From contig CAVYGB010000006.1 of the NCBI GenBank assembly GCA_963767925.1, forward strand, positions 160,001-224,000: a DNA stretch of 64,000 bases. The letters are read 5' to 3'. This document shows positions 1 to 64,000 of the stretch, one piece after another. Origin of the DNA: an uncultured delta proteobacterium (GTDB lineage Bacteria; Myxococcota_A; Polyangia; Fen-1088). The position numbers and the translations under genes were made by a program. Position 1 is the first letter of the stretch. The number at the start of each line of letters is the position of its first letter. Under the pieces are notes generated by a model. The model was not told the origin of the DNA. It made no database searches and worked only from the letters and a program-made list of their open reading frames with translations.

Positions 1-794
1 AGGGCGAGCCCCTGGCCTGGGTCAACCCTTCGCGCTGCCTGCAGCCGTGCACCTTCGATCCCACGCGCGCGCTCGTGCGGGTCAACGAGCGCGGCCTGCG
101 CGACCGGCGCGGCCGGCACCGGGTCTCGGCCGAGATCGCCCCCGACCTGCGCGATCTGGTCGCGGCGGCCCGGGTGGCCGGGCACATCCTGCGCGTCGAT
201 TCGGCGTTTCGCTCCTACGCCGCCCAGGCCAAGCTGTACGCCGCCATCCAGGAGCCGGGGCGGGCCGCCCGACCGGGGCACAGCGAGCACCAGCTCGGCA
301 CGGCGGTCGACGTGCGCCTGCCCAGCACGGCCGCCATCACCTGGCTGGCCGAAAAGGCGCCCCGCTTCGGCTTCGTGGTCAGCTATCCACCCGGCAAGCA
401 GAAGATCACCGGATACCGGCCCGAGCCCTGGCACGTTCGCCACGTGGGCCGCGCGGTGGCCGAGGAGGTGGCCCGCCGCGGCGGCAGCCTCGAGGAGCTG
501 TTCCGCGCCCGCCCCGACCTCGGCACCTCGGGGAGCTGCGCCCGCTGCCCCGCGCCGGCCTCGCAGGCCACCTGCGGCGCGATCACCAGCGCGGGCCTGT
601 GCCAGGGGACGGTCCTCACCTGGTGTTACGAGGGCGCGCTGGCCACCGTCGACTGCGCCTCGAGCAAGCAGGCCTGTGGACCGGTCGGCGACAGAGGCGC
701 GCACGACTGCCTCGATCGGCCCATGCAGGAGGCGCCGCCGCTGGCCGAGGAGCCCGCGCCCGCCGCCGACGGCAACCGCGATCCGGCCCCCTGA
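1..794 (+). CDS. M15 (VanY-like) D-Ala-D-Ala carboxypeptidase with Cys-rich C-terminal domain, 5'-partial
   Basis: Frame is open from the window edge; motifs SAFRS, HSEHQLGTAVD (SxHxxGxAxD) and EPWH; Cys-rich tail. Confidence 0.85.
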   Translation, partial: GEPLAWVNPSRCLQPCTFDPTRALVRVNERGLRDRRGRHRVSAEIAPDLRDLVAAARVAGHILRVDSAFRSYAAQAKLYAAIQEPGRAARPGHSEHQLGTAVDVRLPSTAAITWLAEKAPRFGFVVSYPPGKQKITGYRPEPWHVRHVGRAVAEEVARRGGSLEELFRARPDLGTSGSCARCPAPASQATCGAITSAGLCQGTVLTWCYEGALATVDCASSKQACGPVGDRGAHDCLDRPMQEAPPLAEEPAPAADGNRDPAP

Positions 795-861
795 TGCGCG
801 AGCCTTTGCTTGCGCGTGGCGGGCGGATCGCGGTAAGGCTGCGGCTCCTGAAAACCGAATA

Positions 862-1052
862 ACGCTTCGGGTGCCCGATACCGGGCGCCAATGGGGAAGC
901 CGGTGCGAAACCGGCGCGGTCCCGCCACTGTAAGTGGGAAGGGCCGCTCTTCACGAGCCACTCGACCCTCGACTCCCGCTGGGAGCGAGCCGGGGAAGGC
1001 GAAGAGCGGCGGAAGGTCGTCCTTCCAGCCCACGAGCCAGGAGACCCGCCCG
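862..1052 (+). ncRNA. Cobalamin (B12) riboswitch
   Basis: GGGGAAGCCGGTGCGAAACCGGCGCGGTCCCGCCACTGT, GGGAAGG and B12-box GAGCCAGGAGACCCGCC upstream of a cobalamin operon; boundaries approximate. Confidence 0.93.
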
Positions 1053-1103
1053 GAGCGAAACAAGGCACTGGCTCCGGCGGCAGACCGGAGGAAGGAATCC
1101 GAC

Positions 1104-2345
1104 ATGACGAGCACCCGTGCGCACGATCCCGCCCGAATCTCAGGCCACCGCCGAGACGGGGCCGGGGCCCTGACGAGCCTGCTGATCGCGCTGGCCCTGG
1201 CCGGTTGCGGCGAGGAAGCCGCCGCCCCCAGCGGCGGCGCCGTGACCGGCGACGCCCTGGCCGAGCGGGCGTACATCGTCAGCAAGGACCACGGTGAGCT
1301 GACCGTGATCGACCTGCGGACCATGGCCATCGCCGGGAAGGTCGACACCCTCGGCGTCGCCAACCACATGGCCGAGCTGAACGCCGACCTCAGCAAGGTG
1401 TACGTCAACTCCTCCGACACCAACGAGACCATCGTCGTCGACGCCCGCACGCTGCGCGTGCAAAAGCGGATCCTCGTCGGCGGACACCCCACCCACCTGG
1501 TGCTGACGCCCGACGGCCGTTACCTGGCCGTCATGGCCGAGGACGACAACGCCATCGTCTTCGTCGACACCAGCACGGACGAGGTGATCAAGCGCCTGCC
1601 CGGCTTCTACACGCCCCACTTCATGCGCTTCTCCGCCGACAAGCGCACCGGCTGGGTGGCCAACATCGGCGCCTCTCACGTCACGCGGGTCGAGCTCGCC
1701 AGCCTCGAGATCGTCGGGCACGTCGCCCTCGATGGCTTCGAGGGGCCGCCCAACGCCACCGAGGCCCCCGACGAGGGCGGCTTCGCCGACGCCCAGATCG
1801 ACCGCAACGGGATCCTCTACGCCGCCCACCACGCCACCGGGCGGGTGCTGGTCGTCGACACGGCCACCGGCAACAAGCGGCCCGAGCTGCGGGTCGGCAA
1901 GGGGCCCTGGGTTGTCTTCGCCGAGCACCCCTTCGCCAACCTTCCCCTGCGCCACCTGGTGCCGAACTTCGGCGACATGACGCTGTCGCTGATCGACGGC
2001 GGGGACAACCGGGTGATGAGCACCCTGCCGGGCGACGAGGAGGCCTACGGCGTGAACTTCTCGCCGCGCACGCCGGGCCGGGCCTTCGTGATGAACCGCC
2101 TGCGCAAGGACGTGGCGGTCGTCGACACGGCGGCCGGGCGGATCATGGCCCGCATCGAGGTGGGCGGAAACACCGAGACCGCCGCCACCACCGCCGACGG
2201 GCGCTACATCGTGGCCGCGGTGAGCGGGGCCGACCGGGTCGTCGTGATCGACCCCGAGACCGCCCAGGTGACGAAGGCGTTCGAGGGGGTCGGCAAGTAC
2301 CCCTGGAGCGTCACCATCCCCTTCGGGCAGAACTACTGCCACTGA
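1104..2345 (+). CDS. YncE/YVTN-type beta-propeller lipoprotein
   Basis: RBS GGAGGAAGG before ATG 1104; lipobox LAGC; repeated blades (TVIDL, IVVD, VFVDT, VVIDP); ends GQNYCH. Confidence 0.8.
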   Translation: MTSTRAHDPARISGHRRDGAGALTSLLIALALAGCGEEAAAPSGGAVTGDALAERAYIVSKDHGELTVIDLRTMAIAGKVDTLGVANHMAELNADLSKVYVNSSDTNETIVVDARTLRVQKRILVGGHPTHLVLTPDGRYLAVMAEDDNAIVFVDTSTDEVIKRLPGFYTPHFMRFSADKRTGWVANIGASHVTRVELASLEIVGHVALDGFEGPPNATEAPDEGGFADAQIDRNGILYAAHHATGRVLVVDTATGNKRPELRVGKGPWVVFAEHPFANLPLRHLVPNFGDMTLSLIDGGDNRVMSTLPGDEEAYGVNFSPRTPGRAFVMNRLRKDVAVVDTAAGRIMARIEVGGNTETAATTADGRYIVAAVSGADRVVVIDPETAQVTKAFEGVGKYPWSVTIPFGQNYCH

Positions 2346-2352
2346 AGGTCCG

Positions 2353-3429
2353 GTGTCCGGATCGCCGATCGAAGAGGGCCGGCGGCCTGCCGGCGCCGCC
2401 TGCCTTTGCGTGGGGCGGGACCGGCGGCCCTCTGCCCGCGCGATCCGCCCCACGCGGCGGGGGCCCGAGCGCGCGCTGATCTTCCTGCTCCCGCTGCTCG
2501 CGGGGCTGGCCGGCTGCCGGGGCTCGGAGGTGGCGGCCGCGCCGTCGCCGCCATCGGGTAAAGAGGGTTTCGCCGGGCCCGCGGCCGGAGGGCCGAACCC
2601 GGCGGCGGCTGCTCGGCCGGGCGGGGCGGCCCGGGTGGTGAGCTTGCACGACGTGACCACGGAGATCGTGGTGGCCCTCGGCGCGGTGGAGCGCCTGGTG
2701 GGGGTGAGCGGGGCGGTGCAGGTGCCGCCCGAGGTGGCCCGGGCGGTGGCCGGCGTGCCCCGGGTCGATGGCGCCGAGTCGATCGTGAAGGTGCGGCCCA
2801 CGGTGGTGCTGGGCACCGACGTCGTCGCCGAGCGATCGCCCGAGCTGGTGGCCTTCCTGCGCGGCCGGGGCGTCGAGGTCTGGCTGGCCAGCCCGACTAC
2901 CCTCGACGGCGTCTTCGCGGTCGTCGCGCAGGTGGCCGCCCGGGTCGGCGCGCCCGCGCGCGGGCAGGCCCTGGTGAACGGGTTGCAGGCCCGGGTCGCG
3001 GCGGCCACCCGCCCCGGGATGGTCAGGGCCGGCGGGGAGGCGCCGGCCGGGACCGGGCCCGCGCGCCGGGCGCTGCCGGTGTTCGTCTACGACTGCTGCG
3101 ACCCGGCCTTCACCGCCGCGGGCAAGACCGTCATCAGCGACGTCATCGCGCGCGCGGGCGGCCGCAACGTCTTCGCCGACCTGGACGCCGACTGGACCAA
3201 GGTCTCCTGGGAGGCGGTCGTCGCCCGCCGCCCCGGGCTCGTCGTGATCCACGACTACGCCTACGAGGGCCAGGGCGACGTCGCCGCCAAGCGCGCCCAG
3301 CTCCGGGCGATCCGCGCGCTGGCCGGCCTGCCCGAGGTGGTGTTGCCCCTCGGCCTCTCGCTCGGCGGCATCCGCAGCGTCGAGGCCCTCGAGCGTCTGG
3401 CCCCCCTCTTCGCCCGGGCCAACCCATGA
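2353..3429 (+). CDS. ABC substrate-binding lipoprotein, BtuF/TroA-like (start uncertain)
   Basis: Lipobox LAGC; RVVSL..TTEIVVALG, ESIVKVRP, AGGRNVF, VSWEAVVARRP. Confidence 0.85.
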   Translation: MSGSPIEEGRRPAGAACLCVGRDRRPSARAIRPTRRGPERALIFLLPLLAGLAGCRGSEVAAAPSPPSGKEGFAGPAAGGPNPAAAARPGGAARVVSLHDVTTEIVVALGAVERLVGVSGAVQVPPEVARAVAGVPRVDGAESIVKVRPTVVLGTDVVAERSPELVAFLRGRGVEVWLASPTTLDGVFAVVAQVAARVGAPARGQALVNGLQARVAAATRPGMVRAGGEAPAGTGPARRALPVFVYDCCDPAFTAAGKTVISDVIARAGGRNVFADLDADWTKVSWEAVVARRPGLVVIHDYAYEGQGDVAAKRAQLRAIRALAGLPEVVLPLGLSLGGIRSVEALERLAPLFARANP

Positions 3430-4448
3430 CCGGCACAGCCCGCGCCGAGGATCGGATCGGTTTGGCGGTGGCGGGGCCGGCGCCGCGTTCGCCCGTGGCG
3501 GTGCTGCTGGCCCTGGCGCTCGTGGTGTTTTTCGCGGCGGTGGGCGGCCTGGCGGTGGGGGCCTCGGGGGTGCGCTGGGATCTGCTCTCCGCCCTGCTGG
3601 GCGGAGACGAGGTGGTGGCGACGCTGCGGGGGCCCCGGGTGCTGCTGGCGGCCCTGACCGGGGCGGAGCTGGCCCTGGCCGGCCTGGCGATGCAGGCGGT
3701 GCTGCGCAACGACCTCGCCGATCCGTACGTGCTGGGGGTGTCGGGCGGCGCCTCGTTGGCGGCGGTGGCCTCGCTGGCCCTCTGGCCGGGGTTGCCCCCG
3801 GGACCGGCGGCGGCGCTCGGGGCGGCGGCGGCGACCGGCCTGGTGCGGGGGCTGGCCGGGCCGGCGCCCGGATCGAGCCGGTTGATCCTCACCGGGGTGG
3901 CGGTGGGCTCGCTGCTGGCCAGCGTGACCGGCCTGGTGCTCGTGCTGGCCCCGGCCGAGCGGCTGCTGCGCTCGGCCTTCTTCTGGCTGTTCGGCGGCTT
4001 CGGGACCCCCGGCCTGGCGGCGGCCCTCGTGCCCGCCGTCGCGCTGGGGCTGGCGCTGGCCTGGATGCACGGCCGCGCCGAGCGCCTGGATCGGCTGGCC
4101 CTCGGCGACGACGTGGCCACCTCGCTCGGCGTCGACGTCGCCCGGTTGCGGCGGGTGGCGCTGCTGGTGGCGGTGCTGCTCACCGCGAGCGCGGTTGCGG
4201 CCGCCGGCCTGATCGGCTTCGTCGGGCTGATCGCGCCCCACGCCGCCCGCCGGCTGGTGGGCGCCAAGCACCGCCGGCTGGTCGGCGTCTCGGCGCTGCT
4301 CGGCGCCGCCCTGGTGATGCTCGCCGACACGGCCGCTCGCACGGCGTTCCAGCCCCGCGAGGTCCCGGTCGGGCTGCTGACCGCCGGGGTCGGCGGCCCG
4401 CTCTTTCTCTACCTGCTCGCGCGGAGGCAAGCGCCGTGGGCGACCTGA
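3426..4448 (+). CDS. FecCD/BtuC-family ABC permease
   Basis: RGPRVL, QAVLRNDLADPYVLGVS, LGDDVATSLGV, GLIGFVGLIAPH, PVGLLTAGVGGPLF. Confidence 0.92.
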   Translation: MTGTARAEDRIGLAVAGPAPRSPVAVLLALALVVFFAAVGGLAVGASGVRWDLLSALLGGDEVVATLRGPRVLLAALTGAELALAGLAMQAVLRNDLADPYVLGVSGGASLAAVASLALWPGLPPGPAAALGAAAATGLVRGLAGPAPGSSRLILTGVAVGSLLASVTGLVLVLAPAERLLRSAFFWLFGGFGTPGLAAALVPAVALGLALAWMHGRAERLDRLALGDDVATSLGVDVARLRRVALLVAVLLTASAVAAAGLIGFVGLIAPHAARRLVGAKHRRLVGVSALLGAALVMLADTAARTAFQPREVPVGLLTAGVGGPLFLYLLARRQAPWAT

Positions 4449-6577
4449 TCGCCGCGGACGCGGCGGACACCGCCCGGACCCTGGCGCCCGGGCCGGCGCT
4501 GGTCGACGGAGCGGAGGTGCGCGCGGAGGACCTGGCGGTGGGGCGCGGCGGGCGGACGGTGCTGCGCGGGATCGACCTCGCGATCGCGCCGGGCGAGCAG
4601 CTCGCGCTGGTGGGAGCGAACGGGTCGGGCAAGACCACCCTGCTGCGGGCGCTGGCCGGGCTGGATCAGCCGCTCGCCGGGCGCCTGACCTGGGCGGGCG
4701 GGCCGCTGCCGCCGGGCCCCGCGCGTGTGCGCTCGCTCGGCGTGCTGTTCCAGGCCGAGCCTCCGGGGCCGTTCACGGTGGCCGAGCTGGTGGCCCTCGG
4801 GCTGGGCCTCGACGGCCCGCCCGGTCCGACCCAGCGCGATCGGGTGACCGCCACCCTCGCCCGCCTCGATCTGACGGCGCTGGCCCACCGCCCCTGCACC
4901 GCGCTCTCGGGCGGCGAGTGGCAGCGGGCCGCGCTCGGCCGGGCCCTCGTCGCCGGGGCCCGGGTGCTCCTGCTCGACGAGCCGGCCAGCCACCTCGATC
5001 CCGCCCGCCGGGCGGGGCTGCGCCGCCTGCTCGACAGTTTGCGCCCGGAGGTGGCGGTCGTCCTGGCCACCCACGACCTCGAGCAGGCCGCCCTGTGCGA
5101 CAGGGTGCTGCTGCTCGCCGGCGGCGGACCGCTCGCCCTCGGCCCGGCCCGCGAGGTCCTCACCCCGGACCGGCTGGCCGCCGCCCTCGACGTCGAGGTC
5201 CGCCGTCTCGACGATCCCGAGGGCGGCCCCCCGCTGTTCCGCGTGCTCGGCCCGGCCCGGAGCCGGCGGCCCGGCGAGACGCCCCCCGCGCCCCCGGCCC
5301 CACCCGCCGCCGACCCCGCCCGCCCCGCAGCGCGCCCCGGCGCCAGCCTGCTGCCGCGCGGGGGCCGCCGGAGCCTCGGCGTGCTCGTGGTGGGGCACGG
5401 CAGCCGCGAGGCGAAGGCCAACGAGGAATTCCTCACCCTCGTCGAGGCCTTCCGCGCGCGGGTGGCCCGCCCCGCCGGGGACGCGCTGGCCCGGCCCGTC
5501 GACGAGGTGGCGCACGCTCACATCGAGCTGGTCGGACCCTTCGTCGACGAGGCGCTCGCCGCGCTGGCCGCCCGCCACGACACGGTCGTGGTGCTGCCCC
5601 TGTTCCTGCTGCTGGTCGGCCACGCCAAGAACGATCTGCCGATCGCCCTGGCCCGGGCCCGGGCCGCCTTCCCCGCCGTGCGCTTCTCGGTCGGGCGCGA
5701 GCTCGGCATCCACACCTTGCTGCTCGACCTGCTGTACGAGCGGGCCGCCGCCGCCACGCCGCCCGAGGAGACCGGCAAGACCGCGGTCATCGTCGTGGGG
5801 CGGGGGTCGAGCGACCCCGACGCCAACGGCGAGCTGTGCAAGCTGGTGCGGCTGTTCGGCGAGGGGCGGGGCTTCGCCGCCGTCGCGCCGGCCTTCGCCG
5901 GGATCACGTCGCCGCGGCTGGCCGACGCCCTCGAGCAGGCGGCCCGCTCCCGGCCCGGCCGCATCCTCGTGGTCCCCCACCTGCTGTTCGCCGGCCGCCT
6001 CGTCGACCGCCTGCGCGAGGAGACGGCGGCCTTCGGCGCCCGTTACCCCTGGATCCGCACCACCGTGGCCGGGCACCTCGGCCCCGACCCGCGCCTCGGC
6101 GAGATCCTGGAGCAGCGGCTCGCCGAGGCGCTCTCCGGCCGGGACCCCCTGCCCTGCGACACCTGCCAGTACCGGGTGCCGGTGGCCGGCGTCGCCAGCA
6201 GCGTCGGTGGCCTGCGGGCCCTCCTCTGGAGCGTGCGGCACGGCTTCACCCACAGCCAGGCGGCGCCCCACCTGCACGCCCACCGCCCGCTCAGCAAACA
6301 CGTCCTCGTGTGCGGCAACGTCGACTGCGCCGCCGGCGGCAGCCTGGCCCTGCTCGACCGGCTGCGCCGGCTGATCAAGCGCGCCGGCCGCCAGCGGGAC
6401 ATCCGGGTGACCCGCACCTCGTGCATGGGCCGCTGTGGCGAGGGACCCACCGTGGCGGTCTACCCCGACGGCGTCTGGTACCGGGCCGTGCGCGAGACCG
6501 ACGCCGAGGACCTGGTGCGCGAGCACCTGCTGGCCGATCGCCTTGTCGCGCGGCTGGTCGACAACATCATGCAGTGA
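4436..6577 (+). CDS. cbiX: Fusion of BtuD/FepC-type ABC ATPase, long-form CbiX cobaltochelatase and thioredoxin-like [2Fe-2S] ferredoxin
   Basis: Walker A GANGSGKTT, LSGGE, LLLDE, ATHD; Pro/Ala linker; two CbiX repeats (VVGHGS, VVGRGSSD); CDTC; His-rich stretch; VCGNVDC...SCMGRCGEGP.VAVYPDGVWY. Confidence 0.88.
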   Translation: MGDLIAADAADTARTLAPGPALVDGAEVRAEDLAVGRGGRTVLRGIDLAIAPGEQLALVGANGSGKTTLLRALAGLDQPLAGRLTWAGGPLPPGPARVRSLGVLFQAEPPGPFTVAELVALGLGLDGPPGPTQRDRVTATLARLDLTALAHRPCTALSGGEWQRAALGRALVAGARVLLLDEPASHLDPARRAGLRRLLDSLRPEVAVVLATHDLEQAALCDRVLLLAGGGPLALGPAREVLTPDRLAAALDVEVRRLDDPEGGPPLFRVLGPARSRRPGETPPAPPAPPAADPARPAARPGASLLPRGGRRSLGVLVVGHGSREAKANEEFLTLVEAFRARVARPAGDALARPVDEVAHAHIELVGPFVDEALAALAARHDTVVVLPLFLLLVGHAKNDLPIALARARAAFPAVRFSVGRELGIHTLLLDLLYERAAAATPPEETGKTAVIVVGRGSSDPDANGELCKLVRLFGEGRGFAAVAPAFAGITSPRLADALEQAARSRPGRILVVPHLLFAGRLVDRLREETAAFGARYPWIRTTVAGHLGPDPRLGEILEQRLAEALSGRDPLPCDTCQYRVPVAGVASSVGGLRALLWSVRHGFTHSQAAPHLHAHRPLSKHVLVCGNVDCAAGGSLALLDRLRRLIKRAGRQRDIRVTRTSCMGRCGEGPTVAVYPDGVWYRAVRETDAEDLVREHLLADRLVARLVDNIMQ

Positions 6578-6591
6578 AAGAGAGGAAGATC

Positions 6592-6966
6592 ATGGCCTGT
6601 CACGAAATCGCCGCCCTCCGCCTGGGCCTCATGCAGGTGCTCGGCCGCAAGGACGAAGCCGAGCGGCAACACGAGATCGCCGAGCTGGGCAAAGGCGCGG
6701 AGGCGCCCGGTCCCATCCGCTCGCTGTGCGGGGCCCAGGACCTGGCCAACCTGCAGAGCTTTTACGCCAGCGCGCTCGCCGATCTGAACAGCAAGGTGGC
6801 CGACATGCGCCCGGACGATCCCCAGCTCGCCTACCACCGCACGCTGGTGGTCCTCACCAAGAAGGTCGAGCTGGACCTGGCCGCCCAGATCGACAACCTC
6901 ACCCGCCTCTATCAAGACCTGGACGAGATGCACGACTTCGTCCACGAGATGTACCCGGCCGAGTGA
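6592..6966 (+). CDS. DUF3209-like cobalamin-cluster protein
   Basis: RBS GAGGAAG; MACHEIAALRLGLM...ERQHE N-terminus recognised from DUF3209. Confidence 0.75.
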   Translation: MACHEIAALRLGLMQVLGRKDEAERQHEIAELGKGAEAPGPIRSLCGAQDLANLQSFYASALADLNSKVADMRPDDPQLAYHRTLVVLTKKVELDLAAQIDNLTRLYQDLDEMHDFVHEMYPAE

Positions 6967-6970
6967 CCCC

Positions 6971-7774
6971 ATGGCCGTGACTCGCTTCGCAACCCTCCGC
7001 GCCGCCGAGCCCCTCGGCGGCGACACCCGCCTGCTCTCCTTCGATCTGCACGGTGACGAGCCGCTGGGGTTCTCCGGCGGGCAATACCTCATCGTCGACG
7101 CGGGCCTGGTCCTCCCCTCGGGCAAGGCGGTCAAGCGCGCCTATTCCATCCTCACCCCCGACGGCGACCAGCACCGCTTCACCCTGGCCAGCAAGCGGAT
7201 CGACCCCGGCCCCGGCTCGGGGTACATGCACGGGCTGCTCCCGGGCGCCGAGATCAAGTTCAGCGGCCCCTGGGGCAAGCTGCGACCGGACGGAGAGCGG
7301 CCGGGCCGGGTGCTCGTCCTCGCCACCGACACGGGGGTGACGGCCACCCTCGGGCTGGTGCTGGGCCGGGCCTTCGCCCCGCTGCTGCCGCGCACCCACT
7401 TCGTCTGGCTGCGCCCCGACCCCGGCTATTTCCTGCCCGAGGCCCTGGTCCGCGAGCGGCTCCCGGCCGGGCTGGAGGAGGTGGCGATCGACCTGCTGCC
7501 CCCCATCGGCCACCCCGAGCGGGTGGCCCACGTGCGCACGCGGCTGGCCGACGATCTCGGCCGCGCCGGCTCCAGCGCCCGCCGGCAGCCGGTGGCCCAG
7601 GCCTTCATCGCCGGGGACGGGACCATCAACTACGCGCTGCTCGACGACCTTGTCGCGGCCGGCATCCCCGCCACCCGGGACCACCTGGAGAGCTTCTTCA
7701 ACATGCCCAAGAAGAGCCCGGCGGCCCCCCCGGCCGGCGCAACGGCTACCGGAGCGAAGGGGGAGGCGGCATAG
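6971..7774 (+). CDS. FAD-dependent oxidoreductase, ferredoxin-NADP reductase-like
   Basis: FSGGQY, KRAYSI (RxYS), GPGSGYMH, SGPWG, ATDTGVT. Confidence 0.8.
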   Translation: MAVTRFATLRAAEPLGGDTRLLSFDLHGDEPLGFSGGQYLIVDAGLVLPSGKAVKRAYSILTPDGDQHRFTLASKRIDPGPGSGYMHGLLPGAEIKFSGPWGKLRPDGERPGRVLVLATDTGVTATLGLVLGRAFAPLLPRTHFVWLRPDPGYFLPEALVRERLPAGLEEVAIDLLPPIGHPERVAHVRTRLADDLGRAGSSARRQPVAQAFIAGDGTINYALLDDLVAAGIPATRDHLESFFNMPKKSPAAPPAGATATGAKGEAA

Positions 7775-7784
7775 TCCGTGGATC

Positions 7785-8888
7785 GTGGAACGCCCACCGA
7801 CTCCCGAGGAGAGAAAGCGGCTGCGCACCGGCTTCACCACCGGGGCCTGCGCGGCCGCGGCGGCCAAGGCGGCGGCCCGGGCCCTGCGCACGGGCGCGCC
7901 CCTCACGGAGATCGAGACCACCTTGCCCAACCGGCAGCGGGTGACCTTCGCCCTGAAGCGCTGCGAGATCCTCGGGCAGCAGGCGACGGCGAGCGTGATC
8001 AAGGACGCGGGCGACGATCCCGACTGCACCCACGGGGCGGAGCTGACCGCCACCGTCGAGCTGACCGACACCCCGGACATCGTGCTGCAGGCGGGGGCCG
8101 GGGTGGCCACCGTGACCAAGCCGGGGCTGGGTCTGGAGGTGGGTGGGCCGGCCATCACCGCGGTGCCGCGCAAGAACATCCGCGAGATGGTGGCGGCGGA
8201 GCTGGCGCCCGGGCAGGGGGCCATCGTCGTCATCAGCGTGCCGGGGGGCGAGGAGATGGCCAAGCAGACGCTCAACGCCCGGCTGGGCCTGCTCGGCGGC
8301 ATCTCGATCCTGGGGACCACCGGGATCGTCAAGCCGTACTCCACGGCTGCCTACAAGGCCAGCGTGGTGCAGGCCATCGACGTGGCCCACGAGCGGGGGC
8401 TGCGGACGGTGGTGGTGACAACCGGGGGCAAGTCCGAGACCTACGCCATGAAGCTGCACCCGGGCCTGCCCGAGGAGGCGTTCATCCAGATGGGTGACTT
8501 CGTCGGGATCACCCTGCGCCACTGCGCCCGCCGGGGCATCGAGCAGGCGGTCGTCGTCGGCATGATCGGCAAGCTGTCGAAGATGGCCGATGGCAAGATG
8601 CAGACCCACGCCGCCGGCTCCGAGGTGAACATGGAGCTGCTGGCCAACCTGGCGGCCGAGCTCGGCGCCAGCTCCGAGCTGCAGGCCCGCATCCGGGCGG
8701 CCAACACCGCCCGGCACGTGCTGGAGATCTGCACCGCCGAGGGGCTGACCGGCATCGCCGCCCTGATCTGCCGCAAGGTGGTGGGTCACGGCACCCGGCA
8801 CGCGGGGGGAACCCTCGCGGTGGCGGCGGTGCTCGTCGATTTCGACGGAAAAGTGCTGGGACGTTTCCCGGAGACGGAGTCGACATGA
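7785..8888 (+). CDS. cbiD: Cobalt-precorrin-5B C1-methyltransferase
   Basis: LRTGFTTGACAAAAAKAA, KDAGDDPDCTHG, TLNARLGLLGGISILGTTGIVKPYS; GTG start inferred. Confidence 0.95.
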   Translation: MERPPTPEERKRLRTGFTTGACAAAAAKAAARALRTGAPLTEIETTLPNRQRVTFALKRCEILGQQATASVIKDAGDDPDCTHGAELTATVELTDTPDIVLQAGAGVATVTKPGLGLEVGGPAITAVPRKNIREMVAAELAPGQGAIVVISVPGGEEMAKQTLNARLGLLGGISILGTTGIVKPYSTAAYKASVVQAIDVAHERGLRTVVVTTGGKSETYAMKLHPGLPEEAFIQMGDFVGITLRHCARRGIEQAVVVGMIGKLSKMADGKMQTHAAGSEVNMELLANLAAELGASSELQARIRAANTARHVLEICTAEGLTGIAALICRKVVGHGTRHAGGTLAVAAVLVDFDGKVLGRFPETEST

Positions 8889-9601
8889 ACGAGGAACAGA
8901 CCAGAGCGCGCGGACCCGCCGAGGCCGCGCCGTCCGACATGCGGCAGATGACCGACCGCGGGCGCAACATCGAGGACTCCAGCTTCGCCATCATCGACGC
9001 CGAGGCCGGGGAGCACGGCTTTGGCCCCCGCGACTGGCAGGTGGTGCGGCGGGTCGTGCACGCCACCGCCGACTTCGAGTTCGTGAAGCTCATGCGCCTG
9101 CACCCCGAAGCAGTGGCGGCAGGGGTGCGGGCCCTGCGCGGCGGCTGCCCGGTGCTCGTCGACGTCAAGATGATCGCCGCCGGGCTCAACGAGGACCGGC
9201 TGCGGGCCTACGGCTGCGCCATCCACTCCCACATCTCCGACGAGGACGTGATCGCCACCGCCCGGGCGGCCAACTCCACCCGGGCCATCGAGGCCATGCG
9301 CAAGGCCCACCGCCTGGGCCTGCTCGACGGCGCCGTGGTGGCCATCGGCAACGCCCCCACCGCCCTGCTCGAGCTGGTCCGGCTGGTAAACCAGGAGGGG
9401 GCCCGCCCGGCCCTCGTGATCGGCGTGCCGGTGGGGTTCGTGTCGGCGGCCGAGTCGAAGGAGGCCGCCCTGGGCCTCGCGGTCCCCACCATCGTGGCCC
9501 GCGGGCGCAAGGGGGGCAGCCCCATCGCGGTGGCCATCATCCACGCCCTCCTCCTCCTCAGCGTCGAGCCGAAGGCCGGCGAAGCGGGAGGGCCGGCGTG
9601 A
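8885..9601 (+). CDS. cbiC: Precorrin-8X methylmutase
   Basis: IEDSSFAII, RVVHATAD, AIGNAPTAL, PVGFVSAAESK, GRKGGS. Confidence 0.95.
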   Translation: MNEEQTRARGPAEAAPSDMRQMTDRGRNIEDSSFAIIDAEAGEHGFGPRDWQVVRRVVHATADFEFVKLMRLHPEAVAAGVRALRGGCPVLVDVKMIAAGLNEDRLRAYGCAIHSHISDEDVIATARAANSTRAIEAMRKAHRLGLLDGAVVAIGNAPTALLELVRLVNQEGARPALVIGVPVGFVSAAESKEAALGLAVPTIVARGRKGGSPIAVAIIHALLLLSVEPKAGEAGGPA

Positions 9602-10866
9602 AGCCCGGACGGGCGGTCCGCGTGATCGGCATCGGAGACGACGGCTGCAAGGGCCTGTCGGCCAGGGCCATGGAGGCGGTCCTCACCGCCGAGTGGCTGG
9701 TGGGGGGCGAGCGCCAGCTCGGTTTTTTCCCCCAGTTTCGCGGCGAGCGCATCGTGCTCAAAGGTGGCCTGCTGCCCGCCCTCGATCGGGTGGCGGCGCT
9801 GGCCGACGAGCACAACGTCTGCGTGCTGGCCTCGGGCGACCCGCTGTTCTTCGGGGTGGGAGGCCTGCTCGTCGAGCGGCTGGGGGCCGAACACGTCGAG
9901 GTGCTGCCGCAGCCGAGCGCTCTGCAGTGGGCCTTCGCCCGGGCGGGGCTGCGCTGGGACGACGCCGACTTTCTCTCGCTGCACGGCCGCTCGCGCGAGG
10001 GGTTCCTCACCCGCCTCCGCGGCAGCCGCAAGCTGGCCCTGTTCACCGACGCCAGCAACAACCCCGCCGCCCTGGCCGCCTTCCTGCTCGAGCACGGGCA
10101 GACCGGCTTTACCGCCTGGGTGTGCGAGAACCTGGGCGGCCCCGACGAGCGGGTGCGGCGCTTCTCGATCGCCGACCTGGCCGCCTGCGCCGACGTGGGC
10201 CCCCTCAACGTGCTCATCCTCGTGCGCGACGATCCGGCCTGGCGCCCGCCCCCCGCGATCCCCTTCCTGCACGAGGACGCCTTCGCCAAGCGCATGCCGA
10301 AGAAGGGCCTCATCACGAAACGGGAGGTGCGCCTGCTGTCGCTGGCCGCCCTGCAGATCCGCCCGGACAGCGTTGTCTGGGACATCGGCGCCGGCTCCGG
10401 CTCGGTGGCCATCGAGGCCGCGCTGCTGGCGCCCCGGGGCCGGGTCTACGCGATCGAGGTGGACCCCGAGGGGGTGGAGATCTGCCGGGACAACCTGCGC
10501 ACCCACGCCGTGGACAACGTGCGGGTCATCGCCGGGAGGGCCCCCGAGGCCCTGGCCGACCTGGAGGCGCCCGACGCCGTGTTCGTGGGCGGCAGCCAGG
10601 GCAGCCTCGAGGAGATCGCCGAGGTCGCCCTGCAGCGGCTGCGGCCGGGTGGCCGGCTGGTGGTCAACGCCATCACCCTCGACAACACCACCGAGGCCTA
10701 CGGGCTGTTCAAGCGGCACGGGCTCCTTCCCGAGGTGACCCTGCTGCAGGTGTCGCGCTCGCAGCCCATCGGCAAGGGGCCCGAGGCGGGGGGCCACCGC
10801 TACCTGCGCTTCGAGGCCCTCAACCCGATCCAGATCTTCGCGGTCAGCAAGGAAGGCAGCTCATGA
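9598..10866 (+). CDS. cbiET: Bifunctional precorrin-6Y C5,15-methyltransferase (decarboxylating), CbiE-CbiT
   Basis: VIGIGDDG, LASGDPLFFGVG, ITKREVR, WDIGAGSGSVAIE, PDAVFVGG. Confidence 0.93.
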   Translation: MKPGRAVRVIGIGDDGCKGLSARAMEAVLTAEWLVGGERQLGFFPQFRGERIVLKGGLLPALDRVAALADEHNVCVLASGDPLFFGVGGLLVERLGAEHVEVLPQPSALQWAFARAGLRWDDADFLSLHGRSREGFLTRLRGSRKLALFTDASNNPAALAAFLLEHGQTGFTAWVCENLGGPDERVRRFSIADLAACADVGPLNVLILVRDDPAWRPPPAIPFLHEDAFAKRMPKKGLITKREVRLLSLAALQIRPDSVVWDIGAGSGSVAIEAALLAPRGRVYAIEVDPEGVEICRDNLRTHAVDNVRVIAGRAPEALADLEAPDAVFVGGSQGSLEEIAEVALQRLRPGGRLVVNAITLDNTTEAYGLFKRHGLLPEVTLLQVSRSQPIGKGPEAGGHRYLRFEALNPIQIFAVSKEGSS

Positions 10867-11667
10867 CCGGCAACGGCGACGGCGCCCCCGCCCCACGCTC
10901 CGAAGGCGCCTCCCGGGCCAAGCTCTACGGCGTGGGGGTCGGCCCCGGCGCGCCCGATCTCCTCACCTTCCGCGCGCAGCGAGTCCTGCGCGAGAGCCAG
11001 GTGCTGGTGCTCCCGCGGGCCAACGACCACACCGGGTCGATGGCCTGGCGGATCGCCCGTTCGGTTGTGGGGGAGGTGCCCGGGCAAGAGCGCCTGTTCC
11101 TCACCTTCCCGATGCGCAAGGACCCCGACCTGCTGCGGCCGGCCTGGGACCGGGCCTTCGCCGAGATCGGGGCCCGCCTCGAGCGCGGGCTGACCGTCGC
11201 CTTCGTGACCGAGGGGGACCCCTCCGTCTACAGCACCTTCATCTATCTGGCCCGGGAGGCTCCCCGCCGCTGGCCCGGCGTCCCGGTCGAGGTGGTCCCG
11301 GGGGTCACCTCGGTCACGGCGGTGCCAGCGGTGACCGGCGTGCCGCTGGCCGACGGCCTCGAGCGGATCGCCATCGTGCCGGCCAACTACGGGGTGCCCG
11401 ACCTGGCCGAGCTCCTGCACGAAGTTCGACACCGTGGTCCTCATGAAGATCGGAGGTGAGATGCCGGCGGTGATCGAGGCCCTCGAGCGCACCGCCCTCA
11501 CCGACCGGGCGGTCTTCGTCTCCCGGGCCACCATGCCCGACCAGCGGATCGAGCGCGACGTGCGCCAGGTGGGGGCCGAACACGGCGACTGCTTCGCCAT
11601 GGTGGTGGTGGCCAAGAAGGAGCGCAACGGCGTGTTGCTCCCCGAGACGCCGGGGGGCGGACGATGA
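10863..11667 (+). pseudogene. cbiL: Precorrin-2 C20-methyltransferase with frameshift near 11417-11424 (possible sequencing error)
   Basis: LYGVGVGPGAPDLLT, EGDPSVYSTF and VVPGVTS in the first frame; FDTVVLMK...CFAMVVV continues in the next frame to 11667. Confidence 0.85.
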
Positions 11668-12791
11668 GCAGCGCGCGGCGGCCGTTCGCCGTCTATGCCA
11701 TCACCCGCCACGGGATCGAGATCGCCAGCCGCCTGCTGGCCGGGCTGCCCGAGGCCGACCTCTACGTCTCCGAGAAGCTGTTCGACCGGGCGCCGGCCGG
11801 GGCCCGGCGGCTGCCCCTGCCGATGGGGCCGCTGCTCACCGACGCCTTCTTCGCCTACGACTGCCACCTGTTCGTGATCAGCGTGGGGGCGGTGGTGCGC
11901 ATGGTGGCCCCCCTGCTGAAGAACAAGAAGGTCGACCCGGCGGTGCTGTGCGTGGACGACGCCAGCCGCTTCACCATCTGCGTGCTGTCGGGCCACGTCG
12001 GGCGGGGCAACGCCTTCACCGAGCGGGTGTCGACCCTCCTCGGCAACCAGGCGGTCATCACCACCGCCTCCGACGTCATCGGCACCCTCACGGTGGACAT
12101 CCTGGGGCGGGACCTGGGCTGGACCCTCGACGATCCCGACCGCAACGTCACCCGGGGCTGCGCCGCGGTGGTGAACGCCGCCCCGGTGCTGTTCGTGCAG
12201 GAGGCGGGCGAGGCGGGCTTCTGGCCCGAGGACCGGCCGCTGCCCGAGGGGGTGAGCTACACCCGCTCGCTCGAGGGGGTGGACCCCGCCGCCCACGAGA
12301 TCCTGCTCATCGCCAGCGACCGCGACCTGCGGGCCACCCACCCGGCCCACTTCGCCAACGCCGTTGTCTACCGGCCCAAGAGCCTGGTGCTCGGCATCGG
12401 CTGCGACCGGGGCACGGCGCCCGAGCTGATCGAGCGGGGGGTGGCGGCCTTGCTCGAGCGGTACGGCCTGTCGCAAAAGTGCGTGAAGGCGGTCGCCACC
12501 CTCGACCGGAAGGCCGACGAGCCCGGGCTGCTCGCCCTGTGCGAGCAGCACGGCTGGCCCCTGCGCGCCTTCACCGCCGCCGAGCTGGACGCCGTCCCCG
12601 GCATCGAGAACCCCTCGGCGGTGGTCGAGCGCCACGTGGGCACCCGGGGCGTGTCCGAGCCGGCCGCGCTGCTGGCGGCGGGGGCCGACCGCCTGCTGGT
12701 CGGCAAGCAGATCTACACCGAGCCCGGGGCCGGGCGCTCGATGACCCTGGCGGTGGCGCGCATCCCCTTTGCTCCCAGGAGACAGCCATGA
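11664..12791 (+). CDS. cbiG: Cobalt-precorrin-5A hydrolase
   Basis: GAVVRMVAP, DPAVLCVDD, LSGHVGRGN, VITTASD, LVLGIGC, GVSEPAAL. Confidence 0.93.
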   Translation: MSSARRPFAVYAITRHGIEIASRLLAGLPEADLYVSEKLFDRAPAGARRLPLPMGPLLTDAFFAYDCHLFVISVGAVVRMVAPLLKNKKVDPAVLCVDDASRFTICVLSGHVGRGNAFTERVSTLLGNQAVITTASDVIGTLTVDILGRDLGWTLDDPDRNVTRGCAAVVNAAPVLFVQEAGEAGFWPEDRPLPEGVSYTRSLEGVDPAAHEILLIASDRDLRATHPAHFANAVVYRPKSLVLGIGCDRGTAPELIERGVAALLERYGLSQKCVKAVATLDRKADEPGLLALCEQHGWPLRAFTAAELDAVPGIENPSAVVERHVGTRGVSEPAALLAAGADRLLVGKQIYTEPGAGRSMTLAVARIPFAPRRQP

Positions 12792-13720
12792 GCGACGGCA
12801 AGATCGACGGCGAGGGCGACGGCGACAGCGACAGCGCGGCGAGAGGCTCGCTCACCATCGTGGGCATCGGGCCGGGCGCGGAGGACCACACGACCCCCGC
12901 CGCCCTGCGGGCCATCCGGGAGGCGGAGGTGGTGGTCGGCTACACGACCTACATCCGGCTGGTGCGGCCGCTGCTCGCGGGCAAGGAGATCATCAAGACC
13001 GGCATGACCGAGGAGATCGGGCGAGCCCGGGCCGCGGTCGAGCGGGCCCGGGCGGGGGCCAAGGTGGTGATCATCTCCTCGGGAGACGCGGGGGTGTACG
13101 GCATGGCAGGCCTCGTGTTCCAGGTCCTGCAGGACATCGGCTGGCGGCGGGGGGACCCGCCCCGGCTGGGGATGGTGCCGGGCATGACCGCCCTGAACTC
13201 GACCGCCTCCCTGGTGGGGGCGCCGCTGGGGCACGACTTCTGCGCCATCTCCCTCTCCGATCTGCTGACCCCCTGGCCGATCATCGCCCGGCGGATCGAG
13301 GCGGCGGCGGCCTCCGACTTCGTGATCGGCCTTTACAACCCGGCCAGCGGGCGGCGGCAGCGGCAGCTCGTCGAGGCCCAGGCGATCATCCGCCGGCACC
13401 GCCCGGGGACCACGCCGGTGGGCCTGGTCAAGAGCGCCTACCGGAAGCTGCAGCAGGTGGACCTGACCGACCTCGATCACCTGCTGCAGTTCGAGATCGG
13501 CATGTTGACCACGGTGCTGGTCGGCTCGAGCCAGACCTTCGTCTACGAGGGGTACATGATCACGCCCCGGGGCTACACGAACAAGTACACCTGGGAGGGC
13601 GAGACGTTGCCCGGCCAGACCCCCGGTCGCAGCCTGGTGATCGACAGCGCGGCCACGGCCACGGCCACGGCGACAGCCACAGCGACAGCGCCGCCGCAGC
13701 CGTCGAGGGAGGAGCCATGA
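12788..13720 (+). CDS. cbiH: Precorrin-3B C17-methyltransferase
   Basis: IVGIGPG, ISSGDAGVYGMAG, GAPLGHDFCAISLSDLLTPW, MITPRGY. Confidence 0.93.
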   Translation: MSDGKIDGEGDGDSDSAARGSLTIVGIGPGAEDHTTPAALRAIREAEVVVGYTTYIRLVRPLLAGKEIIKTGMTEEIGRARAAVERARAGAKVVIISSGDAGVYGMAGLVFQVLQDIGWRRGDPPRLGMVPGMTALNSTASLVGAPLGHDFCAISLSDLLTPWPIIARRIEAAAASDFVIGLYNPASGRRQRQLVEAQAIIRRHRPGTTPVGLVKSAYRKLQQVDLTDLDHLLQFEIGMLTTVLVGSSQTFVYEGYMITPRGYTNKYTWEGETLPGQTPGRSLVIDSAATATATATATATAPPQPSREEP

Positions 13721-14142
13721 GCCGGGTGGGACGGCTGGCGGGGGCGCTGCTGGCCGAGACCGAGGGGCGCTACTTCCTGGTGGGCAACCTCAAGCGGCCT
13801 TGCGACTTCGCGGCCGCCGGGTTCGAGGCGCCGGCGGTGGCGGTCGATGCCCAGGCCCGGCCCTACCTCGAGCTGCGGCGGGCGGGCCGGTTCGCCGTCG
13901 ACAGCGTCTGGCTGGTGCTGCCCCTCGAGGGGGAGGCCCTCGCCCGGGAGCTGGCCGAGCGGATGGTGATCACCCGTACCGGATCGGTGAGCGACCGGCT
14001 GTGGCGGCTGATCCTGGGAGAGGACGAAGAAGACGCTGCCCCGGCCAGCCCACAACCCGGCGAGGTGCCAGCGGCCTGGGTGGTGGAGATGCCGGGGCGG
14101 GTGTGGGCGATCGTCCGGGACACCGTCCTGAGGTGCACGTGA
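13717..14142 (+). CDS. Hypothetical protein translationally coupled within the cbi operon
   Basis: RBS GGAGGAG; ATGA and GTGA overlaps with cbiH and cbiF; YFLVGNLKRPC...TGSVSDRLW. Confidence 0.75.
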   Translation: MSRVGRLAGALLAETEGRYFLVGNLKRPCDFAAAGFEAPAVAVDAQARPYLELRRAGRFAVDSVWLVLPLEGEALARELAERMVITRTGSVSDRLWRLILGEDEEDAAPASPQPGEVPAAWVVEMPGRVWAIVRDTVLRCT

Positions 14143-14903
14143 AGGTCTACGTGATCGGGGCGGGGCCGGGCGACCCGGGGCTGTTGACCCTGCGGGGGGC
14201 CGAGCTGATCGGGCGCTGCCCGGTGGTGCTGTACACCGGCTCGCTGGTGCCGCCCGAGGTCGTGGCGCGGGCCCGGGCCGACGCGCGCGTGCTGGACTCG
14301 TCGGGGATGACCCTCGACGAGATCGTCGCCGTCATCGTGGAAGCGCGCGACGCCGACCAGGACGTGGCCCGGGTGCACACCGGCGACCCCAGCCTGTTCG
14401 GATCGACGGCCGAGCAGATGCGGCGGCTGGAGGCCCTGGGCATCGCCTGCGAGGTGGTGCCGGGGGTCTCCTCCTTCAGCGCGGCGGCGGCGGCCCTCGG
14501 CAAGGAGCTGACCCTGCCCGAGCTGTCGCAGACCGTGATCCTCACCCGCGTCGAGGGGCGCACGCCGATGCCCCCGGGCGAGAAGCTGGCCGACCTGGCC
14601 CAGCACGGCGCCACCCTGGCCCTGTTTCTCAGCATCACCCTGCTCGACGAGGTGGCCCGGACGCTGATCCCGGCCTACGGCGCGGACTGCCCGGTCGCGG
14701 TCGTGCACCGGGCGAGCTGGCCCGATCAGAAGATCGTCACCGGCACCCTGGCCGACATCCACGCCAAGGTGAAGGCGGCCCGCATCCGCACCCAGTCGAT
14801 GATCCTGGTGGGCCGGGTCCTCACCGCGACCGACTTCGCCAACTCCCGCCTGTACGACCCCAGCTTCAGCCACCGCTACCGAAAGGCCCGGAGGACGCCA
14901 TGA
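14139..14903 (+). CDS. cbiF: Precorrin-4 C11-methyltransferase
   Basis: VYVIGAGPGDPGLLT, LYTGSLV, RVHTGDPSLFG, ELTLPELSQTVILTR, SRLYD. Confidence 0.95.
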   Translation: MKVYVIGAGPGDPGLLTLRGAELIGRCPVVLYTGSLVPPEVVARARADARVLDSSGMTLDEIVAVIVEARDADQDVARVHTGDPSLFGSTAEQMRRLEALGIACEVVPGVSSFSAAAAALGKELTLPELSQTVILTRVEGRTPMPPGEKLADLAQHGATLALFLSITLLDEVARTLIPAYGADCPVAVVHRASWPDQKIVTGTLADIHAKVKAARIRTQSMILVGRVLTATDFANSRLYDPSFSHRYRKARRTP

Positions 14904-15481
14904 AGGAAGGCAAATCCGAGGGCAACTCCGAGGGGCCGTCCCGGGAGGGATCCGAGGCGGCGCCGGAGCGGGGCCTGCTGATGGTCTACACCGGGCAGGG
15001 CAAGGGCAAGACCACGGCGGCGCTGGGCCTGTGCTTCCGGGCGCTGGGGCGGGGGATGAAGGTGGCGATGATCCAGTTCATCAAGGGCAAGTGGAAGACC
15101 GGCGAGCGCCTGTTCGCCGAGCGGCTGCCCGAGCTGACCTTCCTGGTGATGGGGCGCGGCTTCACCTGGAACAGCGACGACCTGTCGAAGGACAAGGAGG
15201 CCGCCCAGGCGGCCTGGGAGCAGGCCCGGGCGCTCATCGCCGGCGGCGAACACGCCCTGGTGATCCTCGACGAGCTGACCTACGTCCTCAACTACGGCTT
15301 CGTCCCGCTGGCCGACGTGCTGGCGGCGCTGGAGCAGCGGCCGCCGCAGGTGCACGTCGTGATCACCGGGCGCAACGCCCCCGAAGCGCTGGTGGCCCGC
15401 GCCGACCTCGTCACCGACATGCAGAACGTCAAGCACCCGTTCAGCCAGGGCCGGGCTGCCCAGCTCGGGATCGACTACTGA
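14900..15481 (+). CDS. cobO: Cob(I)yrinic acid a,c-diamide adenosyltransferase
   Basis: VYTGQGKGKTTAALG, QFIKG, VILDE, VITGRNAP, KHPF...GIDY. Confidence 0.95.
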   Translation: MKEGKSEGNSEGPSREGSEAAPERGLLMVYTGQGKGKTTAALGLCFRALGRGMKVAMIQFIKGKWKTGERLFAERLPELTFLVMGRGFTWNSDDLSKDKEAAQAAWEQARALIAGGEHALVILDELTYVLNYGFVPLADVLAALEQRPPQVHVVITGRNAPEALVARADLVTDMQNVKHPFSQGRAAQLGIDY

Positions 15482-15486
15482 CCGCC

Positions 15487-16956
15487 ATGAGCGCCGCCCA
15501 TCGCCGGATCCCGCGCATCGTTGTGGCGGGCACCAGCAGCGGGGTGGGCAAGACGAGCGCGGTGGTGGGGCTGTGCCGGGCGCTGCGGGCCCGCGGCCTT
15601 GTCGTGGCCCCCTTCAAGTGTGGACCCGACTACCTCGACCCCACCTACCACGCGCGGGCCTGCGGCCGGACCTGCCACAACCTCGACGGCTGGCTGATGG
15701 GCAAGCGCGCCGCCCTCGAGACCTTCGTGGCCGGGGCGGCGGGCGCCGACATCGCCGTGATCGAGGGGGTGATGGGCCTTTACGACGGCGCCTCCCCCAC
15801 CGAGGAGGCGGGATCGACCGCCGAGCTGGCCAAGTGGCTGGAGGCGCCGGTGCTGCTGGTGCTCGACGCGGGCGGCATGGCCCGCACCATCGCCGCGGTG
15901 GCAGGCGGCTTCGTGGCGTTCGACCCCGCCCTGGCGCTGGCGGGCGTCATCGCCAACCGGGTGGGCAGCCGGAGCCACCTGCAGCTCCTCGGGGAGGCGC
16001 TGCGCCGCCCGCCGGTGCTGGGCGGCTTCCCGGTGGCCGAAGGCCAGGCCTTCGCCAGCCGCCACCTGGGCCTGCGCACCGCCGATCGGGCGGCGGTCCC
16101 CGAGGAGCGTCTCGACGCCTGGGGCAGCCTGGTCGAGCAATGGTGGAACCTCGACGCGGTCCTGGCCCTCGCCCGCCAGGCCGCCGACCCGTCGCGCACC
16201 GCCGATACGCCCGCACCCACCGCCGCCGCCCCCGCACCCACCGCCGCCAGCCCGCCGCCCGCCCGCCCGCGCTGCCGCATCGGCTACGCGCTCGATGAGG
16301 CGTTTCATTTCTATTACGAAGACAACCTGCGCCGGCTGGCCGGGCTGGGCGCCGAGCTGGTGCCGTTTTCGCCGCTCCGGGACCGGCGTTTGCCCGAGGT
16401 GGACGGCCTGTACCTCGGCGGCGGCTACCCGGAGGTGCACGCGGCGACGCTGGCCGCCAACCGGGAGCTGGCCGCCGCCATCGGCGAATTTGCGCGGAGG
16501 GGACGTCCGGTCTACGCGGAATGCGGCGGCCTCATGTATCTTGCGCAAGCCATCGTGACCACCGAAGGAACCGCACATCCCATGGTTGGCTTGCTCCCCG
16601 GGCAAGCCGTCGTCTCCCCCCGCCTCGAAGCGCTCGGCTACGTCGAGGTCGAGCTCCAGCAGCCCTCGATCCTCGGGCCACCCGGCCTGCGCTTCCGGGG
16701 CCACCAGTTCCGCTACTCCCGCCTCGTCGGCGTCGGTGACGGCGCCGGCACCGGGGCAAGCGCCAGCGCCGAGGCAGGCGCCAGCGCCGACCGGGTCTAC
16801 TCCGTGCGCCGCCGCCGCGGCGGCGAGGTGACCCGCGAGGGCTACCGGGCCGGGACCGTCCTCGGCAGCTACGTGCACGCCCACTGGGCCTCCAACCCCC
16901 TCCTCGCCGAGCACCTCGTGCAAAGTTGCGCCTCCGGGGCCGGAGGGGGACGATGA
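15487..16956 (+). CDS. cbiA: Cobyrinate a,c-diamide synthase
   Basis: SGVGKT, FKCGPDYLDP, IEGVMGLYDG, AFHFYY, YAECGGLMYL, SYVHAH. Confidence 0.95.
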   Translation: MSAAHRRIPRIVVAGTSSGVGKTSAVVGLCRALRARGLVVAPFKCGPDYLDPTYHARACGRTCHNLDGWLMGKRAALETFVAGAAGADIAVIEGVMGLYDGASPTEEAGSTAELAKWLEAPVLLVLDAGGMARTIAAVAGGFVAFDPALALAGVIANRVGSRSHLQLLGEALRRPPVLGGFPVAEGQAFASRHLGLRTADRAAVPEERLDAWGSLVEQWWNLDAVLALARQAADPSRTADTPAPTAAAPAPTAASPPPARPRCRIGYALDEAFHFYYEDNLRRLAGLGAELVPFSPLRDRRLPEVDGLYLGGGYPEVHAATLAANRELAAAIGEFARRGRPVYAECGGLMYLAQAIVTTEGTAHPMVGLLPGQAVVSPRLEALGYVEVELQQPSILGPPGLRFRGHQFRYSRLVGVGDGAGTGASASAEAGASADRVYSVRRRRGGEVTREGYRAGTVLGSYVHAHWASNPLLAEHLVQSCASGAGGGR

Positions 16957-18057
16957 GCGCCCCCCGCGAGCACGGTGGTCTGGTGGCCGAGGAGCTCGCC
17001 CGCCTGGGCCTGCGCGCCTCGGACATCCTCGACTTCAGCGTCAACGTGAACCCCTACGGCCCCTCGCCGGCGGTGATCGCCGCCGCCCGGGCCGCGCCGA
17101 TCGACCGTTACCCCGACCCGACCGCGACCGAGCTGCGCCAGGCGCTGGCCCGGCTGCACGAGGTCCAGCCCGACGCCATCGTGGCCGGCAACGGCGCCGC
17201 CGATCTCCTCTGGACCCTGGCCCGCGCCCTGTGCCGCCCGCGCGACGCCGTGCTGGTCGTCGAGCCGACCTTCGCCGAGTTCCGCAGCGCCGCCACCGCC
17301 GTGGGGGCGGAGGTGATCGAGTGGCGGGCCTCCCCGGCCCGGGACTTCGCCGTCGACCTCTCGGAGGTGGAGCGCCTGCTGGGCCGGGCCGGCGCCCGCG
17401 TCCTCTACCTGTGCAGCCCGGGCAGCCCCAGCGGGTCCCACCTGCCGGTCGCCGACATCGCCGCCCTGGCCAGCCGCCTGCCGCGCGTGACGATCGTGCT
17501 CGACCAGGCCTTCGTGACCCTCAGCGAGCACCACCGCGACATCGAGCGTGCCGGTCCCGCCCAACGTCGTGAGGGTGCGCTCGCTGACCAAGGACCACGC
17601 CATCCCGGGCCTGCGGCTCGGCTACCTGGTGGCTCCGCCCGCCTTCTCCCGGCGGATCGAGGCCGGCCGGCCCCCCTGGACCACCAGCGCCATCGCCCAG
17701 GCCGCCGGCCTGGCCGCCGTGAAAGACGAGGCCTTCATCGAGAGCTCCCGGGAACGCCTGCTGGCCGATCGGCGCGCCCTGCAGGCCGAGCTGACCGAGC
17801 TGGGGCTGCAGCCGGTGCCGAGCTGCACCGGGTTCGTGGTGGTGCCGGTGCCCGCCGCCAGCGGGGACGGGCAGGAGCTGCGCAGCCGCCTGCTCGGCCG
17901 CCGCATCCTCGTGCGCAACTGCGCCTCGTTCGGCCTGCCCCGCCACATCCGGATCGCCGCCCGTCCGGCCGCCGACCGCGCGCAGCTCCTGGCCGCCCTG
18001 CGCGAGGTCGCCTTCGACGACGGCGCCCTGCGGACGGCGCGGCTGGCCGGCGGCTGA
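16953..18057 (+). pseudogene. cobD: Threonine-phosphate decarboxylase (PLP-dependent) with frameshift near 17547 (possible sequencing error)
   Basis: LDFSVNVNPYGP, YPDP and GNGA in the first frame; RSLTKDHAIPGLRLGY and ILVRNCASF in the shifted frame. Confidence 0.85.
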
Positions 18058-18063
18058 ACCGCG

Positions 18064-19602
18064 ATGAAGCTCGCGCCCGCCCTCATGGTCCAGGGCACCG
18101 CCTCCTCGGTGGGCAAGAGCCTCATCACCACCGCGCTCTGCCGCCTGTTCCGGCAGGAGGGCCTGCGGGTCCTCCCCTTCAAGTCGCAGAACATGGCCCT
18201 CAACTCCTTCGTCACCCCCGAAGGGGGCGAGATCGGCCGGGCTCAGGCCGTGCAGGCGGAGGCGGCCGGCGTGCCCCCCCACGTCGACATGAACCCCATC
18301 CTCCTCAAGCCCGAGGGGGACTCTCGCTCGCAGGTGGTGGTGCTGGGCCGGTCGATCGGCAGCCTGTCGGCCGTCGAATACCACCGCCGCAAGCCCGAGC
18401 TGCGCGCCCTCATCGCCGACTGCCTCGAGCGCCTGCGCCGCCGCTGCGACCTGCTGGTCATCGAGGGGGCGGGCAGCCCCGCCGAGATCAACCTGCGGGC
18501 CAACGACATCGTGAACATGCACGTGGCCCGGGCCGCCGGCGCCCGCGTCATCCTGGTGGGGGACATCGACCGGGGGGGCGTGTTCGCCGCCTTCGTGGGG
18601 ACGATCGAGCTGCTCGAGCCGGATGAGCGCCAGCGGCTGTGCGCCTTCCTGATCAACAAGTTCCGGGGCGACCGCGCCTTGCTCGAGCCGGGCCTGGACT
18701 TTCTCACCGGCCGCACCGGCTTGCCGGTGCTGGGGGTGCTGCCCTTCCTGCCCAACCTGCGCATCGCCGACGAGGACTCGCTGTCGCTCGACCACCGGCG
18801 GCTGCGGCGGCGGGCCGCCGCCGACGAGCTGGACATCGCCGTGATCCGGCTGCCCCGCATCTCCAACTTCGACGACTTCGACCCGCTCGATCACGAGCCC
18901 GGGGTGGCTCTCCGCTTCGTCGAAGATCCCCGCAGCCTGGCCGGCGCCGACCTGGTGGTGCTGCCGGGCTCCAAGAGCACGGTGGCCGACCTGGCCTGGC
19001 TGCGCCGCTCGGGCCTGGCCGAGGCGGTCGCCGCCCGGGCCGGCCGGGGCGAGGCCGTGCTGGGCATCTGCGGGGGCTGCCAGATGCTGGGCCTGTCGAT
19101 CGAGGACCCCGACGGATCCGAGTCGCCCGAGCCCCGGGTCGAAGGGCTGGGGCTCCTGCCCATCCGGACCCGCTTCCGGCGCGACAAGCTCACCGCCCAG
19201 GTGAAGGCCCGGCCCGACGCGCCCAGTTTCCTCACCGAGGGCCTGGGCCGCACCGCCGACCTGTCGGGCTACGAGATCCACATGGGGGAGGTCGAGGCCG
19301 CCGGCGCCGACCCCGCCCCCGCCTTCCAGATCCTGAGCCGCAACGCCGCTCCCCTGCAGGCCCCCGACGGCGCGGTCTCGCCCGACGGACGGGTGGTGGG
19401 GACCCTCATCCACGGCCTGTTCGAGAACGATGACCTGCGCGCCGCCCTGCTGGCCTCCCTGCGCCGGACCCGCGGCCTGCCCGCGCCGGCCGCCTCGACC
19501 GAGAAGCCCGACAAGCAGGCAGAATACGACCGCCTGGCGGCCAGCCTGCGCGAGCACGTCGACATGGCGCTGCTGCGCCGGGCGGCCAGCCTGCCGGCCT
19601 GA
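18064..19602 (+). CDS. cbiP: Cobyric acid synthase
   Basis: MVQGTASSVGKS, PFKSQNMALNS, EGAGSPAEINL, PRISNFDD, GICGG, GYEIH, GTLIHGLF. Confidence 0.96.
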   Translation: MKLAPALMVQGTASSVGKSLITTALCRLFRQEGLRVLPFKSQNMALNSFVTPEGGEIGRAQAVQAEAAGVPPHVDMNPILLKPEGDSRSQVVVLGRSIGSLSAVEYHRRKPELRALIADCLERLRRRCDLLVIEGAGSPAEINLRANDIVNMHVARAAGARVILVGDIDRGGVFAAFVGTIELLEPDERQRLCAFLINKFRGDRALLEPGLDFLTGRTGLPVLGVLPFLPNLRIADEDSLSLDHRRLRRRAAADELDIAVIRLPRISNFDDFDPLDHEPGVALRFVEDPRSLAGADLVVLPGSKSTVADLAWLRRSGLAEAVAARAGRGEAVLGICGGCQMLGLSIEDPDGSESPEPRVEGLGLLPIRTRFRRDKLTAQVKARPDAPSFLTEGLGRTADLSGYEIHMGEVEAAGADPAPAFQILSRNAAPLQAPDGAVSPDGRVVGTLIHGLFENDDLRAALLASLRRTRGLPAPAASTEKPDKQAEYDRLAASLREHVDMALLRRAASLPA

Positions 19603-19612
19603 CCGACGGGTC

Positions 19613-20089
19613 ATGAGCAAGACCAACGCCGCCCGCATCCTCGACCGACTGGGCATCCCCTACGAGCTGCGCGACTACCTGGTGGACGAGGACGACCTGT
19701 CGGCGGCCAACGTGGCCGCCAAGGTGGGCCTGCCCCTCGATCAGGTGTGGAAGACCCTCCTGGCCCGCGGCGACCGCAGCGGCCCGCTGTTCGCCGTCCT
19801 GCCCGGCAGCGGCGAGCTCGACCTCAAGGGGCTGGCCCGCCTCTCGGGCGACCGCAAGGTCGAGCTGGTGCCGCTCAAGGAGGTGCAGCCCCTGACCGGC
19901 TACATCCGCGGAGGGGTCACCGTCCTCGGCGCCCGCAAGGCCTTCCCCGTCTTCATCGACGAGACCATGGAGCTGTTCGATCGGGTGGCGGTCTCGGCCG
20001 GCGTGCGCGGCACCCAGATCGTCCTCGACCCGAAGGCCTACCTCCGGGCGGTGGCGGGCACCCTGGGGCCCATCGCCCAGATCCGGTGA
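19613..20089 (+). CDS. ybaK: Cys-tRNA(Pro) deacylase
   Basis: KTNAARIL, VWKTL, ELDLK, LTGYIRGGVT, VSAGVRG. Confidence 0.9.
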   Translation: MSKTNAARILDRLGIPYELRDYLVDEDDLSAANVAAKVGLPLDQVWKTLLARGDRSGPLFAVLPGSGELDLKGLARLSGDRKVELVPLKEVQPLTGYIRGGVTVLGARKAFPVFIDETMELFDRVAVSAGVRGTQIVLDPKAYLRAVAGTLGPIAQIR

Positions 20090-20102
20090 GCGGCGGTGCG
20101 CT

Positions 20103-20741
20103 TCAGAACGAAAGCGCGAGCACCGGCACCGTCACCTCGCCCGGCGCGCGCGCCCGGCGGCTCCGCTCCGGATCGAGCCGCCCCCGGCGCAGCGGCGGCG
20201 CCGCCGGCAGCCAGGCGACCGCGCTGGCCGCCCGCGGCTCCTTCCAGACGTGCCAGAAGATCATCGAGGTCACGGGCTGCACGATCAGCCAGGCCAGCGC
20301 CACGCCGCCCAGCCCCGCCCAGAACGCGCCCATGTCCATCTGGTCGTCCCCCAGGTAAGCCCCGATGACGAAGGCGGGGAAGATGGTGAGCGCGCCCAGG
20401 TAGGCCCCCAGGATGGGCGCGCCACAGCCGCCCGTGTAGCGCGGGCTGCGGCGACCCATCCAGCAGACCACCCCCCCGACCGCCGCGGGGGCGGCGAGCA
20501 CGGCCACCGGCGAGGCCGGCCCGATCAGCGCGGACGCCATGATCAGGAGGAACGCGAAGCCCCCGCCGAGCAGGACCTGCGCCCCGCCGATGACCGGCTC
20601 GCCCCCCCCGGGCGTCACGCTCGGAGCCAGCTCGGTCCGGGGTTGAGCCGCGGCGGGCCCCGCCGAAAACGAGAGCGCGGCGATCATCACCGGGACCAGC
20701 AACCTGCGCAGGGGGGAAGGGAAGCTCGTCGTACGCGACAT
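20103..20741 (-). CDS. Hypothetical membrane/secreted protein
   Basis: Signal-like N-terminus followed by several Gly/Ala-rich hydrophobic segments. Confidence 0.6.
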   Translation of the reverse strand: MSRTTSFPSPLRRLLVPVMIAALSFSAGPAAAQPRTELAPSVTPGGGEPVIGGAQVLLGGGFAFLLIMASALIGPASPVAVLAAPAAVGGVVCWMGRRSPRYTGGCGAPILGAYLGALTIFPAFVIGAYLGDDQMDMGAFWAGLGGVALAWLIVQPVTSMIFWHVWKEPRAASAVAWLPAAPPLRRGRLDPERSRRARAPGEVTVPVLALSF

Positions 20742-20893
20742 GCACCGACCTTCGCACGCCCTTGGGGACAGGGCCTGGGCTGCCTTCACGGGTCACATTT
20801 TTTGTCAGCCGGCTGGCGATGGCCAAATGCGACGTGTCGTCCCCGCCGCTCGCGCCGGCCGCGCCTCGGTGTAGACTTCCAGAGCCGGGAAAA

Positions 20894-22657
20894 ATGATCA
20901 GAGGGACACCGGTATCGTCGGGGATCGCCCAGGGCACAGCCTTCGTGGTCGCCTGCTCCGACAGCTCGGCCGCTCCCATGCGGCGCATCGCCGCGTCGGA
21001 GGTTCGGGGTGAGCAGGATCGCTTCGAGCGGGCGGTGGACCGTGCCGAGCAGGAGCTCGTCGCGCTCAAGGAGGCGGTCGGCCACCGGGTCGGCCCCAGC
21101 GAGGCCGACATCTTCACCGCCCAGGCGATGGTGCTGCGGGATCCCTCGTTTCACCAGCAGGTGCGGCGGCTGGTCGAGGAGAAGCAGGTCAACGTCGAGT
21201 CGGCCATCTCCGAGGTGATCGACAGCTTCACCAGGACCTTCGAGAAGATCCCCGACCCCTACCTGCGTGAGCGGGCGGCCGACATCCGCGACGTCGGCCG
21301 GCGCGTGCTGTCGACCCTCGCCGAGGGCCCCGGGCGCGATTGCGTCGACGTGCCCGAGGGGGCGGTGGTTGTCAGCGAGGAGCTGCTCCCCTCGGCCACC
21401 GCCCACCTCGAGCTGGCCGAGGTGCGCGCCTTCGTCACCGAGCGGGGGGGCAAGTTCTCGCACACCGCCATCCTGGCCCGCTCGATGGGCACCCCGGCCG
21501 TCTCGGGCGCGCCCGAGGTGACGACCCGGATCAAGACCGGCGACCGGCTCATCGTCGACGGGTTCGCCGGGCTGATCTACGTCAACCCCAACGACCGGGT
21601 GCGCTCGGAGTACGACCGGCTCGAGGCGGAGGTGCGGGCCTACAAGCAGGAGCTGCGGCAGCTGGTCAACCTCCCGGCCAGCACCCTCGATGGCACCGCC
21701 ATCGCGCTCTACGCCAACGTCAGCAAATACGCCGACACCGAGGCGGCGCTGATGTACAACGCCGAGGGGATCGGCCTTTATCGGACCGAGTTCGGATTCT
21801 CGGTGCGGCCGTCCTTCCCCACCGAGGACGAGCAATACGAGTTCCTCAAGCGGGCGGCCGAGCGGCTGCACCCGCGGCGGGTCGTGTTCCGCCTGCTCGA
21901 CCTGGGCGGCGACAAGGAGCTCTCGTATTTCCCCCTGCCGCACACCCGCAACCCCTCGCTGGCCGACCGGGGCATCCGCCTGCTCCTGAAACATCCGGAG
22001 ATCCTGCGGGCGCAGCTCCGGGCCTTCCTGCGGGTCAGCGGCGAGCACCCGGTCTCGGTGCTGCTGCCCGTGGTGGCCGGCCTGAGCGAGGTGCGCCGGG
22101 TGCGGGCCCTGCTGACCGAGGTGCAGGCCGAGCTGAGGAGCGAGGGCAAGGCCTTCGACGCCGCCATTCCCCTGGGGGCCATGATCGAGGTGCCGGCCGC
22201 CGCCCTGATCGCCGAGGCGCTGTCCCGGGAGGTCGACTTCTTCAGCCTGGGGACCAACGACCTCGTGCAGTACCTGCTGGCCGCCGACCGCCAGGACGAC
22301 AACGCCTCCACCTACTATCAGCCCCTGCACCCGGCCGTCCTGCAGCTCCTGTCCACCCTCGCCGCCACCTCGCAGCGGCTGGGCCGGAAGCTCACCCTGT
22401 GCGGCGAGATGGCGGGCGTCTCCGACTACACGGAGCTGCTGCTGGGCCTCGGCCTGCGCGAGCTCAGCGTGGCCCCCGGCGAGCTGCTCGACGTGAAGAA
22501 CGCCATTCGCAAGACCAGCCTCGACCGGGCCCACGCGCTCGCGCAGGCCGCGCTGGCCCTCGGCACCGCCGAGGAGGTAGAGGACCTGCTGGCCGCGCGC
22601 CGGCTGGAACAGGGGCCGGGTTCCTGGCGGGTCTCGGGCGAGCGGCTGAGCGGCTGA
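20894..22657 (+). CDS. ptsI: PEP-protein phosphotransferase (PTS enzyme I)
   Basis: GGKFSHTAILAR (phospho-His), EGIGLYRTEF, DLGGDK, GAMIEVP, FFSLGTNDL, CGEMAG. Confidence 0.93.
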   Translation: MIRGTPVSSGIAQGTAFVVACSDSSAAPMRRIAASEVRGEQDRFERAVDRAEQELVALKEAVGHRVGPSEADIFTAQAMVLRDPSFHQQVRRLVEEKQVNVESAISEVIDSFTRTFEKIPDPYLRERAADIRDVGRRVLSTLAEGPGRDCVDVPEGAVVVSEELLPSATAHLELAEVRAFVTERGGKFSHTAILARSMGTPAVSGAPEVTTRIKTGDRLIVDGFAGLIYVNPNDRVRSEYDRLEAEVRAYKQELRQLVNLPASTLDGTAIALYANVSKYADTEAALMYNAEGIGLYRTEFGFSVRPSFPTEDEQYEFLKRAAERLHPRRVVFRLLDLGGDKELSYFPLPHTRNPSLADRGIRLLLKHPEILRAQLRAFLRVSGEHPVSVLLPVVAGLSEVRRVRALLTEVQAELRSEGKAFDAAIPLGAMIEVPAAALIAEALSREVDFFSLGTNDLVQYLLAADRQDDNASTYYQPLHPAVLQLLSTLAATSQRLGRKLTLCGEMAGVSDYTELLLGLGLRELSVAPGELLDVKNAIRKTSLDRAHALAQAALALGTAEEVEDLLAARRLEQGPGSWRVSGERLSG

Positions 22658-22737
22658 GCGGTAAGCATCAGATTGTCGGGAAACCCGTGCACACCCACGG
22701 GAACCGTGAGACGTGCACGAAATTCTCCGCTCACCCC

Positions 22738-23511
22738 TCAGGCCTCCGCCGGCGCACCCACCGTGCGGGCCGCCTCCTCCAACGTATGCAGCTCCTCGAA
22801 CAGCCCCGGCAAGGGCAACTCGTCGGCCAGCGCCGCCGTCGTCGACTGCCGCAAGTCGACCGCCATCAACGCCGGCGCCAGGGCCTCCAGCCCGCCCAGG
22901 ATGGCCTCCAGCTTGGCCAGCAGCAACGACCGGCAGTTGTCGGCGTACTCGAGGGAGGCGAGCCGCCCGCCGAGCGCGCGCAGGGCGCTCTCGTATTCGA
23001 TCCGCGCCGGGGGAAGGGCCCGCGCCGCCATCCGCTCGACCCGGGCGATCTCCTCGCGCACCGGCGGGATGGGGTCCATCCCCAGGTAGCGGCTCACCCG
23101 CTCGAGCAGCCCGAGGAGGTGGACCGCGCTCCCCTCGAGCAGGCAGGCCCGCTCGAGCAGCGTCTCGGCGCTGGCCCGGGCATAAGGCGGCAAGCTCTTT
23201 TCCACCGCCAGCCGCTCGACGCGCGCCTTCTCGATCCGGCTCAGCAGATCGCGGGCCTGGCTGTCCGAGAGCGCGTGGCAAGAGGGCAAGGCAGGCGGCG
23301 CCCGCCGCAGATCGACCATCGCCTCGCGCCAGCGGTGGGGCCGCCCCAGGTCGACCGCCATCGCCACCAGGTATCCGCCGAGGGCCATGGCCCCCAGGGT
23401 CCCCGACTGCATCACGAGGGCGCTCAGGGCGGCGACGCCCGACAGGCTGAGACTCACCCGGTTGGTCGCCGCCCGGAACATGGCCCGCACCAGCACCTTT
23501 CCCCGTTGCAT
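22738..23511 (-). CDS. Hypothetical protein with N-terminal membrane anchor and helical domain
   Basis: RBS GGAGG before ATG; coding-like composition; no family recognised. Confidence 0.6.
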   Translation of the reverse strand: MQRGKVLVRAMFRAATNRVSLSLSGVAALSALVMQSGTLGAMALGGYLVAMAVDLGRPHRWREAMVDLRRAPPALPSCHALSDSQARDLLSRIEKARVERLAVEKSLPPYARASAETLLERACLLEGSAVHLLGLLERVSRYLGMDPIPPVREEIARVERMAARALPPARIEYESALRALGGRLASLEYADNCRSLLLAKLEAILGGLEALAPALMAVDLRQSTTAALADELPLPGLFEELHTLEEAARTVGAPAEA

Positions 23512-23647
23512 CGTACCTCCCGGCGTCTCCGCGATCGCCTCTCTACGAGGTGCGTCCGCCCCGCCCCCCCGCGCCGCTGGGCCGCCGAGATTCAGTGAAC
23601 GCCGTAGCCCAGGGCGGGCGCCGGCGTCCCCCGATAGAGGCCGGTTG

Positions 23648-24001
23648 CTAGGGACAGCCGGGACAGTGCTGCTGGACCGTGCTGAGGAGGCGGGCCATGT
23701 TCATCGGCTTTTTCATGATGAGCAGGCCGCTGGGCGCGCGCGAAGGATCGGAGGTCATCACGATGACCGGCACGTTGACCAGGCGGGGCTCCTGCTGCAT
23801 CGCCTGGTAGACCTCGTTGCCGCCCAGCACGGGCATCAGGAGATCCAGCAGGACCACGCAGGGGGCCTCCCCGTCGTGGAGACGGTCGAGGGCCTCCGCC
23901 CCGTTGGCCGCGGTGGCCACCGTGAAGCCCTCCTCCTGGAAGAACTCCTCCAGGGTCTCGCGGATCTCCCGCTCGTCGTCGACGATGAGCACTTTCTTCA
24001 T
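23648..24001 (-). CDS. Single-domain response regulator
   Basis: VLIVDDE, VLLDLLMP, VIVMT, KP; overlaps the kinase stop. Confidence 0.92.
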   Translation of the reverse strand: MKKVLIVDDEREIRETLEEFFQEEGFTVATAANGAEALDRLHDGEAPCVVLLDLLMPVLGGNEVYQAMQQEPRLVNVPVIVMTSDPSRAPSGLLIMKKPMNMARLLSTVQQHCPGCP

Positions 24002-27000
24002 GAACCCTCGATCGGGCGAGGCAACGTGACCAGGAACCGCGTCCCGCTGGCCGCGCTCGAGGTGACCTCGATCTGGCCCCCGTGCGCCTCGACGATCTGC
24101 TTGCTGATGTACAGGCCCAGCCCCAGCCCCTGCGAGCCGTCGCGCCGGCGCTCCCCGCCGGTCATCGGCTCGAACAGCTTGCCGAGCAGGGCGGGCGGGA
24201 TCTCCCCCCCGTTGCGCACCTCGACCCGGATCCTGGCCGCCTCCACCCCGTCGACCCGGACCTCCACCCCGCGCTCGGGCACCCCGTGCTGGAGGGCGTT
24301 GCCCATCAGGTTGGAGAACACCTGCGACAGGCGGTCGAGGTCGAAGTTGCCCTCGCCCCGGCCCCGCAGGTCGAGCCGCAGCGCCGCCGGATGGGCCTGC
24401 TCCAGCTCGTCGGTGATCTGGCGCAGCACCGCGAACAGGTCGACCGGGGCGAGCTGCAGGGGGATGCCCGCCCCCACCCGCACCCGGGTAAAGTCGAGGA
24501 GCTGATCGATCATCCGCGCCATGCGGGTGCCGCTGGTGAGGATGCGGGAGATGGGCCGGGCCACCTTGCCCCCCTCGTCGCGCCGGAGGGCCAGCTCGGC
24601 CGAGGCCATGATCGCCCCCAGCGGGTTGCGCAGGTCGTGCCCCAGGATCCCGGCGAACATCTCGTTGAAGCGCACGGTCTGCTCGAGCTGGCTCACGCTG
24701 GCGAAGCGGGCGCAGGCCGCGGCGACGTGGTTGGCGATGGCGGAGGCCATGTCGATCTGGGCGGGGGCACAGTCCCGGGGATCGCCGTGATAGACCATGA
24801 ACTTTCCGATGAGGCGCCCGCCCGCCACCAGCGGGATGAAGGCCAGCGATCCGATCTTCTCGGCCCGGAAGACCGGGAGGTGGGGGGCGAGGGTCTCGTC
24901 CCGCTCCACGTCGGGGACCAGGATAGCCTGCGGGTTGACGGCGTCGGGCCGCCAGGGGGAGTGGCCCTCGACCGCCGCCCGGTACCCGTCGGACAGCCCC
25001 CGCCAGGCCCGAAAGCGCATGATCCCCTCGGCGTCCTGGAGCAGGATCGAGCAGCGGCGGGTGTCGAGAGCCCGCTCGATGGCGTCGAGCGCGGGATCGA
25101 ACACCTGCTCCACGCTCCGCGCCTCGATCACCGCGCGGGCCAGCCCGTAGAGCAACTCCGCCCGCAGGCGGGCCTGCTGGTTGTCGGCGTACAGGCGGTT
25201 GCCCTGGATGGCCATGCTGGCCCGTTCGGCCAGCTCCTCGAACAGGTACTTGTCGTCCTCGCCGTAGCTGCTCGAGCCCGCCATGCGCAGGGCGACCAGG
25301 GTGCCCAGCACCCGCCCGGGCGCCCGCAGGGGCACGGCGATCAGGCTGTGCGGGAGGTAGCGCTCGACGAAGGGACGGAACGGCCGGTAAGACGCGGCCA
25401 GCAGGGCGTCCTTGTCGAGGGTGGGCAGGAAGATCGTCTCGCCGGTCGCGGCCACCTTGCCGGTGATCCCCTCGCCCACCTTCATGGGCCCCATCTCCAT
25501 CAAGGAGCGCACCATCCCCAGCGCGGCGGGATCCCGGTGGTGGACGGCGGCCAGCTCCAGGGTATCGCCCCGATCGGAGAGCAGCAGGATGGCGCAGGCG
25601 TCGGCGTGCTGGACCGTCACCTGCTCGGCGATGGCCTGCAGCAACTGGGGCAGGTCGTGGCGGGCCTCGGAGAAGGCCCGCGAGGCCCGGCTGAGCAGCT
25701 CGAGGCGGGCGGCGGCCGACTCGGCCTGGGCCCGGCTGTCGCGCTCCATCTCCAGCAGGCGCAGCCGCTCGAGGGCCTGGCCGCTGTAGCGGGCCACCAG
25801 CAACATCAGATCACGCTGCTCGCGATCGACGGCCGGCGTCCCCTCGAAGGTGAGGCCCAGGCCCCCGATGGCCGTCCCCCGGACGACGATGGGGAGGCAG
25901 GAGATCCGGTAGGCCCGTCCGGGGGTCACCAGGGCCGCCAGGTGGGGATAACGCTCGAGCAGCTCGGGCTGCGAGGAGATCCAGATCGGCTGCCGCTGGC
26001 GGATCGAGTCGACAACCGGGAGCTGGCCCTCCGAGTCGAGGGGGACCGTCTCGATGGCCGGCCGGTGGGCCGCCGCGTAGCCCACCGCCCGGGCGAGGTG
26101 GGCTTGGCGGCCGTCCCCGGCGACCAGCCAGAGGCCGGCGCTCGAGGCCCCCAGCGCCGCCGCCACCTCGTCGACCAGGGCGGCCTGGACCTGCTCGGGC
26201 GTGACCGCGTCGGCGATGGCGGCGGTGATCTTCATGAGGCGGGCGGTCCGCTCGGCGGTCGCCGCCCGGGCCCGCTCGAGCCGCTTCTGGGCGGTGATGT
26301 CCTGGAGAAAGCAGCGGGTGTGGCCGAACGCGCCGTCCACCCAGTAGATGTTCGAGCTGAGCAGGACCTCCCGGATCGATCCGTCCCGGGCTCGCAAGCG
26401 CACCTCACGGTTGAGGAGCTCCTCGTTGCGCCGCCAGCAGGCCCGGATGTCCTCGGCCACCTCGGGGTCGACGTGGAAGTCGGCGAAGGAGCGGCCGATG
26501 TACTCCTCGGGCGGGTAGCCCAGCACGTCCAGATCGGCCCGGTTGGCCCAGGTGATCCGCCCGTCGGCGCTCACCCACTGCAGGGCGAGGGCGGCGTTGG
26601 TGACGAAGTCCTCGAGGTGATCGTGCCGCCCGCTGAGCTCCCGCTCCTTGCGCCGCAGCTCCTTGACCGTCGCCCGCAGGGCCTTCTCCAGCGCCTTGCG
26701 GTGGGTGATCTCGGCGGCGAGGGCCCGCGCGTGCTGGGGCGGCGAGGCGCTCCCCTCCGGCCGCGGGAGGTCTGCCACCGGCGCGCTCCGGAGCACGTGG
26801 GTGTGGCTGGCGCAGATCGCGTCGAGCTCGGCGGCCTGGTTGAAGTCGCCACCCATCCCGTAGGCGCACAGCAGACAGAAGTCGTGGATGCCCTGCAGCT
26901 CGTTCCACATCTCCTCGAGCCGCAAGGCGCCCCGCGGGTTGCCCGCCCGCCAGAGCAGGTCGACCATCTCGCCATAGGCCCGCACGCGCCCGCGGCCCTC

Positions 27001-27390
27001 CACCGTCGAGCAGCGATCGAGCACCTCGCCCATCACCGCGCGGAAGAGGTCCCAGTCCGGCAGCTCGCCGTTCATGAACCGGGCCAGCGTCTCGCGGGCG
27101 TCGAGGAACACGAGCTGCCCGCCGGTGGCGGCGGCGGTGGGATCGAGCCCCCTATCGCCGAGGCGGGCGCTGATCAGCAGGCGGTGCTCGGGCGAGGCGA
27201 TGACGACGAGCCCGTCGCCCGCCACCAGGCCGGCGGCCAGAAACTCCGCCGCCACCTCGGCCAGGGCGTCCTCGTCCACGTAGAACTGGACGACGTGTCG
27301 CGGCCCCTTTGCCCCGTCGCCCATCGCCACGGCCAGCAGATCGCGTGCGTCCCGGTCGAGCCCGGGCCCGTCCCCGAACGTGAGGGTCAC
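23998..27390 (-). CDS. Cytoplasmic sensor histidine kinase, MEDS-PAS-GAF-GAF-GAF-HisKA-HATPase
   Basis: HVVQFY...RVRAYGEMVDLLW (MEDS); PAS; three GAF-like segments; ILGHDLRNPL, NLMGNALQH, GLGLGL. Confidence 0.9.
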   Translation of the reverse strand: MTLTFGDGPGLDRDARDLLAVAMGDGAKGPRHVVQFYVDEDALAEVAAEFLAAGLVAGDGLVVIASPEHRLLISARLGDRGLDPTAAATGGQLVFLDARETLARFMNGELPDWDLFRAVMGEVLDRCSTVEGRGRVRAYGEMVDLLWRAGNPRGALRLEEMWNELQGIHDFCLLCAYGMGGDFNQAAELDAICASHTHVLRSAPVADLPRPEGSASPPQHARALAAEITHRKALEKALRATVKELRRKERELSGRHDHLEDFVTNAALALQWVSADGRITWANRADLDVLGYPPEEYIGRSFADFHVDPEVAEDIRACWRRNEELLNREVRLRARDGSIREVLLSSNIYWVDGAFGHTRCFLQDITAQKRLERARAATAERTARLMKITAAIADAVTPEQVQAALVDEVAAALGASSAGLWLVAGDGRQAHLARAVGYAAAHRPAIETVPLDSEGQLPVVDSIRQRQPIWISSQPELLERYPHLAALVTPGRAYRISCLPIVVRGTAIGGLGLTFEGTPAVDREQRDLMLLVARYSGQALERLRLLEMERDSRAQAESAAARLELLSRASRAFSEARHDLPQLLQAIAEQVTVQHADACAILLLSDRGDTLELAAVHHRDPAALGMVRSLMEMGPMKVGEGITGKVAATGETIFLPTLDKDALLAASYRPFRPFVERYLPHSLIAVPLRAPGRVLGTLVALRMAGSSSYGEDDKYLFEELAERASMAIQGNRLYADNQQARLRAELLYGLARAVIEARSVEQVFDPALDAIERALDTRRCSILLQDAEGIMRFRAWRGLSDGYRAAVEGHSPWRPDAVNPQAILVPDVERDETLAPHLPVFRAEKIGSLAFIPLVAGGRLIGKFMVYHGDPRDCAPAQIDMASAIANHVAAACARFASVSQLEQTVRFNEMFAGILGHDLRNPLGAIMASAELALRRDEGGKVARPISRILTSGTRMARMIDQLLDFTRVRVGAGIPLQLAPVDLFAVLRQITDELEQAHPAALRLDLRGRGEGNFDLDRLSQVFSNLMGNALQHGVPERGVEVRVDGVEAARIRVEVRNGGEIPPALLGKLFEPMTGGERRRDGSQGLGLGLYISKQIVEAHGGQIEVTSSAASGTRFLVTLPRPIEGS

Positions 27391-27572
27391 GGAAAGGCTC
27401 GCGTCATGCTGGCTCTCCTCCAGATCAAGAAACCCGACCTAGATGAGTATGGTCTCACCTCGGGGCAAGGGGGTAGCCCGAGAAAAATCCCGATGGCGAC
27501 AGACTGGCCAAGACATCCCGCCGCGACGTTTCTCGTTAGCCGACCCCGACGGCAGCCGCACAGGCCGTAAGG

Positions 27573-28560
27573 GTGACCATGGAGATGGACCTGTGGATGC
27601 GATTGCATGACGGGTCCATCGTCCCCTGTGCGGCGGGACGAGGGAGACCGGGTGGCGGTTGCGGCCCGACACGCTCCGGCTGCGCACCGCCGTGCCGTAC
27701 GAGGGCAAGGAACTGCGCACGATGGCGCGCTTCGAGATCGCAGCGGGCGACCTTCGACCTGACCGGGGACCCCTCGCACCTGCCCGGTCCGCCGGCGATC
27801 GATCCGGAGGCCGCGCTCGTCGACACCTAGGCCTGGTGGAACGAGTGGGTCTCCCGGCGTCTACCGGGGACCCTGGTCGGAGGCGATCTGCGCTCGCTGG
27901 CGACGTTGAAGGCGCTCACCTACCAGCCGACCGGCGGCATCGTGGCCGCCCCCACCACCTCCTGCCCGAGAAGCTGGGCGGCGGGCGCAACTCGGACTAC
28001 CGCCACTGTGGCTGCGCGACGCCACCTTCACCTTGATGGCCCTGCTGGGCGCGGTCCACGTCGACGAGGCGCGCGACTTTCGTGAGTGGCTGCTGCGGGC
28101 CGCGGCGAGCTCGCCCGCCCAGCTCCAGATCATGTCGGCATAGCGGGCGAGCACCGCTTCCCCGAACTGGAGCTGCTCTGGTTACCGGCCACGAAGGCTC
28201 CCGACCGGTCCGCATCGGCAACGAGGCCTCGCAGCAGCGGCAGCTCGACGTGTTCGGCGGGCTGCTCGATACCGATGCAGAAGTCCGGGCGGGCCGGGCT
28301 GACCGCGGGCGAGGGCGCCTTCCTGCTGTGCACTTTCTGGCTGGCGGACGCACTCATCCTGCTGGGCCGCCGCCCCCAGGCTCAGGCGCTTTTCGAACGG
28401 GTGCTGGCCGTGCGCAACGACCTCGACTTGCTTTCGGAGAGCTACAACCTCATTAAACGTCGACTGCTGGGAAACTTCCCTCAGGCTCTTTCACTTCTCG
28501 GGCTCATCAACACCGCCCGGAACCTGGCCGATCCGGTGGCCCCCGCCCGCGAACGGTCGG
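27573..28560 (+). pseudogene. Glycoside hydrolase family 15 (glucoamylase/trehalase-like) remnant
   Basis: Fragments in different frames: GSIVP, PDTLRLRT, LKALTYQPTGGIVAAPTT, LPEKLGGGRNSDYR, WLRDATFT, PVRIGN..QLDVFG, EGAFLLCTFWLAD, LGNFPQA; internal stop, frameshifts and a large deletion. Confidence 0.88.
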
Positions 28561-28843
28561 AAAAGACCTCGGGTAACGCGAGCGCATCGCCGTTGTGGGC
28601 GTGTCGTAACGGCCGGAGCGGCGACCCGCCAAAGACGTCCCAAAGGAGCCGCTTTGGTTTTTCCCTCGTGGCGCATGCCGCTCGCTTGTCGGGCGTTTCC
28701 TTACGAAGCGGCAACCTGGCGATCGGCCAGACGCCCGCCCGCGTTTCACGTTAGGGCCCAAAAAAAGCCCCGCTCCCCGACACACGGTATGTTGCATCCC
28801 ACGAGATGCGGTAAAACGAGACGAGTAAATCATCGGCCTCGCC

Positions 28844-30361
28844 ATGCAAGATCCGTTGGGAGAAATTCGCCGCCTGCAGGAGTGCATCAGCGCCCTGGCC
28901 AGCCAGGTTGCGCTCCCCGCCACCCGATCCCCGGCGCAACCGACCGACGTGCTGTCGGGCTTGCTCGAGACGCTCGTCAGCATGTTGCGGCTCGACTTCG
29001 CCTACGGCAGCCTGAAGATGGACGGCGACCGCCGGCCCGAGGTGTTCCGGGCGCCGGGCCGCGAACGGACGCCGGCCCCGGAGGTCGCGCAGGTGGGCGT
29101 GGCCCTCGAGAAGTGCCTCGGCGATGATGGGCCGGGCGCCACCCGGCGGGTCCCCAACCCGATCGGCAGCGGTGAGCTGTCGATCCTCCACATGCCGCTC
29201 GGCGCCGGGCCGGGCACCGGGATGGTGGTGGCCGGCTCGCAGCGCGACGACTTTCCGACCCCGGTCGAAGCGCTGCTGCTGCGCATGGCGGTCAACGAGG
29301 TGCTGGTGCAGCTCCAGGGCGCACAGATCCGGGCGGCGGAGGAGCGGGCGGACGACCTGCGCCGGGCCAAAGAGCAGCTCGAGGCCGAGAACAGCTACCT
29401 CCGGCAGGAGCGCTGCACCGAGCAGCCCTGGGGCGAGCTCGTGGGCCACAGCCGCGCGCTCGAGGACGTCCTGCGCCTGGTCCAGCAGGTGGCGCCCACC
29501 ACCGCCTGCGTGTTGATCCAGGGCGAGACCGGCACCGGCAAGGAGCTCGTCGCCCAGTCCATTCATCAATCCAGCCCCCGGCGCGAGCAGCCCTTCGTGC
29601 GGCTCAACTGTGCGTCGATCCCGGCGGGGCTGCTGGAGAGCGAGCTGTTCGGTCACGAGCGGGGCGCCTTCACCGGCGCGGTCGCCCGCCACCCCGGCCG
29701 CTTCGAGCTGGCCGACGGGGGGACCCTCTTTCTCGATGAAGTGGGCGACCTACCGCTCTTGCTGCAGGCCAAGCTGCTGCGCGTGCTGCAAGAGCGGGAG
29801 TTCGAGCGGCTGGGCGGCACCCGCACCATCCGGGTCAACGTGCGGGTGGTGGCCGCCACCAACCGCGATCTGGCCCAGATGGTGGCGGCGGGTGAATTCC
29901 GCAGCGATCTTTACTACCGATTGCGGGTTTTTCCCATCCTCGTGCCGCCTTTGCGCGATCGGGTCGAGGACATCCCCCTGCTCGTGACCTGCTTCACCGA
30001 GCGGCACGCCCGCCGTTGTAACAAGACCATCAACCGCGTCTCCGACGAGACCATGGTCGCGCTCTGCCGCCACCCCTGGCCGGGCAACGTTCGGGAGCTG
30101 GAGAACCTCATCGAGCGCAGCGTGATCATGTCGCAGCGATCGACCCTCGAGGTGCCGCTCGACGAGCTCGAGATCGATCAGCGCGCGGTCACCGAGGTGG
30201 ATCAGTCCCTGCAGGGCATGGAACGCGAGCACATTCTGCGGGCGCTGCAGGCCTCCAACTGGCGGATCGCCGGGAGCTCGGGCGCCGCCGTCCGCCTGGG
30301 CCTGCCCCGCACCTCCCTGCAATACAAGATGCAAAAGCTCGGCATCAGCCGCCCCCGCTAG
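28844..30361 (+). CDS. Sigma54-dependent transcriptional activator (FhlA-like bEBP)
   Basis: [39 protein letters not shown]-terminal Fis HTH. Confidence 0.95.
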
Positions 30362-30383
30362 CAGCCCGTTGACGGGCTGCTAG
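30358..30383. repeat. Palindromic REP/MITE-like element, copy 1 (CTAGCAGCCCGT-TG-ACGGGCTGCTAG)
   Basis: 20-mer GCAGCCCGTTGACGGGCTGC at 30361-30380, bounded by CTAG on both sides. Confidence 0.85.
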
Positions 30384-30575
30384 CAGCCGGCTCGCCGCAA
30401 TTTTTTCGCGAGGCGGCTGCCGGGCGGGCCTCCCGGCGCCGGAGGTGCCTGAGGACGGGCAGCTGCCGGCCGGCCCGCCGGCAGACCCGCCGGCAGCGCC
30501 GGAGCAGCTCCACCCGATCGCCCCAGATCCCGGGTTTTTTCGCGAAGGGGCGGGCGGCAGCGGAGGCGGGGCGGC

Positions 30576-30591
30576 TGGAATGGACCTTGCT
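30576..30591 (+). promoter_or_regulatory. Sigma54 (-24/-12) promoter
   Basis: TGGAATGGACCTTGCT has GG-N10-GC with TTGC; lies between the bEBP gene and the LuxR regulator. Confidence 0.7.
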
Positions 30592-30714
30592 GGAGCGCGG
30601 GTAGACCGTGGCGTGGCGCAACTTCCAACACGGAGATCCCCCTGCTCGTCGCCTCTCTGGGGAGCTCTCTTCCAGCACGCCCATTGCCCCGGTCGATTCC
30701 AAGGAGGAGCGCAC

Positions 30715-31455
30715 ATGAGGATCGTTCTGGTGGCAGGAGAACCGGTATTCAGGCTGGGGTTCAGGAGCCTGGTGGAGACTTCGGAGGATCTGGTGCTGGT
30801 GGGCGATTCGCCCGACGCGCGCGCTGCCTTCCCGCGCATCGACTCGGATCGACCCGAGGTGGTGGTCATGGACGTGGCCCTTCCCGGCATGAGCGGCATC
30901 ACCGCCACCCGAGAGATCAAGTGCCGATCGCCCGAGACGCGCGTCCTGCTGCTGGGCGCCTGGCCGCGGGAACGCGACGCGCTGGACGCGTTTGCCGCCG
31001 GCGCCCACGGCTTCGCGCTCAAGTCGGAGCCCTCGGAGGCCCTGCTCTACGCCATCCGCACCGTCGAGCGGGGCCGCAGCTACATCAGCCCGGAGCTGCG
31101 CGGGTGCGCGGTGCCGCGGGTCGACACCCATCGACCCGCGCCCCCCCGGAGCGACGACGTTCTCGGCGTGCTGTCGCCCCGGGAGCGCGAGGTGCTCGAC
31201 CTGATTCTCAAGGGCTGGCGGAACCGGAACATCGCCAAGGAGCTGTGCATCTCCATCAAGACGGTCGACACCCACCGCACGCGCATCAACCGCAAGCTCC
31301 GGTGCACGAACGCCGCCGATCTGGTCCGCTTCGCCGCCGAGAACGGGCTGCTGGCGGATGCGCCCTGGTCGGCCCCGCCCGGCCCGGTGTCCAACGGTCG
31401 CGGCGACGCGACGGTCCTGAGCCGCCAGCCACCCCCCACCATCCTGACGCTGTGA
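30715..31455 (+). CDS. NarL/LuxR-family response regulator
   Basis: RBS AAGGAGG; VVMDVALPGMSG; LSPREREVL...IAKELCISIKTVDTHRTRI. Confidence 0.92.
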   Translation: MRIVLVAGEPVFRLGFRSLVETSEDLVLVGDSPDARAAFPRIDSDRPEVVVMDVALPGMSGITATREIKCRSPETRVLLLGAWPRERDALDAFAAGAHGFALKSEPSEALLYAIRTVERGRSYISPELRGCAVPRVDTHRPAPPRSDDVLGVLSPREREVLDLILKGWRNRNIAKELCISIKTVDTHRTRINRKLRCTNAADLVRFAAENGLLADAPWSAPPGPVSNGRGDATVLSRQPPPTILTL

Positions 31456-31462
31456 GGGGCCG

Positions 31463-32248
31463 ATGATGTTCGCCACCCAGCCACGCCAGGGCCCCATCAC
31501 CTTGCCTCACCCACCGTCCTGGCCCGACCGACCCCCACCCTTCGGAACGCCCCCACCGCGAGAGTCGGCCCCCGAGGCGGGCACGGCCGAGCGGCTGCTG
31601 GCCATCATGGGGCACGAGCTGCGCTCGCCGCTGTCGGCCATCACCATGGCGGCGGGCGCCCTCACCCAGCGGGGCGAGCTGAGCGAGCCAGATCGCCTCA
31701 CGGTCGTCGTCATCCAGCGCTGCGCCGCGCGCATGGCCCGGCTGATCGAGCGGGTGCTCGGGCTCAGATGGCTCACCCGGGAGGGCGGCTGCGCCCTGCA
31801 GCGCGAGCCAGCCGACCTGCTCGAGATCGCCAGCGAGCTGCTGGCGGAGGCGCAGGCGGCGCACGCCGATCGCCCGCTGCTGCTGCGGGCCAGCGGGGAC
31901 GCCGCCGGCCGGTGGGATCGGCTCAAGCTGTCCGAGGTGCTCTCCAACCTGCTGGCCAACGCCATCCAGCACGGCGACGGGAGCGCCCCGGTCACGGTGG
32001 AGATCGAGGGGGACGGCCCCCTCGTGGTCCTCCGGGTCCACAATCAGGGCCCCCCGATCCCGCCGGAGGTCTTGCCCCACGTCTTCGATCCGTTTCGCCG
32101 GCCCCGGGGCTCGCCCCGGGCCGGCCACCTCGGCCTGGGCCTGTTCCTGGTGCGCGAGATCGTCGATGCCCACGGGGGCACGGTCCAGGTCTCCTCGTCC
32201 GCCGCCGAGGGCACCACCTTCACGGTGCACCTGCCCCGGGGCGGCTGA
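31463..32248 (+). CDS. Histidine kinase core (HisKA+HATPase) without a sensor domain
   Basis: MGHELRSPL, NLLANAIQH, NQGPPIP, FDPF, LGLGL. Confidence 0.88.
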   Translation: MMFATQPRQGPITLPHPPSWPDRPPPFGTPPPRESAPEAGTAERLLAIMGHELRSPLSAITMAAGALTQRGELSEPDRLTVVVIQRCAARMARLIERVLGLRWLTREGGCALQREPADLLEIASELLAEAQAAHADRPLLLRASGDAAGRWDRLKLSEVLSNLLANAIQHGDGSAPVTVEIEGDGPLVVLRVHNQGPPIPPEVLPHVFDPFRRPRGSPRAGHLGLGLFLVREIVDAHGGTVQVSSSAAEGTTFTVHLPRGG

Positions 32249-32284
32249 GCCGGGCCCCGGGCAGCGCCTGCCTCACGGCGCAAG

Positions 32285-32307
32285 GCAGCCCGTTGACGGG
32301 CTGCTAG
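32285..32307. repeat. Palindromic element, copy 2
   Basis: GCAGCCCGTTGACGGGCTGC at 32285-32304 followed by TAG. Confidence 0.85.
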
Positions 32308-33257
32308 GGCGAAAACGCCGGCCCGCAGGTGGAGCTGGGTCCGCTGGTGGCGATCTCGGCGCAGAGATCGTCCCAGCCGCCCACCCCCGCCTCGGGGTCG
32401 AGCGGGAAGTCGCGGCAGTCGGCGCTCGGGTTCCAGGTGCCGTCGGCGTCGTGGCAGGGCGTGATGTCGATGCCCGACGTCTCCTCGAGCCAGGGGACGA
32501 AGGGGTGGATCAGCGTGTAGATGCTCTCGCCGTTGCAAAACAGCGCCCCCCGGCTTGTGGCCCCGAAGACCCGCCAGGTCCCGTCGGCGAGCTGGACGTA
32601 GGCTGGTCCGCCCGAGTCGCCGTAGCAGGAGCCCCGCCGGCTGTTGCCGAGGTAGATGTCGACCCCGTCGGTGCGCACGACGCCGACGTCCACCTTGAAC
32701 TTGACCCCCGCCCGGAAGTCCCAGAAGGCCCGCTGGCCGTAGCCGACAAGCACGGCCGGCTGCCCGGCCGTGAGGATGTCGGTCTCGCAGCCGTAGAGGA
32801 CCGGCGTGATCGCCATGTCCACCGGCTCGGCGAGGATGCAAAAGCCGAAGTCGCCAACCAGTCCGCCCGACGACGCCCCGAAGCACTGCTCGACCGGGAC
32901 GGTCTTGACCACGCCGGCGCCGCTCCAGCGCTCGCCGAAGGTGATCTCGGTGGGGCCGCCTTCGGCCAGGCAATGTTCGGCGGTGGTGACGATGCGCGGG
33001 TGGACGAGCGTGCTCGTGCAGTTGCCCGCGCCGACCGTTGTCGGCCACTGGCAGGTGGTGGCCGGGCTGCCGCCGATGATGGGCTGGCTGACCGCCTCGA
33101 CCTCCTCTTGCCGTTCGGGCGGGGCCGCCTCGGGCGTGGCGCAGCCCAGCGCCAGCAGGGCGGGCAGCACCAGGCGCGCGGCCAGCCGCGAGACCCGACC
33201 CGGGTCTCCCACCCGCCCCCCGCACCCTGGACCTGGTGGACCGCTCGCCGGCTGCAT
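32304..33257 (-). CDS. S1 (trypsin-like) serine protease lipoprotein
   Basis: LALGC lipobox, QPIIGG, TTAEHC, GDSGGP; Cys-rich tail; start uncertain. Confidence 0.9.
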   Translation of the reverse strand: MQPASGPPGPGCGGRVGDPGRVSRLAARLVLPALLALGCATPEAAPPERQEEVEAVSQPIIGGSPATTCQWPTTVGAGNCTSTLVHPRIVTTAEHCLAEGGPTEITFGERWSGAGVVKTVPVEQCFGASSGGLVGDFGFCILAEPVDMAITPVLYGCETDILTAGQPAVLVGYGQRAFWDFRAGVKFKVDVGVVRTDGVDIYLGNSRRGSCYGDSGGPAYVQLADGTWRVFGATSRGALFCNGESIYTLIHPFVPWLEETSGIDITPCHDADGTWNPSADCRDFPLDPEAGVGGWDDLCAEIATSGPSSTCGPAFSP

Positions 33258-33431
33258 GATCTGGACCTCCTGTGTGGGCGTTTGGCCGCGGACGTATCGC
33301 TCCCGCGCGCGGTGCCTCCATTGAAGACCAACTGGCCCCCGGGATCAAACCTCGCCCGCGCCGGTTCCGGTCCCAACCCCCTTGCCGCCGGGCCCGACCG
33401 GCGCCGGCCAACGAAAAGGTTAGTTGCTAAG

Positions 33432-33447
33432 AACTAATTCATTAGTT
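33432..33447. promoter_or_regulatory. Putative BlaI-family operator
   Basis: Perfect AT-rich inverted repeat AACTAAT-TC-ATTAGTT abutting a TACTCT -10-like box, 12 nt before the blaI ATG. Confidence 0.65.
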
Positions 33448-33459
33448 ACTCTGGTTGCC

Positions 33460-33864
33460 ATGGTCCCGCGCAAGGCCCGCCGGCCGGAGAAGCTGCTCAC
33501 CGAGGTCGAGCTCGAGCTGATGAACATCCTGTGGCGGCTGGACGGCGGCACCGTCTCCGACGTGCTGGCCCACCTGCCGCCCGAGCGTCCGCTGGCCTAC
33601 ACCTCCGTCTCCACCATCCTGCGCATCCTCGAGCAGAAGGAGGTGGTGGCGAGCGAGAAGCTCGGCCGCGGCCACCGCTACCGGCCGCAGGTCGCCCGGG
33701 AGGTGTACGAGGCCTACGCCCTCGAGCACGTGGTGGGGCGGGTGTTCGGGGGCGAGCCCCTGGCCCTGGTCCGCCGCCTCGTCGACAGCGCCGGCCTGAG
33801 CAAGAAGGACCTCGCCGAGCTCAAGCTCCTGCTCGACCAGAAAGAACGGGAGCCGCGCCGGTGA
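33460..33864 (+). CDS. BlaI/MecI/CopY-family repressor
   Basis: LTEVELELMNILW, LAYTSVSTILRILEQK, VFGG. Confidence 0.92.
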   Translation: MVPRKARRPEKLLTEVELELMNILWRLDGGTVSDVLAHLPPERPLAYTSVSTILRILEQKEVVASEKLGRGHRYRPQVAREVYEAYALEHVVGRVFGGEPLALVRRLVDSAGLSKKDLAELKLLLDQKEREPRR

Positions 33865-35474
33865 CCGCCCTGCTCGGCCTCTACCTCGAGACGGGCCTGG
33901 TGCTGGCCGCCGGCGGCCTGGCCATGGGCGCGCTGGTGCGCTGGGGCGGCGGCCTGCTCGCGCACGCGCCCCGGCGCTTCGTCCGCGCCAGCCTGCTGCT
34001 GCTCGCGCTCGCCCTGGCGCTCCCCGCGGCCTGGCGGCTGCCGCAGCGGGCGCCCCAGTCGGCGCCGATCGAGGTGTGGGCCAGCGATCGCCCGCCGATC
34101 GGCGTGCCGCCCCGGCCGGTGACCCTGGCCTGGCCCGCGCCCGGCCCGGCCGGCATCCGCCCCGGCCTGCGCCTCGAGCGGGCGGCGCTGATCCCGCTCG
34201 TCGCGCTGCTGGCCCTCGGCGGCGCGATCGCCGGCCTCCGGCTGGCCCGGGCCCGGCGCCGGCTGCGGCGCCAGTGCCAGGCCTTGCCCCTGGTCAAGCG
34301 GCACGGGCGGGTGCGCCTGTGCGCCTCCGACCGGGCCCCGGCGCCCTTCGCGACCCGCGCCGGCGGCGTCGCCTACATCGTCGTGCCGACGGCCCTGCTG
34401 GCCGACGGCGCCCGCCTGCGCCTCGTCATCGACCACGAGGGCGAGCACCTGCGCCGGGGCGACCTGCTGTCGGCCAGGCTGCTCGGCCTGCTCCGGGTGC
34501 TGTTCTTCTGGAACCCCGGGCTGGCCCTCTGGGAGCGGGCCCTCGCCGAGCTGCAGGACCTGGCCTGCGACCGCCGCGTGCTCGAGCGCCGCCCGGTCAG
34601 CGCCCTCGAATACGGCCGCTGCCTGCTGTGGGCCGCGGAGACCGCCGGCGGCGCCCGTTACCTGCTGCCCGGCGCCCGGGCCATGGCCGCATCCGAAGCA
34701 CCCACCCTGCGAAGGAGGATCCTCATGCTCACCCAGCTCACCCGCCTGCCCGGCCGCCCGGCCGGGCCCATCCGCGCCGCGCTCGTCGCCCTCGTCACCC
34801 TCGGCGCCGCCGCCCTGCTGCTCGGCACCTCCTGGGCCGTGCAGGGCTCGCTCGCCGAGCGCAAGCTGACCCTCGAGGAGCTGGCCGCCCTCGCCGCCCG
34901 CGTCGAGGCCCGCTCGGGCTTCCCCCTCCTCGTCGACGGGCGCGTGGCCGAGGCGGTCACCCGCCGCATCGCCAGCCCCGAGGCCCGGGACACGACCCGC
35001 CGGGCCCTCGCGCGCATGCGCCACTACCGGCCGATGATCGAGGACGTGCTCCGCCGCCGGGGCTTGCCGGTCGAGCTGCTCGGCATGGCGTTGGCGGAGT
35101 CGGGCTTCGACAACGAGGCCCGCCCCAACCGCCCGCCCGAGCGGCAGGCGGCCGGCATCTGGCAGTTCATACCCGGCTCCGCCCGCCGGCTGGGGCTGGA
35201 GGTCTCTCCCATCTCCGACGAGCGGCTCGAGCCCCGCCGGGCCACCGAGGCCGCCGCCATGATGCTGCTCGAGCTACACCGGCAGCTCGCCGACTGGCCG
35301 CTGGCCATCGCCGCCTACAACGGCGGCCGGCGGGTCGTCCAGGGGCTGACCGAGGGCGCCGCCATCCCCGAGGCCCGGGCCCGGGTGATGGCCAGCCCCA
35401 CCGAATTTGGCCACTACCTGCCCTCGGTGATGGCGGCCATCGTGCTGATCGAGAACCCCGCCCTGGCCGACTGA
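33861..35474 (+). CDS. M56 (BlaR1-like) metallopeptidase fused to an SLT lytic transglycosylase domain
   Basis: TM segments, HEGEHLRRGD, FFWNP, LACD, LRRRILML; then LAESGF, AGIWQFIP, LAIAAYNGG. Confidence 0.88.
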   Translation: MTALLGLYLETGLVLAAGGLAMGALVRWGGGLLAHAPRRFVRASLLLLALALALPAAWRLPQRAPQSAPIEVWASDRPPIGVPPRPVTLAWPAPGPAGIRPGLRLERAALIPLVALLALGGAIAGLRLARARRRLRRQCQALPLVKRHGRVRLCASDRAPAPFATRAGGVAYIVVPTALLADGARLRLVIDHEGEHLRRGDLLSARLLGLLRVLFFWNPGLALWERALAELQDLACDRRVLERRPVSALEYGRCLLWAAETAGGARYLLPGARAMAASEAPTLRRRILMLTQLTRLPGRPAGPIRAALVALVTLGAAALLLGTSWAVQGSLAERKLTLEELAALAARVEARSGFPLLVDGRVAEAVTRRIASPEARDTTRRALARMRHYRPMIEDVLRRRGLPVELLGMALAESGFDNEARPNRPPERQAAGIWQFIPGSARRLGLEVSPISDERLEPRRATEAAAMMLLELHRQLADWPLAIAAYNGGRRVVQGLTEGAAIPEARARVMASPTEFGHYLPSVMAAIVLIENPALAD

Positions 35475-35496
35475 GCGACCGGGGCTGGCCTGGCGG

Positions 35497-36168
35497 TCAG
35501 CGGGCCAGCTCCTGGTCGATGAGAGCCTTGAGCGATTCGTAGCCCAGATTCTCGAGGCGCTTGCCGTTGACGAAGAAGGCCGGGGTGCCGGTGACGCCGA
35601 GGCTGGCCGCGTCCTTGCGGTCGATCTCCACCACCTTGCCGGAGGCCCCGCTGGCCACCGAGCGGCGGAAGGCCTCCATGTCGAGGCCGACCTGCTCGGC
35701 CAGCCCCGGGATCAGCTCGGGCCGGGGGGCGTGGTGGTCCCCCCAGCGCGGCTGGTGCAGGAACAACGTCTCGAGCATCTCCCAGTATTTTCCCTGCTCC
35801 CCGGCCGCCTCGAGGGCGGCGACCGCCACCGTCGAGTTGGGGTGCAGCGGCAGGTAGCGCACCACCAGCCGCAGGCGGTTGCCGTATTCGGTGAGCAGGT
35901 GCTTGACCACCGGGTAGACCGCCCGGCACGACTCGCACTCCGGATCGAGGAACTCGACAAGGGTCACCTTGGCGTCCTTGGGACCCAGGCTGCGGCTGTG
36001 CGGGCGCACCAGGGCCGAGTCGTCGCCGGCGGGGGCGCTGGCGAGCTGGGCGGCCACCTTGGCCTCCTGCTCCTGCTTCTGCGAGCGGGTGTAAAAGGCC
36101 GCCGCCACCACCAGCACCGTCACGAGGACGGCGGCGATACCGGCCAGTCGGATCACGTCTTTTTTCAT
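35497..36168 (-). CDS. DsbA/BdbD-family thiol-disulfide oxidoreductase
   Basis: GPKDAKVTLVEFLDPECESC, GVTGTPAFFVNG. Confidence 0.9.
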   Translation of the reverse strand: MKKDVIRLAGIAAVLVTVLVVAAAFYTRSQKQEQEAKVAAQLASAPAGDDSALVRPHSRSLGPKDAKVTLVEFLDPECESCRAVYPVVKHLLTEYGNRLRLVVRYLPLHPNSTVAVAALEAAGEQGKYWEMLETLFLHQPRWGDHHAPRPELIPGLAEQVGLDMEAFRRSVASGASGKVVEIDRKDAASLGVTGTPAFFVNGKRLENLGYESLKALIDQELAR

Positions 36169-36626
36169 GCGACCACGCTTGCTTGGGTTTTTCGCAGGGC
36201 TCTTCGGTGCAACAGCAGGGTCCCCAGCAGCCCCACGAACGCGGCGAGCGCCATCAAGGGGATGCTGATGAAGCCCAGCCAGTCGATCTGGCGCGAGCTG
36301 CAGGGAACGCCCGCCGTGCAGGGGCTCAAGCTCTCGGGAATGACCCCGTAATAGAGGAGGTTGTGATAGACGGCCAGCCCCAGCCCCGCCAGCACCAGCG
36401 GCAGGGCGTAGGCCACCAGCTTCCCGTCGCGCAGCACGATCCCAACCGCGATGACGGCGGTCAGCGGATAGAGGCAGATGCGCTGGTACCAGCACAGCGA
36501 GCAGGGCGGCAGCTTCATGACCTCCCCGAAGAACAGGCTGACGAGGGTGGCCGAGAGGGCGATGAACCAGGCCGCGTAAGCGAACCGGTAGGGCGCGGCG
36601 GCGGCGGGCGGGGCAGCGGGGGTCAT
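36165..36626 (-). CDS. DsbB/BdbC-family disulfide bond formation protein
   Basis: PCSLCWYQRICLYPL, second Cys pair PCTAGVPC, FISIP. Confidence 0.9.
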   Translation of the reverse strand: MTPAAPPAAAAPYRFAYAAWFIALSATLVSLFFGEVMKLPPCSLCWYQRICLYPLTAVIAVGIVLRDGKLVAYALPLVLAGLGLAVYHNLLYYGVIPESLSPCTAGVPCSSRQIDWLGFISIPLMALAAFVGLLGTLLLHRRALRKTQASVVA

Positions 36627-36694
36627 CTGTCGGCCTCCGTCGTACCACAAGGATCGACCCCGAGCGACCGGCATGCGCTACCATTCCCGGCGCC

Positions 36695-36961
36695 GTGTGG
36701 AAGCGAATCCTCCCCATCGTCGTCGTCCTCGGAGTGGTGGGCTTGATGGTTTACACCCTCATCAAGGAGGGCGCGACCGAGTGCCGCGTGTGCATGAGCT
36801 TCAACGGCCGCCGCCAATGCGCCACCGCCCGCGGCCCGGGCGAGGAGCAAGCCCGCACCGAGGCCCAGAACACCGCCTGCTCCCGCATCGCCCGGGGCAT
36901 GCAGGACTCGACCGCCTGCACCAACTCCGACCCCATCGAGGTGGCCTGCCGCGTCCGCTAG
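36695..36961 (+). CDS. Small membrane-anchored 6-Cys protein
   Basis: N-terminal hydrophobic helix followed by six Cys in about 60 aa. Confidence 0.7.
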   Translation: MWKRILPIVVVLGVVGLMVYTLIKEGATECRVCMSFNGRRQCATARGPGEEQARTEAQNTACSRIARGMQDSTACTNSDPIEVACRVR

Positions 36962-37045
36962 CGGCGCTAAAAGCCGAGACATTACGGAGTGCTACTCAGG
37001 GCGGCGGGGGCGACCCGCCGCTTCGCCGCGCGGCTCCAGACCCTG

Positions 37046-37065
37046 GCAGCCCGTTGACGGGCTGC
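37046..37065. repeat. Palindromic element, copy 3
   Basis: Exact GCAGCCCGTTGACGGGCTGC. Confidence 0.85.
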
Positions 37066-37217
37066 AAGGGTGCCAGGGTGGGACATCGCGCACGCTTCGG
37101 CATGCTGCACCATTTGTGGTATTTCGTCGCAGCTACGGCAAGATCTCTCGCCGAGGCTCGAGTCTGGTTCGGCAGACCGCCGTCGGATGGCTGGTTCGAT
37201 CCCAAGCGAGGAGCGCG

Positions 37218-39602
37218 ATGGTTGGTACTTGGTCTAGCTTGCGTCGGGGAACCTCGAGCATCGTCGCTCGCCACGGCCGTTCTGCCGGAGGTGCGCTGCG
37301 ACGGGCGCGCGCGCTGGCCGGACTGGGTCTGCTGATCGCGCTGGCGCCCGGGCTGGGCTGCAACGAGCGCCGCCAGTTCATCGCCCCCGTCCTCCCCGAC
37401 GCCGACCTCGGCGGCGGCGTGAGCGGGACGCCCGACGCGGGCGAGCCGCCCACGTTCAACCTCCCCGACGGCGGCAGCGGCCCCGACAGCGGCGCCTGCG
37501 TCCCCAACGTCGCGAGCTGCACCGCCGGCGCGTTCCAGTATTGCGGGCGCATCGGCGACGGCTGCGGCCACATCCTGGAGTGCGGGGCCTGTCCCGCCGG
37601 TCAGGTGTGCGGCGGCGGGGGCACGCCCGGACTCTGTGGCGGTGGCGCCGACTGCAAGGCCGCCTCCTGCGACTCGCCTGGCGGGCGCTTCTGCGGCAAG
37701 GTCGGCGACGGCTGCGGCCGCCCGCTCGACTGCGGCGACTGTCCCGGCGGCGCCGTGTGCGGCGGCGGCGGCATCCCCAACCTCTGCGCCGGCGCGGCCG
37801 GCTGTGTCGCGAAGACCTGCGACTCGCCGGGTGGCCGCTTCTGCGGCAACATCGGCGACGGCTGCGGCAAGGTGCTCGACTGCGGCGCCTGCCCCGGCGG
37901 CGGTGTCTGCGGCGGCGCCGGCACCCCCAACCTCTGCGCCGGCGGCCCCGGCTGCACGGCGCTGACCTGCGAGACGGCCGGGGGCCGCTTCTGCGGCAAC
38001 ATCGGCGACGGCTGCGGCAAGATGCTCGATTGCGGCGCCTGCCCCGGCGGCGGCGTCTGCGGCGGCGCCGGCACCCCCAACCTGTGCGCCGGCGCGGCCG
38101 GCTGCACCGCCCTCTCCTGCCAGACGCCGACCGGCAAGTACTGCGGCCAGCTCGGCGACGGCTGCGGCAAGATGATCGACTGCGGCGGCTGCGGCGGCAT
38201 CGACACCTGCGGCGGCTCGGGCATCGCCAGCGTCTGCGGCAACCCGGCCGGCCGCTGCACCAACCTCTGCCTGCGCCAGGCCTTCACCTGCCCGGCCGCC
38301 AGCCCCACCGTCGTGACCGGCACGGTGCTGGCGCCCACCCCGCCCCGCTTCGGGACGCCCGATCCCATCTACAACGCCATCGTCTACGTCCCCAACGCCG
38401 CGGTCGAGCCCTTCCGGCCCGGCATCGCCTGCGACGCCTGCGGCGGGGCCCAGGCCAGCGGGGCCCCGCTGGTCCACGCCCTGACCGGGCCCGACGGCAA
38501 GTTTCGCCTGGAGAACGTCCCCACCGGAGACAACGTGCCGCTCGTGATCCAGCTCGGCCGCTGGCGGCGGCAGGTGGTCATCCCCCGGGTGACGGCGTGC
38601 CAGCCCCTGCAGCTCCCCGCCGAGCTGACCCGGCTGCCCCGCAACAAGGCGGAGGGCGACATCCCCCAGATGGCGCTGTCGACCGGGCGGGTCGACCTGC
38701 TCGAGTGCGTGCTGCGCAAGATGGGCATCGACGAGTCCGAGTTCACCGCCCCCACTGGCAACGGGCGGGTGCACCTGTACCAGAACGCCGACCTGCCGGG
38801 CCACCGCGCGCCCGACGGCAGCGCCACCCCCGAGACCACCTTCACCGGCAGCGTGGCCAACCTGTCTCGCTACGACATGGCGATCTTCGCCTGCGGCGGC
38901 CGGGAGCCGAGCAGCGCCGACCCCCAGCAGGGCAACCTCGTCGAATACACCAACCGGGGCGGCCGGGTCTTCCTCACCCACTACAACTACCGCTTCACCT
39001 TCCAGAACCCGGCCTGGGAGGGCACCGCCGACTGGTCTCCCGCCCCCGCCCCCACCGTCGACAACGAGCCGCTCACCGGCATCCTCGATCAGAGCTTCCC
39101 CAAGGGCGTCGCCTTCGCCCGCTGGCTCGAGCTCGTGGGGGCCCAGAGCGGCCCCGGGGAGATGGAGATCGAGACCCCCCGCCACAGCCTCGACGCGGTG
39201 GTGCCGCCCACCCTGCGCTGGATCCACACCGAGGACCCCGAGACCGTCCAGCACCTGACCTTCAACACGCCGCTGGGGGTGCCCGAGGCCAGCCAGTGCG
39301 GGCGCGTGCTGTTCAGCGACTTCCACGTCACCAACGCCGAGCTGCCCTCTAGCGGCACCCTGCCGGTGTTCCCGAGCGCCTGTTCGGACACGCCCCTCAC
39401 CCCCCAGGAGAAGGTCCTGGAGTTCATGCTCTTCGACCTCGCCTCCTGCATCCAGCCGGTCGTGCCACCGCCGCCGCCGCCCGCGCCGCCGGCGCGCCCG
39501 CCCGCAGCGCCACCCCGCCCGCCCGCGGCGCCGCCGGTTCGCCCGCCGCTGCCGCCGGTCCAGCCCCCCGTCGCCCCGCCCCCGCCGCCGATCATCCCCT
39601 GA
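37218..39602 (+). CDS. Myxobacterial-type Cys-repeat lipoprotein with carboxypeptidase-regulatory-like domain and poly-Pro tail (start uncertain)
   Basis: GLGC lipobox; five 50-aa CG.IGDGCG..LDCG.C repeats; GRWRRQV, LECVLRKMG, CGRVLFSDFHV, QEKVLEFMLFDLASC. Confidence 0.8.
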   Translation: MVGTWSSLRRGTSSIVARHGRSAGGALRRARALAGLGLLIALAPGLGCNERRQFIAPVLPDADLGGGVSGTPDAGEPPTFNLPDGGSGPDSGACVPNVASCTAGAFQYCGRIGDGCGHILECGACPAGQVCGGGGTPGLCGGGADCKAASCDSPGGRFCGKVGDGCGRPLDCGDCPGGAVCGGGGIPNLCAGAAGCVAKTCDSPGGRFCGNIGDGCGKVLDCGACPGGGVCGGAGTPNLCAGGPGCTALTCETAGGRFCGNIGDGCGKMLDCGACPGGGVCGGAGTPNLCAGAAGCTALSCQTPTGKYCGQLGDGCGKMIDCGGCGGIDTCGGSGIASVCGNPAGRCTNLCLRQAFTCPAASPTVVTGTVLAPTPPRFGTPDPIYNAIVYVPNAAVEPFRPGIACDACGGAQASGAPLVHALTGPDGKFRLENVPTGDNVPLVIQLGRWRRQVVIPRVTACQPLQLPAELTRLPRNKAEGDIPQMALSTGRVDLLECVLRKMGIDESEFTAPTGNGRVHLYQNADLPGHRAPDGSATPETTFTGSVANLSRYDMAIFACGGREPSSADPQQGNLVEYTNRGGRVFLTHYNYRFTFQNPAWEGTADWSPAPAPTVDNEPLTGILDQSFPKGVAFARWLELVGAQSGPGEMEIETPRHSLDAVVPPTLRWIHTEDPETVQHLTFNTPLGVPEASQCGRVLFSDFHVTNAELPSSGTLPVFPSACSDTPLTPQEKVLEFMLFDLASCIQPVVPPPPPPAPPARPPAAPPRPPAAPPVRPPLPPVQPPVAPPPPPIIP
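37542..38240 (+). repeat. Intragenic tandem repeat, 150-bp unit, about 5 copies
   Basis: Equivalent Cys codons at 37542, 37692, 37842, 37992 and 38142. Confidence 0.85.
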
Positions 39603-39734
39603 TAGCGCCGACGACCGGATCGCTCTGTCACGGCGAGTTTACTCGGGACTCTGGGCGGGTCCCGAGCCCGCCGAAAGCGAAATTCAGGCCCCCCTTGCCG
39701 GCCCGGGTGTGCCCGGGCGGTCCATAATCGCGGC

Positions 39735-41129
39735 ATGCGTCCGTCGGCCGCGAGCGCGAGCGCCGATCCCGACCTCCGCGCCGGCGCGCGCGTCGCTCCC
39801 GGCCCGCGCGGCGCCCCCCTGCTCGGCGTCCTGACCGGCTTCCGCGCCGATCCGCTGACCTTCGTGCTGCGGATGGCCCGGGAATACGGGCCCGTGGCCC
39901 GGCTGAAGCTGGGGCCGGTGGAGGCCTACCTCGTCAGCCAGCCGAGCGGGGTCAAGCGGGTGCTGCAGGAGAACAGCGACAACTACGGGCGCCAGACCCG
40001 CGGCTTCCAGGGGCTCCGCCTCACCCTCGGCGACGGGCTGGTGACCAGCGACGGGGCCTTCTGGCGTCGGCAGCGGCGCATCGTGCAGCCCGCCTTTCAC
40101 AAGCAGCGGCTCGCCGCTCTCGGCGCCATCATGACCGGCGCCGCCCTGGAGATCGGCGGCCGGCTGCGGGCCGCGGGTGAGCGGGGCGAGACAATCGACC
40201 TGGTCGGCGAGATCTCGCGCGCCACCCTCGCCATCCTCGGGCGGGCGCTGTTCAGCCTCGACCTCGACGGCGCCGCCGAGGCCGTGGGCCGGGCGGTGGT
40301 GGTGGTCCTGCGCCACACCATCCGCCGGGTGCAGGCCTTCCTGCCGGTGCCCACCGCCATCCCCACCGGGGAGAACCGCCGCTTCGCCGCCGCCCGCAAG
40401 GTGCTCGACCGGGTGGTGCTGCAGACCATCGCCGAGCGCCGGCGCGACGGCGTCGACCGGGGCGACCTGCTGTCGATGTTGCTCGCCACCCGCGACGAGG
40501 AGACCGGCGAGGGCATGACCGACCAGCAGCTCCGCGACGAGGTGATGACGCTGATGCTTGCCGGCCACGAGACAACCGCGATGACCCTGTGCTGGACCTG
40601 TTACCTGCTCTCGCGCCACCCCGACGTGCGCCGCAAGGTGCAGGCGGAGGTGGATCGCGTGCTGGGCGGGCGCCCCGCCACCGCCGACGATCTCCCCGGG
40701 CTGATCTTCACCCGCATGGCGATCGAGGAGTGCATGCGCCTCTATCCCCCGGCCTGGGCGGTGACCCGCTCGGTGGTGGCCGACGACGAGGTCGACGGCT
40801 TTGTCATCCCGGCGGGCAGCATGGCGATGGTGAGCGCCTACGTCACCCAGCGCGATCCCACCCTCTGGGAGAACCCGGAGGGCTTCGACCCCGAGCGCTT
40901 CGATCCCGCCCGCGCCGCCAGCCGCCCCCGCTACGCCTATTTCCCCTTCGGCGGCGGCCCCCACCTCTGCATCGGCGCCGGGTTCGCCATGATGGAGGCC
41001 CAGATCCTGCTGGCCACCTTGACCCAGCAGCTCCAGCTCGACCTGGCCCCCGGCCACCCGGTCGAGATCGAGCCCCTCATCACCCTCCGCCCACGCCACG
41101 GCCTGTTCATGACCGTCCGCCCCCGCTGA
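39735..41129 (+). CDS. Cytochrome P450
   Basis: AGHETT, EECMRLYPP, FDPERF, FPFGGGPHLCIG. Confidence 0.96.
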   Translation: MRPSAASASADPDLRAGARVAPGPRGAPLLGVLTGFRADPLTFVLRMAREYGPVARLKLGPVEAYLVSQPSGVKRVLQENSDNYGRQTRGFQGLRLTLGDGLVTSDGAFWRRQRRIVQPAFHKQRLAALGAIMTGAALEIGGRLRAAGERGETIDLVGEISRATLAILGRALFSLDLDGAAEAVGRAVVVVLRHTIRRVQAFLPVPTAIPTGENRRFAAARKVLDRVVLQTIAERRRDGVDRGDLLSMLLATRDEETGEGMTDQQLRDEVMTLMLAGHETTAMTLCWTCYLLSRHPDVRRKVQAEVDRVLGGRPATADDLPGLIFTRMAIEECMRLYPPAWAVTRSVVADDEVDGFVIPAGSMAMVSAYVTQRDPTLWENPEGFDPERFDPARAASRPRYAYFPFGGGPHLCIGAGFAMMEAQILLATLTQQLQLDLAPGHPVEIEPLITLRPRHGLFMTVRPR

Positions 41130-41165
41130 TCGGCTGCTGCTGGTGGTGCTGCTGCTGCTGCTGCT

Positions 41166-42893
41166 CTACGGCGTCCGGGTGCGAAAGTGTTCGGAGCGGG
41201 CCATGCGGACGAAGAAGTCGACCAGGCTCATGCCGCCGCGGAGCTCGGCGGCGGCGTTGTTGACCAGGCAGGCGGCGCTGCGCTGGGGGACGCCGAAGGT
41301 GAAGCTCGCCAGGTAGGTGGCCATGCACTCGGAGGTCTCGGGCAGGCGGGCGAGCTGCTGGGCCAGCTCGGTGGGGCCGGAGAAGCGGAGGTCTCCGGCG
41401 CTGGTGCCGAGGATGACGCCGCTGTCGTCGATGTCGAAGTTCCCCTCCCGGGCCCGGTAGCGGCCGGTGGCGTCGAGGTGCTCGAAGGCGAAGCCGAGGG
41501 GGTCCATCTGCTCGTGGCAGCTCTTGCAGGTGGGGTCGGCGACGTGCAGGACCTCGTAGCGCTGGCGGGTGGTCTCGGCCTCGGTGGGCTCGGGCAGCGG
41601 GTCGACGACCGCGGGCGGCGGCGGCACGTACCCGCACAGCAGGCGGGTGCGGACCAGGTAGCCCCGCTTGGTCGGCGAGGTGGTCAGGCTGTGGGCCTCG
41701 ATGGCAAGCAGCGAGCCCTGGGCCAGCAGGCCGACGCCCCAGCCGGCGGGACGATCGACCCGGGCGAAGTCGGTCCCCGCCACCGGCGCGAAGCGGTAGT
41801 AGGTGGCGAGCCGGTTGTCGATGAAGGTGTACGGCGCCGTGAGCAGATCGGCCGGCGTGCCGCGGTTGTCGAGCACCACCCCGGTGATGAACCGGCGGGT
41901 CTCCTCGCTGAGGGCCTCCTGGACCGCCTCCTGGAAGTCGGGGAAGACGGCGTCGTCCTTCCGGAGATTCTGCAGGGTCGAAAGGCCCAGCCACTGGTCG
42001 GCGAAGCGGAGCACAACCTGGCGGAAGGCGGGCCGGACGCTGCGGTTCTCGTCGAACACGAGGGCCCGGGCGGCGGCCTCGATCTGGTCGGGGGTCGACA
42101 GGCGGTTGCTGGCCGCGAGCTGCATCAGCTCGAGGCTGGGGGGGCCGCCGCTGAAGGTGTACGACAGCGCGCTCGCGATCTCGTACTGGCTCAGGCGGTA
42201 GCGGCCAGCCCCGTCAGGCTCACCGAGCTCGCTGCGGTAGATGACGTTGGGCGACTGGAGCAGGGTCGAGGTGGCCCAGTAGACGAACGTCTTGAAGTCG
42301 GCCTGGCGGGCCACTTTCTCGTACAGCGCCAGGTAGCGCGAGCGCTCGGCCGGCGTGAGGGGCCGGCGGTAGAGCCGGGCGCCAAAAGTTGTCACGAAGG
42401 TCTCCGCGCAGGGCGGTCCCCCCGCGGTGGCGCAGGGCAAGAGGCGGGTCAGCAGCGGCTCGCTCGAGACCAGGGCGGCGACCTTGCGCGCCCCCTCGGA
42501 CGAGCCCCGGGCGTATTCGGTGCCGACGGTGAGGCGGTCGACGTTGTTGGTGAACCCCTCCAGGGAGGCCGGATCGGGCGGCAGCCCGAACCCCGGAAAC
42601 TGGGTGGTGTCGAGCCCGAACACGACCCGCACCGTGGTCTCGATCTCCTCGGCGGTCAGCCGGCGCAGCACCCGCCGCCCCGGCTTCTCCTGCCCATCCG
42701 CGCACATCACCTCCGGCGGCGGCACCGCCGGCGGTTGCACTCCCGGCGGGTTCACGCCGCCGCCGTTCCCGTTCCCGCCACCGTTCCCGCCCGGCACGGG
42801 AACCGCCGGCCCCGCCCCACCCACCACCTGCCCGTTGCAGCCCAGCAGCCCGACGGCCGCCCCGATCAGGAAAAACCCCGCGCGCTTGCTCAT
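41166..42893 (-). CDS. DUF1592/DUF1588/DUF1595-domain lipoprotein
   Basis: LLGC lipobox, LRRLT, RLYRRP, LQSP..IYRSE, TSPTKRG, CKSCHEQMDPLGFAFE. Confidence 0.85.
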   Translation of the reverse strand: MSKRAGFFLIGAAVGLLGCNGQVVGGAGPAVPVPGGNGGGNGNGGGVNPPGVQPPAVPPPEVMCADGQEKPGRRVLRRLTAEEIETTVRVVFGLDTTQFPGFGLPPDPASLEGFTNNVDRLTVGTEYARGSSEGARKVAALVSSEPLLTRLLPCATAGGPPCAETFVTTFGARLYRRPLTPAERSRYLALYEKVARQADFKTFVYWATSTLLQSPNVIYRSELGEPDGAGRYRLSQYEIASALSYTFSGGPPSLELMQLAASNRLSTPDQIEAAARALVFDENRSVRPAFRQVVLRFADQWLGLSTLQNLRKDDAVFPDFQEAVQEALSEETRRFITGVVLDNRGTPADLLTAPYTFIDNRLATYYRFAPVAGTDFARVDRPAGWGVGLLAQGSLLAIEAHSLTTSPTKRGYLVRTRLLCGYVPPPPAVVDPLPEPTEAETTRQRYEVLHVADPTCKSCHEQMDPLGFAFEHLDATGRYRAREGNFDIDDSGVILGTSAGDLRFSGPTELAQQLARLPETSECMATYLASFTFGVPQRSAACLVNNAAAELRGGMSLVDFFVRMARSEHFRTRTP

Positions 42894-44215
42894 GCCCGCA
42901 GCTCCGCCAGGATGGTCGACCCGAACTGCGTCGCGGCCGGGGCCCCGAAGATCTGCAGGATGGTCGCCAGCACGGTCTTGTTGTTGATGCCGGTCTTGGT
43001 GATGAAGGTCCCCGCCCGCAGCAGCCCGCCCGCATTGCCCACCACGAAGGTCGGCACGCTCTCGCTGCCGTGGGAGACCGGCAGGCACTCCGCCATCACG
43101 ACGATCGCCGTGTTGTAAAGGACGGTCTTGCCCCCCGGGTCGAGGGGGTCGGGCACGTCGAGCGCCGCCAGCAGCCGTTCGAGCTTGGTCATGTACCAGC
43201 GCTGGCACTGAGAGAAGATGGTCTGGTTGCCGTGCGAGGTGTTGTGGTGGGGATAACCCCGGTCGACCGGGACGATGGCGTTGCCGTCGGCGCTGCCGGC
43301 CTGCAAGGTGGCCACCCGGGTGAGGCCCGAGACGAGCGACCGGGCCAGGATGTCCACCTGGGCGTCGAAGATGTCGGAGAAGAGCGCGTGTTTGTAGGCG
43401 TCCTTGGCGTTGCCCTGCAGGGCCGGGCGCAGCTTCTCGACCGAGGCGAGCTGCCCGCCGGCAGCGGGCGGACCGCCCGGGGTGGCGATGGGGGGCGTGG
43501 TGGAGGGGCGCAGCGAGCGCAGGGCGTCCTTGTGCTGGTCGAGCTTGCCCCGCTCGAGCGCCGAGTCCCTGAGCCGGCCGGACAGCTCCCCGATCTCCGC
43601 CTCGATGAGGTCGAGCGAGTCGCTGGTGAAGTCCACGCCGGAGGCCCCCGGCGCGGGCGCAGCGCCGCCGCTGGCGAACACCCGGTCGAAGGCGGTGACC
43701 GGGTTGGCCTCGTAGTCCACCGCCTTGGGCGAGAAGAAGAAGGTCGAGCGCCCGTAGCGCTGGTAGTAGTTGATCGAGTCGGCCGGGATGACCCCCAGGT
43801 GCAACGACTTCATCATCGAGGGCGCGCTCGCCGCGAGGTGATCGGCGATCACCTGGTCGGCTGACTTCACGTTGGGATCGGCCGTGTCGTAGCTGGCGAC
43901 CGGGAAGCCCGAGAACATGCTCCGCACGGCGAAGTGGTTCTGGGACCCGGCGATGTCGACCCCCCGGATGAAGGTGATCTGCTTCGAGTAGCTCTTGAGC
44001 GGCTCGGTGATGGTGCTCATCGCCGCCAGGTTGCCGGGGTTGGGCCAGAAATATTGCGACTCGGCCCCGTTCATCATCGGCCAGAGCACCAGCCGCAGGG
44101 GCGGACCGCCGGCCTGCGCGAAGGCCCTCCCGCCCAGCAGGGCCGATGCGGCCGCAGCCCCGCCGGAGGCCTTCAGCCACTGGCGTCGCGAGAGGCGGTG
44201 CGGTCGCTGCTTCAT
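42890..44215 (-). CDS. DUF1552-family Tat-exported protein
   Basis: LSRRQWLK Tat signal, SADQVIA, NPVTAFDRVF, HNTSH; adjacent to its usual DUF1592 partner. Confidence 0.85.
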   Translation of the reverse strand: MKQRPHRLSRRQWLKASGGAAAASALLGGRAFAQAGGPPLRLVLWPMMNGAESQYFWPNPGNLAAMSTITEPLKSYSKQITFIRGVDIAGSQNHFAVRSMFSGFPVASYDTADPNVKSADQVIADHLAASAPSMMKSLHLGVIPADSINYYQRYGRSTFFFSPKAVDYEANPVTAFDRVFASGGAAPAPGASGVDFTSDSLDLIEAEIGELSGRLRDSALERGKLDQHKDALRSLRPSTTPPIATPGGPPAAGGQLASVEKLRPALQGNAKDAYKHALFSDIFDAQVDILARSLVSGLTRVATLQAGSADGNAIVPVDRGYPHHNTSHGNQTIFSQCQRWYMTKLERLLAALDVPDPLDPGGKTVLYNTAIVVMAECLPVSHGSESVPTFVVGNAGGLLRAGTFITKTGINNKTVLATILQIFGAPAATQFGSTILAELRA

Positions 44216-44636
44216 CGTGTCCCTCCGGAGGTGGCCGCTCGCGGCCGCTCGTCAAATGCTGTGGCGCCAGATGGCCTAGCGCAACGCGCCGAGACCAGGC
44301 TTCCCCCCAGCGCGCCCTGCTTGCCAATGGTGAGTGTGGGTGCTGGGCGCGCCCACGCCAATTCTGTTCAATATAGTACGGCACCCCTGGGTCGCGCGGT
44401 GCCCGACACCGGCTACCAGCGGCGGCGATCGGCTTTCCGGCACGGGAGGAAGGCTATAGACTATCGGCTCCGGCCGGCACCGTACAAAGGTCCCCGCTCG
44501 AGGGCATTCGTTTCCGAGTGCCGGACGAGCCCCCATGATTGGAGAGTGACGTGGGCAGCCGGCGCCCTACCAGCGGCTGCCACATGGTATCCGTACGACG
44601 CGGCCGAGCGTGCGTACGGGCACCGAAGGGGGTTGG

Positions 44637-46574
44637 ATGCAAAGCGGCGGGAACAACGCCAGGCGGCTCTTGATCGTCGAGGACGACGAGGACTTCGCCG
44701 ACAGCCTGGCGAGCATCCTGCTGCCCCGTGGGATGGAGGTGGTGGTGGTCCGCGACCCCTCCGAGCTGCCCGGGGTGCTCGACCGGTTCGGCGCCGAGGT
44801 GGCCCTTGTCGACGTGCGCCTGGGCCGCTTCTCCGGCCTCGAGGTGGTGGCCCAGCTCAAGAGCCGCAAGCCGGCCATCCTCACGGTGGTGATGACCGCC
44901 TACGTGGCGGCCGAGACCGCCATCGAGGCGCTCCGCCTGGGGGCCTACGACTACCTCACCAAGCCGTTCGATCCCAGCGAGCTGTGGGCCACCCTCGAGC
45001 GCTGCTTCGATCGGATCGATCTCGAGCGGGCCCGGGCCCGGGCAGAGGCTGACCGCCGCAAGAGCCAGGCCCGCCTGCGCGCGCTGGTCGACAACTCGCT
45101 CGACCTCATCGCGGTTGTCGAGCCCGACACCCAGACCCTGCGCTTCGTCGCCCCCTCGGTGACGACCTTGCTGGGCTATCCGCTCGAGGGGAGCATCCGG
45201 CGCGACTTCTTCGAGCTCGTGCACCCCGAGGACCGGGAGGACGCCGCCCAGGTCGTGCAGTCCTGCGCCGGGAACGAGGGGTCCACCCAGATGGTGGAGC
45301 TGCGCTTTTTACACGGCAACGGCTCCTGGCGCTGGTTCGAGGTGGCGGCCCGCGGCCTGCTGGGCGAGCCGGCCATCGGCGGCGTGCTGCTCTGCGCCCG
45401 CGACGTGACCGAGCGGCGGGCCATGGAGGAGAAGCTCCGGCAGGTGCAGCGGATGGAGGCGGTGGGGCAGCTCACCGGCGGGGTGGCCCACGACTTCAAC
45501 AACCTGCTGGCGGTCATCATCGGCAACCTCGATCTGCTCAAGCGCGACCTGCGTGACGAGCCCAGCCGCCTGCAGCTCATCGAGGGCGGCATGCACGCGG
45601 CCGAGCGGGGGGCCACCTTGATCCGCCGGCTGCTGGCCTTCGCCCGCCGCCAGACGCTCACCCCCCGGCCGCTCGACCTCAACGACCTCATCCGCAACGC
45701 CATCGAGCTGCTGCGCCGGGCGGCCGGGCCCAACGTGCAGATCGACGCCGACCTGGCGCCCGACCTGGCGGCCTGCATCGCCGACACCGCCCAGCTCGAG
45801 ACGGCGCTGCTCAACCTCGTCATCAACGCCCGCGACGCCATGGCCGACGGCGGGCGGGTCCAGATCGCCACCCGCAACGTCCGGCTGGTGGGCGAGAGCG
45901 AGGTCCCCGAGGGCGAGGGGGCGCCCTACGTGCGCGTCTCGGTGACCGACAACGGCTCGGGGATCAGCGAGGAGATCAAGGGGCGGGTGTTCGAGCCGTT
46001 CTTCTCGACCAAGGCGCCCGGCCGCGGCACCGGGCTGGGGCTCAGCATGGTGTTCGGCTTCGTCGAGCAGTCGAACGGCAAGGTCCGGCTGCAGACCGAG
46101 GTGGGGGTGGGCAGCACCTTCTCCCTGTATTTCCCCCGCTCCGATCAGCAGGCCGCCGCGCAGCCCCGCCCCCGCACCAGCGAGGGGGCGCCCCGCTCGC
46201 GCGACGAGAGCATCTTGCTCGTGGAGGACGACGGAGAGGTCCGCCAGATGTTGCAGCGGCTGCTCGGCGAGCTGGGCTACCGGGTGGCGGTGGCGAGCAG
46301 CGGCCCCGAGGCGCTGGCCCTGCTCGAGGGGGGTCTGCGCCCCGATCTGCTGCTCACCGACGTCGTGCTTCCCGACGGCCCGAACGGCTACGAGCTGGCG
46401 GCCCAGGCCCGCGCGCGCCAGCCCCGGCTGAAGCTGATGTTCACCTCGGGCTACGCCCAGGGGGTGTCGGGCCGCCGGCCGGCCACCGTGGCCGGCGCCT
46501 TCATGTTGCACAAGCCCTTCCACCGCACCGAGCTCGCCCACCTGGTCCGGCGGGCGCTCGACGCGGGAATCTAG
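44637..46574 (+). CDS. Hybrid histidine kinase, REC-PAS-HisKA-HATPase-REC
   Basis: LLIVEDD, GGVAHDFNNLL, NLVINARDAM, DNGSG, GTGLGL, LLLTDVVLP. Confidence 0.93.
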   Translation: MQSGGNNARRLLIVEDDEDFADSLASILLPRGMEVVVVRDPSELPGVLDRFGAEVALVDVRLGRFSGLEVVAQLKSRKPAILTVVMTAYVAAETAIEALRLGAYDYLTKPFDPSELWATLERCFDRIDLERARARAEADRRKSQARLRALVDNSLDLIAVVEPDTQTLRFVAPSVTTLLGYPLEGSIRRDFFELVHPEDREDAAQVVQSCAGNEGSTQMVELRFLHGNGSWRWFEVAARGLLGEPAIGGVLLCARDVTERRAMEEKLRQVQRMEAVGQLTGGVAHDFNNLLAVIIGNLDLLKRDLRDEPSRLQLIEGGMHAAERGATLIRRLLAFARRQTLTPRPLDLNDLIRNAIELLRRAAGPNVQIDADLAPDLAACIADTAQLETALLNLVINARDAMADGGRVQIATRNVRLVGESEVPEGEGAPYVRVSVTDNGSGISEEIKGRVFEPFFSTKAPGRGTGLGLSMVFGFVEQSNGKVRLQTEVGVGSTFSLYFPRSDQQAAAQPRPRTSEGAPRSRDESILLVEDDGEVRQMLQRLLGELGYRVAVASSGPEALALLEGGLRPDLLLTDVVLPDGPNGYELAAQARARQPRLKLMFTSGYAQGVSGRRPATVAGAFMLHKPFHRTELAHLVRRALDAGI

Positions 46575-46579
46575 ATCAG

Positions 46580-48172
46580 CTACCCGGCGCGGCGGCCGCC
46601 GGCCGGGCTGGCGGCGGAGACGGCCTCGGCGGGGTCGTCGACCGGCGCTTCGCCCGGGTCGTCGGCGACCTGGACGCCCGGTTCGGTGCGGTGGCGGACG
46701 TCGTCGAGCTTGGCCCGGGCGGCGGCGGCCCGCTCGCGTCCCGACAGCAGCCGCACCGTCTGGATCAGCAGGGTCGTGCCGATGTAGGCCGCCAGCACCC
46801 CCAGCGGGACGGCGATCACCCAGGGCCAGATGAAGCCCACCGCGGCCAGCGCCAGCAGCACGAACGAGGCCACCCCCAGCACGCGCGCCTCGGCCGGACC
46901 GAGCACGCGGTGGTCCTTGATGGCGGCGCCCACCGCGCTGCCCAGGCTCAGCGCCCCGGCGGCGGCCCGGCCAGCGCTGCCCGAGCGGGGGCGCCAGCGC
47001 CGGTGCTCGACCCGCTGGGTGGGGCGGATCCGGTTGCGGCGGGCGAGCACGATCTCGGTGGCGCGCTCGAGGTCCTGCTCGTACATCTCGGCCACCGCGG
47101 TGGCCACCCGCTCGTCCTCGACGGCGACGTCGAGCTCGTAGTTGGCCCAGAAGCTGGCGACGTTGAGGTTCGTCGATCCCACCCGGGCCCAGCGGGCGTC
47201 GGCCACCGCGCTCTTGGCGTGCAACATCGACCCGTTCCACTCGAACACCCGCACCCCCGCCTCGAGCAGCGGGCGGTAGCCGGCGCGCGACAGCGGGCTC
47301 AGCACCGGGATGTCGCTGGCCCCGGGGACCAGCAGCCGCACGTCGACGCCGTCGCGGGCCGCCGCGCACAGCGCCTGCACGTAGGGGGTGAGGCCCACGA
47401 AGTAGGCGTCGGTCAGCCAGAGCCGCTCGCGCGCGAGGGCGGCGATGAGCTGGTCGAGCCGGAACAGGCCGGCCATGCTCGGCGCGGTGGCGACGACCCG
47501 CACCGGCACGTCGCCCACCCCGGGGCCGTCGTGCTCGTGGACCAGCTCCTCGTCGGGCAGGGGCTGGCCGCTGGCGGCCCAGACCCGGGCGAAGGCGTCC
47601 TCCAAATCGGCGACCGCCGGCCCCCGGATCTCGATGCCGGTGTCGCGCCAGGGTTCGACGCCCTTGCCGGGGTTGCCCAGCCAGCGCGCGCTCACGCACA
47701 GGCCGCTGACGAACCCGACCTGGCTATCGATGGCGATGGTCTTGCGGTGGTCGCGCGAGATCCAGCCGAAGGGGCTGTCGAGGCGGGGCGGGTTGAAGGC
47801 CCGCACCTCGCCGCCGGCGGCGCGCAGCCCGGCCCACAGCTTCCGGCTGCTCGAGGTGCCGAGCCAGTCGTAGAGGACCCGGACCTTGACGCCCTGGCGG
47901 GCGCGCTGCTCGAGGGCGTCGGCGAAGGTGCGACCGATCTCGTCGTCGGCGAAGATGTAGCTCTCGAAGAAAATGTGACGGCGGGCGGCGGCGATCGCCT
48001 CCAGCCAGGCCGGGTAGTTCTCGGTCGCGTCGCGCAGCAGCCGCACCCGGTTGCCCAGCACCAGCGGCGCTCCCGCAGCGCGCGACAGGGCCTGCTCCGC
48101 CAGACGGCGTTGCATGAGACCCCGCCCGGCGTCCGGTTTGGCGCGGAGGCCGAAAAACCGACCGACACTCAC
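46580..48172 (-). CDS. Cardiolipin synthase-like phospholipase D
   Basis: Two HKD motifs ([21 protein letters not shown]); C-terminal TM helices; start uncertain. Confidence 0.9.
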
Positions 48173-48340
48173 CCTTGCAAAGCTAGCACGCCCGGCGCGT
48201 CGAAGGGACCGGGCTGCCGCGGACTTTCGCCGAGGAACCCCCTGAAATCGCGTCGAGACGCGACCCGATCGCCGGATCCTCCTCGCCGGAGGAAACGCGT
48301 CGACGCTCGCGCTCCGCCGCCGGAGTCCGATCTACTCGAC

Positions 48341-49471
48341 TCAGCGCCGCTTCTTGAGGGCGGCCTTCTTCACGGTGGCCTTGCGGGCGGGGGCCTTCTC
48401 CATGGCCGGCTCGGGGGCCACGGCGACGGCCGGGGTCGCCTCCGCCACCGGGGCCGGCTCGGGCTCGCGGACCCGCTCCTCGGTCACCTCGACGTGGGCG
48501 ACGATCCAGTCGGTCACGTCGTTGATGACGAGGTTGCGGCCGGGCTCGTGAAACAGGGCGTGCGACAGCCCGTCGTAGGTCTGCAGCTTCTTGTCGGAGG
48601 TGGCGGCCCGCTCGTGCAGGAGCTTGACCGGCCCGGCGCTGCCGAGCTCATCGGCCGTGCCCCACAGCACCAGCAGGGGGACGTTGAGGTTGGTGCCCCC
48701 CTTCTGTAGCTCGTCGCTGGCGCGCAGGAGCTCGCCCGCGGTGGAGGCGGTCGGCTTGCCGGCGTGGATGAGGGCGTCATTCTGCAGCGACTCGACCACC
48801 CGGCGATCCTTGGAGTAGCGGGCGAGGTCGACGTCGAGGCGGGGGGTGCGGGGCGTGAGGATGGCGTAGGCCCGGGTCCCCATGCGCTCGGCGCGCTTGA
48901 CGTTCTCGCGCAGCAGGGGCGCGCTGAGGATGACGCCGTCGACGGGGGTCTTGCTCCGCAGGGCGTAGACCCCGGCCAGCGAGGCGCCGAAGCCCTGGCC
49001 CAGCACGAACACCGGCTTGCCCTTCTCCCGGTCCCGGACCCGGGTGATGAGGGTGTCGAAGTCCTTCACCAGGTTCTCGATGGAATCGATGTGGTCGCGC
49101 ACGCCTTCGGAGTAGCCGTGACCGCGCAGGTCGATCCCGCAGAGAGACAGCCCCCGGTTGGCCAGCAGGACGCCGAGCTCGCGGTAGCGGCCGCTGTGGT
49201 CCTTGAGGTCGTGCACCAGCACCACCACCGCGCGCGAGGGCCGGGTCGGCTGCCAGCACTGCTCGTGCAGCTTCAGCCCACCGGCGCCGTCGATGGTCCC
49301 GCGGTAGTAGATGACGTCGGGGGGGACGTTGTCCCCGCCCATCGGCGCCCGCGCGGCGCTATAGGGGGCCGTCGCGCAGCCGCCCGCCGCTCCGCAAAGA
49401 CCGAACAACACCAGGCTGACGCATAGCTTCCTCATGGATTTCATCCTCACCCCAAAGACAGAGGCCGGCAA
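48341..49471 (-). CDS. Alpha/beta hydrolase (monoacylglycerol lipase-like) lipoprotein lacking the nucleophile Ser
   Basis: DHSGRY, DLRGHGYS, LGQGFG instead of GHSMG, GTAD, HALFHE. Confidence 0.82.
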   Translation of the reverse strand: MPASVFGVRMKSMRKLCVSLVLFGLCGAAGGCATAPYSAARAPMGGDNVPPDVIYYRGTIDGAGGLKLHEQCWQPTRPSRAVVVLVHDLKDHSGRYRELGVLLANRGLSLCGIDLRGHGYSEGVRDHIDSIENLVKDFDTLITRVRDREKGKPVFVLGQGFGASLAGVYALRSKTPVDGVILSAPLLRENVKRAERMGTRAYAILTPRTPRLDVDLARYSKDRRVVESLQNDALIHAGKPTASTAGELLRASDELQKGGTNLNVPLLVLWGTADELGSAGPVKLLHERAATSDKKLQTYDGLSHALFHEPGRNLVINDVTDWIVAHVEVTEERVREPEPAPVAEATPAVAVAPEPAMEKAPARKATVKKAALKKRR

Positions 49472-49630
49472 CCCCTGGAACCGACCAAAACCGGGCGTGC
49501 TTTTCCCGGATTTCCTCGCAAGTCCGCAGAAAGCCTGGGGCGGCGACGGCCGCGGCAGGACGGGTCGGCTCCCCCATCGGGGCCCCGATCCGGTCCGGCC
49601 GGCGCGGCAACCGGCGGAGGCGGGTGGCGC

Positions 49631-51163
49631 TCAGCTGCCGCCGTGACCCTTGCCCAGCACCTCCCGGATGGCCTTGGCGTAGTCGAACGGCTTCACCGAC
49701 TGCTCCTTGGTGTGGCACTCGATGCAGACCTGCTCGGGCACCAGGCGCCGGGTGCCGGTCTTGTCCTGGGAGCGCACGTGGGCGCTGCTCGGGCCGTGGC
49801 AGGACTCGCAGCCGACGTCGCCGAAGAAGGTGGCGGCGGTGGCGATGTTGCGGGTGCCGCCCGGCCGATCGAAGCCGGTGCTGTGGCAGCGCAGGCAGTC
49901 CGGGTCCTTGTCCCGGGCTTTGCGCTCGAGGGTGGCCAGGGCGAACGCGTGCGACGTGGTGAGAAAGTGCTCCTGGGCCGGCTTGTGGCAGAGCACGCAG
50001 GCCGAGGTGCTGGCGTAGGTCCAGCGCTCGTCGGAGGCGCTGGCCAGCTCGCCCTTGCTGCCCGCGCGGGTGACGACCCCGACCGGGAGCTTGCGGGCCG
50101 CCCGCCGCTTGCTCTCGTCGACGTAGGGTTTGACCAGCGCCTGCATCTTCTCGTCGGAGACGTAGGTCGTATCGAGGCGGTGGTAGACCTGCCGGTAGAC
50201 GACCTTGTCGTTGGCGTAGATGTCGAGCTTGCCGACCAGCCGCCCCTGCCGGTCGGCCTCCACGACGGCGATGTTGAGGTCGCGGTCGCGGATGCGCTGG
50301 TTCTTCTTGCCCCGGTTGTGGCCGAGCACGAGCACGTCCATGCCCTGCACGGCGCGGCCCAGCTCGCGGGCGCGATCGGAGCCCTCCGCCAGGTGAAACA
50401 GGCCGATCACCACCTGGGCCCCTTTTTCCCGGAGCAGCGAGGTGGTGCCCTGGGCGGTCCCCTGCGGATCGGCCACCGTTATCCCGAGCGCCTTGAGTCG
50501 GTCGGTATCCTCGAAGCGGAAGGTGTTGAGGCCGAACAGGCCGACCTTCATGCCCGCGATGTCGAGGATCTTGTACTGGGTGAACCAGGGCTTGCCCCGC
50601 TTGTCGAGCAGGTTGGCCGAGACGACCGGAAGCTTGGCCTGCTTGGCCATCGCCGCCACCTTGGCCGGGCCGAAGGTCAGCAGCTCGCGCTCGCCCGGGG
50701 TGAAGGCGTCGAGGCCCAGCCGGCCGAGCCCGGTGACCATGAGGCGGGCGCGCCGCTCGATCTCGCCCTTGTCGGGCGGAGGGTCGTTGGGACCGGCCGC
50801 ATCCATGCGCGGCAGCCAGCTATCGCCGACGTCGACCTGGATGACCGGGCCGGCCGCGCGCTCGTTCCTGGTCATGGTGGCCCGGCGGGCCAGGCCGCCG
50901 AGCGGGTGGGCGTCGTATTCGCCGTCGAGGTTCGACGAATACAGCAGGGTCACCTTCTTGGCGTCGGCGGGCGGCGGCTGCGGCGTGCCGGGCGGGAGGG
51001 CCTTGCGGGCGGAGGGAGGACGGGGGGGGCGCTCGGTGCGCACCCGGGGCGTGGGCGCTTTCCGTTCGCGAGGGGGTTTGGAGGGGGTACAGCTAAAGAG
51101 CAGCAGGGCGAGGGCTCCCACCAGGGTGAGGCAGGGAACCCTCCCGAACCGGGACTGCGTCAT
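49631..51163 (-). CDS. UshA-like (metallophosphoesterase-fold) lipoprotein with C-terminal tetraheme c-type cytochrome
   Basis: LFSC lipobox; GGLARR, VDVGD, PGERE, VSANL, VLGH; CVLCH, CLRCH, CESCH, CIECH. Confidence 0.82.
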   Translation of the reverse strand: MTQSRFGRVPCLTLVGALALLLFSCTPSKPPRERKAPTPRVRTERPPRPPSARKALPPGTPQPPPADAKKVTLLYSSNLDGEYDAHPLGGLARRATMTRNERAAGPVIQVDVGDSWLPRMDAAGPNDPPPDKGEIERRARLMVTGLGRLGLDAFTPGERELLTFGPAKVAAMAKQAKLPVVSANLLDKRGKPWFTQYKILDIAGMKVGLFGLNTFRFEDTDRLKALGITVADPQGTAQGTTSLLREKGAQVVIGLFHLAEGSDRARELGRAVQGMDVLVLGHNRGKKNQRIRDRDLNIAVVEADRQGRLVGKLDIYANDKVVYRQVYHRLDTTYVSDEKMQALVKPYVDESKRRAARKLPVGVVTRAGSKGELASASDERWTYASTSACVLCHKPAQEHFLTTSHAFALATLERKARDKDPDCLRCHSTGFDRPGGTRNIATAATFFGDVGCESCHGPSSAHVRSQDKTGTRRLVPEQVCIECHTKEQSVKPFDYAKAIREVLGKGHGGS

Positions 51164-51337
51164 GGCCCCCGCATCTTACTGCGGGACTTACATCGGCGCC
51201 CCTGCTTGCGCGGGCAAGCACGGATAACCCGGCCGGAGCGGACCGGCGTGGCCTGACCGCTCCGGGACGGACCACCGAAAGGGAGGCGCCGCCCCCGCGG
51301 GGCGTGCCGGCAGGGGAGCCCCGCCGGCACGACGCGG

Positions 51338-53380
51338 TCATCTATCGGTCGAGCAGCTCTCGTTGTCCCCGCAGGTGGCGGAGGCCGAGCAGGTCCGGAC
51401 CGCGCACTCCTCGTCCTTGCGACCGTCGCAGTTGTCGTCCACCCGGTTGCCGCAGATCTCCCGGGCGCCGGTGTACACCGCGGCGTTGCCGTCGTCGCAG
51501 TCGCCCCCGGGCTGCTCGTTGCCCGGGTCGGCGCCGGGGCACTGGCCGTCGCCGTCCACGTCGCACGTCGGGACGCAGCGCTGGCAGCCCGTCGCGTAGG
51601 CGGCGCAGCGGCCGGCCACGCCCGAGCCCGGCGTGCCCTCCACCTCTCCGAAGCGGCACTCCGCCACGACACAGGCCGCCTCGCAGGTCTCGCAGGTCCC
51701 GTCGACGCAGGCCGACGGAGCCGTGCACTCGGCGTGGGAGTCGCAGCGGGTGCACCCCTCGTCGGTGAGCCCGTTGCAATTGTCGTCGACGTCGTTGCCG
51801 CAGATCTCGGTGGCGTTGGGGTGGATGTCGGGGTTGTTTCGGGCGCAGTCGCCGCCCGGCTCGCCCCCGCCGGGATCCCCCTCGCAGGTGCCGTCGTGGT
51901 CGTCGTCGCACATGGGGACGCAGCGGCTGCAGCTGTCGTTGCGCCCGAACACCGCGCACTTGCCGGCGATGGGGTTGTTGTCGACCATGATGTTGCAGGC
52001 CGCGCCGGGGGTGCAGCCCCGGGTGCAGCCGGCGCACGCCCCGTTCTTGCAGACCAGCAGGTCGCGCGTGCAATCGTCGTCGCCGTCGCAGTCGCCGCAC
52101 AGGTCGTCGATCGATCCGTTGCAGTCGTCGTCGAGCCCGTTGCCGCAGACTTCTTTCTTGCCGGGGGCCACGTTCGGGTTGTTGTCGTCGCAGTCGCCCT
52201 CGGGCTGCTCGTTGCCCGGGTTGGGATCGTCGCAGTAGCCGTCCCCGTCGCCGTCGCACATCGGGACGCAGACGTTACAGCCGCCGGTGCCCAGGGCGTG
52301 GCAGCGGCCCATCACGCCGGGGATGCTGTTCTCCGGGTCGGCGCCGAACACGCACTCGGCGGCGGTGCAGCCCCCCTCGCAGACGTCGCAGGCCCCGTTG
52401 AGGCAAGCCTCGCTGGCGGCGGTGCACATGGCGTGAGCGGTGCAGGCCTTGCAGCCCTCGTCCACGTGGGCATCGCAGTCGTCGTCGATGTTGTTGCCGC
52501 AGATCTCGCGGGCTCCCGGGGAGCGGGCGGGGTTGTCGTCGGCGCAGTCGCCGCTCGGCTCGCCCATGGTCGTCTCACCGGGGCAATAGCCGTCGCCGTC
52601 GACGTCGCACATCGGGACGCAGCGCTTGCAACCCTTGCCGTGGTCGAAGCACTTGCCGGCCACGCCGGCCGGGTTCTCCTCGGTGATGGCGACCTTGCAG
52701 GTCGCGGCGGTACAGGTCCCGTCGCACACGTCGCACAGGCCGGGCAGCAGGCCCACCACGCCCAGCCGGGCGAGTTGCCCCACCACCACCGTGGCGGTGG
52801 CGTCGGTGCCCAGCGCGGGGAGGGCGAGCCAGTTGTCACCCAGGCGCACGCCGACCCGCAGATCGCTCGGCCGGCCGCCGGCCAGCTCGGCCGCGGTGTA
52901 GCGAAAGATCACCCGGGCGGCCACCAGGAGCGGCTCGTCGACGGGATCGATCTCGTAGACCGCGCCGAGCGCGCCGCCCGGAGGGGAGGCGGTGACCGGG
53001 CGGATGGTGATCTCGGTGGGGCCGATGAAGGCCCCGGGAGGAATCTCGACGATGAGCCGGCCGTCGGCCGAGACCAGGCGCTTGCCGGCCGGGGTCACGG
53101 TGGCCATCGGCGTGCCCGATTCACTGCCCGCCTCGGACAGCGGGCCGTCGGGGTTGGGCGCCGTCTCGGACCCGGGACCGTCGCTGCCGCCGGTCCCGCC
53201 GCTGCCGCCGGTCCCGCCGCTGCCGCCAGTCCCGCCGCTGCCGCCGGTCCCGCCGGTGGCGCTGCCGTCGCCGCCACCGCGGCCGCCGGTCGCGTCGGGC
53301 TTGGGCTTGCTGGTCCCGCCGCAGCTTACCGAGGCGCCGAAGAGGAGCAAGAGGGCGACACCGGCTATTTTATGCTTCAT
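51338..53380 (-). CDS. Cys/Asp-rich lipoprotein with ZU5-like domain and four putative metal-binding (MopE-type) repeats
   Basis: SVSC lipobox; GGSGGT linker; IPPGA..I.I; four copies of D.DGDG...DC.D.NP...PGA.EICGN..DDDC.G..DE. Confidence 0.8.
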   Translation of the reverse strand: MKHKIAGVALLLLFGASVSCGGTSKPKPDATGGRGGGDGSATGGTGGSGGTGGSGGTGGSGGTGGSDGPGSETAPNPDGPLSEAGSESGTPMATVTPAGKRLVSADGRLIVEIPPGAFIGPTEITIRPVTASPPGGALGAVYEIDPVDEPLLVAARVIFRYTAAELAGGRPSDLRVGVRLGDNWLALPALGTDATATVVVGQLARLGVVGLLPGLCDVCDGTCTAATCKVAITEENPAGVAGKCFDHGKGCKRCVPMCDVDGDGYCPGETTMGEPSGDCADDNPARSPGAREICGNNIDDDCDAHVDEGCKACTAHAMCTAASEACLNGACDVCEGGCTAAECVFGADPENSIPGVMGRCHALGTGGCNVCVPMCDGDGDGYCDDPNPGNEQPEGDCDDNNPNVAPGKKEVCGNGLDDDCNGSIDDLCGDCDGDDDCTRDLLVCKNGACAGCTRGCTPGAACNIMVDNNPIAGKCAVFGRNDSCSRCVPMCDDDHDGTCEGDPGGGEPGGDCARNNPDIHPNATEICGNDVDDNCNGLTDEGCTRCDSHAECTAPSACVDGTCETCEAACVVAECRFGEVEGTPGSGVAGRCAAYATGCQRCVPTCDVDGDGQCPGADPGNEQPGGDCDDGNAAVYTGAREICGNRVDDNCDGRKDEECAVRTCSASATCGDNESCSTDR

Positions 53381-53609
53381 TGTCGTATGTAATATTACAG
53401 TTTTCAGCATCATAACCACCCGCGGCACAATATCATTCAACGAAGTACTCGAGGGACCGGCTCCACTCTCTCCACCCGCACCCGCGCTCCCTGTTCCGGT
53501 CCGGTCAGCTCGATCTGGCTCCTGGAAAGTTTGTCCTAGCTGGGTCTGACTGTCCCGCGCGACCAGCGCGATCGAGCGGCGCGGATCACTCTTTCGGGTG
53601 ATCCTCTGT

Positions 53610-55796
53610 TTATCTTTTGGTTCCTTTTGCGGTTCCTGGCGACGGTCGTCGGCCCGGCCCATCCGGGGTCCCCTCGGGCGAGGCGCGCAGCAGCCGGGCC
53701 AGGTCCCGAGGGACCGCCTGGGGGTCGGTGAAGTAGCGCTTCCAGGGGTCCTGGCGGAGCGAGGCCAGCCGTTTCGGCACGGTGAGCATGGTGAAGGCGT
53801 TGGGGTCGAGGCCGGCGTCGAGCTCGGCCCAGGCGATCGGCACCGAGACCGTGGCCTCCGGGCGCTTGCGGGTGGAGTAGGCCGACACCGAGGTCGCGCC
53901 CCGGATGTTCCGGTAATAGTCGATGAGGATCTTGCGCTCGCGGCCGGCCTTCGGCATGTCGGTGGTGTAGTCGCGAGGGCGCTGCTTGACGATGAGCCCG
54001 GCGATGGCCCGCGACAGCGCCAGACAACTGTCCCAGTCGAAGTCGGGGACGATCGGCACGACGACGTGCAGGCCCTTGCCGCCGGTGGTCTTCACGTACG
54101 ATTTCAGGCCGACCTGCTCGAGCGTCTTCCGGCAGAGCTGGGCGGCCTGGACGGTCTCGGCCCAGGGGACCTCGGGGCCAGGGTCGAGGTCGAGCACGAA
54201 CCGGTCGGGGTTCTCGAGGTTCTCGCGGGTCGAGTTCCAGATGTGAACCTCCAGCATCCCCATCTGGGCCAGGGTCACGAGGCCCTCCACGGTGTCGACC
54301 ACGAGGTACTGGCTGGTCTTCTTCGACTCCTGGATCGCGATCTGGGACAGCGTCGGGCTGTGGTTGAGCTTCATGTGCTTGACGTAAAAGCAGTCGCCCT
54401 CGATCCCCTCGGGGCAGCGGACCAGGCTGAGGGGCCGGGTCTTCATGTGCGGCAACATGGCCTCGCCCACCGCCTCGTAGTAGCGAGCGAGGTCGAGCTT
54501 GGTCAGCCCGAGCTGGGGGTAATAGACCCGGTCGGGGTTGCTCAGCCGCTGGCCCAGCACGGCGGCCTCGCCCTTCTTCAGCGGGACGGTGATGGCCCCG
54601 GCGGGTGCCTTGCTGCTCGCGGGCGCCTTGCTGCTCGCGGACGCCTTGCTGCCGGGGCGAGGCGCCTTGCTGCCGGTCGGCTTGCGTTTGCCCGGGGCGG
54701 GTGAGTCGGCGTCTTTGGACATGTTCGCGTCCTCGCTTTCCTCGTGGCTCGCGCCCTGCTCGCTCGCCTCGTGCTCGGTCGTGTCCTGGCCCACGTCGTC
54801 GTCGGGCGCGGCCGCGCCGGCCAGGGCGGCCGGGCTGGGGGTCTCGCGGACCACCTGCCGCGCGGGCTTGTCCTCGCGCAAGCCCTGGAAAGACGGGTGG
54901 CGGAGCCGCCCGTCGTGGGTCCATTCGATGAAGGCCACCTCCGCCACCAGCTCGGGCCGGGCCCAGTGGGCCGTGCGCCCGATGAAGGCGGCGGGGGGTC
55001 TCTCGGCGAAGGGGCACTCCGGCTGCACCAGGCGGCCGAGCCGGCGCCGCAGGTCGCGCAGCACCGCCTGGGAAAAGCCGGTGCCGACCTTGCCCGCGAA
55101 GATGAGCTTGCCGGCGGCGTCGTGGTAACCGATCAGGATGGCGCCCAGCGCCTCCCGCGAGCCCTCCGGCTCGGTGAAGCCGCCGATGACGAACTCCTGG
55201 CGCAAGATGCACTTGGCCTTGAGCCAGCCGAGGCTGCGCCCGGTGCGGTGGGGATCGCGCCGCTTCTTCGAGACGATGCCCTCCAGCCCGCGCGCGCGGG
55301 CCTGCTCGAGGAAGCGGCTGCCGTGGCCGACCACGTGGTCGGAGAACGCGATCGGCAGGCCGGTGGGCGCCCCGGCCAGCAGCTCGCGCAGGGCCTGCTT
55401 GCGCGCCTCGAGGGGCTGGTCCCGCAGGTCGCGCCCGTCGAGGTGCAGGAGGTCGAAGACATAATAGACCGCGCCCGCGCCGTTGCGGCCGAGCGCGTTC
55501 TGCAGCGCCTGGAAGCTGGTGCGCCCGTCGGGCAGCGGCACCGCCACCTCGCCGTCGATCATGGCGGTGCGGGCGGGCAGCTTCGCCACGGCGTCGCGCA
55601 CCCCGGGGAACTTCGCAGTCCAGTCCTTGGCCCGGCGGGACAGCAGCCCCACCCGCCCTTGCTCGAGGCGGGCCAGGATCCGGTAGCCGTCGAACTTGAG
55701 CTCGTGAATCCAGCCGTCCCCCTCCGGGGCCTGGGTGACGAGGGTGGCGAGCTGGGGCTCGATGAACTCGGGCAGCGTTGAGCTGGCGGGTGCGAT
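53610..55796 (-). CDS. ligD: NHEJ DNA ligase D (ligase + polymerase domains, no phosphoesterase domain); no canonical start codon
   Basis: PEFIEPQLATL, HELKFDGYR, IDGE, FDLL, EGIVSK, WLKAK, LRHPSF; LSNPDRV, DLDP, KTTGGKGLHV. Confidence 0.9.
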   Translation of the reverse strand: MAPASSTLPEFIEPQLATLVTQAPEGDGWIHELKFDGYRILARLEQGRVGLLSRRAKDWTAKFPGVRDAVAKLPARTAMIDGEVAVPLPDGRTSFQALQNALGRNGAGAVYYVFDLLHLDGRDLRDQPLEARKQALRELLAGAPTGLPIAFSDHVVGHGSRFLEQARARGLEGIVSKKRRDPHRTGRSLGWLKAKCILRQEFVIGGFTEPEGSREALGAILIGYHDAAGKLIFAGKVGTGFSQAVLRDLRRRLGRLVQPECPFAERPPAAFIGRTAHWARPELVAEVAFIEWTHDGRLRHPSFQGLREDKPARQVVRETPSPAALAGAAAPDDDVGQDTTEHEASEQGASHEESEDANMSKDADSPAPGKRKPTGSKAPRPGSKASASSKAPASSKAPAGAITVPLKKGEAAVLGQRLSNPDRVYYPQLGLTKLDLARYYEAVGEAMLPHMKTRPLSLVRCPEGIEGDCFYVKHMKLNHSPTLSQIAIQESKKTSQYLVVDTVEGLVTLAQMGMLEVHIWNSTRENLENPDRFVLDLDPGPEVPWAETVQAAQLCRKTLEQVGLKSYVKTTGGKGLHVVVPIVPDFDWDSCLALSRAIAGLIVKQRPRDYTTDMPKAGRERKILIDYYRNIRGATSVSAYSTRKRPEATVSVPIAWAELDAGLDPNAFTMLTVPKRLASLRQDPWKRYFTDPQAVPRDLARLLRASPEGTPDGPGRRPSPGTAKGTKR

Positions 55797-55963
55797 GGCG
55801 GTATCTTAGCGCCGGGGCGCCAGCCGCGGGGGCTCCCCGTGCAGCGGCGCGATCGGGCGGCGCTCCGCCGAGGCGGGTAGCACCAGGGTCGGCATGGACC
55901 CACCTTGGTGGCGTGGCATCGGGGAACAAGTCGGAGGGTTCTGCGGTAAAAGGGGACCCAAAG

Positions 55964-57397
55964 ATGGAGCTGAACGCACGGCGGAGCTGGGAGCGCGCCC
56001 AGAAATTCTTCGGGTCGCGCATCTGGGCCGCGGGCCTCGACGAGGTCCGCCGCAGCCGCGCGCTGCTCTACCGGACCGCCCGGGTCCTGTACGCCACAGT
56101 ACTGGGCTACCGGCAAAAGCGGCTCAACTTCCGGGCGGCCGCCCTGACCTACTTCAGCGTGCTGTCGGTGGTCCCGTTCCTGGCCTTCGCCTTCTCCGCC
56201 CTCAAGGGGTTCGGGCTGTACAAGCGCCTGGTCGACGACACAATCCGGCCCTACCTGGCCTCGACCTTCGGCGAGAACCCGACCCTGCTGCGCGCCCTCG
56301 AACAGGTGCTGGCCTACGTCGAGCAGACCGATTTTTCCCGGATGACCGCGGTGGGCGTCCTGTTTCTGGCCTACACCAGCATCAGCCTGCTCTCCACCAT
56401 CGAGACGTCGCTCAACGACATCTGGGACGCCAAGACCTCGCGCCCGCTGGTCCGGCAGATCACCGACTACACGACGCTGATGGTGATCACCCCCCTGCTG
56501 ATGCTGGCCGCCGCCGGCTTCCGGACCGCGGCCAGCTCGTCGGGCATCATGAGGTTCCTGACCAACACCCTGGCCCTGGGGCCGGTCATCGATTTCCTGT
56601 TCACCCTGGCCGCGGTGGTCCTCACCTGCGTGGCCCTCACCGCCATCTACGTCCTCATGCCCAACGTGCGGACGCGCCTGTCCTCGGCGGCGCTGGGCGG
56701 CGTGACGGCCGGCCTGCTCTGGCAAGGATCGCTGATCCTGCAGGTCAAGCTGCAGGTGGGGGTGGCCAACTACAACGCCATCTATTCGGGCCTCGGCGCG
56801 GTGCCGATCTTCCTCGTCTGGATGTACATCTCCTGGATGATCGTGATGCTGGGGGCCCAGCTCGCCGCCGCCCACCAGAACGAGCAGGGGCTGCGCCAGG
56901 CCATGCGGGCCCGCCATGCCGACCAGGAGCTGCGCGAGGTGCTGGCGGTGGCCGGGACCGCCGAGATCACCCGCCGCTTCCTGGACGGCGCCGCGCCGCC
57001 CACCCAGATCGAGCTCACCGAGCTGCTCGACGCCCCCGCCCCCACCGTGCAGGAGGTGCTCGACGGCCTGGTGAAGGCGGGCATCCTGGCCCGGGCGGTG
57101 TGCGGCCAGGACCTCGGCTACTTGCCCGCCCGCGACGTGGAGGCCGTGCGGCTGGCGGACGTGCGCGAGGCGGTGCGCGCCTCGCCGGAGGCGGCGGAGC
57201 TCAAGGCCGCCGTCGAGAGCCGGCTGCGCGAGAGCCTGCGCGAGCTCCTGCGTCTCGAGCAAACCTCCTACCGCCAGGGCGCCGGCAGCTTGACCCTGCG
57301 CCAGCTCGCCCAGCACGCCGCCACCCATCCCCGCCCCCGCCCCGCCCCCGTCCCGCCCGATCAGATCGACGCCAAGCAACCCACCGTCCCGACCTGA
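55964..57397 (+). CDS. YihY/BrkB-family membrane protein with C-terminal HTH-like extension
   Basis: RAAALTYFSVLSVVP, IETSLNDIW, MPNVR, YNAIYSGLGAVPIFLVW.YISW.IV.LGA. Confidence 0.9.
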   Translation: MELNARRSWERAQKFFGSRIWAAGLDEVRRSRALLYRTARVLYATVLGYRQKRLNFRAAALTYFSVLSVVPFLAFAFSALKGFGLYKRLVDDTIRPYLASTFGENPTLLRALEQVLAYVEQTDFSRMTAVGVLFLAYTSISLLSTIETSLNDIWDAKTSRPLVRQITDYTTLMVITPLLMLAAAGFRTAASSSGIMRFLTNTLALGPVIDFLFTLAAVVLTCVALTAIYVLMPNVRTRLSSAALGGVTAGLLWQGSLILQVKLQVGVANYNAIYSGLGAVPIFLVWMYISWMIVMLGAQLAAAHQNEQGLRQAMRARHADQELREVLAVAGTAEITRRFLDGAAPPTQIELTELLDAPAPTVQEVLDGLVKAGILARAVCGQDLGYLPARDVEAVRLADVREAVRASPEAAELKAAVESRLRESLRELLRLEQTSYRQGAGSLTLRQLAQHAATHPRPRPAPVPPDQIDAKQPTVPT

Positions 57398-57596
57398 TCC
57401 GCCGGCGCCCCCGCCCCGGCCACCCGCCGCGTCGCGCGCCGGTAACCGATCGGGAGGGACGCGCTGTTATGCGTATACCCTCGCGTTACTTGGTGGCCCA
57501 GCGTCGGAAATTCTGACCGATACGGCGGTTCCCACACAACTAACCAGGGAGTAGATCTAGGCGGGTACATCCCCCTCCTTGGAGCCTTTCACCCAC

Positions 57597-58868
57597 ATGA
57601 CGACTCGCATTGCCGAGCAGCGGCGAACCGCTTCTCTCCTGGCCGCGGCCTGCGCGCGCACCGCCCTCGTGGCGGCCATCGCCCTCGCCGCCGCCTGTCA
57701 GCCCGTCCCGTCCGCGCCCGCCGTCGACGCGGCGCCGGTGCCGCCCCCCCCGCGCCCCGACGCCGCGGTCCAGGATCCTCCACCGCCGCCCGACGCCAGC
57801 ACCGCCGTCACCCCCGACGCCGCCCCCCCCGAGGACACCGCCCCCCTCACCGACGCCGTCCCCCCCACCGACGCCGTCCCGGTCGTGACCCTCTTCGAAA
57901 ACCCCCTCGCCCCCCCACCCGCGAACCTGAACGACGTGGGTTTGTTCACGGCCCTACCGGATCTCACCGCGGTCGATACCCGGGCATTCGACTTCGAGCC
58001 GCGTTTCCCGCTGTGGAGCAACGGCCTGGAGAAGCTGCGCCACATGATCCTGCCCCAGGGCGAGCTGGGGATCGGCAAGATCAACACGGCGAACCGCGAA
58101 GCCTGGGACTTTCCCGTGGGAACGCTGTTCTTCAAGACCTTCACCCAGGACCCGTCTGCCGACGGCAAGGTGCGGCCGGTGGAGACCCGGCTGATCCGCC
58201 GGATCAAGGCCGACGGACCGGTCGGCGAGCAGTGGGAGTTCTTCGCCTATCAGTGGAACGACGCCGGCACGGACGCAGTGTTGCTGACCAACCGGACCTA
58301 CCAGGTGCCGGTAAACGTCACCATCAAGAGCAAGCCCGTCACCCACAACATTCCTTCGCAGATTGACTGCCGGAGTTGCCACATCTCGAACCTGAGCCCG
58401 ATCATCGGCTTCGATGAGCTCCGGCTCAACGGGCGCCGGGGCGCGGCGACAAGCACGCAACTTCAAGACGTCATCGCCAAGGGATGGCTCAGCAGCCCTC
58501 CGTCTCCGCCCTTCGCCGAGGTGGTGGAGCCCAACCCAGCCCAGAAGTGGATTCGAGAGTACATGCACGCGAACTGCGGCCACTGCCACAACGGCGGGCC
58601 CCCGGTCGGAAACATAACCAGGCTCTACGACCTTCGCGAAAAGGCCTTTCTGGGGAATACCATCGGCAAGCGCGTCGAGGAACGCAGCGCCGAAGGCTTG
58701 CGGATCGTTCCCGGCAATCCAGAGCTGAGCGTGCTCTATCTGGCTTTCCGGCGAGACCGAACCATGCACCCCGAGCTCAAGCCCATGCCAGAAATCGGCG
58801 TCGACGTCGTCGACGAGGATGCAGCCAAGAGGCTGTACGACTGGATCCGATCGCTTCCCGCTCAGTAG
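57597..58868 (+). CDS. Diheme c-type cytochrome lipoprotein (SO2930-like), paralog 1
   Basis: AAAC lipobox; PLWSNGLEK, FPVGTLFFKTF, VETRL, CRSCH, HANCGHCH, KPMP. Confidence 0.8.
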   Translation: MTTRIAEQRRTASLLAAACARTALVAAIALAAACQPVPSAPAVDAAPVPPPPRPDAAVQDPPPPPDASTAVTPDAAPPEDTAPLTDAVPPTDAVPVVTLFENPLAPPPANLNDVGLFTALPDLTAVDTRAFDFEPRFPLWSNGLEKLRHMILPQGELGIGKINTANREAWDFPVGTLFFKTFTQDPSADGKVRPVETRLIRRIKADGPVGEQWEFFAYQWNDAGTDAVLLTNRTYQVPVNVTIKSKPVTHNIPSQIDCRSCHISNLSPIIGFDELRLNGRRGAATSTQLQDVIAKGWLSSPPSPPFAEVVEPNPAQKWIREYMHANCGHCHNGGPPVGNITRLYDLREKAFLGNTIGKRVEERSAEGLRIVPGNPELSVLYLAFRRDRTMHPELKPMPEIGVDVVDEDAAKRLYDWIRSLPAQ

Positions 58869-58887
58869 CTACTTTTGGAGGGACCTC

Positions 58888-60483
58888 ATGACACGTTTCC
58901 ACGGGTTTAATCTCAACGTCTTTGTAGCCCTCGCGGTGGCACTACCGCTGTGTGCTTGCTCGTCTTCCGAGCCTCCGGGCAATCCGCCCGCGGGCGGCTC
59001 GGGCCAAGCCGGCACGGGCGGCTCCACCGGATCAACCGGCGGCTCCGGTGGTCAGTCCGCCACGGGCGGCGCAGGCGGAGGAGCGGGAGTGGGCGGCAGC
59101 CCCAGCGCCGGGACCGGCGGCGGTTCGGCGGGTGCGGGCGGCGCCCCCACCGCGGGTACGGGCGGCAGCCCGACCGCGGGGACCGGCGGTGGCGGGGCCG
59201 GCACCGGAGGCACACCGGGACCGGGACCGGGCCGCGCCGACTCTGGCATGGGAGGCAGCACCCCGACACCCGGGGACGGACCCACGCCCAGCGCGAACGT
59301 GTGTGACTACACCCCGAAGCAGAACGCCCTCACCGCCAAGCTCGGCTTCCAGAAGATCGAGCTGAAGAACCTCCCGACGATGGGGAGCCCCGATCGGAAT
59401 CCGGGCGGGTACAGCTACGGCATCACCGAGGTGAAGTTCGTCCCGGGCTCGTCGACCGAGTTCTTCGTGACCCGCAAGGTCGGCAGCGTCTATCACTACC
59501 GGCTCGACGCCGCCGAGGGAAACAGCGCGACCCTGGTGTCGGCTGGGCAGGTGCCGAACGTGCGGTCCGCTCAGGACGCTGGCCTCATCGCCATGACGTT
59601 CGATCCCGACTTCGCCACCAACAAGTTCGTGTACTTCGGATACGTGAACAACGGCGGCGGACGCCGCTCCGTGATCACGCGCTTCACCTACGAGAACAAC
59701 GCCCTCACCAACCCCCAGCAGATCATCGACTTTGCCACCAACACCGGCGGCAACCTCTACCACTCCATCGGGTCGATCGGGTTCGACAGCAAGGGCGCGA
59801 TGTGGGCGCTCCATGGGGACTGGGACATGATGGGCGGCAGCCTCTCCCAGAACCTCGATTCACGTCTGGGTAAGCTGCTCCGGATCATCCCGAGCCGCGC
59901 TCCGATGGCCGGCGGGTTCGAACCCGCGCCCGGCAACCCGAACCCCGCCTCGCCGGTCTACGCCCGTGGCCTCCGCTCGCCCTGGCGAGGTGCCGTCGAC
60001 TCGAAGGGTCGGTACATCGTCGGCGACGTGGGACCGACGGACAACGAAGAGGTGAACGTCATCTCCTCGGCGGGCCAGAATCTCGACTGGGGCCCCACCG
60101 GCGCCACCAGCACCTGCCGCACGGGAAATCTGGTCTGCTACACGACCGGCTTCATGGCGCTGGACGGTGGAAACAAAGAGGAGCGGCGGGGTCGCTCTGT
60201 GTGGGTGGGACCGCAATACGGCGACTGCGGAAAGGACCGGTACGGCGGCGCCCTCACCGGAGTCTACTTCTTCGGCGACTTCTTCACCGGCTGGGTGACC
60301 GGGCTGCTCATCGGGGATGACAACGCCAAGGGACGCCACGCTCAGCTCGGAATCCTGGGGACCGTCTCCGCCTGGGATCAGGCTGCCGACGGGTACCTCT
60401 ACCTGGCGAAATACGGCAACTACGACCACGAGGGCGCGACGGGCGAGGACCAGGGTGTCTTCCGGGTCGTGATCGCGCCGTAG
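58888..60483 (+). CDS. PQQ-dependent sugar dehydrogenase-like (GSDH) beta-propeller lipoprotein
   Basis: RBS GGAGG; LCAC lipobox; Gly-rich linker; GLIAMTFDPDF, LGKLLRI, YARGLRSPWR, VGDVG, EEVN, YFFGDF. Confidence 0.8.
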   Translation: MTRFHGFNLNVFVALAVALPLCACSSSEPPGNPPAGGSGQAGTGGSTGSTGGSGGQSATGGAGGGAGVGGSPSAGTGGGSAGAGGAPTAGTGGSPTAGTGGGGAGTGGTPGPGPGRADSGMGGSTPTPGDGPTPSANVCDYTPKQNALTAKLGFQKIELKNLPTMGSPDRNPGGYSYGITEVKFVPGSSTEFFVTRKVGSVYHYRLDAAEGNSATLVSAGQVPNVRSAQDAGLIAMTFDPDFATNKFVYFGYVNNGGGRRSVITRFTYENNALTNPQQIIDFATNTGGNLYHSIGSIGFDSKGAMWALHGDWDMMGGSLSQNLDSRLGKLLRIIPSRAPMAGGFEPAPGNPNPASPVYARGLRSPWRGAVDSKGRYIVGDVGPTDNEEVNVISSAGQNLDWGPTGATSTCRTGNLVCYTTGFMALDGGNKEERRGRSVWVGPQYGDCGKDRYGGALTGVYFFGDFFTGWVTGLLIGDDNAKGRHAQLGILGTVSAWDQAADGYLYLAKYGNYDHEGATGEDQGVFRVVIAP

Positions 60484-60513
60484 TCCCGACCACCCAAGAC
60501 GAGCGTCTCCTGG

Positions 60514-60554
60514 AGCAGCCCGGTCTCGCGAGAGCCCCGGGCTGCTTCTTTTTT
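60514..60554 (+). terminator. Rho-independent terminator
   Basis: Stem AGCAGCCCGG/CCGGGCTGCT followed by TCTTTTTT. Confidence 0.75.
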
Positions 60555-60579
60555 GGCTTTCGTTAGTTAGAGGTTCCTC

Positions 60580-61824
60580 ATGACATGGTCCCGAGCTGTC
60601 GTTCTCTCAGCGACTCTCCTGTTGATGGGATGTGCAGCGGACGCGGGGCCGGCGCCCGCTCCTCCGATGCCGCCCTCCAGCTCGATGCGGGACGACGCGG
60701 GAGCTCCTGATCGTTCGGCCGAGATCCCGGTTTCTGCCGACGGCGGGCTGAGCCCCGACCTTGCGAGCATGACCCCATCGGATGCCGCAGCCTCGGGTGA
60801 CGGAGCCGCCGCTGGCGAAGCGGGCGTCACCGTGGTGAGCCTATTCGAAAATCCCCTCGCGCCGCTCCCCACCAACCTGAAGGACGTGGGTCTGTTCGCC
60901 GCCTTCCCTCGCACCGACCAGGTCGATCCGCGAGCCTTCGCCTTCGAGCCACGGTATCCGCTCTACAGCAACGGCCTCGACAAGGCTCGCTACGTGGTCC
61001 TTCCGGCCGGGACGAAGATCGATACCAGCACCCGGGACTCCTGGGACTTTCCCGTGGGGACGCTGCTGTTCAAGACCTTCGGCTTCAAGGATCCCGCCAG
61101 CGACGGCGCGCTCAAGCCGGTCGAGACGCGGCTGATCCGCCGGGTCGCCAACACGGGCGCGATCGAAGCGCAGTGGCAGTTCAAGGTCTGGGAGTGGAAC
61201 GCCGACGCCACCGAGGCCACGCTGCTGGAAGGCCGCCGGCGCACGCCGCGCGAGGTGTTGGTAGGGGGGCAAACCATCACCCACAACATCCCCCGACTCG
61301 GTGACTGCTGGAGCTGCCACATCGCCAACAAGTCGCCGGTCATCGGCTTCGATGAGCTCCGCCTGAACCACGGGGTGGGAAGCGCACAGGAGACGCTGCT
61401 GCAGCAGGTGGTCGCCAAGGGCTGGCTCACCACCGCCCCTCAGACGCCATTCCTCGAGGTGCCAAGCGGCCGCAACCCTCTCGAGAAGCAGGTCCTGGAG
61501 TACGCCACCGCCAACTGCGTTCATTGCCACAACGGCGTTCAGGAGACCCGCGAGCCGGGCCAGCGCTACGCCGCGCTGGATCTGACGCCGGCGCGGCTGG
61601 TGGCCAGCACCGTCAACCAGATGACGATGACCTCCGGCACCGCCCCGGGCGTCCGGGTGGTCCCGGGCGACCCCGCCCGAAGCATCCTCCTGCTGGCGCT
61701 GAGAGCCGTCGACAACCCCGATGCCAACACCGAGGTGAAGCCAATGCCCCTGGTCGGTGTAGACCGCGCCGACCAGACCGCGATCGACCTGTTCCAGCGC
61801 TGGATCACCGCCCTCCCCCGCTGA
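60580..61824 (+). CDS. Diheme c-type cytochrome lipoprotein (SO2930-like), paralog 2
   Basis: LMGC lipobox; PLYSNGLDK, FPVGTLLFKTF, VETRL, CWSCH, TANCVHCH, KPMP. Confidence 0.8.
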   Translation: MTWSRAVVLSATLLLMGCAADAGPAPAPPMPPSSSMRDDAGAPDRSAEIPVSADGGLSPDLASMTPSDAAASGDGAAAGEAGVTVVSLFENPLAPLPTNLKDVGLFAAFPRTDQVDPRAFAFEPRYPLYSNGLDKARYVVLPAGTKIDTSTRDSWDFPVGTLLFKTFGFKDPASDGALKPVETRLIRRVANTGAIEAQWQFKVWEWNADATEATLLEGRRRTPREVLVGGQTITHNIPRLGDCWSCHIANKSPVIGFDELRLNHGVGSAQETLLQQVVAKGWLTTAPQTPFLEVPSGRNPLEKQVLEYATANCVHCHNGVQETREPGQRYAALDLTPARLVASTVNQMTMTSGTAPGVRVVPGDPARSILLLALRAVDNPDANTEVKPMPLVGVDRADQTAIDLFQRWITALPR

Positions 61825-61825
61825 C

Positions 61826-61860
61826 CCCCAGATCGGAACACACCCAGGACCGATCTGGGG
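61826..61860. terminator. Stem-loop just after a stop codon (terminator or stability hairpin)
   Basis: CCCCAGATCGG...CCGATCTGGGG, 11-bp perfect stem, no clear U tract. Confidence 0.5.
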
Positions 61861-61939
61861 TGCTGTGCGTTTCTGTAGACAGACTCGGTCGATCGTCATA
61901 GCCTGGCGCTCTCAGACATTTTTTTCAGGAGCAGGCGAC

Positions 61940-63457
61940 ATGGTTCATCGCATGGCCACGTTCGCGTGGGTCGGGGTCTTGGCGGCTGGTCTCGCCGGTT
62001 GCATCCTCCAACCGAACCAATATTCCGCGGAATCTACGGAGCTCCTGCCGGATGCGGGGCCCGGGCGCGGTCCGGGCACTGCGGAGCCCGGACCAGCGCA
62101 ACCTGATGGTGGCGCAGGCGCTCCGCCAGCTGGGGATGGTCCCTCGCCGTCGACGCCGAATGATCCGGACCCGGTTCCGCCGGTTGCCGGCGTCGACGCC
62201 AGCACATCTGCCGTCTGCGGGAACGGGGTGCTCGAACCCGGCGAGGAATGTGAAGGAAACTGCCCTGCATCCTGCACCAACCGGGGTTGCACCAAGTTCG
62301 ACCTCCAGGGCTCTCCCGCGCAGTGCACCGCTCGCTGCGTGGAAATGGGTGTGGAGACGGCCTGCAAGAACGGGGATGGCTGCTGCCCGCCCGGCTGCAA
62401 CACCGCAATTGATGGAGATTGCTCCGTCCAGTGCGGCAACGAGCTCCGCGAAGCAGGCGAGACGTGTGATCCCCTCGCCAGTTGCCCGACGAGCTGTCCG
62501 ACGGTCGACTGTCAGCTTCGCAAGCTCATCAATCCGGGAACCTGCGCCGCCGAGTGCGTGAATGACCGTCAGCTGAGCGGCTGCTGCACCAACGACAGCC
62601 AATGCCCGGGAAATTTCGCGTGTCAGAACAAAACGTGCTCGGGAACATGTATCGCTGGACACAAGCTATGCAACGGCTCCTGCATCCCGAACCGTGAGTG
62701 CTGTGGAAGCTGCTCCGGGGACGTCTGCCAGAACGACGACGTGTTCGAGCGCTTCTGCAACAACGGAACCTGCGCCACCCGCATGAATCGGGACTGCGGG
62801 AACTTCAGGTGCGATGGCGAATCCTGCTCGAGCCAGTGCCGGTCAGGGTTCAAGGAATGTAACGGAAGCTGTATCCCTAACAACCAATGTTGTGGCGGCT
62901 GCCCGGGTTCGTTCTGTCAGGACGACGACGCCTTCGAGCGTTTCTGCAACAACGGAACCTGCGACTCCCGAAGGACCCGGGACTGTGGCAACTTCCGGTG
63001 CTCCGGCGGGTCGTGCTCGAACCAGTGCCGGGACGGACTCAAGTCCTGCGACGGAAACTGCATCCCGGAGTCGAGCTGCTGCGGCGGGTGTTCGGGGACG
63101 GTCTGTCAGAATGACGACGAGTTCGTGAGGTTCTGCGACAACGGGACCTGCCGGACGCAATTCTCCACGGACTGCGCGCCGTTTGGATGCAGTGGCACCA
63201 CCTGTCGGACGAGCTGCAGCGGCCGGACCGTGCTGCAGGATGGTCGGTGTGTTCCGTGTGGCGGCCGCGAACAGCCATGCTGCAGGTCGGGCGACGCTTG
63301 CAACAGTCCGAACGATGGTTGTCGTACGACCCGAGGCTTCTTCCCACCGCCTAAACTCAATACGTGCGGGGAATGCGGCTTTCGTGATGCCCCTTGTTGC
63401 GCCGGAAACACCTGCACGGACGATTTCAACCAATGCAACGGTGGGGTCTGCGGTTAG
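61940..63457 (+). CDS. Cys-rich repeat lipoprotein
   Basis: RBS CAGGAG; LAGC lipobox; CGNG..E.GEEC motifs; three 63-aa, 12-Cys repeats. Confidence 0.8.
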   Translation: MVHRMATFAWVGVLAAGLAGCILQPNQYSAESTELLPDAGPGRGPGTAEPGPAQPDGGAGAPPAGDGPSPSTPNDPDPVPPVAGVDASTSAVCGNGVLEPGEECEGNCPASCTNRGCTKFDLQGSPAQCTARCVEMGVETACKNGDGCCPPGCNTAIDGDCSVQCGNELREAGETCDPLASCPTSCPTVDCQLRKLINPGTCAAECVNDRQLSGCCTNDSQCPGNFACQNKTCSGTCIAGHKLCNGSCIPNRECCGSCSGDVCQNDDVFERFCNNGTCATRMNRDCGNFRCDGESCSSQCRSGFKECNGSCIPNNQCCGGCPGSFCQDDDAFERFCNNGTCDSRRTRDCGNFRCSGGSCSNQCRDGLKSCDGNCIPESSCCGGCSGTVCQNDDEFVRFCDNGTCRTQFSTDCAPFGCSGTTCRTSCSGRTVLQDGRCVPCGGREQPCCRSGDACNSPNDGCRTTRGFFPPPKLNTCGECGFRDAPCCAGNTCTDDFNQCNGGVCG

Positions 63458-63547
63458 TCCCGCTCCGGTCGGAGGACACCTGCGCTCGAGCGCCAACGGT
63501 TTGAGCGGAGGCCCCTGCGGCGTCCGCGGTTCAAACCGTTCGGTGTT

Positions 63548-64000
63548 CTACGAGGCTTCGGCGGCGCGGGAGTGGGGAGGTGGGTCGGGGGGCTGGGGGA
63601 TGGGGGCGGGGGGTGCGGGGCCGTTGGGGGCGGGGCCGTTGGCAGTGGGCGTGGGGGACGGGGGGGCGTTGGCGGCGGGGTTGTCGGGGCCGGTGACGAC
63701 TCGGTTGCGGCCGAGGGATTTTGCCAGGTACATGCCGGCGTCGGCGCGGCCGAGGAGGGCGTCGATGCCCTCGCCGGGGAAGTAGGCGGCGACGCCGATC
63801 GAGACGGTGACGAGGATGGGCTCGCCGGCTTCGTCCTCGATGCGGGCGGCGGCGATGGCGGCCCGGATGCGGTCGGCGACGGTGAGGCCGCCGTCCCGGT
63901 CCGAGCCGCTCAGCAGGACGACGAACTCCTCGCCGCCCCAGCGGCCGGCGAAGTCGAACTTCCGGATCTCGGCGGCCAGCAGGCGGCCCAGGCTGGCCAG
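63548..64000 (-). CDS. Diguanylate cyclase (GGDEF) C-terminus, 5'-partial
   Basis: Minus strand reads AGRWGGEEFVVLL...VTVSIGVA...RADAGMYLAKSLGRNRV. Confidence 0.92.
   Translation of the reverse strand: MASLGRLLAAEIRKFDFAGRWGGEEFVVLLSGSDRDGGLTVADRIRAAIAAARIEDEAGEPILVTVSIGVAAYFPGEGIDALLGRADAGMYLAKSLGRNRVVTGPDNPAANAPPSPTPTANGPAPNGPAPPAPIPQPPDPPPHSRAAEAS

Follow-up and report, generated by a model that had tools for sequence, protein, structure and literature searches.

How the early-cobalt chelatases CbiK and CbiX obtain cobalt amid far more abundant competing metals is an open question, and to our knowledge no delivery partner has been described for either enzyme in the literature. The window analysed here (a 64,000-nucleotide stretch of one contig from an uncultured delta proteobacterium) bears on this question because one of its genes joins the ATPase of an ABC importer to a CbiX chelatase and a ferredoxin domain. 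The components are already known; their combination in one chain is what is new. A natural fusion between an importer ATPase and a chelatase is the type of clue that often marks proteins working together, and we asked whether the fusion is real, how it arose, what the importer carries and whether uptake and chelation might be linked.

The fused gene occupies positions 4436..6577 of the forward strand as a single uninterrupted ORF of 713 amino acids with a GTG start (ORF listing and translation), in a region of 75-84% G+C. From N- to C-terminus the protein comprises an ABC ATPase, a Pro/Ala/Arg-rich linker of about 40 residues, a pair of CbiX repeats, a CxxC motif followed by a His-rich stretch, and lastly a thioredoxin-like [2Fe-2S] domain:

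4436..5251, + strand: ABC ATPase domain, residues 1-272 (Pfam ABC_tran)
5252..5368, + strand: Pro/Ala/Arg-rich linker, residues 273-311, conserved in neither sequence nor length (translation)
5369..6154, + strand: two CbiX repeats, a chelatase core of the CbiX-long type with the His pair in the first repeat (Pfam CbiX)
5370..5383, + strand: GGAG, 7 nt and an in-frame GTG (V316), where translation of a free CbiX-ferredoxin protein might begin internally (sequence)
6155..6283, + strand: C574-D-T-C577 motif and His-rich stretch H602-H616 (translation, alignment A5)
6293..6577, + strand: thioredoxin-like [2Fe-2S] ferredoxin domain and stop codon (Pfam 2Fe-2S_thioredx)

Pfam ABC_tran matches residues 43-184 with 96.2 bits against a cut-off of 25, and translation and alignments place an intact Walker A (G60-T67), LSGG signature (L157-R164), Walker B (L178-E182) and H-loop (H213) in a domain that is 58-75% identical to the standalone ATPases of relatives. 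Those standalone proteins start about 24 residues downstream of the window's annotated start, GTG 4436 and the permease stop overlap by 13 nt, and the 5' start of the fused ORF at GTG 4436 is uncertain. Pfam CbiX scores 148 bits in two stretches, the better at residues 456-560, and SirB structures match residues 4-253 of the CbiX-ferredoxin part (PDB 6jv6, E 1e-27; 5zt7, E 2e-26). The His pair H321/H396 sits in the N-terminal repeat and is invariant in 128/128 rows of alignment A5, and the second repeat has GRGS where the first has GHGS. Equally invariant in all 128 rows are H602, H616 and six cysteines (C574, C577, C626, C631, C663, C667), of which the CxxC pair and the histidines of the His-rich stretch are C263, C266, H291 and H305 in A5 numbering. 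The ferredoxin domain is a marginal Pfam match (2Fe-2S_thioredx, residues 620-695, 25.8 bits against a cut-off of 24.8); its cysteines C626/C631/C663/C667 follow the pattern C-x4-C ... C-x3-C, and it has PDB matches to 7t2r_B, 7q4v_B and 1f37. A sequence-only reading of this DNA had proposed an ATPase, two CbiX repeats, CDTC, a His-rich stretch and a 2Fe-2S domain in one 713-aa ORF; Pfam and the translation bear this out, and the one-chain architecture is confirmed. Since no catalytic or ligand residue has been lost, both fused parts would be expected to keep their activities.

The fused gene sits in an early-cobalt cbi operon controlled by a cobalamin riboswitch, which is the sole such riboswitch found in this 84%-complete genome. 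Further features of the operon are:

852..1067, + strand: cobalamin riboswitch at the operon head (Rfam RF00174, 95.3 bits, E 1.8e-22)
1104..2345, + strand: YVTN/YncE-type beta-propeller lipoprotein, the operon's first gene (Pfam YNCE, Cytochrom_D1)
2353..3429, + strand: periplasmic substrate-binding protein (Pfam Peripla_BP_2)
3426..4448, + strand: FecCD-family permease of a type-II ABC importer (Pfam FecCD, 261 bits)
6592..6966, + strand: DUF3209 gene, conserved right after cbiX-Fd (Pfam PF11483, E 1.7e-48, full length)
6971..7774, + strand: FNR-like flavoprotein, conserved after DUF3209 (Pfam FAD_binding_6)
7800..15481, + strand: cbiD, cbiC, cbiET, cbiL, cbiG, cbiH-like, cbiF and cobA, early-cobalt corrin pathway (NCBIfam, Pfam)

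Directly upstream of the fused gene, then, lie the genes for the FecCD permease and the Peripla_BP_2 protein. The lipoprotein starts at M72 of ORF 891, followed by the lipobox LALAGC; it is kept upstream of the binding protein at two related loci (L006 and L018, 56-63% identity) and matches PDB 1l0q (E 9e-22) and NirF (E 7.6e-11). On the downstream side, an FNR-like gene follows cbiX-Fd at 22 of the 23 bacterial loci L001-L023, and N. defluvii (L005) has a DUF3209 gene at the equivalent place. The CbiX-ferredoxin form of about 393 aa is widespread (Nitrospirota, Myxococcota, Planctomycetota and haloarchaea), and a search of the literature found no published activity for it; together with the DUF3209 and FNR-like genes conserved next to it, this family merits biochemistry.

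Its attachment to an importer ATPase is very rare. The sequence-only reading had known of no transporter ATPase fused to a chelatase, and among the 120 best matches listed from 5.8 billion proteins just one other protein has the same architecture: P0003, a metagenome protein of 714 aa from a separate assembly, 74% identical to the window's. None of the top 150 representatives carries both the ATPase and the CbiX-ferredoxin halves. All other relatives examined, a genome of the same genus included, have two genes, often with a 4-nt ATGA or GTGA overlap. In a careful tree of the CbiX-ferredoxin part, P0003, the window and P0004 group together (support 90/84; window with P0004 98/95), with the unfused P0005, P0006 and P0007 as their sister group; P0004 is known only from its first residue, L, onward. 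The ATPase tree does not decide between a shared and a separate origin of the window and P0003 fusions, and the window's closest ATPase by identity, P0272, appears to be standalone. The fusion is confined to one small group of soil myxobacteria. Since the genes are separate in all other relatives examined, coupling between the two activities, if any, needs no covalent link, and the link itself is dispensable and may be neutral.

Comparison of the junctions indicates how the fusion arose. The same-genus genome has no linker: the ATPase gene ends ...APEAA-TGA, overlapping the GTG-AGC-GAC that opens the next gene, so that the two share a GTGA. Such a 4-nt stop/start overlap is present at three of the four type-II junctions that we read as DNA (L001, L006 and L018). 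Relative to the same-genus genome, the window junction contains about 100 nt of extra C-rich sequence and has lost the ancestral start, while the ATPase end keeps a recognisable ancestral tail, RRPGE (compare P0276, which ends RAPGEAA). The linker of P0003 is unlike the window's in both sequence and length, and across the clade the ATPase tails are hypervariable and repeat-rich (for example L006 and P0274). The fusion is therefore derived from overlapping genes. We suggest that the ancestral state was a type-II importer ATPase gene and a CbiX-long-ferredoxin gene as translationally coupled neighbours with a 4-nt stop/start overlap, and that in the window's lineage some 100 nt of C-rich, low-complexity sequence took the place of the overlap and produced a single chain.

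A G+C-rich linker with runs of C and G is also where an assembly or sequencing error might turn two genes into one. The source genome is a metagenome-assembled genome (84% complete, in few long contigs, 13 in all), and at least one other gene of the operon, cobD, is broken by a frameshift near 17,540, which shows that this genome is not free of indel errors or pseudogenes. Moreover, the G+C content of the linker is about 90% at each of the three codon positions, and its reading frame therefore cannot be told from composition. However, as the sequence-only reading had claimed for the linker, stops are absent from every forward frame, and this holds all the way from 4873 to 6371; for this reason no single indel can restore two genes. 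The roughly 100 nt by which the junction exceeds that of the same-genus genome, the missing ancestral start, and the recurrence of the architecture in P0003, which comes from an independent assembly and clusters with the window's protein in the CbiX-ferredoxin tree, argue in the same direction. We consider it very improbable that the organism truly has two genes; the fusion gene is most likely real.

A further question is whether the chelatase works as part of this chain. The GGAG at 5370-5373 lies 7 nt ahead of an in-frame GTG at 5381-5383, a geometry pointed out earlier and indeed present, and initiation there could supply a free CbiX-ferredoxin protein as the working enzyme, with the full-length chain a side product that is minor or inactive. 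The same-genus relative has, within the 3' end of its ATPase gene, a GGAG that serves the start of cbiX, and P0003 still has Met where the ancestral protein began (GGQ-M-TTAVLVVGHGS). On the other hand, GGAG is common in DNA of 80% G+C, and a start at V316 would cut off 3-4 residues that standalone relatives have ahead of the first strand. Ribosomes translating the ATPase meet no stop and must continue into the CbiX-ferredoxin part, so the full-length chain should be made whenever the ATPase is made. A mostly free chelatase is accordingly improbable in our judgement, and we infer that the full-length chain is expressed.

What, then, does the importer carry? Sorangium and Myxococcus carry the genes of an ECF cobalt importer, cbiM-cbiQ-cbiO, in the corresponding slot, from the riboswitch to cbiX-Fd; L013 has cbiM, cbiQ and an ABC ATPase there, and L019 cbiM and an ABC ATPase. 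The type-II cassette and the cbiM-type importer are mutually exclusive in 11 of 11 genomes checked (six with the type-II cassette, five with cbiM; all are kin and several are incomplete). CbiM was found in none of the six cassette genomes, and the five cbiM genomes contain no close orthologue of the binding protein, their best matches being 31-34% identical and adjoined by no riboswitch. A search of the window's genome found no CbtA and, for NicO, a below-threshold match only. The shared slot and the mutual exclusion suggest that cobalt for the operon's pathway probably enters through the type-II ABC importer, whether the metal is free or in a complex.

Family likeness points elsewhere. The nearest solved relatives of the binding protein bind heme or B12 (5gj3, 2r7a, 5khl and BtuF), in NCBIfam the ATPase is matched best by models named for heme and corrinoid ABC ATPases, and the propeller lipoprotein that opens the operon has weak matches to entries for the B12-binding BtuG2 (3dsm, 8bai and 8baz, E 0.02-0.03, no stretch passing alone). 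B12 importers are, moreover, commonly under the control of B12 riboswitches. The cassette might thus be a BtuFCD-like system with a BtuG-like lipoprotein for the salvage of B12 or cobinamide, and the fusion a tolerated accident with no mechanistic meaning; in-frame joining arises easily from a stop/start overlap, and the clade's variable ATPase tails would accommodate it. Against this, the cassette lies inside an operon for de novo synthesis, at the very slot of cbiM-cbiQ-cbiO and to its exclusion in the 11 genomes, and a Pfam and NCBIfam scan of the operon detected no TonB-dependent receptor. The BtuF, BtuC and BtuD equivalog scores are all far under their cut-offs (BtuF, 62 bits against 234). 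For the ATPase, assignment as a BtuD, HmuV or FecE equivalog was rejected on the NCBIfam scores (BtuD PRK03695, 105.4 against 281; heme PRK13548, 153.7 against 261; FecE, 119.4 against 375). In addition, CbtJ of Sinorhizobium meliloti is BtuF-like and yet belongs to a Co(II) transporter, according to the accessible part of PMC7689651, so the substrate does not follow from family likeness. The earlier idea of cobalt import has therefore gained the shared slot and the mutual exclusion, while the likeness of the binding protein and lipoprotein pulls towards heme or B12. Corrinoid salvage with an incidental fusion is, in our estimation, unlikely, though the most serious of the competing accounts. 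Were the fusion a mere accident, it would still show how overlapping stop and start codons in very G+C-rich genomes can make multidomain proteins from operon neighbours.

Taken together, the reading that we favour, with reasonable but by no means full confidence in its two parts jointly, is that this is a genuine, recent and lineage-confined fusion of an importer ATPase to a CbiX-long-ferredoxin chelatase and that cobalt is most likely what the importer carries. The fusion hints at a link between cobalt uptake and cobalt insertion. With a dimer of the ATPase beneath the permease, two chelatases would hang from flexible tethers of about 40 residues; this would fix a 1:1 ratio and keep the chelatase against the cytoplasmic side of the membrane, placing it and the His-rich stretch where cobalt arrives, and any gain would come from this proximity. 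The fusion and the slot shared with CbiMNQO together yield a testable hypothesis, that the cassette is a cobalt uptake system in which uptake and chelation are spatially coupled. A bolder version, which we regard as a long shot when taken whole, holds that the cassette of beta-propeller lipoprotein, binding protein, permease and ATPase is an unrecognised family of cobalt uptake systems, that importer and chelatase are true physical partners, and that the importer hands Co(II) or a complex to the tethered chelatase, bypassing the buffered cytosolic pool. Cobalt released at the ATPase dimer would be caught by the His-rich and Cys motifs of the CbiX-long-ferredoxin part and then inserted into sirohydrochlorin. 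If this were true, relatives with separate, coupled genes would perform the hand-over through a non-covalent complex.

Several known systems resemble parts of this arrangement. With BtuCD-F and HmuUV-T the cassette shares a FecCD permease, a Peripla_BP_2 binding protein and an ATPase of the same class. With the BtuG systems of Bacteroides, as described in the available portion of PMC6143338, it shares a lipoprotein of the seven-bladed-propeller type beside the transporter and a B12 riboswitch; the same portion reports BtuG homologues as confined to Bacteroidetes. It differs from all of these in equivalog scores far under the cut-offs, weak BtuG2 matches and an operon without BtuB, and their ATPases carry no chelatase.

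S. meliloti, the host of CbtJKL, is a late-cobalt organism, and the CbtJKL riboswitch and ORFs are located on pSymB. As far as the accessible text of PMC7689651 describes it, CbtJKL is an ABC importer of Co(II) that is controlled by a riboswitch and uses a BtuF-like binding protein, and the window likewise has an ABC importer with such a protein behind a cobalamin riboswitch. The permeases are 37.5% and the ATPases 38.9% identical, values generic for the class, and the window's binding protein gave no tblastn match to CbtJ at E <= 1e-3 and none in a plasmid collection at 1e-8; we therefore rejected orthology in all three subunits. Unlike the window's cassette, CbtJKL neither adjoins nor is fused to a chelatase, and it has no beta-propeller lipoprotein.

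The CbiMNQO importers (ECF type) of Sorangium and Myxococcus occupy the same slot, with the ATPase gene abutting cbiX-Fd. They are a different transporter class, with neither binding protein nor FecCD permease, and their ATPase, 37-40% identical to the window's, is unfused, in a different frame and ends at its own stop.

In the CbiX-long operon of Bacillus (Priestia) megaterium the ferredoxin-like CbiW is a separate protein. CbiX-long itself, in the available part of PMC7689651, has catalytic His14/His79 in its N-terminal repeat and a C-terminal extension with MxCxxC (4Fe-4S) and a His-rich stretch; on that account the window's protein agrees with it in having two repeats, the His pair in the first, a CxxC and His-rich C-terminal extension, and a gene within an early-cobalt cbi operon. 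The same text states that metal specificity is not readable from structure, and for the window it is the operon context alone (cbiD, cbiG, cbiL) that points to cobalt as the metal inserted. The window has L-P-C-D-T-C where CbiX-long has M-x-C-x-x-C, any cluster binding at this motif is putative, and what sets it apart from CbiX-long is the fused thioredoxin-like [2Fe-2S] domain together with the N-terminal ABC ATPase.

In the assembled contig, an intact importer ATPase and an intact CbiX-long/ferredoxin protein share one reading frame, connected by a non-conserved, low-complexity tether. The fused gene has 713 codons, starts with GTG and translates without an internal stop; translation may really begin some 24 codons downstream of GTG 4436. 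Pfam recognizes domains of three kinds in the fused protein.

Residues 43–184: ABC_tran (96 bits)
Two stretches: CbiX (148 bits)
Residues 620–695: 2Fe-2S_thioredx (25.8 bits, against a cut-off of 24.8)

Every motif of the ATPase is complete, with Walker A at G60–T67, the signature at L157–R164, Walker B at L178–E182 and the histidine H213. When the chelatase-ferredoxin part is aligned in 128 rows, the His pair of the first CbiX repeat (H321/H396), C574 and C577, H602 and H616, and all four ferredoxin cysteines (C626, C631, C663 and C667) are invariant. The linker, Pro/Ala/Arg-rich and about 40 residues long, runs from the end of the ATPase near PPLFRVLG to the first CbiX strand, VLVVGHGS. Its G+C content of about 90% is flat over all three codon positions and composition therefore cannot reveal the frame that is read. 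Stop codons are absent from every forward frame over 4873–6371, and a GGAG at 5370–5373 is followed, after a 7-nt gap, by an in-frame GTG at 5381. The sequence-only reading had described a single uninterrupted ORF with an ATPase, two CbiX stretches and a ferredoxin, a linker free of stops in the forward frames, and this GGAG ahead of GTG 5381; translation, Pfam and the nucleotide sequence agree with it on every point that could be checked.

The operon is headed by a cobalamin riboswitch, the sole one found in the source genome, and is arranged in the following order.

852–1067: cobalamin riboswitch
1104–2345: beta-propeller lipoprotein, first gene after the riboswitch, lipobox LALAGC
Next: Peripla_BP_2 binding protein
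Next: FecCD permease
4436–6577, + strand: fused gene
6592–6966: DUF3209 gene
Next (the pair with DUF3209 spans 6592–7774): FNR-like flavoprotein
Downstream: cbiD, cbiC, cbiET, cbiL, cbiG, cbiH-like methylase, cbiF, cobA, cbiA, cobD, cobQ

With its listed start, ORF 891 runs over the riboswitch aptamer; the lipoprotein probably begins at ATG 1104. The presence of cbiD and cbiG indicates the early-cobalt route, which by context makes the CbiX part the cobaltochelatase of the pathway. The chelatase-ferredoxin part (hereafter cbiX-Fd), usually a standalone gene, forms with DUF3209, the FNR-like gene and cbiD a block that is conserved in loci of Nitrospira, Myxococcota, Planctomycetota, Leptospira and Bdellovibrionota, and the FNR-like gene occurs in 22 of 23 bacterial loci (L001–L023). 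Searching the window's genome for CbiJ (PF02571) gave no match. The ferredoxin domain, together with DUF3209 and the flavoprotein, might take over the missing reduction of cobalt-precorrin-6A or serve in a different redox step. In nearly every bacterial locus, over five phyla, cbiX-Fd is followed by DUF3209 and FNR-like genes (in Nitrospira defluvii, L005, at 7236–8339). The CbiX-ferredoxin of ~393 aa is itself unusually conserved, with ~60% identity between Myxococcota and Nitrospira and 40–45% to haloarchaeal copies (proteins P0004–P0121, loci L024–L053), and it has long invariant stretches near LPCDTCQYR and at the C-terminus. Such conservation points to strong constraint or to transfer from one phylum to another.

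An error of assembly might also place two genes in one frame, and the source genome, an 84%-complete MAG of 9.3 Mb with 13 contigs, calls for some caution. A frameshift near 17,540 divides cobD, which belongs to this operon; it marks either a genuine pseudogene or an assembly indel, so that indel errors, or real pseudogenes, do occur in this MAG. In this cobD/cobC aminotransferase, at 16926–18057, the N-terminal half shares the frame of ORF 16926 and the C-terminal half that of 17548–18057. Three observations nevertheless make a simple error unlikely as the source of the fusion. First, the forward frames are free of stops over 1.5 kb, so that one indel in the linker would not give the ATPase an end of its own. 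Second, the junction differs by far more than one base from that of the same-genus genome G001, in which the ATPase ends ...APEAA-TGA and the GTG start of the chelatase overlaps that TGA. In the window the ancestral ATPase tail is still visible as RRPGE (compare RAPGEAA at the end of the ATPase P0276) and is followed by ~100 nt of C-rich sequence, with Met and Val absent at the ancestral start position. Third, this architecture recurs in P0003, a protein of 714 aa whose metagenome assembly is independent of the window's (74% identity over 97% of the query), with a linker unlike that of the window in both sequence and length. One soil-metagenome run contained 6% of the sampled words; its contig pieces at 80% likeness were short and lay on conserved ABC and CbiX parts, and as none bridged 5250–5385 the run is uninformative on the linker. 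The run search returned no RNA run containing the sampled words. We regard a natural fusion as credible.

The best 120 matches in a word-indexed search of 5.8 billion proteins comprised the window's own protein, P0003 and 118 standalone proteins of 392–445 aa that cover the chelatase-ferredoxin part only. When the 300 residues around the junction were compared with 1.84 billion representatives in a profile-free scan, none of the best 150 matches had both halves, and none of 46 short-fragment matches covered both sides of it (top coverage 47%). A strict first pass over 400 other genomes of the phylum, a sample lacking the window's family, gave no match to the junction segment at E ≤ 1e-25, which is a weak negative. 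Of 18 genome loci inspected frame by frame, 11 encode an ABC ATPase ahead of the chelatase, and in all 11 this ATPase is in another frame than the chelatase and has its own stop, as it likewise does in the family-level relatives G001, G009, G012 and G036. Among the papers that literature searches listed, no title or abstract opening concerned such a fusion.

The ancestors of the fused halves were translationally coupled neighbours. In type-II cassettes (beta-propeller lipoprotein, Peripla_BP_2 binding protein, FecCD permease and ATPase), three of the four junctions read as DNA have a stop/start overlap, ATGA or GTGA (loci L001, from G001, L006 and L018), and Ala is the last residue in 30 of the clade's 41 standalone ATPases, consistent with a GCN-TGA overlap. 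These ATPases have hypervariable C-terminal tails, which carry tandem repeats in L006 and in the protein P0274, and the junction between the ATPase and cbiX-Fd genes seems prone to expansion. The repeat in L006 (6742–6822) encodes the peptide DEHSTP..., and that in P0274 is of ~30 residues.

A careful chelatase tree of 20 rows, including 18 of the 118 standalone matches picked as nearest clades, united P0003, the window and a further protein, P0004, in one group (support 90/84; window with P0004, 98/95), to which the unfused P0005, P0006 and P0007 (the G001 protein) are sister with support of 100/98. Both P0003 and P0004 are known here from protein sequence alone; the matches listed by a metagenome scan with two generic ABC motifs were unrelated ATPases (27–45% identity at best), with P0003's contig not among them. 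P0004 starts with Leu, carries 11 linker-like residues and lacks a start codon; its contig probably ends within the gene, and it may be another fusion. The ATPase tree kept the same seven-member clade (support 96), its inner branching not resolved, and placed within it P0272, the ATPase nearest to the window's by identity (75%) and apparently standalone. The fusion may thus have had one origin or two.

Gene order says more about the transporter's substrate than family likeness, which does not settle it. All eight relatives tested have a cobalamin riboswitch heading the unit. It immediately precedes cbiX-Fd in N. defluvii (L005), L020 and L003. In Sorangium (L012, L013) and Myxococcus (L019) it precedes cbiM, which together with the gene of an ABC ATPase takes up the space as far as cbiX-Fd; in L013, cbiQ lies between these two. 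The window resembles the Kofleriaceae loci L006 and L018, all three having the riboswitch ahead of the beta-propeller gene. The same slot therefore holds either importer, the ECF cobalt importer (cbiM-cbiQ-cbiO) and the type-II cassette being alternative inserts. None of six genomes with the type-II cassette has CbiM, and in the five cbiM-bearing genomes the binding protein has no close counterpart, the best matches being 31–34% identical as against 57–60% for true orthologues, with no riboswitch beside these weak matches. Cassette and cbiM are thus mutually exclusive in 11 genomes; since these are related and several are incomplete, the exclusion is an argument for cobalt and not proof. In the window's genome CbtA was not found and NicO had a sub-threshold match only. 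The slot between riboswitch and cbiX-Fd looks like one in which a cobalt importer underwent non-orthologous replacement, and the cargo is probably cobalt or a cobalt complex; corrinoid salvage is the less likely alternative.

The closest solved relatives of the binding protein bind heme or B12, and all scores of the window's transporter against named equivalogs lie far under the cut-offs. PMC7689651 describes CbtJKL of S. meliloti as a BtuF-like, riboswitch-controlled cobalt importer; compared with CbtJKL on pSymB, the permease is 37.5% and the ATPase 38.9% identical, and the binding protein has no match. The lipoprotein best matches YVTN propellers (1l0q, E 9e-22) and then, with moderate likeness, the tetrapyrrole-binding NirF; its likeness to entries for B12-binding BtuG2 is faint (E only 0.02–0.03), and PMC6143338 describes the BtuG family as reported from Bacteroidetes only. 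In the Kofleriaceae the lipoprotein is conserved alongside the ABC cassette (L006, 2797–3945; L018, 2905–3990).

The two ATPase subunits of each transporter would hold a pair of chelatases on the inner side of the membrane, with the ratio fixed at 1:1. Ribosomes on the ATPase would be forced to continue into the chelatase, and an additional, free chelatase might be made from GTG 5381. For the His-rich stretch of Bacillus megaterium CbiX-long, PMC7689651 gives a proposed role in metal storage and delivery; by analogy, that of the fused protein would be positioned where imported cobalt appears. Being long and flexible, the tether would raise local concentration rather than build a closed channel. 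All other relatives examined use two proteins, so the covalent link is unnecessary; it could be neutral or could lock in a contact otherwise made non-covalently. The fusion would connect cobalt import with cobalt insertion and is of moderate interest now, of high interest only if cobalt is indeed handed over from importer to chelatase. ATPase and chelatase in one chain is a combination that our sequence searches did not meet elsewhere, and each of its parts is of a known kind: the ATPase of a type-II ABC importer, a CbiX-long chelatase and a thioredoxin-like ferredoxin.
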